Origin: Auanema rhodensis
Lineage: Eukaryota > Animalia > Nematoda
DNA length: 64,000 nucleotides
NCBI GenBank assembly: GCA_964057225.1
Contig: OZ059894.1
Span: forward strand, 10,912,001 to 10,976,000
Direction of reading: 5' to 3'
Shown here: positions 1-64,000 of the stretch, piece after piece
Numbering within the stretch: position 1 is the first letter of the stretch
Layout of the letters: every line of letters starts with the position of its first letter
Made by a program: the position numbers and the translations under genes
The notes under the pieces: model-generated
Told to the model about the DNA's origin: nothing
Databases searched by the model: none
What the model saw: the letters and a program-made list of their open reading frames with translations, nothing else

Positions 1-257
1 AAAAAAACCAAAAAATTATTGTGGTTCAAATTGTGTTTTCAACGTATTTTTAATATGTTTTTAGTTTTTGCTTAATATGGATGTCAACATCTTTCTGAAA
101 ATATTTTTTTTACATGTTTTTATATTTTAAACATTATTATTATTATTCATCTAAAGTGCAATCAGTTTTGGTAACGATCCAAGAAAGTTATATCAATTTA
201 CAGAAAAGGCTATATCTTTTTGTCCGCTACTGTATATACATTACCAGTATAGTAATA

Positions 258-512
258 GAACACATATTGAAGATTAATTCGATAAGAACAATTTATTGAC
301 GTAGAGAATGTTTGTTCCGAAAAACTACAATATTAAACTATAAAAGTAACAAAAGCGTAGAGGCAGCAAAGACATGAATAAACATAAATGTAAATACAGA
401 ATTACCAGGTAGTACATAAGTATGACAAAAAATTATAAGAAAGCCATGAAAATAGAAGGTTTGTGAACAAATGAGAGGTACATCTTTGATCGTATAGTCA
501 TTTCTAAACCGT
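258..512 (-). pseudogene. Fossil U2-targeting retrotransposon 3' UTR (family B-like) joined to a decayed U2 fragment; part of the array spacer
   Basis: 294-512 aligns with the 3' UTR of the element at 49685-49900 (ttattgacgtagagaatgtt...actacaatattaaactataaaagtaac...tttgtgaacaaatgaga); 258-293 is a degenerate U2 nt 39-74. Confidence 0.85.
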
Positions 513-608
513 TCGTATGCTGCAGCATCGTCATAAGCGTCACTCAAGTTGAATTTCCATGTGTACTACACGATTTTCATTCTTATTGTTACATTCTTTC
601 CCTGAGGG

Positions 609-756
609 AATGGGCCGTTCCCGCCAGCAGTGCAAGAGCGGGTCGACCCGTGAGGTGGAGCTAGCAAGCCAGCATCTACCTCAAGTCTCAAAAATCGGTT
701 AACCTTATTGTGAACCAATGGAACACATATCGAAGGTTAATTCGATAAGAACGATT
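609..756 (-). ncRNA. U2: U2 snRNA 3' part (nt 39 to ~186), gene interrupted by an insertion
   Basis: Reverse complement of 46379-46526; contains Sm site GATTTTTGA and the stem-loop IV loop TTGCACT. Confidence 0.95.
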
Positions 757-1662
757 TATTGAAGTAGGAAATGTTTTGCCCCGTAGGACTACAAGTAAAT
801 ATTATCTAGCACAAGGCTATTAGAGAATGATAAGATACTACCTGCACTAAGTGCGTCGCATCGTAAAGGGAAAAAAAATTAAACAATGGGAGTTTAACAG
901 CATGAAATTGAGAGAAAAGACATATCCGAGTGTGAATAAAATTACGGGTGAACGGAACATGGAGTACGAGAGACATACAAAACGAGACTAAGTGAAAAGA
1001 AAAAGTCTTGTATCACGTTCATGAAGGTTCGACGGATCCGGTAAGAAGCTGCGGGTTCAGAAGGTCAGCTTTCATCTCGTAGTCGTGGCGCATCAGGAAT
1101 TTGTGAAGCTTTCCGGCTTTGCAGACGGCTGTATTGGTCCTCGTAGGATGGTGGAAGATGTTGTCGCTTAGTGATGTTACACATAAAGATATGCAAAAAT
1201 AGAACAATTCAAAGAAAAAGAGCACAATTAAAACGAGATTTGGAGAGAAGAGAAGTCTTATATCACTTTCGATGGTTCGGAAGCTCCAGTCTGCTGCTGC
1301 GGTTTAGGGGGTGCAACTGGCATGTCGGAGGCGTAGCACATCATAGGTCAAGCTTGCTGGACTCCCGGCTCGGCTGGTGGCTGTGAGTTTTCCTTGTGCT
1401 TGTTCTCGGTGGTGGTCCCTGGGCTGTCTCTTCACCAAAAATTACTATACTAATTGCACATTTCATTTAAACGACCCATTTCAGAAGCTTTAAGAGGAAA
1501 AGCTACAATTAGCATAGGACCGCCTCAAGGCCTGGTGGATCATTCAATTTAGTTTCAATCGCCAAGTATAGCGGCCTGGGCCCTTGGGTCAATTCACTGA
1601 ACCAGTGTAGTATCGATTGTTCAATGGAACACATATCGAAGGTTAATTCGATAAGAACGATT
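757..1662 (-). mobile_element. Non-autonomous U2-targeting retroelement (SINE/SIDE-like), ~865 bp body plus U2-derived leader
   Basis: Inserted at U2 nt 38/39; no RT ORF; 3' terminus TTGTAGTC..CGGG..AACATT..CTAC.TCAATAA matches the family B 3' terminus; 5' end carries U2 nt 39-79. Confidence 0.8.
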
Positions 1663-1700
1663 ACTACACTTTGATCTTAGCCAAAAGGCCGAGAAGCGAT
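1622..1700 (-). ncRNA. U2: U2 snRNA 5' part (nt 1-79)
   Basis: ATCGCTTCTCGGCCTTTTGGCTAAGATCAAAGTGTAGTA... on the minus strand; upstream flank near-identical to the other U2 loci. Confidence 0.95.
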
Positions 1701-2142
1701 ACAGCATAGCCATGAGTATCAAAGACATCAAGCAAATGTATCGTACTTGTTACGAGTGCACTCTCTCATTTGAATATAAAAGTGTGGTTTGACAATCTTG
1801 ACTGTACAGGTCATAAATGGCTCATATAAACTGTGGATTTACTCAACTTTTGGACTTATTTTTTTCTTATTCGAAGCGCTGCACTTTTTTCTATTCTTTT
1901 TATTCAAATACTTGTATATAGTTTTATATGTACGGTTGCAAAGTTTCCGAATATTTTATATATTTTTATACAATAATTAGGAGAAGGTTAATACAATGAA
2001 ATCTCCCAACTTTACAGTGTTTGTATTGCTTACAGTATCTAGAACAACCACTCTTGTAATATTAGAGAACATATCAATCAACAACTTTTTCTAGTTATCA
2101 AAGCTTTTTTATTTCTTCAAGATATTTCAAATAAAATATAAA

Positions 2143-2252
2143 AGCTTACGACACCCGGGATTCCCAAGCCGTCTCCGATCCAAGTACTAACCGGGCCCAA
2201 CGTTGCTTGACTTGCCAGATCGGACGGGATGGCGTACTTTCAACGTGGTATG
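2143..2252 (-). rRNA. 5S rRNA: 5S rRNA nt 10-119, split by BEL element 1
   Basis: Matches the intact 5S at 45780-45898; oligo-T Pol III terminator follows. Confidence 0.95.
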
Positions 2253-2653
2253 TTTGGGTTTTTAATGTTCCCAATGACGAGCGTCTATACTCGGTTGTTC
2301 CCCGGTTAATGGGGATAATATGAGTTAGTGGCGAATCCAAACAGTTAGTTAAATGAGAAAGGTTTATTATAAGATCGGTATAAGTTCAGTGGTAGAATTA
2401 AATTAAGAGTGAGAGTGAAGGTTTCTTGGGCTTTATATATGATTTAGCTTGAAGGTGATATTTGATATTTGAATACAAAGGTCAGGTCAATGTAAACTAT
2501 AGAGGTGATAAAAGTTCAATATCCTTTAAGAATGTTGCGCAAGAGGTTAATGATACAATTACAAGGTTATTAGACAATGGTTTAGAGTTTTAGAAGAGTT
2601 ATGTTTCTAGGTTAAATTATTGTATTTCATTTCTAGTCAGGCATTCGCCGACA
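2253..2653 (-). repeat. 3' LTR of BEL element 1
   Basis: Direct repeat of 9193-9593; preceded by CGCCCGGCAA where BEL elements have their polypurine tract. Confidence 0.95.
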
Positions 2654-4625
2654 TTGCCGGGCGAGGGTTGCGGTTTGAGTTTCTCACACAGCAATAAGAG
2701 AGTATAGCAGGAAGAAGTAATGATGTAAGGAATGGGGCTGCTATGTATAATAAGTATGAACCTGCAGTGATTGCAGCTACGGCAGGTACTATCCATTTCC
2801 AATTATCATGGATGACGTCGAAAAGCGGTTCCAAATTCGGGAGATTCCATGATAGTCCGGATGTTCCATTATGTAGTTTGATCGATTCTTCTGAAAAAAT
2901 GGTAGTGTCGCTTATGTAGTGTAGTCTGGTACTTTGCTGTATAATTTGTTTTGTTGCTCGTCCGCAAGTCAGAGTACAGTTTTCTTGTACTTTGGGTTCA
3001 TTGAAATATAGTTTGACCGTTGTGGCGGGATTTTGGTCAGAGCATCGTATTGTAGTAGAAAAGGAGTCGTGAAGGGGATTGAATGAAATTTCTTCGTTGG
3101 TTATTTTTGTGCAATTGTGTAAATCGTCGCAAAAGAATTCTATGTGTTTGTGCGCGTTGGGGGATCCACAAGCTTGCGCTTGGCATGTGAGATAAAAGAT
3201 TGCGAATAAGAGAGAAGGGATGTACGAAATTGTGTGCTGTTGGCGGTGTGTTTTTAATTTTTTATAGATTAGACCCCCGATAATGCAAAAAAGAGCGCAG
3301 CCTATTATTGGAGTAAGAGCTATCAAAATAGCTAAGAAAGGGTTACAATGTGGGTTGCCTATTATATGCAATAACGCAGGTGGAGGAAAATCGCAGGGGT
3401 GGGGGAGATGACAAATCTGAGTTTGCCGCCTATCTTTGTCGTAGCGAGTAACTGCTGTAGTTTTTGGAATTACAGACACTTGAAGTTGAATATCTTTTGA
3501 TTGGTTGGCTGGTAAATCATGACAGTCCCCATTAATACAAAATGTCGATGGTTTTGTTTGTGCGGGAAATAGTATATGAGAGTATGAGCAGGTGAATAAT
3601 GGCTCAGCTGTGGCGACAAAAAATAGTTGTATTAATAATAAGAATTTCATGATATTAGTCAAAAAATTCGTATTCGTATGCCTTGTGTTTGGGTGTGTTG
3701 AATAGGTGGCATGGTTAATATGTGCGGTTTTTCGCTGAGTTTCTGTGAATTCATCAAAAAGTTCTAAAGGGTATAATCGCTCTACTGGTTTTATCAATAT
3801 CTTACCGCTACCTGTTTTTATCTTGGCGGTCCGAACTACTTTGTCTGAAGAAGGAATTAGTTCGATTACCCTAGCCATATTCCAATTGTTTCTATTTGTA
3901 TGGTCCTCTTCTACAAGTACTATTTCGTTGTGATATGGGTGTCGCAAGTTATGGTGCCCCATTTTCCTTGATGCATGTGCATGCCTTAAAGTAAGAAGAT
4001 ATTCGTGTGACCATGTGTTCCAGAATGCTTCGGCTATTATTTCGATTTTCTGTAAATTTTCAAACGCTTGTTTGTTGCTTGCGATCGTGTTGGGTAGGTC
4101 GAGTCTGTCACCTAAACTGTCTACATTATCACCTGGTATGAGTATGGGGGAGCCATGAGTTAAAAAATCTGCTGGCGTTAGTGGATTCTCGTGAAAATTC
4201 TCGGAATCTGTATACGTGATGGGCCGTGAGTTCATGATTCCTTCTATTTTAATTATTGCTGTAACTAGTTGGTCTTTTTCTATTAACTTAAGTGATAGTG
4301 TTTTCACAAGTGCATTCTTTGTAATAGCAACTAATCTCTCCCAAACCCCACCAGTCCAGGGAGCGCTGGGAGTGTTGAATATCCATGTGATATTGTGATT
4401 TTGTATATAGTTGATAAAATTAGTCTGGTGTTCCCTACTATGTTCCTCTAATGTGTGAAGTATTTTGGCCGCATGAGTGAAATTGGCCCCGTTGTCTGAT
4501 CGTAGAACATGCGGTAAACCTCTCCGCGCTACAAATCGAATGAAGGCATTGATAAAAGAGTTCGAACTCATGTCATTAATTGGTTCTAAATGGACGGCTC
4601 TAATAGTAAGGCAGGTGAATATCAC
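2637..4625 (-). CDS. BEL1 integrase core/C-terminus plus internally deleted phlebovirus-like envelope (frameshifted continuation of the polyprotein)
   Basis: FTCLTIRAVHLE, RFVARRG, SDNGANF, PWTGGVWERLV; then signal peptide, Cys-rich segment and TM helices; stop codon lies inside the LTR. Confidence 0.9.
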   Translation of the reverse strand: MIFTCLTIRAVHLEPINDMSSNSFINAFIRFVARRGLPHVLRSDNGANFTHAAKILHTLEEHSREHQTNFINYIQNHNITWIFNTPSAPWTGGVWERLVAITKNALVKTLSLKLIEKDQLVTAIIKIEGIMNSRPITYTDSENFHENPLTPADFLTHGSPILIPGDNVDSLGDRLDLPNTIASNKQAFENLQKIEIIAEAFWNTWSHEYLLTLRHAHASRKMGHHNLRHPYHNEIVLVEEDHTNRNNWNMARVIELIPSSDKVVRTAKIKTGSGKILIKPVERLYPLELFDEFTETQRKTAHINHATYSTHPNTRHTNTNFLTNIMKFLLLIQLFFVATAEPLFTCSYSHILFPAQTKPSTFCINGDCHDLPANQSKDIQLQVSVIPKTTAVTRYDKDRRQTQICHLPHPCDFPPPALLHIIGNPHCNPFLAILIALTPIIGCALFCIIGGLIYKKLKTHRQQHTISYIPSLLFAIFYLTCQAQACGSPNAHKHIEFFCDDLHNCTKITNEEISFNPLHDSFSTTIRCSDQNPATTVKLYFNEPKVQENCTLTCGRATKQIIQQSTRLHYISDTTIFSEESIKLHNGTSGLSWNLPNLEPLFDVIHDNWKWIVPAVAAITAGSYLLYIAAPFLTSLLLPAILSYCCVRNSNRNPRPAMSANA

Positions 4626-7600
4626 AACGTATATGCTGATTTTTTCTGAATTTTATGGGACCTATGCAATCAAGGCCTGTATGTCTAAATGGCATAGCTC
4701 TCGTCACTCTGTCCTCCGGTAACGGGGCAAAGCATTCTATTGAAAATGGGTTACTTAGAGTCTTTTGACATGGCACACATCTTTTTATTATTGATTTGCA
4801 TACTTGTCTAGCCGCTGTCATGAAGAACCTTGTCATAAAGAGGTACAGTAATTGGCTAACTCCGGCATGACCATTCGTCCTGTGTAGGAACATAAGAATG
4901 AGTTTACCTAAAGTAGATTTTTTGGGAAGAAGATATGGAAACTTAGTTTTTGTTGGAAGTGATGAATTGGTGAACCGAGTCTGTATGCAGATTAGTCCAT
5001 TCCCATCCTGTTTTAATCGAAATTGTTTTTTATATGAATTTGAAAGATGAGTCTGAGCTTCTTTTATAAGCAGTATCTCAGCGGTTGTGTTAATAAACTG
5101 GGATACTTGCCATTCTGTTGTTGCTGCTTTTAATAAATATGATGTTGGCGTTTTGTTGCGTTTGCCTAAAAAATACAGTGCGGCTTTTAAAACTAATCCA
5201 GCGATTCTGCGTAACTTGAAGTATGAGCTGAAGCGGCTGGGATCTAAAAGATTGTCTAATACAGGATTGTTTGTGGTGACTGGTAGTATAAGCATTGAAG
5301 GTTCTTCTTCTTCTAAAGGTGCTCTGAATTCCTTTGCTGGTTTATCGTTCTTATTTAATAGCCACTCAGGAGAAAAAAGCCATTTGTCCTTAAGAAGGGC
5401 AATATCAGTGGTGCCTCTAGTGCCTATGTCTGCCGGATTATGATCCGTGTCCACGTAGTGATACGTTATATTGGCTCCTTTTAGCTCTAATTTTCTTGCA
5501 ATTTGGTCAGTATTCTGGCGTAAATTGCTTACGAACACAGGTATATTCTTTTTAGTGAACAGCCAAGATAAAGCTATCTGGCTGTCGGAAGCGATGTTGA
5601 TGGAGACCTCATGTGTTGGTAAATTGTTGTATATGGTTTCGGCCATTTTCATACCCATGAGAATCGCAGACATTTCCAAACGTGGAATTGTCAATGTTCT
5701 GTTTTTTGGAGCTAATTTAATCTTACCCATGACCAGGGGACTCCGTGTTGTAGGTGATGTGCAGAAGGCACATGCAGCAATAGCTAGTACACTAGCGTCT
5801 ACAAATATCCAAATCTCTCGGCATTCTGATGTATCTGTCAGCTTTCGTGGAATCTGAATCGTAGCTGTTCCTATTTTATTACTCACTGTATTCCAGCTAT
5901 TGACCACATCGCTTGGCACTTGTTCTTTCCAGTCTATAGACCCATTCATTACTTGGCGTAGTAGTAGTTTGAAATGCAGTAAAAGGGGAGCCGCTACTCC
6001 TAAAGGGTCGTAAACACTGTGAAGACTGCTGAGTAGATCTCGTTTTGTGAATGAGTTCTGAGTGCGTAGTTGACAGTTTATCGAAAAAATGTCTTTATCT
6101 GAATAATGTTTAATGCCTAATATTTTTGGGTTCAGATCTGGATGTTTATCCTTGTCTGGTACGGTTGAGTTGAAGTTGGTGTAGTTGCTATAATACTCTC
6201 TTATGTTCATAGATATTCGAGAAAAAATCTGCTTAGATTCTTCATATATGCTATGTAAATCTTCTGAACTGTTTGTCGTGTAGAAGATATTGTCCACATA
6301 TAGGTACCGTAGGGTTTCCGGAACTAAGTGCGACTCTAGGCTTTGCAAGAATGCGTAGAGTGACATATTCAGTATGGACGGACTGTCTGTTATGCCAAAC
6401 GCCAGTCGGTTAAATCTTAATTCTAAAATGTTATCTGGAGTGGTACCTTTGTGAGGATCGCGTAACCAGAGAAAGCGGCAGAGATCTTTATGATCATTAG
6501 TTATCCTTATTTGGGTGAAGGCACCCTCAATATCGCACATGAGGAAGTACTTTTTGATCCGTATCCCTATCAGAATATCTATGATTTTATTGTTAAAACT
6601 TTCACCTGTTTCCGTAACATCATTTAATGAGAGTTGGCCTTTTTGCTTTGCTGAAGCGTTAAACACAACCCTCAGCGGTTTGCTCTTGTTGGGCTTCCAT
6701 ACCCCTCTATGCGGCATGTAGTAGAGCAAAGAGTTCTCTGAAGTAAGAGGAACTTGTTCCACCACACCTTCCTCTATATATCGCATAATGGTTTGATGAT
6801 AGTGTTGTAGCTGGTTATGTTCCTCTTTGAGAGATTTCTGTAATCTGTTTAGAGTGGCTAATGCCATGCTTCGATTGGATTGAATTTTTGTGGCGTTTGA
6901 TTTAAGAGGTAAGGGAGCCATAACAAAACCCTTGTCGAATTTTATTAGCGAAGTATATTCATTGAAGAATAGCTCCGATCGGTTCAAGGCTCCTTCGTGT
7001 GGAGAAATTCCTAAGTTATCTATTTCAAAAAGTTGTTTAATCATAACGTCTTCTGGTATCACAGGGTTAACAATAAGTGTATTTATGGCTGCGATATTAT
7101 CGTTCGGTATTTGCTTACCGTAAATACAGGGTCCAATCTGGGTATGTTTGACTTTCAATCCCGATGGAAGTATAGTAGGTTTGGTATCATGTATGATTGT
7201 ATCACACCAATCCATACCTAGCAAAATATCGGGAATGAATAATTCACCATCCACCAATTGGTTAGTAATGGTTATATTAGATTGTTCTAGAGCTTCTTTG
7301 TCTTTTAGAGAAAGTTGACAGCTCTTTAGTTTTCCTGTGAGAGGTTTGGGTGAGGTGAGGAGCGTAAGTATGATATTTTTTCCAAATGGAGTTCTTAAAC
7401 TTGCTTCGACCGTTAAAGAATTAAATGCCTCACAGCTCCCGGAGAAACCGGTTGCTGTGATTAATTGGGAATTTAAAGTTTTGAGCTGGCATTCTTTGGC
7501 TGCCGGCTCGTAAATGAAGCTTTGAGTTGCTCCAGGGTCGAAAAACAATATTTTGGTGTGGAACTTACCTGTATGGGGGTTAAAAATTGATACTTTAGAA

Positions 7601-8946
7601 GTCATAAGATATGCGGGCGAAGGTGGAGTGTGAGTTGATTGCGAAATAGAGCAATTGATACCCATGGTTGCTTTTTTATTAGATGATTTTGATGAAGCAG
7701 GAGGGAGACAAAGAGATGGGTGATGATCTCTATTACATATTTTACATTTATCAAAGGTACACTTAGTGCTAGTGTGTGTAGGACTGAAACAAATCCAGCA
7801 CCTGTTTTTTTGTTTTATTATGTCTCTCCTCTGTTGAGGATTATGTATGGTTAAACATTTTGCGGATCGATGTCCGTTTTGGTCACAAAATACGCATGGG
7901 CGTTCGGTTTTCGTAACAGTTGTAATATGTGAGTTATGTTTCAAGGGAGAAATTGAATTAGTTTGAGCATGGTATTGCGGGATAAAAGGAGATTTAGAAG
8001 AATAAATTGAAAAATTTTCCATTGAGTCGGCCGTTTCCTCAATGTTTCTTAGTAGTTGTTTTATAGAGGTTGCCCTAGATGATCTCCAACAGAGCATATT
8101 GATGATATCAATAGGAAATTTAGTTGTGATAAGTTTGACCCAAACGGGGTCTTCAGAATTATAAAGTGTATCAGTCTCAAGCTGATCAAGAAGTGCTCTG
8201 ATTTCATTCACGCGAGATCTAACTGACATGGGGTCATTTTTTGCAGGAGGTAATTTCACCAGTTCATCATGAATACGGTAATCAACTTTTAGTTTTGGTG
8301 CGTAAGTGGTTTTAAGAGTAGATATAATACGTTCATACGCAGTGCCATCTAATGGTTTATTTTCAAGATGAACTCGTGCTGAACCTTTAAGAGCTTCAGC
8401 TAAATAAATGCTTTTTTGCCTATTATTGAGGTCAGGGTCTTGGTGAATGAGCGTTTTAAATTGTCTCCAAAATGTCGGAAAGGTTTTGTTATCTCCATTG
8501 AATGTGGGTATGGAAAGTTGAGGTGGTTTCAAAAGTAATTTGCTAATGTTCGTTTTCGAAATGCGCGGTGATGTAAAAAGGGTTGTATGCGGTGCGGTAA
8601 GTGCTAGTTCGGTCTCATCGTCTGAGTCCGGGATCGAGTGTGCGCCAGCAACTTTAGTTTCGAGCTCAAACAGTTTTTTGTTTGCTCTTTCTATAGTTGC
8701 GGCATGTTGGTTTGTTAAATTATTTATACGATTATTAAATTCCAAAAGAAAAGGGTCTATTTGAAGTGAAGCTATGGTAGCTAAATTGGATTCGTGAAAG
8801 CGAAGCTGTTCAAGAGTGTTGTTAATGTCGGAAAAAAGAGAGAATTGTTCCTCACTTTGTTTGTTTTCCAAAAGGCTCTCTAGTTTTTCAAAAGTTTGAA
8901 CGAAACTTTGGAATTTTGTATTAAAAACCGTTTCGATACGGTCCAT
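4600..8946 (-). CDS. BEL1 Gag-protease-RT-RNase H-integrase N-terminus
   Basis: Three CCHC knuckles (CVFC..H..C, CWIC..H..C, CKIC..H..C), FDPGATQSFI protease, CDIEGAF and YVDN RT, VDAS/IPRLE/NPAD RNase H, HHCC. Confidence 0.95.
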   Translation of the reverse strand: MDRIETVFNTKFQSFVQTFEKLESLLENKQSEEQFSLFSDINNTLEQLRFHESNLATIASLQIDPFLLEFNNRINNLTNQHAATIERANKKLFELETKVAGAHSIPDSDDETELALTAPHTTLFTSPRISKTNISKLLLKPPQLSIPTFNGDNKTFPTFWRQFKTLIHQDPDLNNRQKSIYLAEALKGSARVHLENKPLDGTAYERIISTLKTTYAPKLKVDYRIHDELVKLPPAKNDPMSVRSRVNEIRALLDQLETDTLYNSEDPVWVKLITTKFPIDIINMLCWRSSRATSIKQLLRNIEETADSMENFSIYSSKSPFIPQYHAQTNSISPLKHNSHITTVTKTERPCVFCDQNGHRSAKCLTIHNPQQRRDIIKQKNRCWICFSPTHTSTKCTFDKCKICNRDHHPSLCLPPASSKSSNKKATMGINCSISQSTHTPPSPAYLMTSKVSIFNPHTGKFHTKILFFDPGATQSFIYEPAAKECQLKTLNSQLITATGFSGSCEAFNSLTVEASLRTPFGKNIILTLLTSPKPLTGKLKSCQLSLKDKEALEQSNITITNQLVDGELFIPDILLGMDWCDTIIHDTKPTILPSGLKVKHTQIGPCIYGKQIPNDNIAAINTLIVNPVIPEDVMIKQLFEIDNLGISPHEGALNRSELFFNEYTSLIKFDKGFVMAPLPLKSNATKIQSNRSMALATLNRLQKSLKEEHNQLQHYHQTIMRYIEEGVVEQVPLTSENSLLYYMPHRGVWKPNKSKPLRVVFNASAKQKGQLSLNDVTETGESFNNKIIDILIGIRIKKYFLMCDIEGAFTQIRITNDHKDLCRFLWLRDPHKGTTPDNILELRFNRLAFGITDSPSILNMSLYAFLQSLESHLVPETLRYLYVDNIFYTTNSSEDLHSIYEESKQIFSRISMNIREYYSNYTNFNSTVPDKDKHPDLNPKILGIKHYSDKDIFSINCQLRTQNSFTKRDLLSSLHSVYDPLGVAAPLLLHFKLLLRQVMNGSIDWKEQVPSDVVNSWNTVSNKIGTATIQIPRKLTDTSECREIWIFVDASVLAIAACAFCTSPTTRSPLVMGKIKLAPKNRTLTIPRLEMSAILMGMKMAETIYNNLPTHEVSINIASDSQIALSWLFTKKNIPVFVSNLRQNTDQIARKLELKGANITYHYVDTDHNPADIGTRGTTDIALLKDKWLFSPEWLLNKNDKPAKEFRAPLEEEEPSMLILPVTTNNPVLDNLLDPSRFSSYFKLRRIAGLVLKAALYFLGKRNKTPTSYLLKAATTEWQVSQFINTTAEILLIKEAQTHLSNSYKKQFRLKQDGNGLICIQTRFTNSSLPTKTKFPYLLPKKSTLGKLILMFLHRTNGHAGVSQLLYLFMTRFFMTAARQVCKSIIKRCVPCQKTLSNPFSIECFAPLPEDRVTRAMPFRHTGLDCIGPIKFRKNQHIRCDIHLPYY

Positions 8947-9178
8947 TTTTTCTTTTTCGGGTCGAAAGTGGATTATTTTGGAATTTCTTAGTAGAATGAT
9001 TGCAAAATGAACAGTTTCAACTGTTTAAAGTATGTTGGTTTATAAAAAAAAAAAATTTTTTTTTTTGATAAAGAGAACGAGATGGAAAGGAGGAAAATGT
9101 GGAGAAGAGTGAGATGGAAAGTATGAAAAAAAAGGAAAAAATATGATAAGAAAGTTTCTAACAATTAATACCTGGTTT

Positions 9179-9191
9179 GGTCGTTGCACCA
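9179..9191 (-). promoter_or_regulatory. Primer binding site of BEL1 (tRNA-Gly-like, imperfect)
   Basis: TGGTGCAACGACC, 1 nt after the 5' LTR. Confidence 0.7.
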
Positions 9192-9192
9192 A

Positions 9193-9593
9193 TTTGGGTT
9201 TTTAATGTTCCCAATGACGAGCGTCTATACTCGGTTGTTCCCCGGTTAATGGGGATAATATGAGTTAGTGGCGAATCCAAACAGTTAGTTAAATGAGAAA
9301 GGTTTATTATAAGATCGGTATAAGTTCAGTGGTAGAATTAAATTAAGAGTGAGAGTGAAGGTTTCTTGGGCTTTATATATGATTTAGCTTGAAGGTGATA
9401 TTTGATATTTGAATACAAAGGTCAGGTCAATGTAAACTATAGAGGTGATAAAAGTTCAATATCCTTTAAGAATGTTGCGCAAGAGGTTAATGATACAATT
9501 ACAAGGTTATTAGACAATGGTTTAGAGTTTTAGAAGAGTTATGTTTCTAGGTTAAATTATTGTATTTCATTTCTAGTCAGGCATTCGCCGACA
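9193..9593 (-). repeat. 5' LTR of BEL element 1
   Basis: Direct repeat of 2253-2653, starts TGTCGGCG. Confidence 0.95.
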
Positions 9594-9607
9594 GTATGGT
9601 CGTAAGC
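9594..9607 (-). rRNA. 5S rRNA: 5S rRNA nt 1-14 (5' remnant of the split gene)
   Basis: GCTTACGACCATAC with the conserved 5S upstream flank. Confidence 0.9.
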
Positions 9608-9668
9608 AATGTCATATTCTTCATTATCAGTTATATCACTCTAAATCTTGTTGTTAATAGATACGACC

Positions 9669-10133
9669 TGTTACATACATATCTCAAAGGAAAGCAGCTG
9701 ACCATGGCAGCTGCTATTATTAAACTAATGCAGATAGTTTTTAAGCAATTCTGAGAATATTCTAGATGCACTTTTTATAAGCTTTGTAATATTTTGTGTA
9801 AACTGAGTAGGAGTTGTATGGATATATAAACCTGAGTCCTCAAGACTCAGGCATCTCATCATCTCATCATCTCATCATCTCATCATCTCATCATCTCATC
9901 ATCTCATTATCTCATTATCTTACTTTCTCTTTATCTTCTTTATATTCGCTTTCTTAACTCTAGCTTTAATCTTTGTATAATTATATTATAATGCGAACAA
10001 TAAACCTTTATATATTTCATCTCTTGTTTCTTATTTCACCTTACATTACACACATATATTTAAAATCATACTCATCTTCTCATAGTCTGTTTGGATCTCT
10101 CAACTTGGAACCATTGAGAATCTAAATGGAACG
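9669..10133 (+). repeat. 5' LTR of gypsy 1 (contains an (ATCTCATC)6 tandem repeat)
   Basis: TGTTACA...TGGAACG; TATATAAA and AATAAA present. Confidence 0.95.
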
Positions 10134-10151
10134 TGGAGGTTCCGCCGAGAT
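10134..10151 (+). promoter_or_regulatory. Primer binding site, tRNA-Gln
   Basis: TGGAGGTTCCGCCGAGAT, one mismatch to the complement of the tRNA-Gln 3' end (ATCTCGGTGGAACCTCCA). Confidence 0.85.
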
Positions 10152-11378
10152 CCTTCCTTTTGGACAGGATCTCGTAAAGGAACTCAAGCGCTACTGTCTA
10201 CAACTCTTATTCAATTAAAAATCTTATCTCTCTCTTAAAGTTAGCTTATAATATTTTCTTAAAAACTCTAAAACTTTTCTATTAAAAATTATATCCAAAA
10301 ACCCTTTACAAAAACTCAGTTTTCTATTCATTATATTCTCATAAATCATTTTCAGTTATTCAGAAGAGTACCTATATCATTCTCTCTATCCAAAATCCTA
10401 TATACGAAAATTATTCAAATTCAATAATTAACTTTTCTAAGAATTATAAGTTTATTTTCACATTTTTTGAACAAAAATAGTTAAGTTCTTTATAAAATTA
10501 ATTTAGAATTAAGAAATAAAAAGGAATATTGCTTCTATACCTCTCAATCTTAATCATCTTATCATATTATCTCAATCTTCATCTTATCATACTATTTTAA
10601 TCATCCTATCATACCATATTTTTATTATTTTCTTTATGTTTGTTTATAAAACAATTATTCTTATACTACTACACTGTATTCTCATAAACCCACCCCTTCC
10701 CCCCCCCGTAATTTCATAAGCAAGAAATCCCGTGTTAAACACGACAGTAAAAATATTTATTAGGCGCAGCGTACCCAAATTCCGATTACCTTAGCACCTG
10801 AAAAAACGAAAAATAATTAAATTAATCAATAAGTTTTAACTCATACGCAAAAACCATCCCCCCCTCGTTAAGAATAATGCCAGACACTCAAGAGACTCGA
10901 GCGGAGGCCGACACTCAGGATAAGACGTACGCCCCATGAAATAATTAGAGAATTTTTGAATTGAAATCTGCCCCACATTGATATAAATAATAAGAGTGGT
11001 CTCGCCATCATAAAGTCAGGGAGCAGGATGCAGAAGGCAGCTGACATACCTGTGACTCAGATAGGTTAATGAGGTCTGGGAAAATGAAATGATTGCGAAA
11101 ATTCTATTTTTGTATCCTTGTCCCAAAAGACTGGCGAACTATTAACTTTTATTTCATGCCTTTTTCACAATATAGAACTTATCCCTTCGAAAAGGCACAC
11201 TAGTTTCAAACCTGTGTTAGACCCGGACGAGCTATATTGGTAAAGAGATTACTTGCAAGACTAGCTACCTTCATAAGAATCGCGCACACAAACCCAACAT
11301 TATTCTTTACGTTTTTCTATATATATAAACATTTTGGCACACGTTGGATATAACATATTTCCTTACAGGATACCAACG

Positions 11379-12915
11379 ATGCTGCCCAATACTGGTTCAA
11401 AACCTCCGCTGGACCCTGCTGCCACTTCAAATATTATAAGAAGAAAAAGGCAACCGCCCGCAACATATTCTCCCCCCTCTGCAAAACAAGCGAAGTTAAG
11501 CATTAAAACAAAGTCAATGGTAATACATACCCCAAGACATCGCGGCATCCAAAAACAATTCACCAATCCCAAATCACATGAAAAAACGAAGAAACAAAAA
11601 ACAGACATAGTCGAAAGAAACACCTTAGAAAAGAAAATTATCCCAAGCATTAAACCTATTCCTAAAAACATAGCAAGCAAAGGGAACCCTCAAAACCCCC
11701 CAACCAACACCATACCAAAAACAATCAACCCAATCAATCCTTTAATAGCCACCCCTAGAAGAAGCAATACACCAACCACACAAAAATCCCCTACGCCCGC
11801 ACTTTCTTCAACCACACCCGCAGTAAGCTCATCCCCACCTCTACGAAACTCACCTTCATCCATTGATCATTCTACATCTGGGCATTCTCTATCTCCGTCG
11901 CTTCCATCGCAAACTAATCAAGCAAATACTTTTGTTGCAGAAAACAAGAGAATTAACCCAAGAATGGACCCAAGAATGGACCCAATGGACAAAGGCGCAC
12001 CACGCGTACAGAAAACTCACAACCGAAGATAAGCGACTTGGATGGGACCATGTCAAGAAGCGACTCTCAGAAATGATCACACCGAAAAAACAGAGAGAAC
12101 GAGCAATGCACCGCCTACATGGCTTGAAACAGTTACCAACGGAATCGGTACAAAGCTTTGCAACAAGATGTTCTAACGAAGCCTACTCGGCTATGGACAT
12201 GAACAACGAAAGTGAGCTTAACATGCTCCGATCCACCTTCACCTGGGGACTAAGACCCGAAATAAGCGAACACGTTAGCCGTCTAGATCCACCAAACTTT
12301 GAGGAAGCTTACGAAATGGCCTTACGAGAAGAACTCTTTATACAAAATAGACCAACATCGTTTGTCAACAATATAGAGAAGTCGTTCAACAACCTCAACA
12401 TTCGAGACTCAAAGGACAACAATCAATACCAGAGAAACGAATCTAAGGATTTCAAAGGAACCAAACCGATGTATAATGGCAATGGCAAACCACACAACCG
12501 ATATCCGGACAGATACAACAACCAATATCGGTCTCATCAATACCAATACAGGAACCATAACTCACGATTCTCTCAAAATAAGGGATCAAGACAAAACTAC
12601 TTCGACAGATCACGGAACAGAAGCCAGGAAGACCATACTATCGAAACCGCGACCAAAACTATACCGGACACAACAACCGGCGACAATCAAATAATCACGA
12701 ACAATACCCCTCTCAATACAATCGAAGCCAATACAACAATTATAGAAGTCGCCCGCGCAGCACCTCCAATGGACCGGAACGGTATAGAGAACGCACACAG
12801 AGCCCAGGAGTACGTTTTCAAGTCAACAACGTCACGGAAAACGAAGTACCGAACAACAAAAGAAAATCAACACCATTCCTACCCCTCTTTATCACAATTA
12901 TCGCACTCATTATAA
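11379..12915 (+). pseudogene. Gypsy 1 gag, broken by a deletion/frameshift near 12000 and a frameshift near 12630
   Basis: LHGLKQLPTESVQSF capsid major-homology-like motif; homologous to 37217-40156 but lacks ~55 aa present there. Confidence 0.8.
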
Positions 12916-15496
12916 ACACATGCAGTGCAGAAACAACGTACCAGTTATGCACAGGAAACAGAGGAGGAATATATGTCGAGCCGCCATCTCCAACAGCTTG
13001 CCGATCCATCGCACCAACTAATAACCATATCCAGAAGACTACAGCAGAATTGTTCATCCAAAACCTACAACCAAAAGAATGGGAAGCATGGAAATGTGCA
13101 ATTGAAACTTACCAACTCTGCATTCACGACGTTTTCTTCATCAGAGAAACTAATGTCTCACTAGCAAAAGTTTCACCAACAACACTGCAAGAATGTTCGT
13201 CAGCTATTAAAGAAAGAATATTCAACGGTACCAACCTTCAAAGAGAAGCACCAGGACTCTATGGAACTCCATTCCCAGAGACAACCATTACTAATGGTAT
13301 ATGGAAACAGGAATGCGAACAACGTACCAGATTCATAGCTGAACGAGGACACATGACCAGCCTACAAGACAATACAGTACTCTCAGAGATATTCATAAAC
13401 GACAACGGATGCACCAGTGACAAAGGACAATGCCTAACCAACAACGCTCTCATCATATGGACCCCACCATCAGAAAAACATAGTTGCTCGTACACTTCAT
13501 TAGGCTCTCACGAAGTTTTTATATCAGAAGACACTATATTGATTCCCGGAATTCAAAGTGCTTTCATTCTAAACAATAAAACACCGGAAAAAGAAGCCTC
13601 CTCATGCTTACAAAAAGATATATTTACTACAAATAGTGGAACTCTAATCTCCTTCAACTCAACCTCAAGCTTAGGACGATCAAGAAGACACGCAATCACA
13701 GAATACCCTAAAGGATTCTTGACAGTTCATCAATACCCATCGCTAAGATATTCAGCCAGCAAAACCGGAACTATTCTACTATATACAACCTATATTCAAC
13801 GGAAAAGACTTGACATCCATTACAATCTCAATAACATAACAAATATACTGCCTAAGTATATCGCAATCTTCAAATACCTAGGTATAAATTTTGATGTTAT
13901 CAAAAATCGTCTTATATGGCACAAATATGAAGACGTCAACATAGCCATTCTACACGCCCTAGGAGAAGCAGAAATAAGAGAAGCAACAAAAATCGCGATC
14001 GATAATCTATCGTATAAGGAACTTACGCATAAACTTAGCAAACGGATCACAATTAAGGATTTTAAGAAGATACTACCAACCAAAACAGGAGACTACTATG
14101 AAATCGCGAAAGAAATCGCTTACTCACTTGCGGAAATACCTACTACGTTAGCTACAGGAGAAACAACACCATCTTTAGAAGAATACTTATATCAACTCAT
14201 GCCACCAAGAAAACCAAGACTCACCAAGACACGAAACGATTTAGAACTGTACGAACAACTAGCACAAGCAAAAATTATCCTGAGCGCAATAAATAATCCG
14301 AAGAAGCTACATTCAAAAGAAGAATACGAAGCAGAAATGAAGAAATGGATCAAATATGAAAAAGAACTGAACTTACCACCATTACAACTGCCAAACTATA
14401 CAGTTATCTTTGATGGCGACGATATATTCTACGGCTTCCGGAAAAGAAATCCTACAAATTATAGCATTACACAAGAGGATAGTGAAAAATTTTATAATCA
14501 TTATCTACCCCTTATCAGTACTCCCGGAACACGACCTTTTGCAACCACAATTAGAAGCACTTCGACCCCCCTACAAACTACTACTACAACCACTACCACG
14601 ACCCCTAAGCCTACAACCATAAGGAACGTCATCACTTCGACAATCACACCCAAAACACATATATCCACAACAACTAGACCCAAACCAACAATACCCACGT
14701 CTTCATCAACTACTACTACTACTACCACTACTACTACTACTACTTCTACTACTGCTAGACCCAGATCAACAACAACCACAACACCTACAACAACCACAAC
14801 TATATTCACCACTCATCGACCAACACAATCATTCTCCACCCCCCAATCTACATTCAATATTACTACAAACCCAATCACAATCACCTCAAGCCAGGAATAC
14901 AATAGGAAAGAATCACTCACCAAGTCACCGCCTCCAAGAACTACAAAAAGATCTATCACTACCACTCGCAGCACACCTGAAGAAATATCATCACATATTG
15001 GTAAGAAATCCCACGTAGACTACCTTAAAGCTAAGAACGATATCGTCCAAAAATGGAATGAACATCTTCATCAACAAGAAACGCAATCTCATCTACAATA
15101 TGCCACTACCAATCTGGAAGATGATATCATACGTACACAACAAACAGAAACAACATCTGCCACGTACAAAATAAACAACTACTTACCTGGTGGGCTATTC
15201 TTCAAATAAATCCTACTATAGGGATGCGTACAATGCTACGACGACAGGATATATCTGCAAGATTCATAAATGATAAACTAATTTATGTAATGCCATGCAC
15301 ACCAATTCAAATTACAAAAACATACCGCGATCACAAAGTCAACAGCACGTGTTTTCTGGAAACCCCAGTCGAAACGGAACATCACGGCCAACTGTTCATC
15401 CTACCAGGTACAAGAGACCTCACACCGATGGCACATGCCATACCATGCGGACTCACAATCAAGGATCCCTGGAAAAAAAAACGATCAATGGACTAA
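12640..15496 (+). pseudogene. Gypsy 1 envelope ectodomain (class III, herpes gB-like) with furin site and Thr-rich mucin-like insert; frameshifts near 15150 and 15475
   Basis: Signal peptide PFLPLFITIIALIINTCSA, Cys pattern, GRSRR, poly-Thr tract, INPTIGMRTMLRRQDISARF..YVMPCTP..CFLETPV. Confidence 0.75.
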
Positions 15497-18400
15497 TAAT
15501 AACCAATCAATAAATGTAACATCACCAGCATACATCGACGAGTTAGGATCAATCAACCTAGAACATATCAAGTTTAATGGAAGCAACATTTTCAACAACC
15601 TAACAGAATCAACGTTTCCTATGGCACTAGCAATATCATATGGATCCAGCTTAGCAACGCTACAGGCTACTTTACCAGGAAGAATAAAACCTGTAATCAA
15701 ACAAAGATTAATTCCTAACATGAACCCTGTTACCCTAACAGCAGGAGCAGCCAGCAGCTTACTACTCAGTTACGAACATGCAAAAGAAGCTATAACTTGG
15801 AAAATGTTTGACTTTCTGTCACCAATATGGGAAAAGATTCAAACCTGGACACTACGCGTACTTGCTATCATTGGATCAATCATCATAACAATTGGCATAA
15901 TCACACTCGCCACCTGGATAATAAAAATATACGCATGTAGTTCAAGGATACCCATCAACAATGTCAAATGGGAAGCAGAATACTTACAACCACTATCAAC
16001 TGAGAACACAAGAACAGAAACATCTCATCCTTCTCCGTCCGCTCCATACGTCGACAACCATCACAACAGCTGTCAACTCACATTGTATGATCCTTCAGCA
16101 CCAATTCCTGAACACATTTATGAAGCTTATTTCCCTACAAGCATGAAGAAAGAAAACATAAACTACATAGGAGGATCACAATTACCGTTTGTCCCGATTT
16201 CAATCCACAATCACATCTTTAAGGCACTATGGGACACGGGAGCATCAGCATCATACATGCGTGAATCCACCTTCAAACAACTGCCCGCTGCAACGATGGT
16301 ACTAAAACAAACAACAGCGATAGTCGCGAATAAATCTAAATTCTCATTTATGGGATACACAAGGATCCTCATAACAATAGGAACAACAGAAACAGAACAC
16401 AAATTTTATGTAGCAGAAGATAACTACTGTCCAGCACCAGTGTTACTTGGAATAGACTTCATGGAAGCATTACATCAACAAGGAATTCACACCTCACTTC
16501 CGCTGGATAAAACAATTGTTATCGGCACAACACATGTTCCACTAGCACGAGAAACATCTCCGTGGGAACACCAGACCACGAAAGCATATGTGGTTAGCTT
16601 AGAAAACAAAACGCTAAGACCAGGAGAAACAAGAACGCTCACGCTAGAAGTACACGATCCAGAAAGCTATGAACAGGCGTTTCTAGATTGTAAGAAACCA
16701 GGCAACAAACTCTCTTTCACGCCTACTATATTTACGCCAACTGGATACGGAGTACAAATTTACGCGACGAATATATGCAAACAGCCACTCGAAATTCAAA
16801 TGAATCAAGAAATAGGGATAGCAGAAGCGATACCAAAGGACAACCAAGAAAAATACAAAGGACAATACATACCTCCGGAAGCTCGATGGGAAGAACAACT
16901 GCCATATTTCCCAGACAATTTCATCAATGAGCTTAACCTTTCAGAAGCCTGCTTCTCACAAATCGAACAACAGCAACTGAAAGAAATAATTTTACTACAT
17001 AAACAAGCGTTTCTCAACGAAGATAGAAATATCGGACTCTTCCTAGGACCAATTGAACACTCCATTCCAATCATGCCAGGAAAAACACCATCATTCAAAA
17101 TTACTTATCGTATACCACTCTCCCAACAAGAAGAAGTGGAGAAACAAATAGAAGAAATGCTACAACAAAGAATCATTGAACCATCAAACTCAATGACAAC
17201 TAGTCCAGTAATTTTGGTGAAGAAGAAAGACAAAACTTATAGATTTGTAACGGACTTTCGAGCTCTGAATGCAATCACTCAGAAACAAGTATATGTCATA
17301 TCAAACATACAGGACATCCTAGATTTGGCCGCTGGAGCAAGGATCTTCAGCAACTTTGATTTAGTATCTGGATTTTTCCAAATACCTCTTAAGAAAGAAG
17401 ATCGTCATCTTACAGCTTTCACAACAACAAGTGGAACTTATCAATATTGTCGAATGCCGATGGGATTATGTGGATCACCCCATACTTTTCAAAACGCAGT
17501 ACGATACCTGCAATCAATGGTTAAATGCAAGCTATTCGTATATCTAGATGATTTACTGTTAATCTCTGAATCTACGACAGCACATTTAAAAGATATTGAA
17601 GAAGTTTTGGAAGCAGTAACTCAAATAGGATTCAAAATAAAACTGAAGAAATGCGCATTCGCAAGAAAGGAAGTAAAATTTCTAGGATACATAGTTGGAC
17701 AAGAAGGAATTAAACCGGACCCACATAAAATTAAGGCAATACAAGATTATCCCCAACCAAAATCAACAACAGGAGTAAGAGCTTTCATGGGAGTAGTAAA
17801 CTACTTCAGAAGGTTCATAAAGAACGCTGCAGGAATAGCAACACCACTCTACAACCTCACTCGGAAAGACACTCCGTTCAAATGGACAGAAGAAGAAGAA
17901 ATTGCTTTTAATACTTTGAAGAAAACATTGACTCAAGCACCTGTGTTACAAGCACCAATCCCGAAGCGACCATATGTTATTGAAAGTGATGGAAGTATGA
18001 TAGCAGTTGGCGCTGTGCTACTTCAAGCGAAAGACGATCAAGAACCATTACATCCAATAGCTTTTGCTAGTCGGAAACTCAACAAAGCTGAAAGGAATTA
18101 TCCACCAATAGAAGTAGAAGCATTGGCTCTTACATTCGCCGTCAAACAATTTCGCACCTACATACTAGGAACAGCAACCAAAATTATCACGGATCATAGA
18201 CCACTTACTAGTTTAATGACTAGAAAAGATTTAATAGGTCGTTTAGCAAAATTTCAAATTGTTTTACAAGAATACGATATTGAAATTATCTACAGACCAG
18301 GAAAATTAAATAGTGTATGTGACGCATTATCACGATACTTTGAAGATGAAATCAACGAAGCAAAGCCACCAGCAAAGAAGAAAAACGAAAGAAAAACGAC

Positions 18401-20360
18401 GGAAGATACTATTCATCAGATAAACACCTTCACGATAGCAGATATTCGATCAGTTCAGAATCAATCAAATTGGATAAAAGAAACTATGGATAAAATAAAG
18501 AACAATACAGCTGGACGACAACTGACGGACAGATATATTGTGTACAACGATGTACTATACTCAAAACCAAAAAGAAGCCTACAAGTACCACGAACAATTT
18601 TACCACGAGAAGAGCACATAATTAATCCAATTATGAAGAAATTTCATGAAGATCCGACACTCGGAGCTCATCTAGGAATAAACAAAACAATGGACTCAAT
18701 ATCAAGACGATTTACATGGACTGGAATGCAAGAAGACATTACAAACTACATCAACAGATGTCTTGCTTGTGCAAAAAGAAAGAACAATCCTCACGAAGCA
18801 ACGGTGGAACCAATGAAAAATTTTCCAACATCAACAAAACCATGGCAAAGAGTACACATGGATATACTCGGACCATTACCTAGGACAGAACAAGAAAACA
18901 GATATGTTCTTTCAATTCAAGATTCTTTTTCAAAATGGATTATCGCAATTCCGCTAATCAGACAAACATCAGGAGAAATTATATCAGCTATCGAAAAATA
19001 TCTCTTCTATGTTTTTGGACCACCTGTTACTATCATCACAGACAATGGATCTAATTTTATTTCAAACGATTTCACTACTATGTGCAGTAATTTTGGAACT
19101 ACACACCACACTACTATGCCGTATTACAAAAACGCTAACGGACAAGTAGAAAGATTGCATCGGACGATCGAAGAAGCATTAACAGCCTACGTTAATGACG
19201 AACAAAACGATTGGGATAAAATACTTCCGAAGATTATTTTTACACTCAACAGATTACCAAACGCCACCACTAAAACATCACCATACGAATGTTTGTTTGG
19301 ACAAGTAGCACGTCTAGCCATTGACAAAAACTTGGAAACACCGGAAGAACAAAATATCACGGATCAGCTCAAAAACTTAAGAGATATTCAAGAAAAAGTC
19401 AAGGAAAAGATTGCCACCAACGAAGAAAGAATGAAGCAGAAATACGATCAAGCACATAGGACAAAAGAAAGAATATTAGATATAGGAGATCGAGTATTTG
19501 TACAAAGAGCGAACCCAAACAACAAATTACAAATACGAAGAGATGGACCTTACCGGATAGTGACAATTGAAGGAAACAACATCAGCATAACGGATCAAGA
19601 TGGAAATATTATAAAAGCTCACAAAAATAACATACGTTATTTTCCACCAGACGATAATCTTATATCAACAAGAAATAATGAAGAAGAGGAAGAAGAAGAC
19701 CAAGACATAGCAAACGAAGAAGAAGAAGAAGAAGAAGAAGCAAGTTGGAATAATCTGGATGAATGGGAACAAACCAATAATACGGAAAATAACAACAACT
19801 GTTACCCAACAGGCAGTCCAGATACTCTCGCGCAACTGTTACCTATCACAGGGAATAACAGAGGAGTAAACGAAGAAGAAATTGAACATAATTCAGAAAC
19901 ACCTGACGACCTTACTACAGCAAGAAGAATAACAAATTCTAATATACATTTAGAAGATGAATCAACAACAATCGACAGAATTCAAGAGGACCTCAGACAG
20001 CTGACACCTTTCTCTCAAGAAGAAGGTTCTAATCAAAACGATATAGAAGATAATAACGCAAAAACATACGAAAAGCTACGAGATCAATTCAAGAATGAAA
20101 ACAGAAAGGAGCTATTTGAGGACAGAAACAAAAACTCACCAACAATCAAAAATTGGAACACTACACTTGCCGCAGCACTAGGAATAGGAAATGAAAACTC
20201 ACGCCCGTATCATGTTAAACTACAACCCAAAAGAAAAACACAAGACGAAGAAATCAGAAATAATGGAGAATTGGAACTACATGGAAAAGCGGATCAAAGC
20301 AAAAAGCAGCAGAATATATCTCCAACGCAAAACAAAGGAGAACAAGTACGAAACTTTTAA
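15435..20360 (+). CDS. Gypsy 1 Env C-terminus/TM fused to protease-RT-RNase H-integrase
   Basis: TM VLAIIGSIIITIGIITLATWII, LWDTGAS, MPMGL, YLDD, ESDGS, ITDHRPL, HHCC, HMDILGP, TDNG, NGQVER. Confidence 0.95.
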   Translation: MPYHADSQSRIPGKKNDQWTNNNQSINVTSPAYIDELGSINLEHIKFNGSNIFNNLTESTFPMALAISYGSSLATLQATLPGRIKPVIKQRLIPNMNPVTLTAGAASSLLLSYEHAKEAITWKMFDFLSPIWEKIQTWTLRVLAIIGSIIITIGIITLATWIIKIYACSSRIPINNVKWEAEYLQPLSTENTRTETSHPSPSAPYVDNHHNSCQLTLYDPSAPIPEHIYEAYFPTSMKKENINYIGGSQLPFVPISIHNHIFKALWDTGASASYMRESTFKQLPAATMVLKQTTAIVANKSKFSFMGYTRILITIGTTETEHKFYVAEDNYCPAPVLLGIDFMEALHQQGIHTSLPLDKTIVIGTTHVPLARETSPWEHQTTKAYVVSLENKTLRPGETRTLTLEVHDPESYEQAFLDCKKPGNKLSFTPTIFTPTGYGVQIYATNICKQPLEIQMNQEIGIAEAIPKDNQEKYKGQYIPPEARWEEQLPYFPDNFINELNLSEACFSQIEQQQLKEIILLHKQAFLNEDRNIGLFLGPIEHSIPIMPGKTPSFKITYRIPLSQQEEVEKQIEEMLQQRIIEPSNSMTTSPVILVKKKDKTYRFVTDFRALNAITQKQVYVISNIQDILDLAAGARIFSNFDLVSGFFQIPLKKEDRHLTAFTTTSGTYQYCRMPMGLCGSPHTFQNAVRYLQSMVKCKLFVYLDDLLLISESTTAHLKDIEEVLEAVTQIGFKIKLKKCAFARKEVKFLGYIVGQEGIKPDPHKIKAIQDYPQPKSTTGVRAFMGVVNYFRRFIKNAAGIATPLYNLTRKDTPFKWTEEEEIAFNTLKKTLTQAPVLQAPIPKRPYVIESDGSMIAVGAVLLQAKDDQEPLHPIAFASRKLNKAERNYPPIEVEALALTFAVKQFRTYILGTATKIITDHRPLTSLMTRKDLIGRLAKFQIVLQEYDIEIIYRPGKLNSVCDALSRYFEDEINEAKPPAKKKNERKTTEDTIHQINTFTIADIRSVQNQSNWIKETMDKIKNNTAGRQLTDRYIVYNDVLYSKPKRSLQVPRTILPREEHIINPIMKKFHEDPTLGAHLGINKTMDSISRRFTWTGMQEDITNYINRCLACAKRKNNPHEATVEPMKNFPTSTKPWQRVHMDILGPLPRTEQENRYVLSIQDSFSKWIIAIPLIRQTSGEIISAIEKYLFYVFGPPVTIITDNGSNFISNDFTTMCSNFGTTHHTTMPYYKNANGQVERLHRTIEEALTAYVNDEQNDWDKILPKIIFTLNRLPNATTKTSPYECLFGQVARLAIDKNLETPEEQNITDQLKNLRDIQEKVKEKIATNEERMKQKYDQAHRTKERILDIGDRVFVQRANPNNKLQIRRDGPYRIVTIEGNNISITDQDGNIIKAHKNNIRYFPPDDNLISTRNNEEEEEEDQDIANEEEEEEEEASWNNLDEWEQTNNTENNNNCYPTGSPDTLAQLLPITGNNRGVNEEEIEHNSETPDDLTTARRITNSNIHLEDESTTIDRIQEDLRQLTPFSQEEGSNQNDIEDNNAKTYEKLRDQFKNENRKELFEDRNKNSPTIKNWNTTLAAALGIGNENSRPYHVKLQPKRKTQDEEIRNNGELELHGKADQSKKQQNISPTQNKGEQVRNF

Positions 20361-20560
20361 TTAACTAACAAAAATCGTAGAATTGTAAAAATAATTTTTC
20401 TTTCTTTCGTATAGTACATTAAACATAAGACATAGATCAAAAACCACCGAAATTCTAATTTCTATCCTTTAATTTTAACAAATTGTAACAATCACTGAAA
20501 AACAAACTATATAAAGAGAAAATTTTGATAGAGAAAAATTCAAAAACATTTTTACTCAAA

Positions 20561-21205
20561 ATGACCTCCTCTCTCGCCAACGTCACACTCTCTACATTCC
20601 TCGCAACTCCAACACCACTGGTCCCTCTAGCGACCACTATTGAGCAAGAATGGATAGAGGTAGAAAACCTTCGCGAAGGTCTTCTACCTATCAACTGCAT
20701 GAAGCCGAACTTAGGACCAATAATAAGCCTCCAAACGAGCAAATTGGAAAAGAAGACACAGCACATCCTATTTATGATGGAGCTATTGGAGGAGAAAACC
20801 AAAAACTATAAGGAACACGATCTGAAGGAGCTTCGCCAGCATCAAAAGAAATGGACAGAAGGATGTTCTCTCAGCCAGAAAGAGAACAGAATCCGAAACA
20901 TAATGCTGGGACAACCCGCCAGAACGCAGACCACAGCTGACATCTACAAAGCAATGCCGACGTGGACAACACAGATGACACAACAAGCTGTAGGAAATAG
21001 CGGAACCGAAGAAGAAGCATCGTGGATAGAGATAGGGCAAGACCTATCAGTAGTAATCAAAAAACTACTGACAAAAAGGACTACCAACATGTCCGCATCA
21101 AAAAGTAAGGCAAAAGCAGTTAGCCAAACCATCAGAACAATGGAGCTGCTTGGACTAGCATCAATGACAGAAATGATCCAAGAAATTGACCAACTGGCGG
21201 ATTAA
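20561..21205 (+). CDS. Gypsy 1 accessory 3' ORF (214 aa, predicted helical, unknown function)
   Basis: Open frame after pol, TATATAAAG 53 nt upstream, positional and weak sequence homologue at 30558-31187. Confidence 0.7.
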   Translation: MTSSLANVTLSTFLATPTPLVPLATTIEQEWIEVENLREGLLPINCMKPNLGPIISLQTSKLEKKTQHILFMMELLEEKTKNYKEHDLKELRQHQKKWTEGCSLSQKENRIRNIMLGQPARTQTTADIYKAMPTWTTQMTQQAVGNSGTEEEASWIEIGQDLSVVIKKLLTKRTTNMSASKSKAKAVSQTIRTMELLGLASMTEMIQEIDQLAD

Positions 21206-21383
21206 AGAAGAGAGGAAAGGTCTAAATCATTTATAAAATTCTATCTCTTAAAATTTTTCTCTTTATCAATAGTTTGTTGAAAAATTTGCTTTATCTCATG
21301 CCATTTTATTTTTTTTATTTTTCGCGCTTAATTATTATTTGCATATAACAGCTGAGGTCAGCTGACTTGTATCCGTTGGGGCA

Positions 21384-21840
21384 TGTTACATACATATCTC
21401 AAAGGAAAGCAGCTGACCATGGCAGCTGCTATTATTAAACTAATGCAGATAGTTTTTAAGCAATTCTGAGAATATTCTAGATGCACTTTTTATAAGCTTT
21501 GTAATATTTTGTGTAAACTGAGTAGGAGTTGTATGGATATATAAACCTGAGTCCTCAAGACTCAGGCATCTCATCATCTCATCATCTCATCATCTCATCA
21601 TCTCATCATCTCATTATCTCATTATCTTACTTTCTCTTTATCTTCTTTATATTCGCTTTCTTAACTCTAGCTTTAATCTTCGTATAATTATATTATAATG
21701 CGAACAATAAACCTTTATATATTTCATCTCTTGTTTCTTATTTCACCTTACATTACACACATATATTTAAAATCATACTCATCTTCTCATAGTCTGTTTG
21801 GATCTCTCAACTTGGAACCATTGAGAATCTAAATGGAACG
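21384..21840 (+). repeat. 3' LTR of gypsy 1
   Basis: Direct repeat of 9669-10133 followed by TSD GACC. Confidence 0.95.
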
Positions 21841-23281
21841 GACCACAAAGAAAACAACAGGAACAGTAACAATAACAACAAAAAAAATTTTTTTCACCTA
21901 TGTGTCTAAAGGTTAGCCATGTATCCGTTTATATATATATATATCAACAGTAAAAAGTCCAATCAAGAGAGAAATTTTTTCAACACATAGTTGTACCGGT
22001 GCTCACACATGTTAAACACAAAAATAATAAAATTAAATTGATTGGAAGAATTATTTTTCAACTTTTTTTTCACATCTAACAATCACTGTTTTTGCTCATA
22101 ACTTTTTTAATTCGCAATTCGTGATCATATATAACAAGTTTCCATCAATATTGATTCTTTTAAAATTTTTTTTTCATCAATTTTGTACTTACTTACTTCT
22201 CTGAAAAATGTTTTACCATGTATCCATTTGGATACATGTCACCAGTTAAAAGAACCATCATGTTGGAATCATCTCAAACTACGTTTTTATAGGTTTTCCA
22301 ACATGCTGGACACAAATATTACATATTTAGAGCAATTGGAACAATTCTTTTTTTTAACATTCTTTAACATAAGGGTCCCCCCTACCTTTCTTTCTATTTT
22401 TTCTTCATATGTACGTAGATACTATAGAGAACTATGATAGAAAACTTTAACATTCACGAAATCATCATTTCTCATTACGCTACGGAGGTTTAAAAAGTTG
22501 TGTTTTACCTTATAATAGACCGGAAAACCCTTGTGTTAAAACTGGACCGTTTTTACACATATAAAAATGTCCCGTATTCGGGACCCTAATGTAACTTTTG
22601 ATTCCCTATATTTTTTTTCATGAAATTTACAATCTACTGTAGAAAGAAGAATTATTTTTATAAAAACTGTAAATTTTTGAAAAATGAAAACAAAACGAAA
22701 ACAAAAACAACTTTTTTTTGAACATTTTCTCACACAAGGGTCCCCCCTTACCTACTTTTTTTCTCATTACTCGTTTCAACCTCATCCGATCACTCTGCAA
22801 ACATGTTTAATCGTTCTAACTTGTTGAAATACGTCTTAAAAGTCTAAACAACATGCATATGCATAATAGAAACCACCCGAATAGGCCCCCACGCACTAAA
22901 CGAGATATATACATTACCAGTATAGTAATAGAACACATATTGAAGATTAATTCGATAAGAACAATTTATTGACGTAGAGAATGTTTGTTCCGAAAAACTA
23001 CAATATTAAACTATAAAAGTAACAAAAGCGTAGAGGCAGCAAAGACATGAATAAACATAAATGTAAATACAGAATTACCAGGTAGTACATAAGTATGACA
23101 AAAAATTATAAGAAAGCCATGAAAATAGAAGGTTTGTGAACAAATGAGAGGTACATCTTTGATCGTATAGTCATTTCTAAACCGTTCGTATGCTGCAGCA
23201 TCGTCATAAGCGTCACTCAAGTTGAATTTCCATGTGTACTACACGATTTTCATTCTTATTGTTACATTCTTTCCCTGAGGG
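21841..23281 (-). repeat. Array spacer (U2 downstream to next 5S upstream), including the fossil element at 22931-23185
   Basis: Reverse complement of ~46527-48216 with a ~250-bp internal deletion near 22387. Confidence 0.9.
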
Positions 23282-23429
23282 AATGGGCCGTTCCCGCCAG
23301 CAGTGCAAGAGCGGGTCGACCCGTGAGGTGGAGCTAGCAAGCCAGCATCTACCTCAAGTCTCAAAAATCGGTTAACCTTATTGTGAACCAATGGAACACA
23401 TATCGAAGGTTAATTCGATAAGAACGATT
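23282..23429 (-). ncRNA. U2: U2 snRNA 3' part (nt 39 to ~186), interrupted
   Basis: Same sequence as 609-756. Confidence 0.95.
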
Positions 23430-23808
23430 AATGGTTTATTGAATAACTAATGTTATGATACAATAAATAACCAATAAAAAAGAGCCCAGAATCGGGGAGA
23501 CGGTATTACCAGTACAACTTAAAACAGCAAGTAATTAAAAAGTACATAATAAGACACATTGCCAACAGAGGCTAAAACGACTCAAGAGTCGGGGGAGTGG
23601 GTTAAAAAAAATGAACAAAAAAATGAATATTAAAGCAGAACAATGAGAAATCAAGTGCCGCTATGATCAAACAATTTGAGTGCCTACGGCAATGATGTTA
23701 AAAATAAACAACAAAATACATGTACCAATGAAGGTCAGAAAGAAAGAAACAAAAGACAAAAATAAGTAATACAAAAAGTAAATACATTACAATCAAATCA
23801 CAAACAAG

Positions 23809-26800
23809 TCAATTGATAATTTCTTCTTCATATTGCCTTACACCAGAAACATGTTCCACGTAGATATTCCTGGCCCACTTGATGGTATCGGCGACGACGA
23901 GCTTCTCCATTAGCCGGTTGTAGTGGCTGCTGATCTTGAGTGATCGGAGGGCTTGTCCGTTGAGCGGGTCCATAGTTCCAAGCATTCCTACGACATATGC
24001 TTCTACACTAGTCTTATAACCAAGACATTGGTATTGGCTGGCTATGTCAGCATATTTCCTCTCCTTTATCATACGCGCGGCTATCATGGCTTGACGGCGG
24101 TTTTCATAGCTCACTGTAACATCAACGATACTACAGTGTTTTGCGTCATGATCGACCACTACTATGTCAGGTCGGAGTGTACTATTAATGCCAGGAAGAG
24201 GCTGGTTAGTGTAAACTTCTCCGTTTTTAGGCTCTGGCAGGGCTTTGATAAGACGGTCCACGATGTTGTTGTGGCGGAGTTGGATTGCTCTCGTGTGAGA
24301 GTGGCAGTGTCCAAGAACATGTGCAGCAGTTTCGTTGGAGTAACTACACCTGCGGCACTGTTTGTTTCCTTCTCCGTGTCTTCTACAGCCATTGAGCTGG
24401 AGAGTATTGAGTCGAGCCTTGTGGATGAATCGCCAATCAGCAAACCGTATGAAATCTCCCTTCGCCATAAAGTGATTGGACGCTTTGTTGAGCATTGTGA
24501 CATCAAAGACTTTCCCTTGATCCGGTTTTTGAAGAAGGATCCGAAGGTCTTTCAGCCATAATGCACGTCGCAGGCTTCTGTGGCATAGTGAAGGTGTTAA
24601 CAGTTGGTTGTTTAGATTGAGTTCTAAACCACTTTCGAGGCATGTCCAGTTAGCGTTGATGAGTTTCTTGAGTTGACGCATCGCTACTCTTACTCTAGTC
24701 CAGATGGAGGAAACATCAGATGTTTCGGTGTCGAAAATGCCATCAACGGAACCGTTGTAATATGCAGCTGTCTCATCGTTACTGGCTTGACGTTTAATCC
24801 TTTTTGATGCTACTTTTTTTGAGTCTTGATGCGCAATATCAGCTACTACAAGATCAGATGACTTCAAAAGTTGGTAGGCATGAGTGACTTCACAGACGTC
24901 TGACAGGTGTTGGAGTCGAGAGAGACCAAGTCCGCCGTAGTTAGTTGGCAGGTAGATTGGTTCAGCACTGGCGTTTGGAGGATAGTGCATCCATCTACGG
25001 GCACAGCGTTTGAGTTCTTTGTCAAAGGCGACTAGTTTACTCTTTGGGACGTGGCCATTCGTCATATGAAAATTAAGGCAGGGCATCAGGAAGGTGCGTA
25101 CTGCGTCAGCTTTCTGCCATTCAGCAAGTAAGGATTTGTCAATTTTTTCCAAGTGTTGACTCATAATATTCACTGTTGGAACCGCAGACTTATGTAAATG
25201 CATTCCAGTAGGGATTCCCAGGTGGGAGTAGCTGTCGAATTTGCTGAGAGCGGGTAGAGAGGAGCTCTGTAGCATGTATGAGGCTGTTGATATTTTCCCT
25301 TTGTCGATCGTCAAGGTGGCGCATTTCGCTGGTTTGAAGGTCAAGCCTGTGAAATTAGCCGCATTTGATGCTGCGTCCAACATTTTCTGTAGATCTTCTG
25401 ATGATGAGGAGACCAGGGCAAGGTCATCGGCGTACGCTAGCACAGCGATGTTGTGGTTGTGTAGCTTATAGCCAGTAGAGGATTCCAAGATGGTTTTAAT
25501 TAGAGGTTCAATGGCAAGGTTGAACAGGATCGGAGATAGTGGGGATCCTTGTAACACACCTGCATGAACTGGAATGGTCGATGTGAGTCCGGAGCCTGTC
25601 TGGATTCTTGTAGAGGCATCTGTGTATAGAGCTCGTACTCGGGATATTGAGGCTTCAGCCACTCCTGACCATCTTAGAACGTCTAGCAGAGTTTCGTGTG
25701 GCAGCGATCCAAAAGCGTTTGCGAGATCAAGCCAAGCAATTGCAATTTTCTCACGTTTACGTTTAGCGTCCGCAATGGTACTTTGCAACATAAAGTTGTG
25801 TTCCATGCATCCAGCTTTGGCCACAAAGCCCTTTTGGGAGGGAGAAAGTCTTTTTTCTGCTCTTGCCCATGTTAGCAGTCGATGCGTAAGACAAGCTGAG
25901 TACGTCTTACCAATTGTGCACGAAAGTGCTATTGGTCGCCAGTTGTTAATGTCAGCTTTATCACCTTTCTTATGGATGAGGACGGTGGTCGACTCTTTCC
26001 AGGAAAAAGGGATGTGTCCTAGCTTGTGTACGGTGTTAAATATCGCTGCTAATATGTGACCTCCTTGGTCAAATTTCTTCCAGTGCGAGTATCGAAGTCC
26101 ATCAGCTCCTGGAGCCGTATCGCTGCAACGTCGTATGCGTTCCCAGACTTCCAAAGGGGTGAAAACACCTTCTAATGGGTCGGTACTAGCTGGCAAATCC
26201 GGTCTGGTGACTGTGATGGGGAGGGCTGGGCCTTGACTGCTGTGAACAGAAAGGAAATGTTTTTCAACCTCTGCAGATGGTATGGTGCAGGTTTCACTTT
26301 GTTCTCCGAGCAGTTGTCGAAAGGCTTTCTTCTTGTTGGCCCTCCAGAGCTTCTGGAGCTTCATCGCCTGGGTTTTTTGGTCTTCCTCAGGTTGTGTGTG
26401 TGGTCGGCGCCTTTGTCGGAAGTTGGGAACTTTGATCATAATGTCAAGAGACTTTCTGATTGCGTCTACCAACTCTTCCAGGACCTGCTCGAGCTCACTT
26501 TTGCACACAACCTTTTTAATTCTATCCACCCAAGTATTTTCAGAGTTTCTATTCGGATCAGGGTCGGCAAAAAATGGTTCTGTACTCGAAACCCTGATCT
26601 CGTTGAATATTTCACTCTCTCGCGGAAGGGGGGAAACTTCGGCCTCTGGGGACAAGTCCAGAATTGGGGCCTCAAACAAGCGTACCGTTGATGGAGATCC
26701 TTGTTCCTGTCCACTGGATGATGTTTCCTCCATTGTACGCTCCTCCACGGGCGGGGTGGTCGTCCTTGTGCCTGGTGGGCGGGTGTTCCTGATCCTCCGC

Positions 26801-27087
26801 AATATAGGGCGGGAACTGGGCTCTCTCGGAGATAGAGGTGAGATCACCACAGTTTCCTCTATGATGCGGAGGCATCCTTCAGCTTTTTTCTGATGGCTTT
26901 TAACGGCCTTCAGATTGCTGGTGAGGCCACAGGCACGGCACTCAAATTCTACTCCGACCTCATGTTCTCTCCGAAGATGGCGGACGAGACCATTGTGGTC
27001 TGAGTAGGATCGCGGAATAGGAGCGCAGATTGAACAAGAAAAAGGGCTCTGAAGAGGCACCTTTAGCTTGTAAAGCCCTTGCTCCAT
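23809..27087 (-). CDS. Family A protein: two N-terminal zinc fingers, RT, CCHC knuckle, PD-(D/E)xK endonuclease (1092 aa, intact)
   Basis: CSIC..H..H, APGADG, NWRPI, WLDLANAFGS, GVLQGSPLSP, YADD, CRRC..ETAAHVLGHC, RHNNIV, RPDIV..DVTV..KERKY. Confidence 0.95.
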   Translation of the reverse strand: MEQGLYKLKVPLQSPFSCSICAPIPRSYSDHNGLVRHLRREHEVGVEFECRACGLTSNLKAVKSHQKKAEGCLRIIEETVVISPLSPREPSSRPILRRIRNTRPPGTRTTTPPVEERTMEETSSSGQEQGSPSTVRLFEAPILDLSPEAEVSPLPRESEIFNEIRVSSTEPFFADPDPNRNSENTWVDRIKKVVCKSELEQVLEELVDAIRKSLDIMIKVPNFRQRRRPHTQPEEDQKTQAMKLQKLWRANKKKAFRQLLGEQSETCTIPSAEVEKHFLSVHSSQGPALPITVTRPDLPASTDPLEGVFTPLEVWERIRRCSDTAPGADGLRYSHWKKFDQGGHILAAIFNTVHKLGHIPFSWKESTTVLIHKKGDKADINNWRPIALSCTIGKTYSACLTHRLLTWARAEKRLSPSQKGFVAKAGCMEHNFMLQSTIADAKRKREKIAIAWLDLANAFGSLPHETLLDVLRWSGVAEASISRVRALYTDASTRIQTGSGLTSTIPVHAGVLQGSPLSPILFNLAIEPLIKTILESSTGYKLHNHNIAVLAYADDLALVSSSSEDLQKMLDAASNAANFTGLTFKPAKCATLTIDKGKISTASYMLQSSSLPALSKFDSYSHLGIPTGMHLHKSAVPTVNIMSQHLEKIDKSLLAEWQKADAVRTFLMPCLNFHMTNGHVPKSKLVAFDKELKRCARRWMHYPPNASAEPIYLPTNYGGLGLSRLQHLSDVCEVTHAYQLLKSSDLVVADIAHQDSKKVASKRIKRQASNDETAAYYNGSVDGIFDTETSDVSSIWTRVRVAMRQLKKLINANWTCLESGLELNLNNQLLTPSLCHRSLRRALWLKDLRILLQKPDQGKVFDVTMLNKASNHFMAKGDFIRFADWRFIHKARLNTLQLNGCRRHGEGNKQCRRCSYSNETAAHVLGHCHSHTRAIQLRHNNIVDRLIKALPEPKNGEVYTNQPLPGINSTLRPDIVVVDHDAKHCSIVDVTVSYENRRQAMIAARMIKERKYADIASQYQCLGYKTSVEAYVVGMLGTMDPLNGQALRSLKISSHYNRLMEKLVVADTIKWARNIYVEHVSGVRQYEEEIIN

Positions 27088-27139
27088 CTCTAGCAGATCT
27101 AAAGACTTACGTAGTACAGTTGCAATATCGATTTAGCCA

Positions 27140-27197
27140 TTAACCTTATTGTGAACCAATGGAACACATATCGAAGGTTAATTCGATAAGAACGATT
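27140..27197 (-). ncRNA. U2 nt 39-96 segment (leader of family A copy 1; target of copy 2)
   Basis: Exact match to 46379-46436. Confidence 0.9.
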
Positions 27198-29183
27198 AAT
27201 GGTTTATTGAATAACTAATGTTATGATACAATAAATAACCAATAAAAAAGAGCCCAGAATCGGGGAGACGGTATTACCAGTACAACTTAAAACAGCAAGT
27301 AATTAAAAAGTACATAATAAGACACATTGCCAACAGAGGCTAAAACGACTCAAGAGTCGGGGGAGTGGGTTAAAAAAAAATGAACAAAAAAAATGAATAT
27401 TAAAGCAGAACAATGAGAAATCAAGTGCCGCTATGATCAAACAATTTGAGTGCCTACGGCAATGATGTTAAAAATAAACAACAAAATACATGTACCAATG
27501 AAGGTCAGAAAGAAAGAAACAAAAGACAAAATAAGTAATACAAAAAGTAAATACATTACAATCAAATCACAAACAAGTCAATTGATAATTTCTTCTTCAT
27601 ATTGCCTTACACCAGAAACATGTTCCACGTAGATATTCCTGGCCCACTTGATGGTATCGGCGACGACGAGCTTCTCCATTAGCCGGTTGTAGTGGCTGCT
27701 GATCTTGAGTGATCGGAGGGCTTGTCCGTTGAGCGGGTCCATAGTTCCAAGCATTCCTACGACATACGCTTCTACACTAGTCTTATAACCAAGACATTGG
27801 TATTGGCTGGCTATGTCAGCATATTTCCTCTCCTTTATCATACGCGCGGCTATCATGGCTTGACGGCGGTTTTCATAGCTCACTGTAACATCAACGATAC
27901 TACAGTGTTTTGCGTCATGATCGACCACTACTATGTCAGGTCGGAGTGTACTATTAATGCCAGGAAGAGGCTGGTTAGTGTAAACTTCTCCGTTTTTAGG
28001 CTCTGGCAGGGCTTTGATAAGACGGTCCACGATGTTGTTGTGGCGGAGTTGGATTGCTCTCGTGTGAGAGTGGCAGTGTCCAAGAACATGTGCAGCAGTT
28101 TCGTTGGAGTAACTACACCTGCGGCACTGTTTGTTTCCTTCTCCGTGTCTTCTACAGCCATTGAGCTGGAGAGTATTGAGTCGAGCCTTGTGGATGAATC
28201 GCCAATCAGCAAACCGTATGAAATCTCCCTTCGCCATAAAGTGATTGGACGCTTTGTTGAGCATTGTGACATCAAAGACTTTCCCTTGATCCGGTTTTTG
28301 AAGAAGGATCCGAAGGTCTTTCAGCCATAATGCACGTCGCAGGCTTCTGTGGCATAGTGAAGGTGTTAACAGTTGGTTGTTTAGATTGAGTTCTAAACCA
28401 CTTTCGAGGCATGTCCAGTTAGCGTTGATGAGTTTCTTGAGTTGACGCATCGCTACTCTTACTCTAGTCCAGATGGAGGAAACATCAGATGTTTCGGTGT
28501 CGAAAATGCCATCAACGGAACCGTTGTAATATGCAGCTGTCTCATCGTTACTGGCTTGACGTTTAATCCTTTTTGATGCTACTTTTTTTGAGTCTTGATG
28601 CGCAATATCAGCTACTACAAGATCAGATGACTTCAAAAGTTGGTAGGCATGAGTGACTTCACAGACGTCTGACAGGTGTTGGAGTCGAGAGAGACCAAGT
28701 CCGCCGTAGTTAGTTGGCAGGTAGATTGGTTCAGCACTGGCGTTTGGAGGATAGTGCATCCATCTACGGGCACAGCGTTTGAGTTCTTTGTCAAAGGCGA
28801 CTAGTTTACTCTTTGGGACGTGGCCATTCGTCATATGAAAATTAAGGCAGGGCATCAGGAAGGTGCGTACTGCGTCAGCTTTCTGCCATTCAGCAAGTAA
28901 GGATTTGTCAATTTTTTCCAAGTGTTGACTCATAATATTCACTGTTGGAACCGCAGACTTATGTAAATGCATTCCAGTAGGGATTCCCAGGTGGGAGTAG
29001 CTGTCAAATTTGCTAAGAGCGGGTAGAGAGGAGCTCTGTAGCATGTATGAGGCTGTTGATATTTTCCCTTTGTCGATCGTCAAGGTGGCGCATTTCGCTG
29101 GTTTGAAGGTCAAGCCTGTGAAATTAGCCGCATTTGATGCTGCGTCCAACATTTTCTGTAGATCTTCTGATGATGAGGAGACC
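27198..29183 (-). mobile_element. 5'-truncated family A copy 2 (ORF remnant 27578-29183)
   Basis: Near-identical to 23430-25414; truncated just after YADD; joined to U2 nt 20. Confidence 0.95.
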
Positions 29184-29203
29184 CCAAAAGGCCGAGAAGC
29201 GAT
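29184..29203 (-). ncRNA. U2: U2 nt 1-20 remnant (nt 21 to ~38 lost at the 5' junction)
   Basis: ATCGCTTCTCGGCCTTTTGG with intact upstream flank. Confidence 0.9.
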
Positions 29204-29645
29204 ACAGCATAGCCATGAGTATCAAAGACATCAAGCAAATGTATCGTACTTGTTACGAGTGCACTCTCTCATTTGAATATAAAAGTGTGGTTTGACAATC
29301 TTGACTGTACAGGTCATAAATGGCTCATATAAACTGTGGATTTACTCAACTTTTGGACTTATTTTTTTCTTATTCGAAGCGCTGCACTTTTTTCTATTCT
29401 TTTTATTCAAATACTTGTATATAGTTTTATATGTACGGTTGCAAAGTTTCCGAATATTTTATATATTTTTATACAATAATTAGGAGAAGGTTAATACAAT
29501 GAAATCTCCCAACTTTACAGTGTTTGTATTGCTTACAGTATCTAGAACAACCACTCTTGTAATATTAGAGCACATATCAATCAACAACTTTTTCTAGTTA
29601 TCAAAGCTTTTTTATTTCTTCAAGATATTTCAAATAAAATATAAA

Positions 29646-29764
29646 AGCTTACGACACCCGGGATTCCCAAGCCGTCTCCGATCCAAGTACTAACCGGGCC
29701 CAACGTTGCTTGACTTGCCAGATCGGACGGGATGGCGTACTTTCAACGTGGTATGGTCGTAAGC
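29646..29764 (-). rRNA. 5S rRNA: 5S rRNA, intact
   Basis: 119 nt GCTTACGACC...GTCGTAAGCT followed by oligo-T. Confidence 0.97.
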
Positions 29765-29961
29765 AATGTTATATTCTTCATTATCAGTTATATCACTCTA
29801 AATCTTGTTGTTAATAGTTAGGACCACAAAGAAAACAACAGGAACAGTAACAAATGAAATGCCCAAACTTTACAGTGTTCGAGTTATTTACAGTATCTAA
29901 GACTACCTCTGTCGTGTTATTAGAGCAAACATTCGATTAACAACAACTTTTTTTTAGTTAT

Positions 29962-30349
29962 CGTTTCCATTTGATTGCCCTAGGGTTCCGACTAGGGTTT
30001 TCAGATGGATTTTGTGCAAGGGTTTCATTGTTCAACAAGTAGTTAAATTAGCAACCGTTTTATTATATAGAGAAAAACTACAATAGGAAATGTTATAAAC
30101 TACAAACAAGTAAAGTTAAAGTCTAAAACTACATGATAGAAGATCTCCCTTAGTGTGTTTTCTACGGGTTTATATAGCAAACTATAGAATGTAAAAAGTG
30201 AATGAATTTGTATAAAAAGAATTACGTTCCACCTTATTCCGTGGAATCTTTTCTAAAAAGCTTTCGAATTCTAGTTTCTTATTTTATTTGATTAAACTAA
30301 AGTCGGTTGACGTAGTCAACCGCCTTCTCTATAAGTTATGTATGGAACA
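29962..30349 (-). repeat. 3' LTR of gypsy 2
   Basis: TGTTCCATAC...AATGGAAACG; shares blocks with 45382-45720. Confidence 0.8.
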
Positions 30350-30557
30350 TGCCTTATAGGAAAAAAAGTTAGCTGACCTCAGCTATAAGAAATTAGATTT
30401 CGTGTTTTTTTTTTTGAAACAAAAAAAAAATTGAAACAAGAATAGGAATAATAGAATAGGAAAGTGAATAATAGAGTGAATAGATGAAATAATAAAAAAA
30501 AAAAAAAAAATAAAAATAAAATGTTTTATTGATTCATCACCTCTTTCTTAGCAGTTT

Positions 30558-31187
30558 TCATCCTTCCTCCTCATTGATTTGTCCCATTTGAAAGTCGGTT
30601 GCTGTATGCTGCCCAGCGACGGTCCATGTGTGATAGAGACTGAGATCTGTCAGCAAATCTGTCGTCTGGTTGCATATCTTCTTTTTCATATCTTTCTGGT
30701 TCTGGGTGGTGGCGCCAGTTGCCATTAAAATCTTCAATGCTTGGCCAACTCGTTCTCCAGCTTTCCTTATTGACTGGTTTGCGGACTTGTTTAAACTCTC
30801 TTCTGTCCAACTCTTGTAGATTTCTTCTGCGGCCCATCTCGGGATTAGATCAGCGCTGCCTTCGTATTCTGGGATTGAATAGCCTAATTCTTGACGCAGT
30901 TTGCGGATGGTGAACTTGGTGCGGACGGTGGCTGACAACCAGTTCTTTGCCATTTTGGCCATTTCGTCTTCTTCATGGTTACATAAACATTGTAACCTTT
31001 CCAGAGTTTCTATCAATAGAGTCACTCTGGATAGATTCTCCGAGAAGGACCGAAGAATCTTTAGTTTCTTGGGGTTGTCTTTCTCCAGCTCTTGTAGCTC
31101 AATTTGGAGTGAATGGATGTTGATCCATTTTTCCTTGATCATTTCGATGGGTGTCTCGCAGACTAGAGGTGGAAGGTTGAGCGACAT
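30558..31187 (-). CDS. Gypsy 2 accessory 3' ORF (209 aa)
   Basis: ATG-initiated, TATATAAG 55 nt upstream, counterpart of 20561-21205. Confidence 0.7.
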   Translation of the reverse strand: MSLNLPPLVCETPIEMIKEKWINIHSLQIELQELEKDNPKKLKILRSFSENLSRVTLLIETLERLQCLCNHEEDEMAKMAKNWLSATVRTKFTIRKLRQELGYSIPEYEGSADLIPRWAAEEIYKSWTEESLNKSANQSIRKAGERVGQALKILMATGATTQNQKDMKKKICNQTTDLLTDLSLYHTWTVAGQHTATDFQMGQINEEEG

Positions 31188-31255
31188 CTTGTCGAATTCG
31201 GAGGATTTTTTTATCTGCTTGAGGTGTTTTTGAGCTTATATAGCTCCATGCAAAG

Positions 31256-31290
<35 letters not shown>

Positions 31291-31503
31291 CAGGTTACTG
31301 CAGGTGATGAATCGTTTTTTTTTTTTTGAACAGAGAAGGTAGAATTTTTAGAGAGATAGTGTGATTGATGACAAAAAAAAAATCAAATTTCGAAAACTTG
31401 AATGACTGATTATTGTTGTTTGTTTGATGAGAAAAAATGGGAAAATGATGCAAAAGTATAAATAAAGTAATTATGATAAAAAAAATGAATTTTCAAACTT
31501 GTT

Positions 31504-34500
31504 TTAGATAGTTGTTGGTCCTCCTATCACTGTTGAAGGTCGTTTCTTTCGTTCAACCGATGTGTTTGGTAAATTGATATGGGCATCAGGTATCTGAGAG
31601 CGTGTAAGCCTACTTTTAGGTTTTAAAGGGGGTATCACGCTGTTGTACCTTATTGGTACGTGAAACGGTTTTGGAGGAGTAATCGGATTTTTGTCTTCTA
31701 AACCGAGTGCCAATTTGAGAGCTGAGCTCCATCTTTTGATTGTAGGTAACTCTTTTTGTCTTTCTTCGTAGAGCTCTTGTCTTGTTTCTTCTCCAATTTT
31801 GTCGACCAATTGTTGGAATTGGTTGTTTTTTTCTTTGTTCGTAGATGTCTTGTCTGCTGTATCTAGTCCAGATTCCGATTGATAACTTTCTTGTTGTCTT
31901 TCCAACGTATCTTCCTGCGGTGTTATTGTTTCTTTAGTTGTTATTATAGGTCGGCTTTGTTCGTAGAACTCGTCCTCGTTATCGCTGTCCGAATCAGAAA
32001 TTGGGGGCGTGGCTTGACCGTTGTTCTGAGCGCGCGTATTGACCTGATCGTGCCGGGACCTGTTGCTATAAATAGCGGATCCCGCGTCATTTCTGCCGTG
32101 CTCGCTTTCCTCGATGTTATTGTCATCGGGTGGAAAGTATCTTATATTATTCTTATGAGCCCGTATTCTATTCCCGTCGTCATCTGCTAATATGACATTA
32201 TTTTTATTTATTTCTTTTATGAGGTACGGTCCATCACTGACTGCTTGCAGTTTGTTGGTGGGCTTTGCCCGTTTGACGAGAGCTCTGTTATCCACGTAGA
32301 GTTCTCGTTCTTGTATCTTGTGTGCCTCGTCGTATTTCTTCTTCATCTTCTCATTGTTCCTTGTTATCCTTTCGTATATTTTCTCATGTAAATCTCCTGT
32401 GGGTTTGAGAGTGGGTGCGGGAGTGTCCAGGTTGTGGTCGATTGGTAGTCGCGCTGCCTGACCAAAGATACAATCGTAGGGCGGTGTGCGAGTTGTGGCA
32501 TTAGGTAGCCTGTTGAGTGTGAATACTATCTTAGGTAGTATATCATCCCAATTGTCCTGTTCCGTATTTACGTACGACGTTAGTGCTTCTTCTAGTGTTC
32601 TGTGTAGTCGTTCCACTTGTCCATTTGCATTCTTGTAATATGGCATAGTTGTATGATGCTCGGAACCTAGTTGTTCGCACATTGTTTTGAATTCGTGAGA
32701 AACAAAATTGGATCCGTTGTCCGTTATGATCCTTTTTGGTGGTCCGAAAACAAAGAACAGGTTTTTCTTAATTGCTGTTATGATTTCTTCTGATGTTTGT
32801 CTTAATAATGGTGTTGCTATTATCCATTTGGAGAACGCGTCCTGTATTGATAAGATATACCTGTTCCCGTTTTGTGTTCGTGGTAGTGGTCCGAGAATGT
32901 CCATGTGAACTCTTTCCCAAGGTTGTGAAACGGTGGGAAAGTTTCTCATGGGTTCCACCGTTGCTTCATGCGGGTTATTTTTCCTTTTTGCGCACTGAAG
33001 ACATCTGTTGACGTAGTTGGTGATATCTTCTTGCATTCCTGTCCATGTATAACGGCGTAGAATTGAGTCATGTGTTTTGTTGATTCCTAGATGAGCTCCT
33101 AGTAATGGGTCCTTATGAAACTTATCAATTATTGCTGTAGTAATTGTTGGATCATTGGGTAGAACGGCTCGAGGTGTTTGGAATGCTGTTTTTGGCTTTG
33201 CATAGAGAATATTATTTTGAACTATATATCGATCTGTTAGTTGCCTTCCTGCTGTTTTGTTCTGAATCTTTTCTTTTGTTTCCATGATCCATTCTGTTTC
33301 CTCTTGAATTGTCCGAAGGTCCGTGATAGTTGTAATAGTAGAGATTTGATGCGTGGGAGATTCTTTCGTTTTCTTCTTTCTTTCCTTCGCTTCGTTGATT
33401 TCGTCTTCGAAGTATCTTGATAATGCGTCACAAACGCTATTAAGACGTCCTGGGCGATAGATAATTTCAATATCATACTCTTGGAGTACTATTTGAAATT
33501 TGGCTAGTCTTCCTATGAGGTCTTTTCTTGTCATAAGGCTAGTTAAGGGTCTATGATCGGTTATGATTTTGATCGGTGCTCCTAAGATGTAGGTGCGAAA
33601 CTGATGAACTGCGAAAGTTAGGGCTAAGGCTTCGATCTCAATCGGGGGGTAGTTCCTTTCTGCTTTGTTTAGTTTACGGCTAGCGAAAGCTATTGGGTGC
33701 AGTGGTTCTTGATCATCCGCAGATTGCAATAGAACTGCTCCTACTGCAATTATGCTTCCGTCGCTTTCAACTACGTATGGTCGTTTTGCTCTAGGTGCCT
33801 GAAGAACCGGTGCTTGACAAAGGGCTTTCTTCAGGTGTTGGAAAGATTTTTCTTCTTTGTCTCCCCATGTGAAAGCTTTATCCTTTTTTGTGAGGTCGTA
33901 GAGAGGTGAGGCAATTCCCGCGGCATTTTTGATGAATCTTCGAAAGTAGTTAACGACGCCCATGAAAGCTCTGACTCCTGTTGTTGACTTTGGTCTGGGG
34001 TAGTCTCTGATGGCTTTAATTTTCTGAGGGTCCGGTTTTATTCCCTCATATCCGACTATAAATCCGAGAAACTTGACTTCTCTTTGTCCAAAGGTGCATT
34101 TCTTCAGCTTAATTTTGAATCCTAGCTCTATTGCTACTCTCAAAACTTCTTCGATATCTTGAAGGTGTTGTGTGGTTGATTCTGATATAAGCAGAAGATC
34201 GTCTAGATATACGAAGAGTTTGCAGCGTACATGTTGTTGTAGGTACCGTACTGCGTTTTGGAATGTATGTGGGGCTCCACAGAGTCCCATGGGCATTCGA
34301 CAGTATTGATATGTACCACTAGTTGTAGTAAATGCTGTTAAATGTCGATCTTCTTTACGCAGAGGTATTTGGAAGAATCCTGATACCAAATCAAAGTTAG
34401 TGAAGATGCATGCTCCTGCTGCTAGATCGAGAATATCTTGTATGTTTGAAATGACGTATATCTGCTTTAGTGTTATGGCATTTAATGCTCGAAAATCCGT

Positions 34501-37200
34501 AACAAAACGGTATGTTTTGTCCTTCTTTTTGACGAGTATAACGGGACTTGTGGTAATAGAAATTGATGGTTCTATTATACCTTGTTCGAGCATTTCCTCC
34601 ACCTGTTTTTCGACTTCTTCTTGTTGAGTTAGAGGGATCCTGTATGTGATTTGAAATGATGGAAATTTTCCTGGTATGATAGGTATATTATGTTCCACTG
34701 GTCCTTTAAAAAGTCCGATATTGCGATCCTCGTTCAAGAAAGCTTCCTTATTTCTAAGTACTATTTTCTTTAATTCTTGTCTTTCCAATTGGGTGAAGAT
34801 GGTGTTTGTTACGTCGAGATCCTTTATGAAGTCGTCTGGGAAGTATGGTAGTTGTTCTTCCCATCTTGCTTCCGGTGGGACGTATTGTCCTTTTTGTTCT
34901 TTGATATCTCTTGGGATAGCGTAAGCAGTTCCGATTCCTTGATTTGTTTTAATTTTGATTGTTTCGGGTGAGATATTTGTAGCGAATATCTGAACCCCGT
35001 ATCCTGTTGGCGTGAAAGTTGTAGGGGCGAAAGTCATTTTTCCTATTCGTTGTGAACTTCTTATAAAAGCTTGTGCGTATGATGCTGGATCGTCTATTTC
35101 CAACGTGAGCGATCTGGTTTCTCCTGGGTAAAACTGTTTAGTTTCCAGGCTTACTACATGAGCTATCGTGTGGTTCTCGGTCCACGGTGAGTAGTCTTGT
35201 GCTAGAGGTACTATTGTATCTCCGACTAGCAATGAATTCTGAAGTGGTCGCAATGATGTATTTATTCCTATTTTGCTGAGGGCTTCTATAAAGTCTATTC
35301 CTAATAAGATAGGTGCTGGGCAGTGGTTGTTGGCAGAAATCAGTATTTTGTGCTCAATCTCTGTTTTTCCAATAACAATTGGAAGTCTTGTGTAGCCCAG
35401 GAAGGAAAACCGTGATTTGTTTGCTACGATAGCTGTTGTCTTTTCACCAACCATCGTTGCTGCCGGTAGTTGTTGAAATGTGCTTTCCTTCATATATGAT
35501 ATAGAAGCTCCTGTGTCCCATAAAGCAGTAAAGATCTGATTGTGGATGGAGAGAGGTACGAAAGGTAGTCGTGATCCTCCGATGTAGTTAATCCTTGATT
35601 CTTTCATGGAGTATCGTGGTAGATAGGCTAGAAAGTCGTTGTCTGATAGTGGAGCGTTGGGATCGTATCGGGAGATTCTTGAATAGAATTTGTTTTGTTG
35701 AGATTTATTCAGTGGTTGTAATTGCTGAAGTTCGATTTCTTTATTTTCTCGCCTTGGTTCTTCTTCTTCTTCTTTGAATGTTATTTGATTGATTGGTATC
35801 CTTGTGGTACATGCATATATTTTTAATGCCCAGATGGTAGCAGTTATAAGTCCTATTGCGACGAGAATTCCTCCAATAATGGCTAGTGTCCTTAGTATCC
35901 ATGCTGTAATTGATTCTCCTACATATTCGAAGAAATTTGTGATTTGTTTTTCTGCGTTGTTTGATATGTTATCTGCTAACATTAATGTCGTTCCAACTGT
36001 TCCTCCTATAATGCCTATTGGATTTAGATTAGAGAATCCAGACTGTTTGAAGACTGGTTTCAGCTTTCCTGGCAGAGTGGCTTGTAAGGATGCTAAGCTC
36101 GATCCGTAGGAGATAGCCAGTGCCATTGGAAATGTTGACTCCGTGAGGTTTGAAAATATGTTGGAATTGTTGAACTTAATGTGATCAATTTTTACAGATG
36201 TGAGTTCATCCGAAAATGAGAAGTGAGTTACATTCAATGTTGAATTATCTTTCATCCATTGATTGTTTATTTTGTAGGGATCTGATGTAGCCATATCGCA
36301 TGCTATGATGTGAGCATATGGTGTCAAATCTCTTGATCCTGGTGTAATGAATAGTTTGCCGTGATGTTCCGTGTCTACAGGCGTCTCCAGGTAACATTTA
36401 TCGTCTCGTTTGTGATCCGAATATACATGTGTTATTTGTACAGGGGTGCATGGCATGACGTAGATGAGATGTTCTCCGACGAATTTGGCTGAAATGTCCT
36501 GTCGACGAAGCATAGTGCGAATTCCTATGGTCGGATTAATTTGCAGGATTGCCCACCAGGTAAGTAGCTGTTTATTTTGCATTCTGCAAACGCTTTTCTT
36601 TGTTATTTGGAAAGCTTGTAAGATTTCCTCCTCGAGTTTTGACGTAGAGTATTGGAGGTGAGACCTTGTATCTTGTTGTCGTAGTTGATCATCGTATTTT
36701 TGAATAATATCTGCTCGTGTTCGTAGGAAATTGAGGTGTGCTTGTGATCCTGTGTGAGATTTAATTTCCTCTACCGGTTGAGTTGTTGTTGCTCGTTTTG
36801 TGGTAATCCGAGTTGTGGGAATTGTCCTAGGAGGTTTTCTGCGAGGTGTGGTAGTGAGAGGACGTGGTGGTGGAGTTACTGGAGTTGTTGTACTCTGGTA
36901 ATAATGATATCTCCTTGGTGTGGTTGTGAATTGAGGTAAAGGTGTCCGATAAGTAGTAGTTGTCGGATCAACTGTGGTTGCAGGGGTTCTAGTGGTTGTT
37001 GTAGTTGTAGTAGTTGTGGTAGTGGTTGTCGTAGGACTAGCACCCGGTGACTCAATGAGCTGAAGATATGTTTGTTGAAATAATAAGCTGTCTTCTTCCG
37101 TGATGGGTCTGGCTGTAGGTAGTGTTTTCGGGAATCCGTAGTTTTGTGCGTGTCCGTTGAAGATGAGAGTATAGTTGGGAAAGGTAATCGCTGAAGAATT
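31504..37200 (-). CDS. Gypsy 2 Env C-terminal half (Thr-rich, gB-like, TM) fused in frame to protease-RT-RNase H-integrase
   Basis: The frame of ORF 31504-36582 reads open upstream (FPNYTLIFNG, poly-Thr); LWDTGAS, YLDD, HMDILGP, TDNG. Confidence 0.9.
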   Translation of the reverse strand, partial: NSSAITFPNYTLIFNGHAQNYGFPKTLPTARPITEEDSLLFQQTYLQLIESPGASPTTTTTTTTTTTTTTRTPATTVDPTTTTYRTPLPQFTTTPRRYHYYQSTTTPVTPPPRPLTTTPRRKPPRTIPTTRITTKRATTTQPVEEIKSHTGSQAHLNFLRTRADIIQKYDDQLRQQDTRSHLQYSTSKLEEEILQAFQITKKSVCRMQNKQLLTWWAILQINPTIGIRTMLRRQDISAKFVGEHLIYVMPCTPVQITHVYSDHKRDDKCYLETPVDTEHHGKLFITPGSRDLTPYAHIIACDMATSDPYKINNQWMKDNSTLNVTHFSFSDELTSVKIDHIKFNNSNIFSNLTESTFPMALAISYGSSLASLQATLPGKLKPVFKQSGFSNLNPIGIIGGTVGTTLMLADNISNNAEKQITNFFEYVGESITAWILRTLAIIGGILVAIGLITATIWALKIYACTTRIPINQITFKEEEEEPRRENKEIELQQLQPLNKSQQNKFYSRISRYDPNAPLSDNDFLAYLPRYSMKESRINYIGGSRLPFVPLSIHNQIFTALWDTGASISYMKESTFQQLPAATMVGEKTTAIVANKSRFSFLGYTRLPIVIGKTEIEHKILISANNHCPAPILLGIDFIEALSKIGINTSLRPLQNSLLVGDTIVPLAQDYSPWTENHTIAHVVSLETKQFYPGETRSLTLEIDDPASYAQAFIRSSQRIGKMTFAPTTFTPTGYGVQIFATNISPETIKIKTNQGIGTAYAIPRDIKEQKGQYVPPEARWEEQLPYFPDDFIKDLDVTNTIFTQLERQELKKIVLRNKEAFLNEDRNIGLFKGPVEHNIPIIPGKFPSFQITYRIPLTQQEEVEKQVEEMLEQGIIEPSISITTSPVILVKKKDKTYRFVTDFRALNAITLKQIYVISNIQDILDLAAGACIFTNFDLVSGFFQIPLRKEDRHLTAFTTTSGTYQYCRMPMGLCGAPHTFQNAVRYLQQHVRCKLFVYLDDLLLISESTTQHLQDIEEVLRVAIELGFKIKLKKCTFGQREVKFLGFIVGYEGIKPDPQKIKAIRDYPRPKSTTGVRAFMGVVNYFRRFIKNAAGIASPLYDLTKKDKAFTWGDKEEKSFQHLKKALCQAPVLQAPRAKRPYVVESDGSIIAVGAVLLQSADDQEPLHPIAFASRKLNKAERNYPPIEIEALALTFAVHQFRTYILGAPIKIITDHRPLTSLMTRKDLIGRLAKFQIVLQEYDIEIIYRPGRLNSVCDALSRYFEDEINEAKERKKKTKESPTHQISTITTITDLRTIQEETEWIMETKEKIQNKTAGRQLTDRYIVQNNILYAKPKTAFQTPRAVLPNDPTITTAIIDKFHKDPLLGAHLGINKTHDSILRRYTWTGMQEDITNYVNRCLQCAKRKNNPHEATVEPMRNFPTVSQPWERVHMDILGPLPRTQNGNRYILSIQDAFSKWIIATPLLRQTSEEIITAIKKNLFFVFGPPKRIITDNGSNFVSHEFKTMCEQLGSEHHTTMPYYKNANGQVERLHRTLEEALTSYVNTEQDNWDDILPKIVFTLNRLPNATTRTPPYDCIFGQAARLPIDHNLDTPAPTLKPTGDLHEKIYERITRNNEKMKKKYDEAHKIQERELYVDNRALVKRAKPTNKLQAVSDGPYLIKEINKNNVILADDDGNRIRAHKNNIRYFPPDDNNIEESEHGRNDAGSAIYSNRSRHDQVNTRAQNNGQATPPISDSDSDNEDEFYEQSRPIITTKETITPQEDTLERQQESYQSESGLDTADKTSTNKEKNNQFQQLVDKIGEETRQELYEERQKELPTIKRWSSALKLALGLEDKNPITPPKPFHVPIRYNSVIPPLKPKSRLTRSQIPDAHINLPNTSVERKKRPSTVIGGPTTI

Positions 37201-37216
37201 TGACTGTCTTGTGAGA

Positions 37217-40156
37217 TCAGCCTGTAGCCAGAGTTGTAGGTGTCTGTGCTATTTCGAGTGCTATTTGTCTTGCTCGTTCGAGATAGTCGCCTTTGTGGTT
37301 TAGTAATCGTGTGGCAAAGTCGCTGATAGTGATTTGCTTGCTGAGTTTTGCCGTAATTTCTGATGGTAATAGATGTTCAATGGCGATTTCTGTGGAAAGT
37401 CGAATCTCGGCTTCTGCGAGTGTGTGTAGGATAACCATGTTGATATCGGTGTAGTTGTGCCATAAGAGTCGATATTTTAGTTTTGATGCTTCCAGTTGTA
37501 GGAATTTGATGAGCCCTATGTGTACGCTAGATGTTTTGAGGTAGTCTATAAGGTTATAGGTACTATCCAGTCTTTTACGATTTCGATATGTTTGGTACAT
37601 TGGTAGTAATCCTGTAGAACTGTCTGTGAGGCGAAGTGATTGATAGATAGTGATGTTGAAGAATCTCGTAGGGTACTCCTGTGGTGCTTTTCTCTTTTGA
37701 CGTCGGGGTTTTAACTCGTTGATGGAAATGTACGTACCGCTGTCAGTTGAATAGATGTTCTTATTCATACATCTTGTAGCAATAGGGTCTGGCGTGTCGT
37801 CGTTGAGGATGAATGCTCCTTGTATTTCCGAGATTATAACAGTATCATTATTGATTAGTGCTTCGAATTTTCCTAAAGTTGTGTAATCACAATTTCGATG
37901 GTTATTGGGTGGGATCCATGTGATAACTGCGTTTGTGGTGTTGCATACACCTTGTTGTTTAGTGCATCCCTCAGTGTTGATAAACAAGTCGGAGATTATA
38001 GTGTCATCGTGTAGGCTAGTCATCATTCCTCTTTCTAATGTGAATCTTGATTTTGTTGTGCAAGAGGATGACCAGAACGATTTTGATTGAGTATTGGTAG
38101 GCATAGGAGTTTTGAATAGTCCTGGAGCTTCCCGATTGAGGTTGTTATCCGTGTGTCGTCTCTCTTGAATGGCTGTTTTGCATTCTTGTGGAGTGGCTGG
38201 TTCTATTCGGAGTAATGTGAGGTTGTTTTCCCTGATGAAGAATAAGTCGTAGGCGCAAGCTTTATAGATTTCCTTGGAGCATTTCCATGCTTCCCATTCT
38301 TTGTAATTCATATTTTCTGCAAATAGTTCCACTGTTTTTATCTTGACTCCGTCTTTGTGTGCATAGTCTGAGCAGGTTGTTGGTCGAGGTGGTTCGAGGA
38401 AAATACCTCCTCGTTTGCCGATGCAGAGTTGATAGGTGTTGTCTGCCTGACAGGGTATCAAAGATAAAGCGATGACGGATAAGAATAGCGGTATGAACGG
38501 AAGTGTCTTCCTTGTTTTTCCTGTTTCTTTCTCCACTTTGTTAACGTGAAAACGAACGCTAGGGCTTCTGGTACGATCTCTGTACCTGTTATGTTGTCCA
38601 TGCGAAGTGCTGCGATTTCTTTGTTGGAATCCGCGATCGTGATAGTTTCCGCGGTTGTATCGGTCGTTTCCTCTGTGCTCATGTCGATCGTTTCCTCTGT
38701 TATCATATCGGTCGTTTCTTCTGTTATCGTATCGATCGTTGTATCTATCGTACCGTTGAGGACTACGATAACTGTTGTATCCTCGTTGGTATCCATTGTT
38801 TCTGTTATCTTGTCTGAAGTTGGGACGGTTATTTTGTCGGTCGTCCTGGTATCTTGGTGGGCGGTATCCTCCTCTTCTTTGATTCCATTGTTCCTGTGGG
38901 CGTTGTGGTCTTGATTGATTTCCATAAAACGTTCTTGGTTGGTGTGTTTGTGATTCGTCATGGGTTTTGTCCTGTTGTGAGGTTCTCATGTGGTTTATGA
39001 GACCGTTATTGATCTCTAATTGTTCCACGTTTTTGATCAAGTTGTTGATATGTAGCGACGGATCTTCGTCGGCTTCTACTGTTTCGGCGATAGTTACAGC
39101 TGCATCGAAGGTTATAGGGCTGCGGTTATTGACGTGTGTTCTTAAAGTCTTTCTTAGTCCTCCTAAGAACGAAACACGTAGTATTCTTTCGTCAGCTGTT
39201 GAGTCCATGTTGCATGATTCGTAAGCGAGATTTCTGCAACGTTGCGCGAAATTTTGTACCGTTTCGTTTTCTCCTTGTTTCAAATGGGTGAGTTTCGTAA
39301 ATGCAGCATCCCTCTTTTCTGGAGGTTGTAATTTCTCCGATAGTAGACGTTTGACGTGGTTCCATCCTTGGCGTAAGTCTTCTGCTGGTATAGTTCGCAG
39401 AGCTTCGGCGGCTCTGTCCGTTCCAAGAAGTAGATAAAGATGGGAAAGTCTCTCGGCAATAGGGACTTGAAGTGCATCAAAATATCCTTCTAGTCTTTGC
39501 ATGTAGAGATTGAATGGTACGGATCCATCATAAAGCGTAGGTTTATGATGGCGAATAGAAACATTGTTGGCTCTCGCGATAGGAGGATTATCTTGCTCCA
39601 TCTGATTTGCCATTTGAGGGCGACTTCTCTGCTCTGTAACATTCGAAGTCAAATTTATGTTATTGTCTGACGAAGAAGAGACAGGAGACAGAGAGTGCCC
39701 ATGCAAAGATTGATCAGTGGAAGAGGGGGAATTTCTAGGAATAGGAGAAGTGAGGATTTCCGCGTTTTCGGTTTGAATAGGACGTTGAGGAGAAGTGTGA
39801 TTTGGAAGATAAGTGTTAGTGCCGGTGTCAATGACTGTTTTTGGAGAGTGAGAAGAGCGTTTGGGCGTGGATTTACTAGATGTTGCTTTATTTTTATTCA
39901 AACTTATCGCATGCCTAGTAGTTTTGATAGCAGTTGTATAAAGTTTCTTAGCAGTTAGCGGTGTGCCCGGAATGGGGGGTAATTTCTTTGATTTAGCGTT
40001 AGTTTTCGGATGTTTCGCATCTGGTCGAAATGCATCCGGTGGTCCTCTTTTTCTTTGGTTTCTATGCAGTGCTGCTTCCACTGTCTGGGTATTCTCTTCG
40101 CTATTTGTAGTGTTTTGGGTATTATTTCCCGGCGGAGGGTTTTGATTCGCTGTGTC
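37217..40156 (-). CDS. Gypsy 2 Gag fused in frame to the Env N-terminal half; start codon displaced to 44186 by the nested BEL; ends at a deletion-induced stop
   Basis: KPTLYDG, LTHLKQGENETVQNF, signal peptide PFIPLFLSVIALSLIPCQA, YQLC, RRQKR furin-type site. Confidence 0.9.
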   Translation of the reverse strand, partial: DTANQNPPPGNNTQNTTNSEENTQTVEAALHRNQRKRGPPDAFRPDAKHPKTNAKSKKLPPIPGTPLTAKKLYTTAIKTTRHAISLNKNKATSSKSTPKRSSHSPKTVIDTGTNTYLPNHTSPQRPIQTENAEILTSPIPRNSPSSTDQSLHGHSLSPVSSSSDNNINLTSNVTEQRSRPQMANQMEQDNPPIARANNVSIRHHKPTLYDGSVPFNLYMQRLEGYFDALQVPIAERLSHLYLLLGTDRAAEALRTIPAEDLRQGWNHVKRLLSEKLQPPEKRDAAFTKLTHLKQGENETVQNFAQRCRNLAYESCNMDSTADERILRVSFLGGLRKTLRTHVNNRSPITFDAAVTIAETVEADEDPSLHINNLIKNVEQLEINNGLINHMRTSQQDKTHDESQTHQPRTFYGNQSRPQRPQEQWNQRRGGYRPPRYQDDRQNNRPNFRQDNRNNGYQRGYNSYRSPQRYDRYNDRYDNRRNDRYDNRGNDRHEHRGNDRYNRGNYHDRGFQQRNRSTSHGQHNRYRDRTRSPSVRFHVNKVEKETGKTRKTLPFIPLFLSVIALSLIPCQADNTYQLCIGKRGGIFLEPPRPTTCSDYAHKDGVKIKTVELFAENMNYKEWEAWKCSKEIYKACAYDLFFIRENNLTLLRIEPATPQECKTAIQERRHTDNNLNREAPGLFKTPMPTNTQSKSFWSSSCTTKSRFTLERGMMTSLHDDTIISDLFINTEGCTKQQGVCNTTNAVITWIPPNNHRNCDYTTLGKFEALINNDTVIISEIQGAFILNDDTPDPIATRCMNKNIYSTDSGTYISINELKPRRQKRKAPQEYPTRFFNITIYQSLRLTDSSTGLLPMYQTYRNRKRLDSTYNLIDYLKTSSVHIGLIKFLQLEASKLKYRLLWHNYTDINMVILHTLAEAEIRLSTEIAIEHLLPSEITAKLSKQITISDFATRLLNHKGDYLERARQIALEIAQTPTTLATG

Positions 40157-40460
40157 TGTCTCTCGAAACTAACAGTGTATTAAATAAACGATTTATTTTG
40201 ATATTTCTTTTTAATTATAATTTACGATATTAATAAATATGCGACAAGTCGCTATGAGATCTTGGTAAGAACTGAAAAATGATAATTGGAATTAAGTTAA
40301 CGTCAGTTCACGGACGTCAAAGTTGACGTGCATACAACCAATTCTATTATCTTAAAATGTTTAAAATGATAATTTAATTTACCCATATAATTATATGAAA
40401 CTTTATATTAACTATTAATTCTGAAGAATCTTATTCACTTTTCGTAAAAAATACGAAACA
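40157..40460 (-). repeat. 3' LTR of BEL element 2
   Basis: TGTTTCG...CGAGAGACA preceded by CGGGCGGAA; last 126 bp recur inverted at 43781-43906 followed by a PBS. Confidence 0.85.
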
Positions 40461-40534
40461 TTCCGCCCGAATTTTAGATTTATTTATTTAATGTTGATTT
40501 ATTTTTAATTATGAAATATTAATACAAAATTTAT

Positions 40535-41033
40535 TCATAGTTTCTTATTACATGGACATATTATAAAATTATACTGTTTGGAGGTACAAAATTTACAAAG
40601 TTTTTCTCTCTTACAAGTTCCAGAATGCTTGTTCAAACATTTTAAACAAACTTTCAGACTTACAGCTCTAGAGAATTTCTTAATTTTAGAGTTGTACTGA
40701 ATACATTTTTCGGTTTCGTGCTTCTTGGAGCAAAGTTTACATGTTTTTTCCAATTTGAATGATTTTTCGTGGAATTTTTGAGCTTTCATTTCATTCTGTT
40801 TATTGGACTTCTTAAGATTCTCTTTTTTGTTAGGTGTAAATACAATATGTTACCTCGTTTTCATTTAATTCTTTTAGAAGTTTACAGAAGTTTCGTATAT
40901 CGGCTTTTAAGTCGAAAATTTCGTTGTTCAATTTGACGATTTCTTCTTGAACGTTCACATTTGTTGTTTCTTCTTCCATATTTTCTTCATCAAGAATACT
41001 TTCGTATTTTTCAGCTACTTCTCGCTGATTCAT
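40535..41033 (-). CDS. BEL2 accessory 3' gene: acidic coiled coil plus three zinc knuckles (two ORFs, probably joined by a 34-nt intron 40820-40853)
   Basis: TATATAAAG then CCACCATG; CKLC..H..C, CLKC..H..C, CKFC; removing GT..CTAAC..AG restores the frame. Confidence 0.55.
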
Positions 41034-41286
41034 GGTGGACAACTGAGAAATTTAACTTTTTTTTTTCTTTATATACCCCTTTTTCTTCACGTAAAATTTC
41101 ACGTAACGTGTTGTCGTAACGTGACTGCTCCGAAACCAAAAAAAACCAAATTTGGTGTTGAAAATTACTTATATATCTTATCTTTATATATTTTTTATAG
41201 ATTTACTGATTTATTATTAATTTTATTTTTTTTTCTCATTTATTTAAGTTTATTATAATATTCATATGTGTTTTCGAAACAATTTC

Positions 41287-43776
41287 TCAAAAAAATTTTT
41301 TATAGTCAATTTTCCTATTCTTTCTTAGCCTATTCTTCCAAATTTCAATTTTTTCATCATTCTCACAGGAAGTATGTACTTTGTCATGATTATTTAATAA
41401 AGATTGTTCGAGGGTTATTTTCTTTTCTTCTGACTCATTCAAATTTTCGGATATTTCTAAAGGAATTAAGTGGTTTACGGATCTTAGGAAACGGTTTCCT
41501 TCTGAATTTCTGATTTTTGCTGTTCGAATTTCCCCATCTTTAGAAGTAATCAGTTCTTCTATAATGGCAAGTGGCCATTTGTGTCTTTTCACATTATTTT
41601 CCATACATAAAACAATTTCTCCGATTTTTGGTTGTAATTTATTGAAATTTTTTGTTATACTTTTTCTATTACTCATGGTCCTTAATTCCTCAAGATAAGT
41701 TATGGACCAGTCTTTCCAAAAATTACTAATACTATCATTGCAGGAGTGCATCCACTCTTTAATTTCGTTCAAATTATTTAGATTAGATTTATTTGTCGTA
41801 TGTACGAACTCACAAATGATATTATCTGGATGATAAAATTCTAAACTTTTTGGCGTTATTATCTTATCGAAATCGCTATTTATGTAGGAGATAGGTCTTA
41901 AATTTATGATATTTTCTATCTCAGTTAGTACTGTACTGAGTTCTTGGTATTCGATTTTTTTAATTCCTAGGGTTTTAATCAAATATTTCTTAGTTAAACC
42001 CACCATTCTCTCGTAAAAACCTCCTTTCCAAGGTGAGTATGGCGTAATTTTTTCCCATTTTATTTGTTTGTTGTTTAAAAAACTTTCTAATATTTTGTCT
42101 GTTTTCACGAACTGACTTCCGTTATCAGATATTACCTTAGTAGGTACTCTTTTTCTTGCGAAAAACTTTCTTAGATTAAGTGTTAATTCTTTGCTAGAGC
42201 TGTCATTGGCTAAGTCCAAGTATACCGCTCTTGTACAGAGGCAAGTGATCAACATAATCCACACTTTCTTATCAGAATTGGATTCTGTTTTCACTATTAA
42301 TGGACCTGCATAATCAATACCGATATTCTCAAATGGTTTATATTTTACAACTCTTTCTTTTGGTAGTTGAGGAAAATTAGGGTATTTATAAGGTCTGTTA
42401 TTAATTTTTTTGCATTTCAAGCAATCGTGAATTACCATATTTATACAAGTTTTTAATTTTACGATAAAAAATTCCTTTCTTACTATACCCATCAAAGTTT
42501 CCCTGTTTGCATGTAACGAACTTTCATGCATGTAATTCAGAAGTAGTTTTGTAAATAATTTCTTTCCAAATAGTAGTATTGGGTATGAATTTTTATCTTT
42601 ATCGGAGTGGCCCATACGGCCCCTCACTCTTAAAATTCCATGTTCGTCTTTAATGATATCTAGTTGCTTGAATTTTTTCTTTTCCAGGTTTTTAATATTC
42701 TGGTTTTGATGAATTTTTATGAGAAATTTTTGAATTGTTTTATTTTTCGTCATTAAATCTTTTTCCTCGAATTTATCAAACATACTTTCTTTACACTTAT
42801 TTGAGTTTTTCTTTATTTTAGTGACAAATGTCATTATTTGCCTAATTATATCAATTAATTTTGGGTATGTTGAAAATTTTCTTGCTAAAAAATCTAAATC
42901 TTCATTTTCCGTTTGATTTATTTCGGATTTTATCAATAAATTGACTATTTTTTGCTGCGGTTCTTCGCAATGTTTTTCAATCACTTCTTCAAGCGATTTA
43001 ATATTTTTGTTTCGGTCTATTTCATTTTTATACCATTGAGGACCTTTAATCCATTCCTTGTAAACTGAATCTTCAACTTCTGAACCTCTTGTAGGTAAAT
43101 CAGCTGGATTTGATTTTGTATTCACATAGAAAAACTGAATTGTTGTCTTCATTTTTTCTATTTCTCTCACAATTTCGTTTATTTTATTCAGTCTATTACG
43201 AATATATATCTTTTTTGTTGGATTTTTGTGTAACCAACATAGTACTACTTGTGAATCAGTTAAAATTTTTATTTTTTCTAATTTTATATTCATTTCGCTG
43301 ACGTTGTCTTTCAACATTTTCATACCAAATAGTAAAGCTGTTAGTTCTTTCATTGGTATGGTTCCTTCAATCATTGTTGAAGATTTAGAGCAAAGAAACT
43401 CAATTTTTTCTGTTTTTCCAGCTTCATTTACATATGCTAAATACGCAACACATGCTATAACATCTTTAGATGCATCTGTGAATAATAAATATTCAAATTT
43501 TCCATTTTTCTCATTTATATCTTTCATTAATGACCTGTTAACCTCAACTTTAGCATTTTCTAACTTTGTATATAATTTTTTCCATATTATTTGTTGATGT
43601 TCTGGTATTTCTATGTCCCAGTCAATTTTTAATTCCCATATTTCTTTTAGAAATAACCTAGCTTTGACGGTTAAAGGCTGAGTTAGACCTAATGGGTCGA
43701 AGATTGAATTAATGAAACTGAGGATAGTTCGTTTCGTTATTTTTTCTTCTTTCCATATAGGAATTTTTATTTCCAA
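41287..43776 (-). pseudogene. BEL2 pol fragment (RNase H and integrase), 5'-truncated, no env
   Basis: IFDPLG, FTDAS, TDSQV, NPADLPTRG, GIDYAGP, SDNGSQF, PWKGGFYERMV. Confidence 0.9.
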
Positions 43777-43780
43777 TTTG

Positions 43781-44155
43781 TCATTTTTCAGTTCTTACCA
43801 AGATCTCATAGCGACTTGTCGCATATTTATTAATATCGTAAATTATAATTAAAAAGAAATATCAAAATAAATCGTTTATTTAATACACTGTTAGTTTCGA
43901 GAGACAAAAAGTGGTGCATCGGCAAAATAAGTAGAGAACTACAAGCGATTTATAAAATAATTGTTTAATCAGTAAATAAAAAGAAAGAAAAAAAATGAAT
44001 TCTTCAATAAAATTCAGCAAACAAGGATTTCAAGCTAGAATAGCTTCGAATAGTTACAAACGAAAAGAAGTCTTAAAAATTTTGAAAAAATACGAAATAA
44101 GTACAATTCTAAATTCAAATGAAATTGATGCCATATTAGTATACGTAGAAAATCA
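43781..44155 (+). mobile_element. Inverted BEL2 segment: LTR U5 end, tRNA-Gly PBS (43912-43923) and probable gag start (43995)
   Basis: Reverse complement of 40157-40282, then TGGTGCATCGGC. Confidence 0.8.
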
Positions 44156-44175
44156 TTTCCAATTTGTCATTTTCT

Positions 44176-44277
44176 GTGTCAGCCATTTTTGTTGGTTTCC
44201 TGGAAGGAAATTATTAACCAACGAACAGTGTCAGCCATTTTTGTTGGTTTCCTGGAAGGAAATTATTAACCAACGAA
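44176..44277. repeat. 50-bp tandem duplication covering the gypsy 2 start codon region
   Basis: gtgtcagccatttttgttggtttcctggaaggaaattattaaccaacgaa twice, period 52. Confidence 0.95.
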
Positions 44278-45363
44278 GACTGAGCTTATATATACAAACG
44301 TAAGAAACAATATGGGGTTGGTATGCGCGACTCCTGTTTCTGTCAGGGGGCCAGCCTGCAGCGGGTTTCTAGTCGGAGAATAGCCTGGTCAGGTTCATAC
44401 ACGAGTCCGCAACTACGTGTGACCTTAGCAAAGGACCGGGTTCTTATCTCACGAAGAGGCATGAGATGCGAGACAGTGGTCTGTGTATTGTGCCTTTTCA
44501 GTCATGGACAAGATCAGGTACACAGGCTTCTCGAACTCATTTTTCCAGACTTCTCGTGCCTAAGCGAACCCGCAGAAGACGTTCCCTTTTAACGTTGCTT
44601 CTGCTCCCCTGGGTCTTGCTAGGTGGGACCACTCAACTTCAAAATATTCATTAATTCACATATGGGACCAAAAGGGTTAATTTCAAATGATTGCGCGTCT
44701 TATATCAAAAAGTGTACGCCTCCGCGCGATGTCCCGAGAATGTCTGGTATTGTTTCTTACGGGGCTTTCTCATAAAAATGCGTTAGATATCAAGAATAGT
44801 GGTTTTGTTTATGAATCAATGTTTTCAGAATGATTTATGAATAGATATTTTCAAAATTTAGCTTGTGATAAGATGTTTTCAAGATGACTTATGGGTAAGT
44901 GTTGCAATATGAATAAATGTCTTTAAGATATTTCATGAATTGATAGTTTTTAATATTATTCGTGGTTAAATATTTTGATATGCTTGTTCCAAAAAGAGTT
45001 TTTTTATGCATTATATGCCTTTAACATACAGGAAAGTAGAGGAATAAAGTAGGAATATAGATTGTAATAGATAATATGTATAAGACATTTTTTTTTTTTT
45101 TTTTTTTTTTCAAATAGATATATCAGAAATGATGTTAGAAGAATGATATTTAGAGATAAATTCGAATTACTAGATTAAATTGGAGTTTTTGTTTTAGATA
45201 CAAAATTGACTTGAAAGTTTGAAATATAAAATTTAATTAGAATTTTTGGATATGAAATCAAGATAAATTTTTAGAGTAAAAAGGATTTCAAAGAAAGAGA
45301 AAGTAATTTAAAGGTGAGAAAAGTAGCGGCAATGGTCCATAGAGATTCGTCCCTTATAGACGA

Positions 45364-45381
45364 ATCTCGGTGGAACCTCCA
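45364..45381 (-). promoter_or_regulatory. Primer binding site, tRNA-Gln
   Basis: TGGAGGTTCCACCGAGAT directly abutting the LTR. Confidence 0.9.
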
Positions 45382-45720
45382 CGTTCCATATTGGTTCCTA
45401 GGGTTCCGGCTAGGTAACCATATGGACTTTAATAGTGTGAATGCCATTGTAAAAGTAACAGAGAGTAGAGAAAAAGAAGTTTATTCAGAATATGGAAATA
45501 CAACTATAAAAGCAAAATACAATAATCAAATAAATGAAACTACATGTTATGAGAAAGCCAACCTAGTTGCTTTCTCAGGGGTTTATATAGCAAAATATTA
45601 ATTACAAATATAATTGAATTTATACAAAAAGTAGTTCAGGTCTAGTTTCTTATTGAATTCTATTAACCAAAGGTCGGTTGACGTTGTCAACCGCCTTCTT
45701 TATAAGACACGTATGGAACA
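45382..45720 (-). repeat. 5' LTR of the gypsy 2 composite (different subfamily from 29962-30349)
   Basis: TGTTCCATAC...ATGGAACG followed by a PBS; junction 59 bp upstream of 5S. Confidence 0.85.
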
Positions 45721-45779
45721 TCCTAACTATTAACAACAAGATTTAGAGTGATATAACTGATAATGAAGAATATAACATT

Positions 45780-45898
45780 GCTTACGACCATACCACGTTG
45801 AAAGTACGCCATCCCGTCCGATCTGGCAAGTCAAGCAACGTTGGGCCCGGTTAGTACTTGGATCGGAGACGGCTTGGGAATCCCGGGTGTCGTAAGCT
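45780..45898 (+). rRNA. 5S rRNA: 5S rRNA, intact
   Basis: Nematode-type 5S sequence with terminal stem GCTTACGAC/GTCGTAAGC and oligo-T terminator. Confidence 0.97.
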
Positions 45899-46340
45899 TT
45901 TATATTTTATTTGAAATATCTTGAAGAAATAAAAAAGCTTTGATAACTAGAAAAAGTTGTTGATTGATATGTGCTCTAATATTACAAGAGTGGTTGTTCT
46001 AGATACTGTAAGCAATACAAACACTGTAAAGTTGGGAGATTTCATTGTATTAACCTTCTCCTAATTATTGTATAAAAATATATAAAATATTCGGAAACTT
46101 TGCAACCGTACATATAAAACTATATACAAGTATTTGAATAAAAAGAATAGAAAAAAGTGCAGCGCTTCGAATAAGAAAAAAATAAGTCCAAAAGTTGAGT
46201 AAATCCACAGTTTATATGAGCCATTTATGACCTGTACAGTCAAGATTGTCAAACCACACTTTTATATTCAAATGAGAGAGTGCACTCGTAACAAGTACGA
46301 TACATTTGCTTGATGTCTTTGATACTCATGGCTATGCTGT

Positions 46341-46526
46341 ATCGCTTCTCGGCCTTTTGGCTAAGATCAAAGTGTAGTAATCGTTCTTATCGAATTAACC
46401 TTCGATATGTGTTCCATTGGTTCACAATAAGGTTAACCGATTTTTGAGACTTGAGGTAGATGCTGGCTTGCTAGCTCCACCTCACGGGTCGACCCGCTCT
46501 TGCACTGCTGGCGGGAACGGCCCATT
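46341..46526 (+). ncRNA. U2: U2 snRNA, the only uninterrupted copy (3' end approximate)
   Basis: ATCGCTTCTCGGCCTTTTGGCTAAGATCAAAGTGTAGTA, stem IIa, Sm site, stem-loops III and IV. Confidence 0.97.
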
Positions 46527-46537
46527 CCCTCAGGGAA
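46525..46537 (+). terminator. Short hairpin at the U2 3' end (putative 3'-end formation signal)
   Basis: TTCCC-TCA-GGGAA in all four U2 loci. Confidence 0.5.
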
Positions 46538-46622
46538 AGAATGTAACAATAAGAATGAAAATCGTGTAGTACACATGGAAATTCAACTTGAGTGACGCTT
46601 ATGACGATGCTGCAGCATACGA

Positions 46623-46877
46623 ACGGTTTAGAAATGACTATACGATCAAAGATGTACCTCTCATTTGTTCACAAACCTTCTATTTTCATGGCTTTCTTAT
46701 AATTTTTTGTCATACTTATGTACTACCTGGTAATTCTGTATTTACATTTATGTTTATTCATGTCTTTGCTGCCTCTACGCTTTTGTTACTTTTATAGTTT
46801 AATATTGTAGTTTTTCGGAACAAACATTCTCTACGTCAATAAATTGTTCTTATCGAATTAATCTTCAATATGTGTTC
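46623..46877 (+). pseudogene. Fossil family B-like 3' UTR plus decayed U2 fragment in the spacer
   Basis: Reverse complement of 258-512. Confidence 0.85.
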
Positions 46878-48273
46878 TATTACTATACTGGTAATGTATA
46901 TATCTCGTTTAGTGCGTGGGGGCCTATTCGGGTGGTTTCTATTATGCATATGCATGTTGTTTAGACTTTTTAGACGTATTTCAACAAGTTAGAACGATTA
47001 AACATGTTTGCAGAGTGATCGGATGAGGTTGAAACGAGTAATGAGAAAAAAAGTAGGTAAGGGGGGACCCTTGTGTGAGAAAATGTTCAAAAAAAAGTTG
47101 TTTTTGTTTTCGTTTTGTTTTCATTTTTCAAAAATTTACAGTTTTTATAAAAATAATTCTTCTTTCTACAGTAGATTGTAAATTTCATGAAAAAAAATAT
47201 AGGGAATCAAAAGTTACATTAGGGTCCCGAATACGGGACATTTTTATATGTGTAAAAACGGTCCAGTTTTAACACAAGGGTTTTCCGGTCTATTATAAGG
47301 TAAAACACAGCTTTTTAAACCTCCGTAGCGTAATGAGAAATGATGATTTCGTGAATGTTAAAGTTTTCTATCATAGTTCTCTATAGTATCTACGTACATA
47401 TGAAGAAAAAATAGAAAGAAATTTTTCTGGAAGCAAGTTTCATTGAGCGTTCCGTATAAGGAACATTATGATAAAAATTATAAGGGGGTAAAACATATCA
47501 TTGTTAACCAAGACGTCTGAAAATAAAATTTTCTATTACAATAAATATGAAGTTCTATCATACATATGCATGTTATAAAGACTTTCAAGACGTATTTCAA
47601 CGGGTTAGAACGAGTTTAAACCGAGTTATGAGGAAAAACAATGATATTTAAAAAAGTAAGTAAGGAGGTAGGGGGGACCCTTATGTTAAAGAATGTTAAA
47701 AAAAAAGAATTGTTCCAATTGCTCTAAAAATGTAATATTTGTGTCCAGCATGTTGGAAAAACTAAAAACGTAGTTTGAGATGATTCCAACATGATGGTTC
47801 TTTTAACTGGTAACATGTATCCAAATGGATACATGGTAAAACATTTTTCAGAGAAGTAAGTAAGTACAAAATTGATGAAAAAAAAATTTTAAAAGAATCA
47901 ATATTGATGGAAACTTGTTATATATGATCACGAATTGCGAATTAAAAAAGTTATGAGCAAAAACAGTGATTGTTAGATGTGAAAAAAAAGTTGAAAAAGA
48001 ATTCTTCCAATCAATTTAATTTTATTATTTTTGTGTTTAACATGTGTGAGCACCGATACAACTATGTGTTGAAAAAATTTCTCTCTTGATTGGACTTTTT
48101 ACTGTTGATATATATATATATATATATAAACGGATACATGGCTAACCTTTAGACACATAGGTGAAAAAAAATTTTTTTTTGTTATTGTTACTGTTCCTGT
48201 TGTTTTCTTTGTGGTCGTATCTATTAACAACAAGATTTAGAGTGATATAACTGATAATGAAGAATATGACATT

Positions 48274-48342
48274 GCTTACGACCATACCATGTTGAAAGTA
48301 CGCCATCCCGTCCGATCTGGCAAGTCAAGCAACGTTGGGCCC
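48274..48342 (+). pseudogene. 5S rRNA: Truncated 5S rRNA (nt 1-68/69) at the inversion breakpoint
   Basis: GCTTACGACC...GTTGGGCCC fused to spacer sequence caattggaacaattc. Confidence 0.92.
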
Positions 48343-49185
48343 AATTGGAACAATTCTTTTTTTTTAACATTCTTTAACATAAGGGTCCCCCCTACCTCCT
48401 TACCTACTTTTTTAAATATCATTGTTTTTCCTCATAACTCGGTTTAAACTCGTTCTAACCCGTTGAAATACGTCTAGAAAGTCTTTATAACATGCATATG
48501 TATGATAGAACTTCATATTTATTGTAATAGAAAATTTTATTTTCAGACGTCTTGGTTAACAATGATATGTTTTACCCCCTTATAATTTTTATCATAATGT
48601 TCCTTATACGGAACGCTCAATGAAACTTGCTTCCAGAAAAATTTCTTTCTATTTTTTCTTCATATGTACGTAGATACTATAGAGAACTATGATAGAAAAC
48701 TTTAACATTCACGAAATCATCATTTCTCATTACGCTACGGAGGTTTAAAAAGCTGTGTTTTACCTTATAATAGACCGGAAAACCCTTGTGTTAAAACTGG
48801 ACCGTTTTTACACATATAAAAATGTCCCGTATTCGGGACCCTAATGTAACTTTTGATTCCCTATATTTTTTTTCATGAAATTTACAATCTACTGTAGAAA
48901 GAAGAATTATTTTTATAAAAACTGTAAATTTTTGAAAAATGAAAACAAAACGAAAACAAAAACAACTTTTTTTTGAACATTTTCTCACACAAGGGTCCCC
49001 CCTTACCTACTTTTTTTCTCATTACTCGTTTCAACCTCATCCGATCACTCTGCAAACATGTTTAATCGTTCTAACTTGTTGAAATACGTCTTAAAAGTCT
49101 AAACAACATGCATATGCATAATAGAAACCACCCGAATAGGCCCCCACGCACTAAACGAGATATATACATTACCAGTATAGTAATA

Positions 49186-49440
49186 GAACACATATTGAAG
49201 ATTAATTAGATAAGAACAATTTATTGACGTAGAGAATGTTTGTTCCGAAAAACTACAATATTAAACTATAAAAGTAACAAAAGCGTAGAGGCAGCAAAGA
49301 CATGAATAAACATAAATGTAAATACAGAATTACCAGGTAGTACATAAGTATGACAAAAAATTATAAGAAAGCCATGAAAATAGAAGGTTTGTGAACAAAT
49401 GAGAGGTACATCTTCGATCGTATAGTCATTTCTAAACCGT
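49186..49440 (-). pseudogene. Fossil family B-like 3' UTR plus decayed U2 fragment in the spacer
   Basis: Copy of 258-512. Confidence 0.85.
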
Positions 49441-49536
49441 TCGTATGCTGCAGCATCGTCATAAGCGTCACTCAAGTTGAATTTCCATGTGTACTACACG
49501 ATTTTCATTCTTATTGTTACATTCTTTCCCTGAGGG

Positions 49537-49684
49537 AATGGGCCGTTCCCGCCAGCAGTGCAAGAGCGGGTCGACCCGTGAGGTGGAGCTAGCAAGCCAG
49601 CATCTACCTCAAGTCTCAAAAATCGGTTAACCTTATTGTGAACCAATGGAACACATATCGAAGGTTAATTCGATAAGAACGATT
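49537..49684 (-). ncRNA. U2: U2 snRNA 3' part (nt 39 to ~186), interrupted
   Basis: Same sequence as 609-756. Confidence 0.95.
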
Positions 49685-50195
49685 TATTGACGTAGAGAAT
49701 GTTGGTCCCGAGAGACTACAATATTAAACTATAAAAGTAACAGAAGCCCAAAGGCAGCGAGAACATAAAGAAATATCGAGGTATTTACAGAGTTACCAGA
49801 TAGTATGTGTACATGATCAAAGTATAACAAAGACATGAGGAAATAAAGATTTGTGAACAAATGAGAAATACAGTTTTGGTCATGTGGTCACTTTTGAATC
49901 GATTTAGTTCTATATTGCTATAGATTTTTAGAGACAGCAGAATATTACAATATTGATTCGAAAGTGACCTGCAACTCTAACTAGTATATGAACAATTTGA
50001 AAAGAACAATAGTAGATAGCAGAAAACAAACAAAGCATAGGTAATTATAAATACATTTAATCACTTAATATTTGATAGTTGTCAGGTTTAACAGGTAAAG
50101 GTTGAGGTTGGGGTTGATAAAAGAAGCTAAACAGATAATGAAAAACCTAGCAACTATTGAGATATTAACAACATAATACATAAAGAAGAAATTGG

Positions 50196-53100
50196 TTAAT
50201 TTTCTTGCTGAGATTGTGAAGGCTTGGAGAATTGGCGGTTTCCGGATACATGTTCCACGTAGATATCGCGAGCCCAGCGGATAACGTCGCTGACAATGAG
50301 TTTCTCCATCAAATGGTTGTATCGTCGGCCAATTCCTAGCGAAGCGAGTGCTTTTCCGTTCAAAGGATCCATGGTACCAAGAGCTCCAACCACGTAGGCT
50401 TCCAGTGATGTCTTGTATCCCTTTTCTTCCAGCTTTTTCTTCAATTCAGCATACTTCGTTTCTTTGTCCAGTCTTGCTTTAGCTAACGCCAAACTCCGGT
50501 TTTCATAGCTTACAACTACATCTACTATGGAACAAGTCATATGCTTGTCATTGATTATTGCTATGTCCGGACGAAGCGATGTCATACCAGGTATTTGTTG
50601 GTTGATATAGATTTTAGCGTCTTTAGGCTTCTTGGCAGCTTTCACTAGACGATTCATGATTTCATTATGCCTTAGTTGGACAGCTTCTGAATGAGCATTA
50701 CAGCGTCCAAAAACGTGTGCAGCTGATTCATTCTGATATCCACATCTACGACATCTTCGGTCTCCATCTCCGTGGCGGCGACATCCGTTAAGTTGAAGCA
50801 CGTTGAGCCGGGCTTTGTGGATGAATCTCCAATCGGCAAACCTGATGAAGTCACCACGAGCCAGATAGTGATTAGATGAGTTCCGGATAATAGATGTTTC
50901 AAAGACTCGTCCTTGATCTGGTTTTTCACGAAGTGAACGAATTTCTTCACTCCAAAGAGCTTGTCGAAGTGCCTTCTTAACGAACCGAGGATTGAGTGGT
51001 CGGTTGTCAAGTTGCAATCCTTAAGCAGCTTCTTCAGTGATGTTCCAGTTGATGTTAATGGAGGATTTTAGACGTCTTGTTGCGGCCCTTACTCTAGTCC
51101 AAGTTGATGAAACGTCAGCAGTATAGGTATCAAAAATTCCTTCAATGCTTCCGTTGTAATATTCAGTGATGTTCTGAGTTGTTGGTGCTGCTTTAATCCT
51201 AGATTGAACTGCGTGCACCGCATCAGAGTACGCAATCGACTGAACTAGCGGGTCCTTGGAATTTAGGATCATTTGGGCGTGGGCTAGCTGACAGCAGTCA
51301 CTGAGCTTCTGGAGCTTTGTGAAACCAAGTCCACCGTGAGTGGTGGGGATGTAGAGTGGTTCCGCACTTGCTCGTTGGGGCAGATGAAGCCATTGACGGC
51401 CGCATCTACTAAGGTGTTGATCGAAGCTTACTAGTTTGTCCTTGCTGACTTTTCCGTTAGTCATATGAAAGTCCATACAGGGGAGAATAAACTGTCTTAC
51501 TGCGTCCGCTTTTTGCCAGTCAGTTAGTTTAGACTCGTGGATCTTTCTGAGATCTTGATTCATCTTGATCATGATGTCGTCGGCGGTGTACTGTAGATGC
51601 ATTCCAGTAGGTACTCCTAAGTGACTGTATGCATCGTACTTGTCGAGAGAAGGCATGACTTCGCCTTGAATGATGAAGTTGGTGGTGGTAATTTTTCCTT
51701 GGTTGAACATCAAACTAGCGCATTTGGGAGGTTTGAACTTGAGTCCTAGGTTGGAAGCAGAGGCGGATGTTACTTCGAGCGCTTTTTGAAGGTCAGACTC
51801 CGAGTTGCTTATGAGCACTAGGTCATCAGCATAGGCGAGAACTCGAATGTTTGAGTCGTGAAGCTTGTATCCTTCAGTAGAATGTTCAATTGCTTTAATC
51901 AAGGGTTCGATGGCTAGATTGAAGAGTATCGGAGAGATAGGCGAACCCTGTAGCACTCCAGCTTCGATCTTGATTGGTTCCGTGTTAATTGATCCAGCGG
52001 AAACTATAGTAGAAGCACCCCTATAAGTTTCCAGAATCCGAGAAACAGCAATAGGTCCGAGTCCTGACCAGCGTAGCGAGCATTCTAAAGATGAATGCGG
52101 AAGGGATCCGAAGGCATTAGCAAGATCAAGCCATGCTATGGCAATCTTTTTACGGTTCCTTCTGGCGTCTGCTATTGCTGATTGGAGGATGTAATTGTGC
52201 TCCGTGCATCCCGGTGCTGAGATGAAGCCTTTTTGAGCAGGTGAAATTCTTTTTTCGGCCACTGTCCAACGGTGAAGTCTTAAAGTTATACAGGCTGAGT
52301 ACAGCTTTCCAATGGTGTTTCCGAGGGAGATAGGTCTCCAATTGGTGACCTCAGCTTTATCTCCTTTTTTGTGTAGAAGTACCGTCTTTGAGATCTTCCA
52401 GCCGTCTGGCACGTACGACAAGTCGTGTACCAAGTTGAAGATTCTAGACAGTACATGTCCATGCTTGTCCATTTTCCTCCAGTGGGAGTATCGTATACGA
52501 TCGTTCCCTGGAGCAGTGTCGCTACACTTTTTCAGATGCTTCCATATTTCCTTCGGAGTGAAGGCGCCTTCAAGGGGCTCATCAGATGAGCAGGCTTCAG
52601 GCTGAAGCGTCGGCATTTCCATACTGTGTGAGCTAGAAGCATGCACAGTGCTGAAGTGAGCAGTCAGGGTAGACTTGTCGATGGTACAAGCTTCATATGG
52701 AAGATTCAAGACGTTCCTATAGGCCTTCTTCTTATTAGCTCTCCAGAGCTTCTGAATCTTCATTGCTTTTATCTTGTCCAATTCGGGAGACTCTATTTCC
52801 GCTCGACCTCTGTTGCCACTAGTTCTGTGAAGAGGTCGCGACGCTGGAGGAAGGGTACTCTGAATCTCCGATGTTATCACCTGCAGAGCATGTTCAAAGT
52901 CAACTGAATCAATTACTCGATTCAGAATTCTAATCCACGCTAATTGGGTGTCGGACATATCGATGGAATTACCCGGCGTACGATCTTCTAATATAGGACG
53001 CCCAGAGTCGCTCGCCGTATCCCTTACGGGTGTTGCGGGTGCGGTCGCGGGGACGCGGGAACCAATCGATTCTGGTACAAGGTCCATTTCCTGTGGCACC

Positions 53101-53471
53101 ATGTCGCTCCGATCGATTGACTGATCGGGGAGCGTCATTTCCGGTGAAGGAGAATGACGGGCCATTCGGATGCGTAGGACTCTTGCAGGCGTGCTAGGGG
53201 AAACAGAAGAGGCAAGTGTGCGTGCAACAGACGAACAAGGCTCATTATCTCTAATGTGCTTGTTTATAAATTTTAAGTCACGTACTATGCTACATCCTCT
53301 GCATCCAAATTCCATGTTCATTTTGTGCTCAATTCTTAGATGTTTGGAGAGCGCCGCGTGGTTGCCATAACTTCTTGGGATCGGTAGGCAGGCTTCACAG
53401 TTGAATGGGGCTTGAAGAGGGACCATTAAAACCTGAGATGCGCCACCTTCGATGACTCTTCTCACGGGCAT
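50196..53471 (-). pseudogene. Family B ZF-RT-CCHC-RLE ORF with one in-frame TAA at 51021-51023
   Basis: ORFs 51021-53483 and 50196-51017 are in the same frame; WLDLANAFGS, YADD, CRRC..HVFGRC, RPDIA. Confidence 0.9.
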
Positions 53472-53622
53472 TATGAAATACAAGGAATATAAATATGGTA
53501 AGTTGAAAAAAAATTAGTTAAAACATTAACTTATATTACCAGCAACTTTGTAGTTTGATCGCTTCTCCCAGAGATGGTCAGTACGTAGTTTGAACTTGCT
53601 CTGGTGTCTCAAATAACTCGTC

Positions 53623-53673
53623 TATTGTGAACCAATGGAACACATATCGAAGGTTAATTCGATAAGAACGATT
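53623..53673 (-). ncRNA. U2 nt 39-89 segment (leader of family B; target of family A copy 3)
   Basis: Exact match to 46379-46429. Confidence 0.9.
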
Positions 53674-55094
53674 AATGGTTTATTGAATAACTAATGTTAT
53701 GAAACAATAAATAACCAATAAAAAAGAGCCCAGAATCGGGGAGACGGTATTACCAGTACAACTTAAAACAGCAAGTGATTAAAAAGTACAAAATAAAACA
53801 CATTACCAACAGAGGCTAAAACGACTCAAGAGTCGGGGGAGTGGGTTAAAAAAAGTAATGAATAACAAAAAAAATGAATAATAAAGCAGAACAGTGAAAA
53901 GTAAATATCAAGTGCCGCTATGATCAAACAATTTGAGTGCCTACGGCAATGGTGTTAAAAATAAACAACAAAATACATGTACCAATGAAGGTCAGAAAGA
54001 GAGAAAGAAAAAAGACAAAAATAAGTAATACAAAAAGTAAAAAATATATTACAATCAAATCACAAACAAGTCAATGGATAATTTCTTCTTCATACTGCCT
54101 TACACCAGAAACATGTTCCACGTAGATATTCCTGGCCCACTTGATGGTATCGGCGACGACGAGCTTCTCCATTAGCCGGTTGTAGTGGCTGCTGATCTTG
54201 AGTGATCGGAGGGCTTGTACGTTGAGCGGGTCCATAGTTCCAAGCATTCCTACGACATACGCTTCTACACTAGTCTTATAACCAAGACATTGGTATTGGC
54301 TGGCTATGTCAGCATATTTCCTCTCCTTTATCATACGCGCGGCTATCATGGCTTGTCGGCGGTTTTCATAGCTCACTGTAACATCAACGATACTACAGTG
54401 TTTTGCGTCATGATCGACCACTACTATGTCAGGTCGGAGTGTACTATTAATGCCAGGAAGAGGCTGGTTAGTGTAAACTTCTCCGTTTTTAGGCTCTGGC
54501 AGGGCTTTGATAAGACGGTCCACGATGTTGTTGTGGCGGAGTTGGATTGCTCTCGTGTGAAAGTGGCAGTGTCCAAGAACATGTGCAGCAGTTTCGTTGG
54601 GGTAACTACACCTGCGGCACTGTTTGTTTCCTTCTCCGTGTCTTCTACAGCCATTGAGCTGGAGAGTATTAAGTCGAGCCTTGTGGATGAATCGCCAATC
54701 AGCAAACCGTATGAAATCTCCCTTCGCCATAAAGTGATTGGACGCTTTGTTGAGCATTGTGACATCAAAGACTTTCCCTTGATCCGGTTTTTGAAGAAGG
54801 ATCCGAAGGTCTTTCAGCCATAATGCACGTCGCAGGCTTCTGTGGCATAGTGAAGGTGTTAACAGTTGGTTGTTTAGATTGAGTTCTAAACCACTTTCGA
54901 GGCATGTCCAGTTAGCGTTGATGAGTTTCTTGAGTTGACGCATCGCTACTCTTACTCTAGTCCAGATGGAGGAAACATCAGATGTTTCGGTGTCGAAAAT
55001 GCCATCAACGGAACCGTTGTAATATGCAGCTGTCTCATCGTTACTGGCTTGACGTTTAATCCTTTTTGATGCTACTTTTATTGAGTCTTGATGC
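53674..55094 (-). mobile_element. 5'-truncated family A copy 3 (ORF remnant 54071-55094)
   Basis: Close variant of 23430-24832 with several substitutions and indels. Confidence 0.95.
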
Positions 55095-55097
55095 TAC

Positions 55098-55135
55098 ACT
55101 ACACTTTGATCTTAGCCAAAAGGCCGAGAAGCGAT
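55098..55135 (-). ncRNA. U2: U2 nt 1-38 remnant
   Basis: ATCGCTTCTC...AAGTGTAGT with upstream flank. Confidence 0.92.
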
Positions 55136-55577
55136 ACAGCATAGCCATGAGTATCAAAGACATCAAGCAAATGTATCGTACTTGTTACGAGTGCACTCTC
55201 TGATTTGAATATAAAAGTGTGGTTTTACAATCTTGACTGTACAGGTCATAAATGGCTCATATAAACTGTGGATTTACTCAACTTTTGGACTTATTTTTTT
55301 CTTATTCGAAGCGCTGCACTTTTTTCTATTCTTTTTATTCAAATACTTGTATATAGTTTTATATGTACGGTTGCAAAGTTTCCGAATATTTTATATATTT
55401 TTATACAATAATTAGGAGAAGGTTAATACAATGAAATCTCCCAACTTTACAGTGTTTGTATTGCTTACAGTATCTAGAACAACCACTCTTGTAATATTAG
55501 AGCACATATCAATCAACAACTTTTTCTAGTTATCAAAGCTTTTTTATTTCTTCAAGATATTTCAAATAAAATATAAA

Positions 55578-55696
55578 AGCTTACGACACCCGGGATTCCC
55601 AAGCCGTCTCCGATCCAAGTACTAACCGAGCCCAACGTTGCTTGACTTGCCAGATCGGACGGGATGGCGTACTTTCAACGTGGTATGGTCGTAAGC
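55578..55696 (-). rRNA. 5S rRNA: 5S rRNA, full length (one substitution)
   Basis: Matches the other copies except at 55629. Confidence 0.95.
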
Positions 55697-55937
55697 AATG
55701 TTATATTCTTCATTATCAGTTATATCACTCTAAATCTTGTTGTTAATAGTTAGGACCACAAAGAAAACAACAGGAACAGTAACAAATGAAATGCCCAAAC
55801 TTTACAGTGTTCGAGTTATTTACAGTATCTAAGACTACCTCTGTCGTGTTATTAGAGCAAACATTCGATTAACAACAACTTTTTTTTAGTTATCAAAGCT
55901 TTTTTATTTCTTCAAAAAATTTCAAATAAAATATAAA

Positions 55938-55993
55938 AGCTTACGACACCCGGGATTCCCAAGCCGTCTCCGATCCAAGTACTAACCGGGCCC
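55938..55993 (-). rRNA. 5S rRNA: 5S rRNA nt 64-119, interrupted by BEL element 3
   Basis: 5S sequence stops at GGGCCC, where the LTR begins with TGTCACG. Confidence 0.92.
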
Positions 55994-56321
55994 TGTCACG
56001 GTCAACGTGAAAATACGAACTTTATTGTGTTAACGTTTTGTTGTATTTTTTGTATTAACTCCACCCCCTTTAACCATCTGGTGCCTCCCTATAAAAGGGA
56101 GAACCAAATGGTTAAAATTTTCATGTCTCACCAATTTTGTATTGATTTTAGGATTTCTTGGAATTTCTAGAATCAATCCACTTGTTCACTTTACTGTTGT
56201 TGCATTTATTGAATAAACCTTTCTTCATTTAACTTGTCTTAACGCATAATACCGCACTCATACGAACCGACTCCATACTTGGACTGATACTTGGAGGTAA
56301 AAGTCCAGTTGTCAAGCGACA
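55994..56321 (+). repeat. 5' LTR of BEL element 3
   Basis: Inverted termini TGTC/GACA, TATAAAA, AATAAA, followed by a PBS; partner LTR is outside the window. Confidence 0.85.
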
Positions 56322-56323
56322 TT

Positions 56324-56341
56324 TGGCGACCACGGCAGGAT
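56324..56341 (+). promoter_or_regulatory. Primer binding site, tRNA-Arg
   Basis: TGGCGACCACGGCAGGAT. Confidence 0.8.
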
Positions 56342-56376
56342 ATTTCAGTTGCTTACTGATAAGGAAAGTTTAAAAC

Positions 56377-56469
56377 AAAGGTTATATAGAACCGCCGGAG
56401 AAATAAATTCCGAAGAACATTGTGTTAAAGGTTATATAGAACCGCCGGAGAAATAAAATTCCGAAGAAC
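56377..56469. repeat. ~42-bp direct repeat in the BEL3 leader
   Basis: aaaggttatatagaaccgccggagaaataaa(a)ttccgaagaac twice. Confidence 0.9.
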
Positions 56470-56569
56470 TCGTAGAAAATCCGAGTTGACAAGAAATCAC
56501 TTGTCAAGAAACAATAAGACGATAAAAATATCGCTGAATCTGAAATATCCATTGAGGAAGGCTAAAATA

Positions 56570-59500
56570 ATGTCCTCCGCTCAAAGATATATTCTCCAAA
56601 TGGGGAGAGAATTAGAATTTTTGAATAAACTGAATTCTAAAGTTGAAAACTATAAGAAAATGACCGATTACTCAGAATTGTCTGAGCCGGTAAATCAAAT
56701 TATTGCGCAAGAGAATGAATGTGCAAGAGTTAAAAATTACTTGAATATTTTGGAGAATAAACTCCAATCAATTGAAACCATTGAAATAAATTTTCAAAGA
56801 GTTTGTGAGCTTTTAGAAGAAGAGCTCCAAAAAGAATTAAACAAAAAATTTACAAAAATCGAAGAAGGTGAAAAAGGAGACATCCGTGGCAATGCCACGT
56901 TAATAATTCTGGAATTAAATGACAAGTTGATATTCTTAAAAAACCTCATTGATAAAAATAAAGAAAAAATCAAAGATATGGAAATACAACTTGAATTACA
57001 ACAACTTCGGGAAAGAGTTGAATATACAGAAGAAAAAGAATATGAAAATTGTACAAACGAGGTACAAGAAAAACAAAACAGTTTACCCGATCAGGTAGTG
57101 CATGATCAGCATGTTAATGAAGTAAGACTGATTAACCAAATACTGCAAAGACCCGTATTAAAAACTCCAACCTTTGACGGTACTCCGGAAAAATTCCCTT
57201 TATTCTGGGATAGATTCATGAGAATGATTGATAACAATGAATCTTTCTCTATAAGTGAAAAAGTGAACTTCCTATGTGAGTCCTTATCAGGTGAAGCCGA
57301 ATATCTTCTTAGGGGAATTCCCGGTACCGAAGAAAACTATGAGTTTATGAAAAATTGTTTGAAGGAAGAATATTCCTCATACGCTGTTGATACAGCAACG
57401 CTGATCAACAAGTTGAATAAGGTGCCAAAAGCTTCAAGACGAGCCGATAGTTGTGCTCAAACGCTAAGAGAGATAAAAGCTCTGCTGCGACAGATTCAAG
57501 CGGCGGGAGGATCTTTAACCAAAGAGCTTTATGTTGCTACCGTACTCAATAAATTCCCATTTGAAATAATCAAAGATATTCACATCAAACAAAATTTTGA
57601 ATGGTCCCACGAGAAAATCATTGAACATATTTCGGCGCAAGTAAAACTACTACAGATGACTGAAAACACTGAATCACTGTATCTCAGTAACAATGAAAAA
57701 AGTAAAAATCCAGATGGTGATCAAACTAAAAAACAATTTCGATTGAATGAAGTTAAGGATTTGAAACAAAGAAGGAATTGCGTTTTTTGCGCGAACAATT
57801 CACACAATAGCCATATGTGTCCTATTGAAACAACGGAAAAAAGGAAAATTTTAAGAGAAAAAAGGCTATGTTATGTATGCTTTGCAGACAATCATCAAAG
57901 CAAAAACTGCACATGGCCAAAGTTTAAATGCAACAGCTGTCATGATGATCACAACATTTCAGTTTGTTACCAAAATAAAAGAAATCAGAATAGAAATGGA
58001 GTCATCACCAACATTTCTTTACAAAGGGGTAATGATGAAGAAAAGACCAGAAATAATCAAACAATTATTCCAAAGAAAGCACATGAAGAACCCACAAGTT
58101 TAACCACAATTGTTGGTAATCATGACGTAGAAAAAGGCCAAATAATTTTACGAACAGCAAAAGCAAATTTGTTCAATTACAATAGCGATAGTTATGAGAA
58201 AGTTAACATTATTTTTGATGATTGTTCTCAACGATCTTTTATCAGAGAAGATCTAGCAAAAAGGATGAAACTACCAGTTAAATCCAAACAAAGAAAAACA
58301 TTTCATGGTATTGGAGGAATGAAACATTCTCATGTTTCAAGTATAGTAAACACAATATTCTATACTAAAGAGAAAAATTTAATTGTAACTGAAATGCTCA
58401 CTAAGCCAAAAATCAGTTCCCACATATATAGTCCTTATCTTTCAAGAAAGGATTTGAGCTTCATTAAAGAAAATAATATTATATTAGCCAATACCGATAC
58501 AAATGGGGAAGTTTTTGAACCGGATGTTTTGATTGGACAAGATAGATTAAAATTGTTCGTAAAAGACAATGAAGAATTCAGACTTCCCTCTGATCTTTTA
58601 TGTAAAGGATCTGTATTTGGAACTCTTATAAATGGAGAAACTAAACTTGAAAAAATTGTAACTCTGTGTAGCATTGAAGAGGAACAAAGTCATGAACCAC
58701 CTCCAGAAACAAAACTGAAAGAACTTTTCCTTATCGATACTATTGGAATAAGCACCATAGTAGATAACAATGCAGAAGCAGAGAATTATCTTAAAGAATA
58801 TAGTAAAGAACTATCCATTAAAGCCGGGAGAATTGAAGCTCCGTTTCCATTTAAAAATTATTTGAATAAATTGAAAAATAATAAATGGCCAGCTTTTCAT
58901 AGATTCATGACATTATGGAAAAATCTACACTCTAATAAAGAACAACTAGAATGGTATAAAAAATTAATAAATGAATACATTCAAAAAGGAATTATCGAGC
59001 CAATTGTTGATGAATCAGCCGAAGATGGATTTTTCTTACCACATCATGGAGTGTGGAGAAAAGAAAAAGCTCGACCTTTAAGAATCGTGTTTGATGCTTC
59101 AGCAAAACAAAAAAATAGTCCATCGTTGAACCAAGTTATGCATTCAGGCCAAACATTTATTCACAAAATTCATGATATATTAATAAAATGTAGAAAAAGT
59201 CCAATAATAATAACCTGCGACATTGAGTCAGCATTTTTACAAATAAGTATTAAAGAAGAGCACAGAAAATATTGTAAATTTTTCTGGATTAGAAACGAAA
59301 ATGAATCGGTAAATAAATATAACGTCATGACATACCAATTCAAACGGCTACCATTTGGTATAACAGCGTCCCCGGGTATATTAAGCATGAGCTTAGCTTG
59401 GTACCTCAATAATCATACCGACCCTTACGCTAGTCACTTGCTCGATTCTTTATATGTTGACAATATAATTTTATATGCAAACAGTGTTGAAGAAGCTAAG

Positions 59501-62500
59501 ATAAAATGCGAAAAAGCCAAGAAAATCTTACAAGGCATTTCTATGAATTTAAGAGAATTTATGAGCAACAATCCAAAAGTTACTGAAGATATGAACAATG
59601 AAGACAAATACCCACATAATACTACCAAAATTTTGGGTTTAAATTATGATACAAAATTAGATTTATTCGTTCTTATACTTAAATTAAAGAAATTTGAAAT
59701 CAATACGCACAGGAACATGTTAAGTCAAATACATTCAATATTTGATCCATTAGGTATGGCAAGCCCATTGATTTTACCATTAAAATTATTATTAAGAGAA
59801 TCAAGTGATCAATTCAAGGGTTGGGATGTTGAATTACCCCAAGAAATAACACATAAATGGAATTTAGTCATAAATGAATTATTAAATGAAAAGGAATTGA
59901 GACTTGAAAGAAAGTTAAACCTGAATGACTCTATATTATGGGTATTTACTGATGCTAGTAAACTAGCCATTGCTGCCTGCACATACATTGAAACCAATGG
60001 TAAAATAAGCCAACTTGTAAGCGGAAAGTCGAAAATTGCAAAAAAGGGAAATCTAACTATCCCAAGACTAGAACTCATTGCCATACTATTAGGTATTATG
60101 TTAGCTGATAATATCACATCTACAACCAATCACCTTAAAACTGTACACGTAGCCAGTGACAGTAAGGTAGCCTTACATTGGATAGCTAACCATCAGAAAA
60201 CTTTACCACCATATGTAGGCTGTCGCGTCGACAATGTAAGGAAGTATATAGATAAATTGAAGGAAAATAACATTAAAATCAAACTTTTTCATGTGAATGG
60301 TGATTATAACCCAGCCGATATTGGTTCTCGAGGAGCTTGTCTCCAAGAACTAAGTGATTCTATGTGGATTAAAGGACCACAATGGTTAACCCAAACAAAG
60401 TCACACATTGAAGAAATTGAATATGAGCCTATTTGGAATATAACAACCTTGATCGATACCGTTGAACAACAACAAATAACACAAATACCAGTTGAAGATA
60501 TATTCAAATTACGTAGCAACAACTATACCTTACTGAAAACTATAGTTAAATTAAGTAAATTCTTGAGACATTGGATCATAAAAGTACATCCCACAGCTAT
60601 AACAAGGTTAAATAAAGTAATGCAATTAGATGAAAACTGGCAAACTACAGCTAATGATATTGAGATTATAACCAAACTACTAATAAGTAAAGCACAACAG
60701 CATGTAACAATAGATCTCCTCACGAAAAAACATGAAGGTTTTGTATTTTTTCTCGATGAAGAAATAATCAGAGTTCGTAGTAGATTGAACAACTCGGAAT
60801 TACCGTTTGAAACTCAAAATCCCATATATCTTCCAAGGGATTCTCCGTACACAGAACACATAATTATGCATTTACACAGAGAATGCATGCACCAAGGAAG
60901 AGATTTTGTTCTAACACTCTTGCGTCAAAAATACTTTTTAAATAAACCATCAAGCATAGTCAGATCAGTTCTCAAAACATGCACAATCTGCAATAGATAC
61001 AACGCTTTGCCGTTTGGAACGTCCTTAATGCCAGCATTGCCTAAGGATAGAGTAATTCTAACAAAACCATTCATGAGTACAGGTTGTGACTTATTAGGTC
61101 CAATAACCATAAAGGATGGTAAAAAGATATTTATATGTCTGTTTACTTGTTTAGCTATAAGAGCTATACACTTAGAAATAGTTTTTGACCAATCAACAAA
61201 GGCATTCTTAAACGCTTTCGAAAGGTTCATTGGAAGAAGAGGTATTCCAGAAATAATACGAAGCGATAATGGAGGAAATTTCTTATTAAGTGCTAAAGTA
61301 ATAGAATTTTACACAGAAAACCATGAATCTAAAAATGAAAAAACATTAACCAATTATCTTGCCGAAAAGAATATTAAATGGTACTTCAACACACCACAGG
61401 CTCCATGGAAAGGTGGAACATGGGAAAGACTAGTAGGACTAACAAAGTTAGCACTATACAAAACAATTGGAAATAGATTAATGTCAATTGATGATATACA
61501 TACAGTAATTGTAAAAATCGAAACAATTTTGAATACTCGCCCGCTTACACATCCGAACCCATCCAACCTGAACATTTTGCCTATCAGACCTTGTGATTTT
61601 TTAAACCGTTCCATCAGGTTTACACTTTCTTCAAACGTATCGAATACCCGAATTTATGATAAAACTATCAATAGCAGGACAATACAAACTATAGAGCAAG
61701 CCATTGAAGCAATAGAGTTATCTAACGATGTAACTCAATTATTCTGGAAAAAATTCTATTCAGAGTATTTACTGTATCTTAGAGATATTTACAAACACAA
61801 CAGAAAACAACCTGCAACGAACGCTAAGAAACCACAAGAAGGCGAAGTTATTATAATACAAAATGAGGATTCAAGTAGAGGTAAATGGAAATTAGGACGC
61901 ATAATAGAACTAATAAAAAGTGCAGATGGGGAAGTTAGATCTGCAAAACTAATAACTGGCACTGGTCTCATAACAACTCGTTCATTAAATCACATATATC
62001 CACTAGAAGTGAGAAACGCAGAAGCAGCACCGTTTGCGTCAGAACCTCACTCAATGAGATACAATAAAAAATACCAAGTGAATCCATTTTTAATCACCGG
62101 GACGGTAACACAAAAAGGAAATCGGGTTGAAAATATTGAAATTATTGAAAATACTCAAGAAAGTGAACAAAGTAACAATGTAATACCACTCGAAATCTAT
62201 ACACCCAACATGAATATCATCAACGACGCAGGAGACGAAAATGATGCTAATAATACGAACTTAGAACAAGAGGAAGATCAAACAAATGAGATAACTCTTC
62301 AAACCGAAAATGAATCCAAACCTTCAAATCTAAATAGATGGTTCAGAACAAAAACACAGGGTAGTCAAGCAGCGGTAAGAAGTTATTTTAAGAAAAATAA
62401 AATAAAAACAAATGTTCCAAAAGTAGCTCTTCTTGGAATAATTCCAACGATTGAGGCTACATGCCAATCCTCTGAATTGCTTACAGCGGAAGCATTATAT

Positions 62501-64000
62501 TTCCCACAATGTAATCCATTAACGACTTTGATAACATTTTTCATACCAATTATACTATTATTTACTATATTAGCAATTTGTAAAAGAGTATTGAAAGCTC
62601 ATAAAAATGACCAATATTGGTATAAATTTTTAAATGATAATTGGCAAACGATACAAACCGAAGTTAGAAGTGGAAAACCTAATTCAAAAATATTAACAAG
62701 TTCAGACGATGTAGCCGTACAAAAGGAAAACACAGTAGCCACGAAATTTGACAATGTAACTCCAAAATGGAAAAATGATATTCCAGAAACTATTAAAATT
62801 CCAAATTACATGAGAACATCATCATTCACTTCATTACAATTATCGATAGCACTCATGGTATTATTAATAACAGTGGAATCTTGTTCAAACTCACATATTA
62901 AGCATTCAATAAATATAATTTGCATTAATCGGACAAATTGTTATCAAGAATACGATAATGAAATCAATTTCAATAAAGGCATAAGAGACGCTTGCTTAGA
63001 ATTCATTTACCAAAATAAATCTATCGGTAAAATAGAAATAACGAAAAAACCAACAGAATACATTTGCCAGAAAAGTACGCTATATTATACTCGAGAAAGC
63101 ACAATTCAATACAAAACTCGATATTCCTGTTATGGAACAGGATCTTGTAATCACACTTGTGAAGCTATAAATCCTATTGGACAATTACAAGAATTTGATA
63201 AAGAAGAAGGACCAACACAAGTTGGTTGTGCTAGGCGATGTGGCTCTCTTTTCTGCGGATGTTGGTCTCTAGAAGACGGTTGCTCATTCTATCAAACTGA
63301 ATTTAAACCAATCAATGAAATAGTTTATGAAATAGTAGAATGTGATTCTTGGGAAATGAATATACCATTAGAGGTAAAGTATGATCTATTTAAACACAAA
63401 GCCAATATTAATATTCTTTTAAAACCATACGACACTGTTAATTTTCCAAACTTTAATATAAGCTCAATCTCCCATATTGTACCACCAACCCGATATTTAA
63501 ACACCAAATATGCATTATCAACCATAAACAGTTATTACATGGAACCTCATACTATGAGTGAAGTAGCATGCAAAACCAAAGATCAAACTACAAATGAATT
63601 TAACTCTTGTAAAATACTGAAGTTATGTAACTGTAAAATATCAAAAAGGGAAGAGCTAACATGTACCTGTCCATCTGATAATATTTTCAATCAGGCAAAC
63701 TTATTACCAATGAACACCAAGAACACCCTAATTACCATGAAAGAAAACAAATTAACACTTATTCCTCAAACTGATGAATCAACTGTTGTTCTTCAACTAC
63801 AAGGGAATGTGTCGTCTCGTACCTTCCTGTACGACTTTCCTTGTCGACCGGAATTTAAAAAACTTTCCGGGTGTCACAGCTGTAGAAGAACGGCTGTTGC
63901 CGAGTTTATGTGTATATCACAAAAGGATTCTTGGATCACAATGCAATGTAGTGAGAACATATACATGATTGAATGCGCCCCACACATGCCACTTACTGCT
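56570..64000 (+). CDS. BEL3 Gag-PR-RT-RH-IN-Env polyprotein (>2477 aa, 3' incomplete; absent from the ORF track, apparently because no stop is reached)
   Basis: Same frame at the ATG (MSSAQRY), YVDN (59453), the Gc fusion-loop motif GCARRCGSLFCGCW (63224) and the window end; three CCHC knuckles, FTDAS, SDNG. Confidence 0.9.
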   Translation, partial: MSSAQRYILQMGRELEFLNKLNSKVENYKKMTDYSELSEPVNQIIAQENECARVKNYLNILENKLQSIETIEINFQRVCELLEEELQKELNKKFTKIEEGEKGDIRGNATLIILELNDKLIFLKNLIDKNKEKIKDMEIQLELQQLRERVEYTEEKEYENCTNEVQEKQNSLPDQVVHDQHVNEVRLINQILQRPVLKTPTFDGTPEKFPLFWDRFMRMIDNNESFSISEKVNFLCESLSGEAEYLLRGIPGTEENYEFMKNCLKEEYSSYAVDTATLINKLNKVPKASRRADSCAQTLREIKALLRQIQAAGGSLTKELYVATVLNKFPFEIIKDIHIKQNFEWSHEKIIEHISAQVKLLQMTENTESLYLSNNEKSKNPDGDQTKKQFRLNEVKDLKQRRNCVFCANNSHNSHMCPIETTEKRKILREKRLCYVCFADNHQSKNCTWPKFKCNSCHDDHNISVCYQNKRNQNRNGVITNISLQRGNDEEKTRNNQTIIPKKAHEEPTSLTTIVGNHDVEKGQIILRTAKANLFNYNSDSYEKVNIIFDDCSQRSFIREDLAKRMKLPVKSKQRKTFHGIGGMKHSHVSSIVNTIFYTKEKNLIVTEMLTKPKISSHIYSPYLSRKDLSFIKENNIILANTDTNGEVFEPDVLIGQDRLKLFVKDNEEFRLPSDLLCKGSVFGTLINGETKLEKIVTLCSIEEEQSHEPPPETKLKELFLIDTIGISTIVDNNAEAENYLKEYSKELSIKAGRIEAPFPFKNYLNKLKNNKWPAFHRFMTLWKNLHSNKEQLEWYKKLINEYIQKGIIEPIVDESAEDGFFLPHHGVWRKEKARPLRIVFDASAKQKNSPSLNQVMHSGQTFIHKIHDILIKCRKSPIIITCDIESAFLQISIKEEHRKYCKFFWIRNENESVNKYNVMTYQFKRLPFGITASPGILSMSLAWYLNNHTDPYASHLLDSLYVDNIILYANSVEEAKIKCEKAKKILQGISMNLREFMSNNPKVTEDMNNEDKYPHNTTKILGLNYDTKLDLFVLILKLKKFEINTHRNMLSQIHSIFDPLGMASPLILPLKLLLRESSDQFKGWDVELPQEITHKWNLVINELLNEKELRLERKLNLNDSILWVFTDASKLAIAACTYIETNGKISQLVSGKSKIAKKGNLTIPRLELIAILLGIMLADNITSTTNHLKTVHVASDSKVALHWIANHQKTLPPYVGCRVDNVRKYIDKLKENNIKIKLFHVNGDYNPADIGSRGACLQELSDSMWIKGPQWLTQTKSHIEEIEYEPIWNITTLIDTVEQQQITQIPVEDIFKLRSNNYTLLKTIVKLSKFLRHWIIKVHPTAITRLNKVMQLDENWQTTANDIEIITKLLISKAQQHVTIDLLTKKHEGFVFFLDEEIIRVRSRLNNSELPFETQNPIYLPRDSPYTEHIIMHLHRECMHQGRDFVLTLLRQKYFLNKPSSIVRSVLKTCTICNRYNALPFGTSLMPALPKDRVILTKPFMSTGCDLLGPITIKDGKKIFICLFTCLAIRAIHLEIVFDQSTKAFLNAFERFIGRRGIPEIIRSDNGGNFLLSAKVIEFYTENHESKNEKTLTNYLAEKNIKWYFNTPQAPWKGGTWERLVGLTKLALYKTIGNRLMSIDDIHTVIVKIETILNTRPLTHPNPSNLNILPIRPCDFLNRSIRFTLSSNVSNTRIYDKTINSRTIQTIEQAIEAIELSNDVTQLFWKKFYSEYLLYLRDIYKHNRKQPATNAKKPQEGEVIIIQNEDSSRGKWKLGRIIELIKSADGEVRSAKLITGTGLITTRSLNHIYPLEVRNAEAAPFASEPHSMRYNKKYQVNPFLITGTVTQKGNRVENIEIIENTQESEQSNNVIPLEIYTPNMNIINDAGDENDANNTNLEQEEDQTNEITLQTENESKPSNLNRWFRTKTQGSQAAVRSYFKKNKIKTNVPKVALLGIIPTIEATCQSSELLTAEALYFPQCNPLTTLITFFIPIILLFTILAICKRVLKAHKNDQYWYKFLNDNWQTIQTEVRSGKPNSKILTSSDDVAVQKENTVATKFDNVTPKWKNDIPETIKIPNYMRTSSFTSLQLSIALMVLLITVESCSNSHIKHSINIICINRTNCYQEYDNEINFNKGIRDACLEFIYQNKSIGKIEITKKPTEYICQKSTLYYTRESTIQYKTRYSCYGTGSCNHTCEAINPIGQLQEFDKEEGPTQVGCARRCGSLFCGCWSLEDGCSFYQTEFKPINEIVYEIVECDSWEMNIPLEVKYDLFKHKANINILLKPYDTVNFPNFNISSISHIVPPTRYLNTKYALSTINSYYMEPHTMSEVACKTKDQTTNEFNSCKILKLCNCKISKREELTCTCPSDNIFNQANLLPMNTKNTLITMKENKLTLIPQTDESTVVLQLQGNVSSRTFLYDFPCRPEFKKLSGCHSCRRTAVAEFMCISQKDSWITMQCSENIYMIECAPHMPLTA

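Follow-up and report, generated by a model that had tools for sequence, protein, structure and literature searches.

A non-coding element lodged in a U2 snRNA gene of the nematode Auanema rhodensis carries, in the most constrained of its modules, a tract antisense to the 5′ domain of the U2 RNA that stands directly upstream of it, and this tract, borne by a dependent element, is real and conserved. The explanation that we favour, with about even confidence, is that the element (EL) sits at the insertion site of the Utopia retroelements and that its antisense head is a selected, cis-acting 5′ clamp.

The window—the whole 64,000-nucleotide stretch of DNA analysed here—is part of an array of tandem 5S-U2 units carried by contig C1 of the 181-Mb genome; an intact array unit lies at 45780-46902 (forward strand), with U2 at 46341-46530. 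On the reverse strand, positions 1700 to 1622 read as U2 nt 1-79 (the ‘leader’; Rfam U2 match 1583-1700, 100% identity to intact U2 at 46341-46419), and directly behind this leader, as the original prediction held, comes EL, an 865-bp non-coding, non-autonomous insert (757-1621, reverse strand) with no further copy within the window. U2 then resumes as nt 39-190 (605-756, reverse strand), the sequence at 716-756 duplicating the 41 bp (U2 nt 39-79) of 1622-1662. On the promoter side, the U2 5′ flank is unaltered as far as the adjacent 5S gene (1701-2142, reverse strand), and 1622-2252 shares 99.8% identity with the corresponding stretch (46419-45789) of the intact 5S-U2 unit. Because both flanks are 99.8–100% identical to the intact unit, the region upstream of U2 and the 3′ flank have been left untouched. 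Downstream of Utopia elements, U2 begins at nt 39 (PMC4640811), so its resumption at nt 39 after EL identifies this as an insertion at the Utopia site; the nt 39 3′ junction was found at EL and at the other copies.

Genome-wide, EL occurs 12 times, in near-identical copies that are confined to the C1 5S-U2 array and share one junction type. Four of them stand in tandem (G000:C1:11633705-11637287) with a 906-bp period (865 + 41), the 41-bp U2 nt 39-79 piece lying between neighbours, and thus resemble the tandem arrays of R1, in which a target-site duplication separates the units. Some copies lie behind the tail of another element, and, judging from the sequences, array duplication without fresh retrotransposition could explain the copy number of EL. 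F2 is a sister group (F2a, F2b and F2c; ~740–790 bp, 35 copies) that occupies the same site and has the same leader end as EL.

The assignment of EL to the non-autonomous elements in the original prediction held up, as no ORF is longer than 71 aa. Within that coding capacity there is no reverse transcriptase, C-terminal zinc finger or restriction-like endonuclease; a stretch resembling, by eye, the C-terminus of an ORF is part of a 68-aa ORF; and an Rfam scan of 700-1760 at E ≤ 10 returned only U2 and one chance sRNA match. Since EL encodes neither reverse transcriptase nor restriction-like endonuclease (RLE), whereas its neighbours encode RVT_1 and a C-terminus resembling CCHC/RLE, it can at most be a dependant of the Utopia family. 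The two local families are U-A (23433-27139, reverse strand; leader to U2 nt 96; a 1092-aa ORF that contains RVT_1 and ends in a CCHC/RLE-like region) and U-B (49685-53622, reverse strand; RVT_1; leader to U2 nt 89; one in-frame stop, at codon 821), the proteins of which share 50% identity. Three 5′-truncated copies of U-A join U2 variably, two of them at nt 20 and nt 38 (29184-29203, with an 18-bp target deletion, and 55098-55135, respectively; both without duplication) and one after nt 87, which is the kind of 5′ joining described for R2. A U2 piece carried within the RNA that is copied would account for the constant leader end of each full-length family better than would a staggered cut at a fixed position.

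Identity among EL, F2a, F2b and F2c is 85–99% over the head (~100 nt), 65–90% over the tail (~130 nt) and 32–57% over the body, which, in sequence terms, is how the head, body and tail of SIDE-like dependants compare. No module of EL is better conserved than the head, and a search with a sequence model found 47 heads in the genome, all of them in the C1 array and of only four variants. The 3′ tail module of EL (757-890, reverse strand) is 65–67% identical to the F2 tails; over its last 38 nt it matches the 3′ terminus of the U-B copy (49685-49721), the match beyond 38 nt being non-significant, and the F2 tails are ~80% identical to the last 80 nt of U-B. The EL and F2 tails thus resemble the 3′ end of U-B, not that of U-A, and by this resemblance U-B is the likely partner of EL and F2.

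Several other features of the array were noted. The sequence at 254-511 is a fossil, consisting of a fragment of U2 nt 39-80 and ~200 nt of a U-B-like Utopia tail, downstream of intact U2; it recurs in every array unit, is 79% identical to 49645-49901 and is an old insertion turned into part of the repeat unit. BEL/Pao LTR elements are also present in the window. The 5S gene beside the EL site (2143-2256) scores low (82 bits) and ends at the point, 2252, beyond which other units are no longer homologous; it is followed by a BEL/Pao LTR retrotransposon, the ORFs of which (2637-8946) encode Peptidase_A17, reverse transcriptase and integrase domains, 2253-2300 is repeated at 9193-9240 and looks like the BEL/Pao LTR, and the 5S gene appears to be interrupted. 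Elsewhere in the genome, G000:C3:6.74-7.10 Mb contains dense tandem arrays of full-length SL1-like matches at 252- and 504-bp spacing, scoring 54–62 bits, under the Rfam cut-off of 75.

The antisense blocks named in the original prediction lie where it put them: on the forward strand, ATCGC is at 1558-1562, CGGCCT at 1572-1577, TTGG at 1584-1587 and AGTGTAGTA-TCG at 1604-1615. Read in the direction of the element (reverse strand throughout), EL opens with an 11-nt 5′ extension of its own, AACAATCGATA (1611-1621), which lengthens the complementarity to U2 nt 38-46 and is missing from all F2 heads; these begin right after U2 nt 79, with CTATACTGG. There follows UACUACACU (1604-1612), the exact antisense of U2 nt 31-39, the branch-point recognition sequence (BPRS); at this position F2 has CUAUACU, with one pair being G·U. 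The remainder of this first antisense module (1558-1603), with ATCGC, CGGCCT and TTGG, is predicted to form an internal branch and not to pair with the leader. A second antisense module, AUGAUCCACCAGGCCUUGAGGCGGU (1519-1543), is the predicted partner of U2 nt 1-30, and EL and F2 agree at 23 of its 25 positions; in F2, the highest-scoring antisense alignment falls in the second half of the head, equivalent to 1519-1556 (p about 0.001).

As the two halves of the head resemble each other, the head is best described, from its sequence, as a tandem pair of degenerate copies antisense to U2 nt ~43→1 or, equivalently, as a single antisense copy split by an insertion of ~60 nt. Each antisense copy stops opposite U2 nt 1, and none runs on into sequence homologous to the promoter flank, which suggests an RNA-derived origin.

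Chance was assessed with dinucleotide shuffles, comparing the 110-nt head with U2 nt 1-48 in antisense, sense and reversed orientation. The antisense match of the EL head proved greater than expected by chance (shuffle p about 0.01): the longest exact match was 9 (p = 0.0135) and gapped scores gave p = 0.004–0.017, with p = 0.001–0.011 for the F2 head, and the sense and reversed controls were non-significant (p = 0.05–0.53). The EL signal comes mostly from the BPRS block, and the exact 9-mer at 1604-1612 lies partly inside the EL-specific extension; the EL head minus its first 11 nt still gave an antisense p of about 0.02. In sense orientation, the head matched none of the genome’s own U1, U2 and U4 significantly (p = 0.16–0.96), so it is not a sense snRNA head. 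Derivation from another snRNA was considered and rejected, as nothing significant was found with the genome’s own U1 and U4 in either orientation, and a by-eye likeness to U4 was due to chance.

Of the local autonomous families, U-A has no significant antisense-U2 tract by shuffle tests or pairing probability. The 5′ UTR of U-B carries GAGAAGCGAT (53558-53567, reverse strand; shuffle p = 0.011), the exact antisense of U2 nt 1-10, which in the 64-kb window occurs in the same orientation only there and in the intact forward-strand U2; the probability that U2 nt 1-12 are paired is 0.80, a value reached by none of 300 shuffles. The resemblance of the EL head to the U-B 5′ UTR is only a short one. 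At the boundary between the two antisense modules, GCGATTGAAACTAAATTG of EL (1546-1566) resembles GCGATCAAACTACAAAG of U-B (53549-53573). The sequences hint that the EL/F2 head may have descended from a U-B-like 5′ UTR.

Folding was examined on the leader together with the head. The EL chimera (1500-1700, reverse strand) reached −60.4 kcal/mol (z −3.25) and leader plus F2 head −68.8 kcal/mol (z −4.1). Folded apart, the leader and EL head sum to −42.5 kcal/mol, leaving the chimera 18 kcal/mol more stable, and duplex folding of U2 nt 1-48 with the head gave z −3.2 for EL and −3.5 for F2. Pairing of U2 nt 1-43 with the head had a probability of 0.72 in EL against 0.26 in shuffles, none of 300 of which reached that value, and 0.66 against 0.22 in F2 (3/300). 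For U2 nt 31-38 in EL, the probability of pairing with the element was 0.97 against 0.50 in shuffles and for nt 1-12 it was 0.80 against 0.19, each value being reached by 2/300.

RNAalifold found one consensus structure common to EL and F2, in which U2 nt 1-8, 11-15, 19-20 and 24-30 have their partners within 1519-1543, U2 nt 31-37 pair with CUAYACU right behind the leader, and the ~60 nt between the two pairing tracts form a branch with a helix, H2 (1546-1553, the 3′ strand, with 1596-1603; reverse strand). Across the eight pairs of H2, EL and F2 differ by two compensatory double changes and two one-sided changes, with one pair broken, a covariation drawn from only two head lineages. In the minimum free energy fold of EL, 1604-1612 pairs with U2 nt 31-39. 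It had been predicted that a transcript starting at U2 +1 could fold back on itself and bury GUAGUA and the U2 5′ end; in the model such burial is far above shuffles, and the predicted partner of nt 1-30 is 1519-1543, not 1558-1587. If the 1519-1543 tract is blocked, the originally predicted blocks pair instead, at a cost of 13 kcal/mol. What is predicted, overall, is a family-conserved fold that sequesters the U2 5′ domain.

For comparison with other elements, homologues of the U-A protein were taken with their flanks; seven loci (L049, L050, L051, L053, L055, L056 and L057) were left out because no U2 leader was detectable upstream of the ORF. Two loci from the scorpion Centruroides sculpturatus, L047 and L048, have a U2 leader (nt 1-~62), a ~340-nt UTR and an antisense tract just before the ATG, complementary to U2 within nt 17-43 (nt 17-36 in L047; antisense shuffle p = 0.0035 for L047 and 0.05–0.18 for L048). 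Each of the two tandem copies on an unrelated long ENA contig, L052, has the exact 10-mer 27 nt upstream of its ATG (p = 0.0025), with no sense U2 leader adjoining it. L054, an element on a foreign contig that lies in a U1-5S-U2 array and whose leader extends to nt 59, has no significant antisense tract. In five of the seven sets tested, the best of three antisense scores had p ≤ 0.015, and no sense or reversed control fell below 0.05. From these sequence comparisons, the antisense-U2 tract is recurrent, not universal; as U-A and L054 have leaders without a significant tract, it is not required by all Utopia-type elements.

These loci also yielded some incidental observations. L052, a eukaryote contig, repeats (at 2212-2500 and 7930-8218) the order element, U2 nt 41-190, ~80 nt, next element, with no sense U2 5′ leader before each ORF. 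The consensus 5′ splice-site motif GTAAGT occurs in Utopia 5′ UTRs (window ~27105-27113; L048 ~2208-2215 and ~2483-2493; L047 ~2204-2212), and in L048 a polypyrimidine tract and CAG lie immediately upstream of the antisense-U2 tract; by these motifs L048 may have a 5′ UTR intron, the 3′ end of which would abut a perfect U2-binding sequence.

Sequence of EL was found in three runs (Logan contigs of putative RNA origin), queried without U2 nt 1-38, a stretch nearly identical to human U2; the covering contig corresponds to 851-1651 and ends at the repeated U2 piece. We infer that the EL transcript starts at U2 +1. EL RNA would, most likely, be part of a transcript from the U2 promoter and so begin with U2 nt 1-79, and the antisense copy probably arose from reverse-transcribed, U2-led RNA by a template switch or twin priming at the 5′ junction. 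The first ~43 nt of the leader and the head would then come together in a single long helix that is interrupted and bears a side branch showing covariation. Such a helix would act as a stable 5′-terminal clamp, a selected cis-acting RNA structure of the template that may serve 5′-end stability, recognition by the Utopia protein or both, and that would keep target-homologous sequence at the 5′ end of the RNA for joining. Hiding of the U2 branch-site and U6-pairing bases would come with it automatically, perhaps as a secondary benefit. In R2, template function is improved by a thermodynamically stable 5′ fold (PMC11331408), and it is because of this effect and the R2 precedent that we favour a 5′ clamp or recognition structure.

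In the original prediction, the purpose of the tract was masking, that is, neutralisation of a truncated, potentially dominant-negative U2 5′ domain expressed from the U2 promoter. The BPRS and the U2 5′ end, with the regions that pair with the branch site and in U6 helix II, are exactly what is predicted to be paired; however, the abundant autonomous U-A exposes U2 nt 1-96 without significant masking and the L054 leader is likewise unmasked, so exposed U2 leaders are evidently tolerated. The toxicity of such U2 fragments is, moreover, assumed, and L052 has a tract and no adjacent leader. As a primary function, masking therefore seems unlikely to us, and we keep it as a possible secondary benefit only, on account of the unmasked leaders of U-A and L054; toxicity masking is no likelier than a stable 5′ clamp.

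Twin priming and 5′ inversions in L1, together with jumps of reverse transcriptases from one template to snRNAs, provide a plausible source of an inverted, RNA-derived copy ending at the first base of a transcript. The products of L1 twin priming are one-off junction artefacts, whereas the inverted copy in EL and F2 has been inherited, duplicated and conserved. The tract could, all the same, be a functionless relic of an ancestral 5′ junction at which template switching or twin priming inverted a copy of the U2 leader: the copies end at U2 +1 and lack homology to the promoter flank, as expected of an RNA-derived origin, two lineages have no tract, and the R2 reverse transcriptase is known to jump between templates in vivo (PMC3414825). 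Against neutrality, the head is conserved far above the body, 23 of 25 positions at 1519-1543 are shared between families with unalignable bodies, helix H2 covaries, and tracts recur in lineages as distant as a scorpion and the A. rhodensis genome. Given also that the U-A and U-B proteins are merely 50% identical, a neutral untranslated relic ought to have decayed, and we find this account rather improbable.

Another proposal is that the tract supplies the 3′ strand of helix P1 in a self-cleaving ribozyme, HDV-like or other, with the 5′ strand in the U2 leader, so that the co-transcript would be cleaved inside U2. In many R2 elements, upstream 28S sequence and a stretch of the element separated from it by 23 to more than 700 nt together make up P1 (PMC3774820), and R2 SIDEs retain exactly such a 5′ module (PMC3414825). 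The GC-rich core of the EL/F2 head is nearly invariant, and a loose descriptor picked out one HDV-like arrangement in EL (P1, U2 nt 30-35/AUACUU; P3, GGC/GCU; L3, CCAGGCC; P1.1, GG). The same descriptor, however, yields many obvious chance matches, and the candidate is weak, limited to EL and not conserved in F2, where P3 is mismatched; its P2 is just 4 bp and its J4/2 long. There was no match to any ribozyme family, even at E ≤ 10, the complementarity runs to ~37 nt, not ~7, and by inspection the catalytic-core motif of R2, CCTCCTCGTGG (PMC3414825), is absent from the head. A ribozyme here is thus very unlikely. Action in trans, by which the tract would pair with U2 snRNA, whether free or nascent, or with the sense DNA strand of the U2 gene and so guide the element RNP to the target locus or draw it into the traffic of U2 snRNPs, could draw on the two modules of each EL or F2 head (one might act in cis, the other in trans) and on the L052 10-mer, which has no adjacent sense leader and fits a trans or a historical explanation equally well, but wherever a leader is present the cis partner is favoured both kinetically and thermodynamically, making this a highly improbable role.

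Returning to the 5′ clamp, a bolder form of the argument would make the leader/anti-leader helix an obligatory cis element of widespread U2-specific retroelements, from nematodes to arachnids: a host-gene-templated 5′ clamp, or a new ribozyme with U2 as its substrate strand, that is recognised by the Utopia protein and sets the 5′ end of the template. We consider this generalisation doubtful. Site-specific non-LTR elements are under development as gene-insertion tools, and in R2 both the efficiency of the template and the precision of the junctions are known to depend on the 5′ RNA module. If the clamp is real, EL would represent a second, independent solution to the 5′ module, in which the element bears, as a long antisense copy, the complement of the host-gene piece standing at the front of its transcript; it would show how a co-transcript from a pol II snRNA promoter is handled and provide a testable design rule for 5′ modules. 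The question bears, too, on how a genome can live with truncated U2 5′ domains made from dozens of U2 promoters.

Among known systems, the closest in location is Utopia itself (Kojima & Jurka, 2015; PMC4640811), which shares the insertion point and is represented in the same array by RT/CCHC/RLE elements of its lineage; EL, unlike Utopia, encodes nothing. That paper reports neither non-autonomous partners nor ribozymes, and, in a reading not directed at the point, no mention of an antisense-U2 tract in the 5′ UTR was noticed in it. For arthropod Utopia families no target-site duplication is reported, and for those of reptiles one of 20 bp (PMC4640811), whereas here 41–58 bp of U2 are repeated.

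In architecture, EL is closer to the R2 SIDEs and R2/R1 hybrid SIDEs (Eickbush & Eickbush, 2012; PMC3414825), which are likewise short and non-coding, with a conserved, structured 5′ module. The 3′ end of a SIDE is recognised by the protein of the autonomous element, SIDEs are co-transcribed with the host gene, and EL may be like them in these respects; SIDEs also form tandem arrays with a duplicated piece of the target between units, as EL does (PMC3414825). The SIDE 5′ module, however, is a proven HDV-like ribozyme clearly homologous to that of its parent (PMC3414825), whereas the EL head has only a short likeness to the U-B 5′ UTR and would at most be a candidate ribozyme. The R2 HDV-like ribozymes (Eickbush et al., 2013; PMC3774820) share with EL a stretch of element sequence that pairs with upstream host-gene sequence in the co-transcript. 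In R2, this P1 pairing is ~7 bp long and lies beside a conserved catalytic core (PMC3774820); EL differs in having ~37 nt of interrupted complementarity over the whole U2 5′ domain and no recognised core. SINEU elements (Kojima, 2015; PMC4494074), finally, are like EL non-autonomous, with a 5′ part derived from U1 or U2 snRNA, but their heads are sense copies, whereas in EL the sense U2 is the host gene’s own leader and the copy borne by the element is antisense.

Follow-up and report, generated by a model that had tools for sequence, protein, structure and literature searches.

A probable U2-complementary box beside the start codon of a Utopia-type retrotransposon from the nematode Auanema rhodensis and of its scorpion relatives

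A retrotransposon that resides inside U2 snRNA genes and carries, almost touching its start codon, a tract antisense to its own target raises the question of where this tract came from and whether it pairs with anything. The locus at which we pursued this question is a window of 64,000 nt, by which we mean the whole stretch of DNA analysed, that holds a linked U2-5S array together with BEL/Pao and Gypsy elements. Rfam recognised several partial U2 genes and one intact gene in the window, and the latter served as reference U2 and as blastn query for a U2 map, which places every element on the minus strand, co-oriented with U2. The first stack runs from U2 nt 1–20 through a 5′-truncated family A copy, U2 nt 38–96 and a full family A copy to U2 nt 38–190, the second from U2 nt 1–38 through a truncated A copy, U2 nt 38–89 and family B to U2 nt 39–190, while a non-autonomous element, N, is flanked by U2 nt 1–79 and U2 nt 39–190. 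N (...cttcaataa, 757–780) and family A (...ttcaataaaccat, 23431–23450) end in a common 3′ tail, which fits N borrowing the reverse transcriptase of family A or B. Two Gypsy-type polyproteins lie at 31504–36582 (minus strand) and 15435–20360 (plus strand); the former begins with an env-like piece, an N-terminal match to the Pfam viral fusion glycoprotein family PF24664 (E = 4e-16) that is fused ahead of protease-RT-integrase. The repeat unit further contains, some 465 bp downstream from every U2 gene, a diverged 32-nt U2-like fragment (nt 43–74, 91–94% identity; 258–289, 22931–22962, 46846–46877 and 49186–49217), which may be an old U2 remnant.

Utopia elements are U2 snRNA gene-specific RLE non-LTR retrotransposons, and the U2 genes that they disrupt were described as lacking the first 38 bp, the 3′ junction falling at U2 nt 38/39 (Kojima and Jurka 2015, PMC4640811). 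Judged by its sequence, family A is a Utopia-type RLE non-LTR retrotransposon. As in that description (PMC4640811), it is inserted in the orientation of U2 with its 3′ junction at U2 nt 38/39, it occurs in tandem stacks with variable 5′ boundaries, and its single ORF combines zinc fingers, RT, a C-terminal CCHC and PD-(D/E)xK endonuclease motifs, with the invariant residues C911, R912, C914, H923 and C928 as well as R972, P973, D974, D989 and K1008. In an RT tree of U2-flanked elements, it groups with those of scorpion, beetle, spider and nematodes. Two differences should be noted: the published target duplication is none in arthropods and 20 bp in reptiles, in contrast to U2 leaders of 41–59 bp here, and PMC4640811 is silent on an antisense-U2 tract in the 5′ UTR (the word "complementary" occurs 0 times in its text). 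Our literature search likewise returned no paper linking Utopia with U2-complementary UTR sequence. A search for RNA evidence turned up pieces of family A in no more than three small runs, contig-only and of uncertain type, which yielded neither joints nor ends nor strand information. The coordinates of all features are collected in Table 1.

Table 1. Positions of U2, of family A and of the antisense-U2 tracts in the window
Feature	Position	Strand	Basis or remark
Intact U2 snRNA gene, reference U2	46341..46530	+	Rfam RF00004, 148 bits
Family A leader, U2 nt 38–96, 59 nt, target duplication	27140..27198	-	blastn 100%; stops just short of the Sm site
Family A 5′ UTR, 52 nt, leader-to-ATG interval	27088..27139	-	sequence and blastn
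Family A ATG	27085-27087	-	reverse complement of the plus strand
Family A ORF, 1092 aa: N-terminal zinc fingers, RT, CCHC, restriction-like endonuclease motifs	23809..27087	-	RVT_1 E = 3e-28
Family A 3′ UTR, end ...aataaaccat	23431..23808	-	
Family A 3′ flank, U2 nt 38–190, canonical Utopia 3′ junction	23278..23430	-	blastn
5′-truncated family A copy stacked upstream	27199..29183	-	joined to U2 nt 1–20 (29184-29203) via TGG microhomology
Family A candidate anti-U2 box	27090..27116	-	blocks complementary to U2 nt 21–23, 24–28, 29–32, 34–39
GTAAGT hexamer, 5′-splice-site-like, inside the box	27105..27110	-	chance expectation ~0.011 per 52 nt
Family B 5′ UTR box GAGAAGCGAT, exact antisense of U2 nt 1–10	53558..53567	-	
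N, first 18 nt, antisense to U2 nt 31–48	1604..1621	-	16/18 U2 positions; one mismatch, one 1-nt deletion, one 1-nt insertion
N, GGCGAT, antisense of U2 nt 1–5	1558-1563	-	40 nt past the first tract

The plus strand at 27090–27116 reads CTA gc AGATC t AAAG acttac GTAGTA and matches 18 of the 19 nt of reference U2 nt 21–39, CTAAGATCAAAGTGTAGTA, in order, the four blocks being separated by insertions of 2, 1 and 6 nt. A sequence-only reading of this locus had described the match, a UTR of about 50 nt, a distance of 2 nt between box and ATG, and a looped-out GTAAGT on the element strand; on re-reading the sequence, each of these held, the UTR measuring 52 nt. Smith–Waterman alignment of the whole UTR to antisense U2 gave dinucleotide-shuffle p values of 0.006–0.015 under four scoring schemes, against 0.15–0.34 for sense U2, and a test focused on the 30 nt upstream of the ATG against antisense U2 nt 1–41 gave p = 0.008, with about 1% of the 2325 ATG-upstream 30-mers in the window scoring as high. 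The entire UTR can be aligned loosely to antisense U2 nt 61→21, but from nt 61 to 40 the palindromic U2 stems make sense and antisense look alike and leave the match ambiguous, and this extension was down-weighted. At the junction of the truncated copy with U2 nt 1–20, U2 nt 21–37 are lost between nt 20 and the element; this edge is also an edge of the box, yet we set it aside as an ordinary 5′ truncation at a TGG microhomology. Taken by itself, family A lends the box modest support. A chance resemblance in a short, AT-rich UTR would suit a gapped match that was spotted by eye and that pairs with ordinary energy; it is disfavoured, and to us scarcely credible, by the alignment p values, by the p value at a position that the scorpion data define and by the same box position in the sister clade described below.

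Part of the tract could instead represent splicing signals, with UACUAC in the role of a branch-like site and GUAAGU as a 5′ splice site or a place for U1 to bind. The rarity of GTAAGT in a UTR of this length (Table 1) and the conserved GGTAAGT of scorpion UTRs would agree with this explanation, but family A has the branch-like site 5′ of the donor and leaves only about 20 nt between donor and ATG, and the collinear match continues to U2 nt 21–32, which no splice signal explains. We consequently grant it hardly any credence.

More weight is carried by the relatives of family A, which were gathered by protein search and subsequent contig look-ups for U2 flanks; a metagenome scan returned 80 loci, none of them with U2 flanks and hence none of use for comparing UTRs. 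The closest protein relatives include Diploscapter. In the scorpion Centruroides sculpturatus, related elements form stacks separated by U2 nt 40–59, and their N-termini are homologous to that of family A (M..VPLQ(S/P)P..C). All ten Centruroides copies carry (CTA)CACATTTGATC(TTAGCC), antisense to U2 nt ~19–38, at 0–8 nt (mostly 0–5 nt) from the homologous ATG, with exact antisense runs of up to 18 nt and p <= 0.004 for each copy in the focused ATG-upstream test, where it should be kept in mind that these copies share a common ancestry and are not ten independent trials. Mean pairwise identity among them is 0.79 in the box core and 0.58, 0.49 and 0.39 in the flanks, and both the pyrimidine tract 5′ of the box and codons 2–7 after it differ in sequence and length. 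Nine of the ten boxes read CACATTTG, fitting the scorpion U2 variant AAATGTG, and the remaining one reads CACACTTTG, fitting an AAAG variant that is likewise present in the scorpion. The box may thus follow the host U2 variant, a covariation that is suggestive, three U2 heads having been sampled.

The proposal that antisense-U2 blocks be sought in Utopia UTRs of other taxa was therefore answered positively, and the earlier suggestion that the complementarity looks selected is supported by the shuffle p values together with the occurrence of the box in all ten scorpion copies at the homologous ATG. We consider the anti-U2 box to be real and probably selected. A quick maximum-likelihood tree places families A and B and the Diploscapter-like elements L001 and L002 together as sister to the scorpion clade (SH-aLRT 97), and the simplest reading of this topology is an ancestral ATG-adjacent box that the scorpion would retain intact, that would have worn down in family A and that B and L001 would have lost. 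The ten scorpion 5′ UTRs have two further features in common, a ~60-nt invariant stem-loop, CGGAAGAGCGGCCTGCACGGTTTAAACGCACCGTGTATTCGCTGCTC, and a 5′-splice-site-like GGTAAGT ~85 nt past the U2 leader (L003:2700–2712, L003:7008–7016; alignment A2 columns 144–152). By sequence, the box is not universal in Utopia: the focused test and inspection of the UTRs revealed no anti-U2 box in L090, L092/L093, the Dendroctonus copies and the spider copy. L090 (Logan contig, L090:1–130), a related Utopia element with 40% identity that is joined to U2 at nt 38 without a leader, has a UTR with sense repeats of U2 nt 28–35 (TCAAAGTGT), including GTGTCAAAG directly 5′ of the ATG, in an orientation opposite to that of family A.

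How strongly would the worn tract of family A pair today? RNAduplex energies of its UTR with U2 nt 1–38 were not above those of shuffled UTRs (p = 0.36), and with U2 nt 1–60 they reached p = 0.018. In the ensemble of a chimera of U2 nt 1–96 and the UTR, only U2 nt 33–39 were predicted to pair with the UTR, through its UACUAC, at a probability of ~1 for nt 34–38; for nt 24–32 the probability was ~0.14, and 27% of shuffled UTRs equalled the overall ensemble pairing of family A with U2. The co-folding of U2 nt 1–96 with the UTR, which had been suggested as a check, hence yielded a confident UACUAC:GUAGUA helix, but overall pairing that more than a quarter of shuffles match. Of the functional regions of U2 that the tract was proposed to mask, only the GUAGUA region is predicted to be covered by the interrupted box of family A, and the U6 helix I region is predicted to stay uncovered; masking would be one among several purposes that fit equally well. 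From the alignment p values and the ordinary energetics it follows that the similarity is real and non-random as sequence and that the pairing potential of family A is weak, so that its descent from antisense-U2 sequence is clearer than its present pairing strength.

Antisense tracts of a different extent occur in other elements. The 10-mer of family B has no other occurrence in the window than at true U2 5′ ends, against a chance expectation of 0.08 per window, and it recurs 27 nt upstream of the ATG in three tandem copies of the distant element L088, again followed by CA. Between these L088 copies (ENA eukaryote contig, L088:10858–11718) lies a complete U2 3′ part (nt ~41–190), an arrangement similar to that of oomycetes in Kojima and Jurka, and their antisense nt 1–10 box lies ~45 nt beyond the U2 3′ end. 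In family B (53557–53567) as in L088 (L088:11683–11693), a C directly follows the box; it may be the expected trace of reverse transcription through the cap G, in two cases only, for which chance is a possible cause. L001 shows a loose antisense of U2 nt 4–27. The tracts of B and L088 stop exactly at U2 nt 1 with no promoter sequence beyond, that of N begins directly after the leader and ends in GCGAT, and the leader end of family A, AAGGTTAA (nt 89–96), is complementary to U2 nt 55–62 and thereby a possible primer. The tracts ending at U2 nt 1 and the complementarity of the leader end suggest an origin by RNA-templated inversion, in which the 5′ part of a U2-headed co-transcript would be reverse-copied at integration, by twin priming or by snap-back from the cleaved top strand, leaving in family A a neutral, decaying remnant. 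Twin priming of the L1 type produces a 5′ inversion in which an inverted copy of the RNA 5′ part comes to lie beside the upstream target. The tracts of B, L088 and N resemble such products in ending at the first nucleotide of the RNA, but twin-priming inversions are one-off defects of single insertions, in contrast to a tract that is inherited and conserved across families. A box broken by three insertions, with pairing not above shuffles, would agree with a neutral remnant as well. However, ten diverged scorpion copies retain the box while their flanks change, and a box that, as in the scorpion, lies ~330 nt from the leader, ends at nt 19–25 and abuts the ATG is not predicted by inversion alone; moreover, an origin by inversion and a later function are compatible. 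We regard inversion without function as unlikely overall and as the main rival for the decayed copy of family A.

We return to a selected box and ask with what it would pair. Its partner is sense U2 nt 19–38, which is offered by the head of a co-transcript in cis, by cellular U2 snRNA in trans and by the top strand of the target DNA. Since the elements lie inside U2 genes in sense orientation, transcription of the first copy in a stack from the U2 promoter would yield an RNA composed of U2 head, leader, UTR and ORF. Tentatively, and at a likelihood that we place a little short of an even chance, we propose that the tract of family A is a worn copy of a conserved, selected anti-U2 box whose cis partner is the U2 head of such a co-transcript. 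According to this proposal, the clade of roundworm and scorpion Utopia elements would keep the box at the 3′ end of the 5′ UTR, against the start codon, and direct it at U2 nt ~19–38, immediately 5′ of the insertion point. Pairing of the box with the head would close the entire 5′ UTR into a single long-range helix, which would place the RNA 5′ end beside the AUG, occlude the branch-point recognition and helix I regions, and may serve the handling of the 5′ end in processing, translation start or masking. Processing, juxtaposition of 5′ end and AUG, and the masking of U2 functional regions would all fit such a helix.

Predicted folds are consistent with this arrangement. In the minimum-energy fold of the first-in-stack scorpion copy with its own U2 head, U2 nt 17–43 pair with the box and the AUG (z = -4.5), and the predicted helix closes the whole UTR, while a consensus fold of the scorpion UTRs alone yields conserved stem-loops with some compensatory changes and leaves the box unpaired. 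In the predicted fold of the natural N co-transcript, U2 nt 1–6 and 31–43 pair with the antisense tracts (z = -3.5), and in the family B chimera U2 nt 1–10 are predicted to be paired at a probability of ~1. Against pairing in cis stand the energy and ensemble pairing of family A, which do not rise above shuffled UTRs. That several Utopia lineages do without the box likewise counts against the proposal. In stacked copies, the upstream U2 nt 1–37 are absent or 1.5–2 kb away, so that pairing in cis would be possible only for the first copy of a stack.

The cis partner is favoured because the U2 head is the only one covalently present, because the folds predict the cis helix and because R2 elements use exactly the same principle (PMC3774820). 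In R2, the P1 stem of a 5′ HDV-like ribozyme uses upstream 28S sequence: P1′ pairs with 28S sequence 9–36 nt upstream of the point of insertion and in this way sets the cut in the co-transcript and the uniformity of the 5′ junction (Eickbush, Burke and Eickbush 2013, PMC3774820). In both cases, a site-specific RLE element thus has a segment of its 5′ UTR that is complementary to the upstream target gene and pairs in the co-transcript, here by prediction, and the distance between the two pairing strands in R2, 23 to over 700 nt (PMC3774820), can be likened to the Utopia case. They differ in that the R2 P1′ comprises ~7 nt inside a double-pseudoknot core, whereas the boxes here span 10–18 nt, and Rfam finds no HDV-like core; further, the box abuts the AUG, and the host is a Pol II snRNA gene as opposed to a Pol I rRNA gene. 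An R2-type nested double pseudoknot, with P3/L3 before P1′ and with P1.1, P4, the C of J4/2 and P2′ after it, was not found around the boxes. Rfam (E <= 10) detected no ribozyme near the boxes of A, B, scorpion sc1 and L088, where only U2 itself matched, and the lack of conservation immediately 3′ of the box speaks against a canonical HDV-like core. Hand-drawn HDV-like folds were rejected accordingly, for family A and the scorpion by the ATG and non-conserved codons directly after the box, and for B and L088 by a non-canonical P2–P3 spacing, with only loose P3-like hairpins visible by eye. Ribosome shunting leaders such as that of CaMV 35S are also closed by a long-range helix around a structured leader, with the 5′ end near the start codon. 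The predicted Utopia leader shares this outline, helix-closed with its 5′ end beside the start codon, as an analogy of shape only, and differs in that neither a short uORF nor evidence of shunting accompanies the Utopia box.

Pairing between RNA and DNA at the target was considered as the second possible use of the box. Here the box would pair with the top strand (nt 19–38) upstream of the nick, and downstream of it the bottom strand would be paired with the sense leader, so that the RNA reads both halves of the target and holds them for formation of the 5′ junction. The box does cover exactly the target segment adjoining the insertion point, and in the scorpion the leader (nt 40–59, sense) and the box (nt 19–38, antisense) represent adjacent, non-overlapping halves of the target. 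Such a guide would, however, have no need to touch the ATG, and box cDNA, being of top-strand sense, would be of no help in second-strand priming. We know of no experimental precedent among RLE elements for guide pairing of RNA with DNA at the target, and consider this use distinctly improbable.

Pairing in trans with the cellular U2 snRNA or snRNP, for example as a tether near U2 loci or as a decoy, would draw on the same complementarity, which takes in the branch-point recognition sequence, and on a box that may track the host U2 variant. Yet a bulged branch adenosine is missing, U2 nt 8–25 lie within stem I of the snRNP, and nothing in the present data separates trans from cis. We hold pairing in trans to be very unlikely and retain pairing in cis as the preferred reading.

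Utopia elements are confined to a few essential snRNA genes transcribed by Pol II, and a conserved box against the target segment, placed at the start codon, provides a concrete and mutable handle on the expression, processing and translation of the U2 co-transcript. It would extend the principle known from R2, in which a UTR pairs with the upstream target, to another host gene, another polymerase and possibly another purpose. If the pairing controls translation or 5′-end processing, it would reveal how an element parasitic on U2 genes can exploit the U2 promoter without making poisonous U2-like RNAs.

Follow-up and report, generated by a model that had tools for sequence, protein, structure and literature searches.

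A 5' UTR block complementary to the 5' end of U2 snRNA recurs across lineages of U2-specific Utopia retrotransposons and may form a fold-back helix

The 64,000-nucleotide stretch of Auanema rhodensis DNA analysed here (hereafter the window) carries a retrotransposon whose 5' UTR contains a ten-nucleotide string identical to the start of U2 snRNA, in the orientation opposite to that of the element. The question raised by this locus is whether that string is a chance match or a signal and, if a signal, which RNA it pairs with. According to Rfam matches, the window is a nematode 5S/U2 tandem array with linked 5S genes and several interrupted U2 genes, the sole intact U2 gene lying at 46341-46530 (plus strand). 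The array has been invaded by Utopia-type (restriction-like-endonuclease, non-LTR) retrotransposons, for which the integration site is U2 nt 38/39. Large LTR-type retroelements (BEL/Pao peptidase A17, integrase, gag) were present in the same array at 2637-8946, 11334-20360, 31504-40081 and 41287-43776. The unit containing the element in question, F2, was resolved by BLAST of the intact U2 gene against the window and by self-comparison of the window. In minus-strand order it consisted of U2(1-38), an F1 fragment, U2(38-89), F2 and U2(39-190), with the following features:

55098-55135, minus strand: U2 nt 1-38, the original head of the interrupted U2 gene (38/38 identity to intact U2)
53675-55097, minus strand: 5'-truncated F1 copy (family A of the original prediction), inserted at U2 nt 38 of the head and 97.3% identical to 23379-24832
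53623-53674, minus strand: U2 nt 38-89, leader or target duplication immediately before F2 (52/52; partial Rfam U2 match)
53472-53622, minus strand: F2 5' UTR (family B of the original prediction), 151 nt, delimited by start codon placement
53558-53567, minus strand: block A, which reads GAGAAGCGAU in element RNA and complements U2 nt 1-10 perfectly, with a conserved CA behind it
53585-53589, minus strand: ACUAC, complement of U2 nt 34-38, a weak and non-significant remnant of block B (p=0.96)
51021-53471, minus strand: N-terminal part of the F2 ORF with zinc finger and reverse transcriptase (RVT_1, E=3e-30), ending in an in-frame stop at 51021-51023
50196-51020, minus strand: C-terminal part of the F2 ORF, carrying the CCHC motif and restriction-like endonuclease; reading frame unchanged past the stop (translation and conserved alignment columns)
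49685-50195, minus strand: F2 3' UTR (BLAST with U2 and self-comparison)
49533-49684, minus strand: U2 nt 39-190, 3' flank forming the canonical Utopia 3' junction (152/152; PMC4640811)

F2 spanned 53622 to 49685 on the minus strand, and the U2 nt 1-38 head is now split from it by the later insertion of F1. The truncated F1 copy contained an ORF tail (54071-54943), and a full-length F1 copy was found at 27139-23431; with 48% protein identity, F1 and F2 are sister families. Element I (1621-757, minus strand), located between U2(1-79) and U2(39-190), was an 865-bp non-coding rider without any ORF longer than 71 aa. Its last 38 nt matched the F2 3' end, and its 5' end had AATCGATA...TACTAC in common with the F1 UTR. 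The array spacers at 254-511, 22927-23184 and 46624-46881 were each a copy of 49645-49901 (79% identical); these copies, comprising the F2 3' end and U2 nt 39-78, are the fossil of an old Utopia insertion that is now part of the repeat unit. For window positions 53634-53672, many high-depth contigs (from all four sequencing runs and at least two related organisms) joined U2 nt ~78 to ~40 via a 16-17-nt insert, ATGAAATACCAAAATTT and variants thereof, and such joins resemble either minimal insertions with extreme truncation or fossil copies of a split U2.

Utopia elements are U2 snRNA gene-specific non-LTR retrotransposons reported from nematodes and arthropods (Kojima & Jurka 2015, PMC4640811), and are defined by a 3' junction at U2 nt 39 (PMC4640811). 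F2 had no LTRs, and one long ORF continued in frame beyond a single stop. A reverse transcriptase was identified in residues 372-592 of an 820-aa piece (RVT_1, E=3.2e-30), and the translation carried an N-terminal zinc finger as well as C-terminal CRRCG...H...C and RPD...D...K strings; no APE domain was present. In the Utopia protein alignment, C911, C914, H923, C928, R972-P973-D974, D989 and K1008 were invariant or nearly so. The start codon (53471-53469) was supported by an MPVRR N-terminus in common with a Diploscapter protein and a soil-metagenome relative (P0026, L001). Given that its 3' end abuts U2 nt 39, and given its domain content, F2 was classified as a Utopia-type element. Relatives of 34-56% identity included proteins of Dendroctonus ponderosae, a species listed in PMC4640811, and nematode proteins; nematodes are listed there as a host phylum, without the nematode species matched here. 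Dozens of related loci had U2 nt 1-39 on their upstream side and U2 sequence from nt 39 on their downstream side, which identified them as Utopia.

As described for Utopia (PMC4640811), the elements had a single ORF with an N-terminal zinc finger, a reverse transcriptase and a C-terminal CCHC plus PD-(D/E)xK endonuclease; the 3' flank began at U2 nt 39, multiple families coexisted and were stacked in U2 arrays, and the 5' junctions varied. The U2 duplications differed, extending here from nt 38/39 to nt 79, 89 or 96, whereas that paper reports 0 and 20 bp. A further difference is that PMC4640811 does not describe a conserved block in the 5' UTR with complementarity to U2 nt 1 to 8-12; antisense or complementary sequence, promoters and ribozymes all go unmentioned in that paper. 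The F2 copy in the window is probably dead, since it is cut off from U2 nt 1-38 by the 1.4-kb F1 fragment and contains the in-frame stop.

On the plus strand, positions 53558-53567 read ATCGCTTCTC, identical in 10/10 positions to nt 1-10 of the intact U2 gene (46341-46530), and the block is thus antisense in the minus-strand element RNA, in which it occupies nt 56-65 of the 151-nt 5' UTR. It was followed in order on the plus strand by AGAT (53572-53575) and GTAGT (53585-53589); a second ACUAC was present in the UTR at 53550-53554. The best ungapped helix between the F2 UTR and U2 nt 1-12 was significant against dinucleotide shuffles of the UTR (p=0.002), as was the local gapped alignment to antisense U2 1-45 (p=0.019), and the control alignments to sense U2 and to antisense U2 46-90 were not significant. 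RNAduplex energy, assessed with mononucleotide shuffles by a method that permits long internal loops, was marginal (p ~0.06). For U2 nt 19-39, the branch-point region, the helix was at chance level (p=0.96). The original prediction had read the UTR as U2 nt 1-10 followed in order by nt 24-27 and 34-38; the 10-mer was exact and all of the pieces were present, but the accompanying 4-5-nt matches were at chance. Its wider claim, that the UTR is antisense to the branch-point region, did not hold up, given the p value for nt 19-39 and a predicted F2 fold in which the branch-point part was not used. Nor was F2 a third unrelated UTR with the same fold-back, as had been proposed: families A and B are the sister families F1 and F2, the string ACTACGTA, within which the ACUAC at 53585-53589 falls, was present in both of their UTRs, and the three UTRs of the window are not independent. 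In contigs from three related organisms, the F2 UTR was almost unchanged at low depth, with variants only in the AT-rich spacer 53488-53535, which is too little variation to gauge constraint.

A protein search with F1 as query recovered relatives in nematodes, a scorpion, insects, spiders and many metagenomes, and 91 loci were fetched (L numbers below). The element-sense motif GAAG(C/U)GAU(CA) can base-pair with U2 nt 1 through 8-12. Its core GAAG(C/U)GAU (GAAGYGAT) was found in the 5' UTRs of six loci (L007, L017, L018, L019, L020 and L023) relative to ~0.35 expected in ~12 kb of UTR by a rough estimate, and outside UTRs its frequency equalled random expectation. The best Watson-Crick/G-U helix to U2 nt 1-12 was also determined in 31 Utopia 5' UTRs and compared with shuffles. 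Seven UTRs (F2 and the same six loci) had such a helix at p<=0.012, beginning at U2 nt 1 in all seven, compared with 0-3 of 31 for four control targets, among them U2 46-66 and reversed versions of both U2 target segments. Combined by Fisher's method, the p value was 1.8e-4 for block A, and among the controls it ranged over 0.2-0.85. Two loci, L022 and L024, were left out of the count, as their 13-nt antisense U2 1-13 string sits in an intergenic spacer with ambiguous ownership. Block A was missing from 24 of the 31 UTRs in the helix test and is therefore not essential to the Utopia family; in the Diploscapter-like L001 and L010, the closest to F2, this test found just a non-significant CACTACA string near the ATG.

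The carriers of block A belonged to at least four deep lineages (F2; L007; the L017/18/19 clade with L023; and L020), between which protein identity was 34-46% and the UTRs were otherwise unalignable. The block was located 12-73 nt behind the end of the U2 leader; in the scorpion elements, the antisense block lay ~330 nt behind it. Because the same block recurs in distantly related elements of other animals, block A appears from these comparisons to be a genuine, selected RNA signal rather than a coincidence. All variants retained pairing with U2 through G-U pairs: GAAGUGAU in L017 and L019, GGCGAU in element I and L029 and, less certainly, GAAGUGGU in L015, L016 and L034, with GAAGUGG in L050. 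Bases past block A never complemented the U2 upstream flank, complementarity stopping exactly at U2 +1. Wobble-only variation and this stop point to pairing at the RNA level; the U2 side of the helix cannot vary, and true compensatory covariation thus cannot be seen. An origin of block A as a junction artefact or by template switching was ruled out, the block being internal, antisense and conserved across lineages. In six of seven cases (window 53558-53556 and the homologous sites in L007, L017, L018, L019 and L023), block A was followed by CA, which likewise had no complement in the U2 upstream flank; an interaction with the cap is one idea for this dinucleotide.

Complementarity to U2 nt 19-39 (block B) was not a general Utopia feature, ungapped helices being found in 3 of 31 UTRs, the same as for controls. 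It was strong only in Centruroides, element I and L018, and was partly present in F1; among scorpion elements, it was strong in four families. In L002 (Centruroides), 18/18 nt immediately before the ATG were antisense to U2 18-35, and the block B variants of L003 and L011 included ACACATTTG, which complements a U2 variant, CAAATGTGT, present in the U2 fragment next to L003. Mimicry of an intron 3' splice site or branch site fitted L002 (GGTAAGT upstream, pyrimidine tract and TTAG before the ATG) and was dropped as a general explanation, L003 and L011 being without AG before the ATG.

Other strings related to splicing or to U2 were observed in these elements. The consensus 5' splice-site and U1-binding string (G)GTAAGT was conserved in the 5' UTR of each of the four scorpion Utopia families (L002:5733, L002:9920, L003:~3700 and L011:~2222), and was also seen in L079 and L022 and, as CGTAAGT, in F1 (window 27113-27107, minus strand). 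Since no conserved 3' splice site partnering it was found in these Utopia UTRs, the string may be a U1-binding signal rather than part of an intron. Alignment of the scorpion 5' UTRs (L002:5640-6030, L002:9815-10250, L003:3575-4030 and L011:2135-2530) revealed long invariant blocks, for example around CCGCCGGAAGAGCGGCC and GGTTTAAACGCAC, in elements whose proteins are only 46-47% identical, which points to exchange of UTRs among families or to conservation of a structured RNA or a promoter. The L007 3' UTR (2330-2560; copy at ~8080-8310) contained approximately six or seven short hairpin repeats, each with a CACUACUG-like string that is complementary to the branch-point-binding GUAGU(G) of U2 and resembles a branch site; these hairpins could be binding sites for U2 or for protein. 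At L007:2766-2915, the 5' junction was at the extreme 3' end of U2, an arrangement that would restore an intact U2 gene ahead of every copy, and duplicated or rearranged U2 5' pieces preceded the elements at L032:366-440 and L039:137-267.

Secondary structures were predicted for U2-headed UTRs, and in natural contiguous U2-head and UTR sequences the minimum-energy structures closed the U2 5' domain with block A. For L018 (nt 69-190), none of 200 shuffles folded as well (z=-3.9), and the closing helix of nt 1-8 with block A enclosed U2 stem-loop I and a helix of U2 nt 23-37 with block B; the same closing helix was predicted for L019 and L023. In the natural chimera of the window, U2(1-79) with element I (z=-2.8), U2 nt 31-39 paired with UACUACAC and nt 1-6 with GGCGAU. 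For F2, a fold of U2(1-89) joined to the UTR bore out one part of the original proposal, nt 1-10 pairing with block A at a probability of 0.96 and nt 1-8 pairing with the UTR in just 1.7% of UTR shuffles, but the branch-point part remained unpaired with the UTR and the overall fold was no better than that of UTR shuffles (z=-0.65).

The position of the elements suggests how such a helix could arise. In full-length insertions, the element is immediately preceded by the U2 promoter and a U2 head, which extends from nt 1 to ~53-96 or, in one family, comprises the whole of U2; sense-orientation elements directly behind U2 +1 and the promoter include U2(1-79)/element I at 1700-1622 and those with U2 heads before L013, L018, L019, L023 and L029. 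Because full-length copies stand behind the U2 promoter and head, the element RNA most likely starts at U2 +1, and complementarity that runs from U2 nt 1 without the upstream flank fits a partner RNA with its 5' end at U2 +1. Searches of sequencing runs for this stretch of DNA returned no RNA-seq run. On balance, we lean towards block A being a selected cis-element of U2-specific Utopia that would let a transcript initiated at the U2 promoter (+1) fold back into a helix. Block A, tens of nucleotides into the 5' UTR, would pair in cis with the first 8-12 nt of the same RNA and thereby close the captured U2 5' domain into a terminal helix, leaving U2 stem-loop I intact. In some families, block B would additionally pair with the branch-point-recognition region (U2 nt ~19-38); F2 would represent a state with a perfect block A (10 bp) and a decayed block B.

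The helix would most likely either stop the U2 head from acting as U2 (in U6 pairing, branch-site binding, or snRNP or quality-control entry) or form a defined, protected 5' end of the template or mRNA. Self-masking of the captured U2 domain would be one reasonable purpose, the helix hiding the 5' end that pairs with U6 and, in certain families, also the bases that bind the branch point; protection or definition of the 5' end, or a protein-binding platform, would fit equally well. Harm to the host from an unmasked U2 head seems unlikely because U2 is abundant, and masking, if that is the point, would more probably serve the element RNA than the host. The antisense blocks were kept in the non-coding element I, which argues for a role in the RNA and against a purely translational one.

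The same sequence pattern would be predicted if block A (and block B) paired in trans, binding mature U2 snRNA or snRNP or nascent U2 transcripts rather than the element's own head, and carrying the RNP to Cajal bodies or U2 arrays or altering its nuclear fate; we consider this possible, if rather unlikely. The blocks complement exactly the single-stranded parts of U2 that are used for U6 and branch-site pairing and skip stem-loop I, the +1 end of the complementarity is also the 5' end of mature U2, and the repeated hairpins of the L007 3' UTR carry a CACUACUG-type string like that of a branch site. Internal copies of tandem arrays (L007, Centruroides L002) keep the blocks with no U2 nt 1-38 in cis, but these are recent copies of head-bearing ones and hold little information on function. 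Wherever the head is present, an intramolecular helix should beat a trans partner, and blocks B and A are nested and colinear, as a fold-back requires. A role of the antisense module as an RNA guide, in which pairing with the U2 5' end and branch-point region would let the Utopia RNP ride U2 snRNP traffic to transcribing U2 arrays, is unlikely in our judgement; if true, it would constitute an RNA-guided homing step in a protein-targeted retrotransposon.

For the F2 copy itself, block A could be a chance match or could descend from an ancient inverted piece of U2, as an inherited fossil that no longer has a function. The copy is low-copy, interrupted by a stop and detached from its head, the short matches accompanying the block are at chance, and a 10-mer match alone is no great rarity in 64 kb of sequence (~0.1 expected over two strands). 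Such an origin nevertheless leaves the conservation across lineages unexplained: the same 8-12-mer stands at the same place behind the leader in six other, otherwise unalignable UTRs, starts at U2 nt 1 in every case and differs only by wobble. We regard a relic or coincidence as improbable.

A role at the DNA or cDNA level is very unlikely. In first-strand cDNA the block is sense U2 nt 1-10, and could pair with the cDNA 3' end or with upstream target DNA, aiding the 5' junction or the start of second-strand synthesis; the uniformity of R2 5' junctions has been attributed to cDNA-target annealing via retained target sequence (PMC3774820), and the target sequence matched by block A lies entirely on the upstream side of the nick (nt 38/39). 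The G-U-compatible variants (C to U, A to G), however, are mismatches in DNA, the U2 head itself already gives homology for the 5' junction, and no scheme was found whereby an internal inverted block produces the observed junctions.

The least probable reading, and a highly improbable one, takes block A as the 3' strand of a P1-like stem in a self-cleaving ribozyme that cuts a read-through co-transcript at U2 -1/+1: R2 P1 pairs ~7 nt of upstream target with the 5' UTR, with strands 23 to >700 nt apart and cleavage at its 5' edge (PMC3774820), and the helices here (8-12 bp, starting exactly at U2 nt 1) share this P1-type feature, but no 3-bp P3, L3 or P1.1 core was seen by eye beside block A in F2, L007, L018, L019 or L023, the two bases after the block are CA and not a G-rich P1.1 partner, cleavage at U2 +1 is needless at what is already a transcription start, and the block-to-ATG gap is only 19 nt in L019. 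Rfam searches of the window and L001/L002 (gathering threshold) and of the F2 UTR and a Centruroides UTR (E<=10) returned only U2 and 5S and no ribozyme around the latter UTRs, with the limit that covariance models may miss split ribozymes with a long J1/2.

Among known systems, the P1 stem of the R2 ribozyme is the closest published analogue of the block A helix. R2 is likewise a site-specific element with a restriction-like endonuclease that is co-transcribed with its target gene, its helix strands can lie far apart (Eickbush et al. 2013, PMC3774820), and the target sequence that it retains is proposed to direct how the 5' junction forms (PMC3774820). In contrast to the HDV-like 5' ribozyme of R2, no ribozyme core was found around the F2 and Centruroides UTRs; the Utopia helix lies where transcription of the host gene begins rather than at a cleavage site within it, the promoter is a Pol II snRNA promoter and not a Pol I promoter, and some Utopia families have a second block over the branch-point region. 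The SLACS, CZAR and CRE elements are also of the restriction-like-endonuclease type; they lie a few nucleotides into trypanosomatid spliced-leader RNA genes and are reportedly transcribed from +1, capturing ~11 nt of host RNA. We know of no antisense fold-back block reported for them. Keno, a U2-specific element of the APE type, shares the U2 target position of Utopia and differs in its enzymatic machinery; Keno and SINEU, the latter being snRNA-headed SINEs (PMC4494074), resemble the elements described here in having a U2-derived 5' head on a mobile RNA and differ in machinery from Utopia.

Capture of a small-RNA promoter, put forward originally as part of an undescribed strategy, is not new in kind, as SLACS and CZAR illustrate and as does co-transcription of R2 (PMC3774820), and the elements themselves were already known as Utopia. 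The antisense block is the part of that claim that stood: a literature search found no published description of it in Utopia, and later R2/Utopia papers (2026) citing PMC4640811 contain, in those passages where Utopia is mentioned, nothing on such a block. What is new is the nt 1-10 block as a robust, widely conserved component, its recurrence in other animals and its end at U2 +1. To our knowledge, genome surveys are the only source of information on Utopia elements, and no publication deals with how their RNA is made or shaped. Conservation of block A between nematode- and arthropod-type lineages would be the first sequence-level evidence for U2-headed Utopia transcripts that come from the host snRNA promoter and have their head folded away. 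The finding is of interest to retrotransposon specialists and, while R2-like elements are being engineered for site-specific insertion (PMC13580325), block A offers a useful contrast to the ribozyme solution of R2; a single helix of 8-12 bp provides a concrete, testable handle on Utopia biology.
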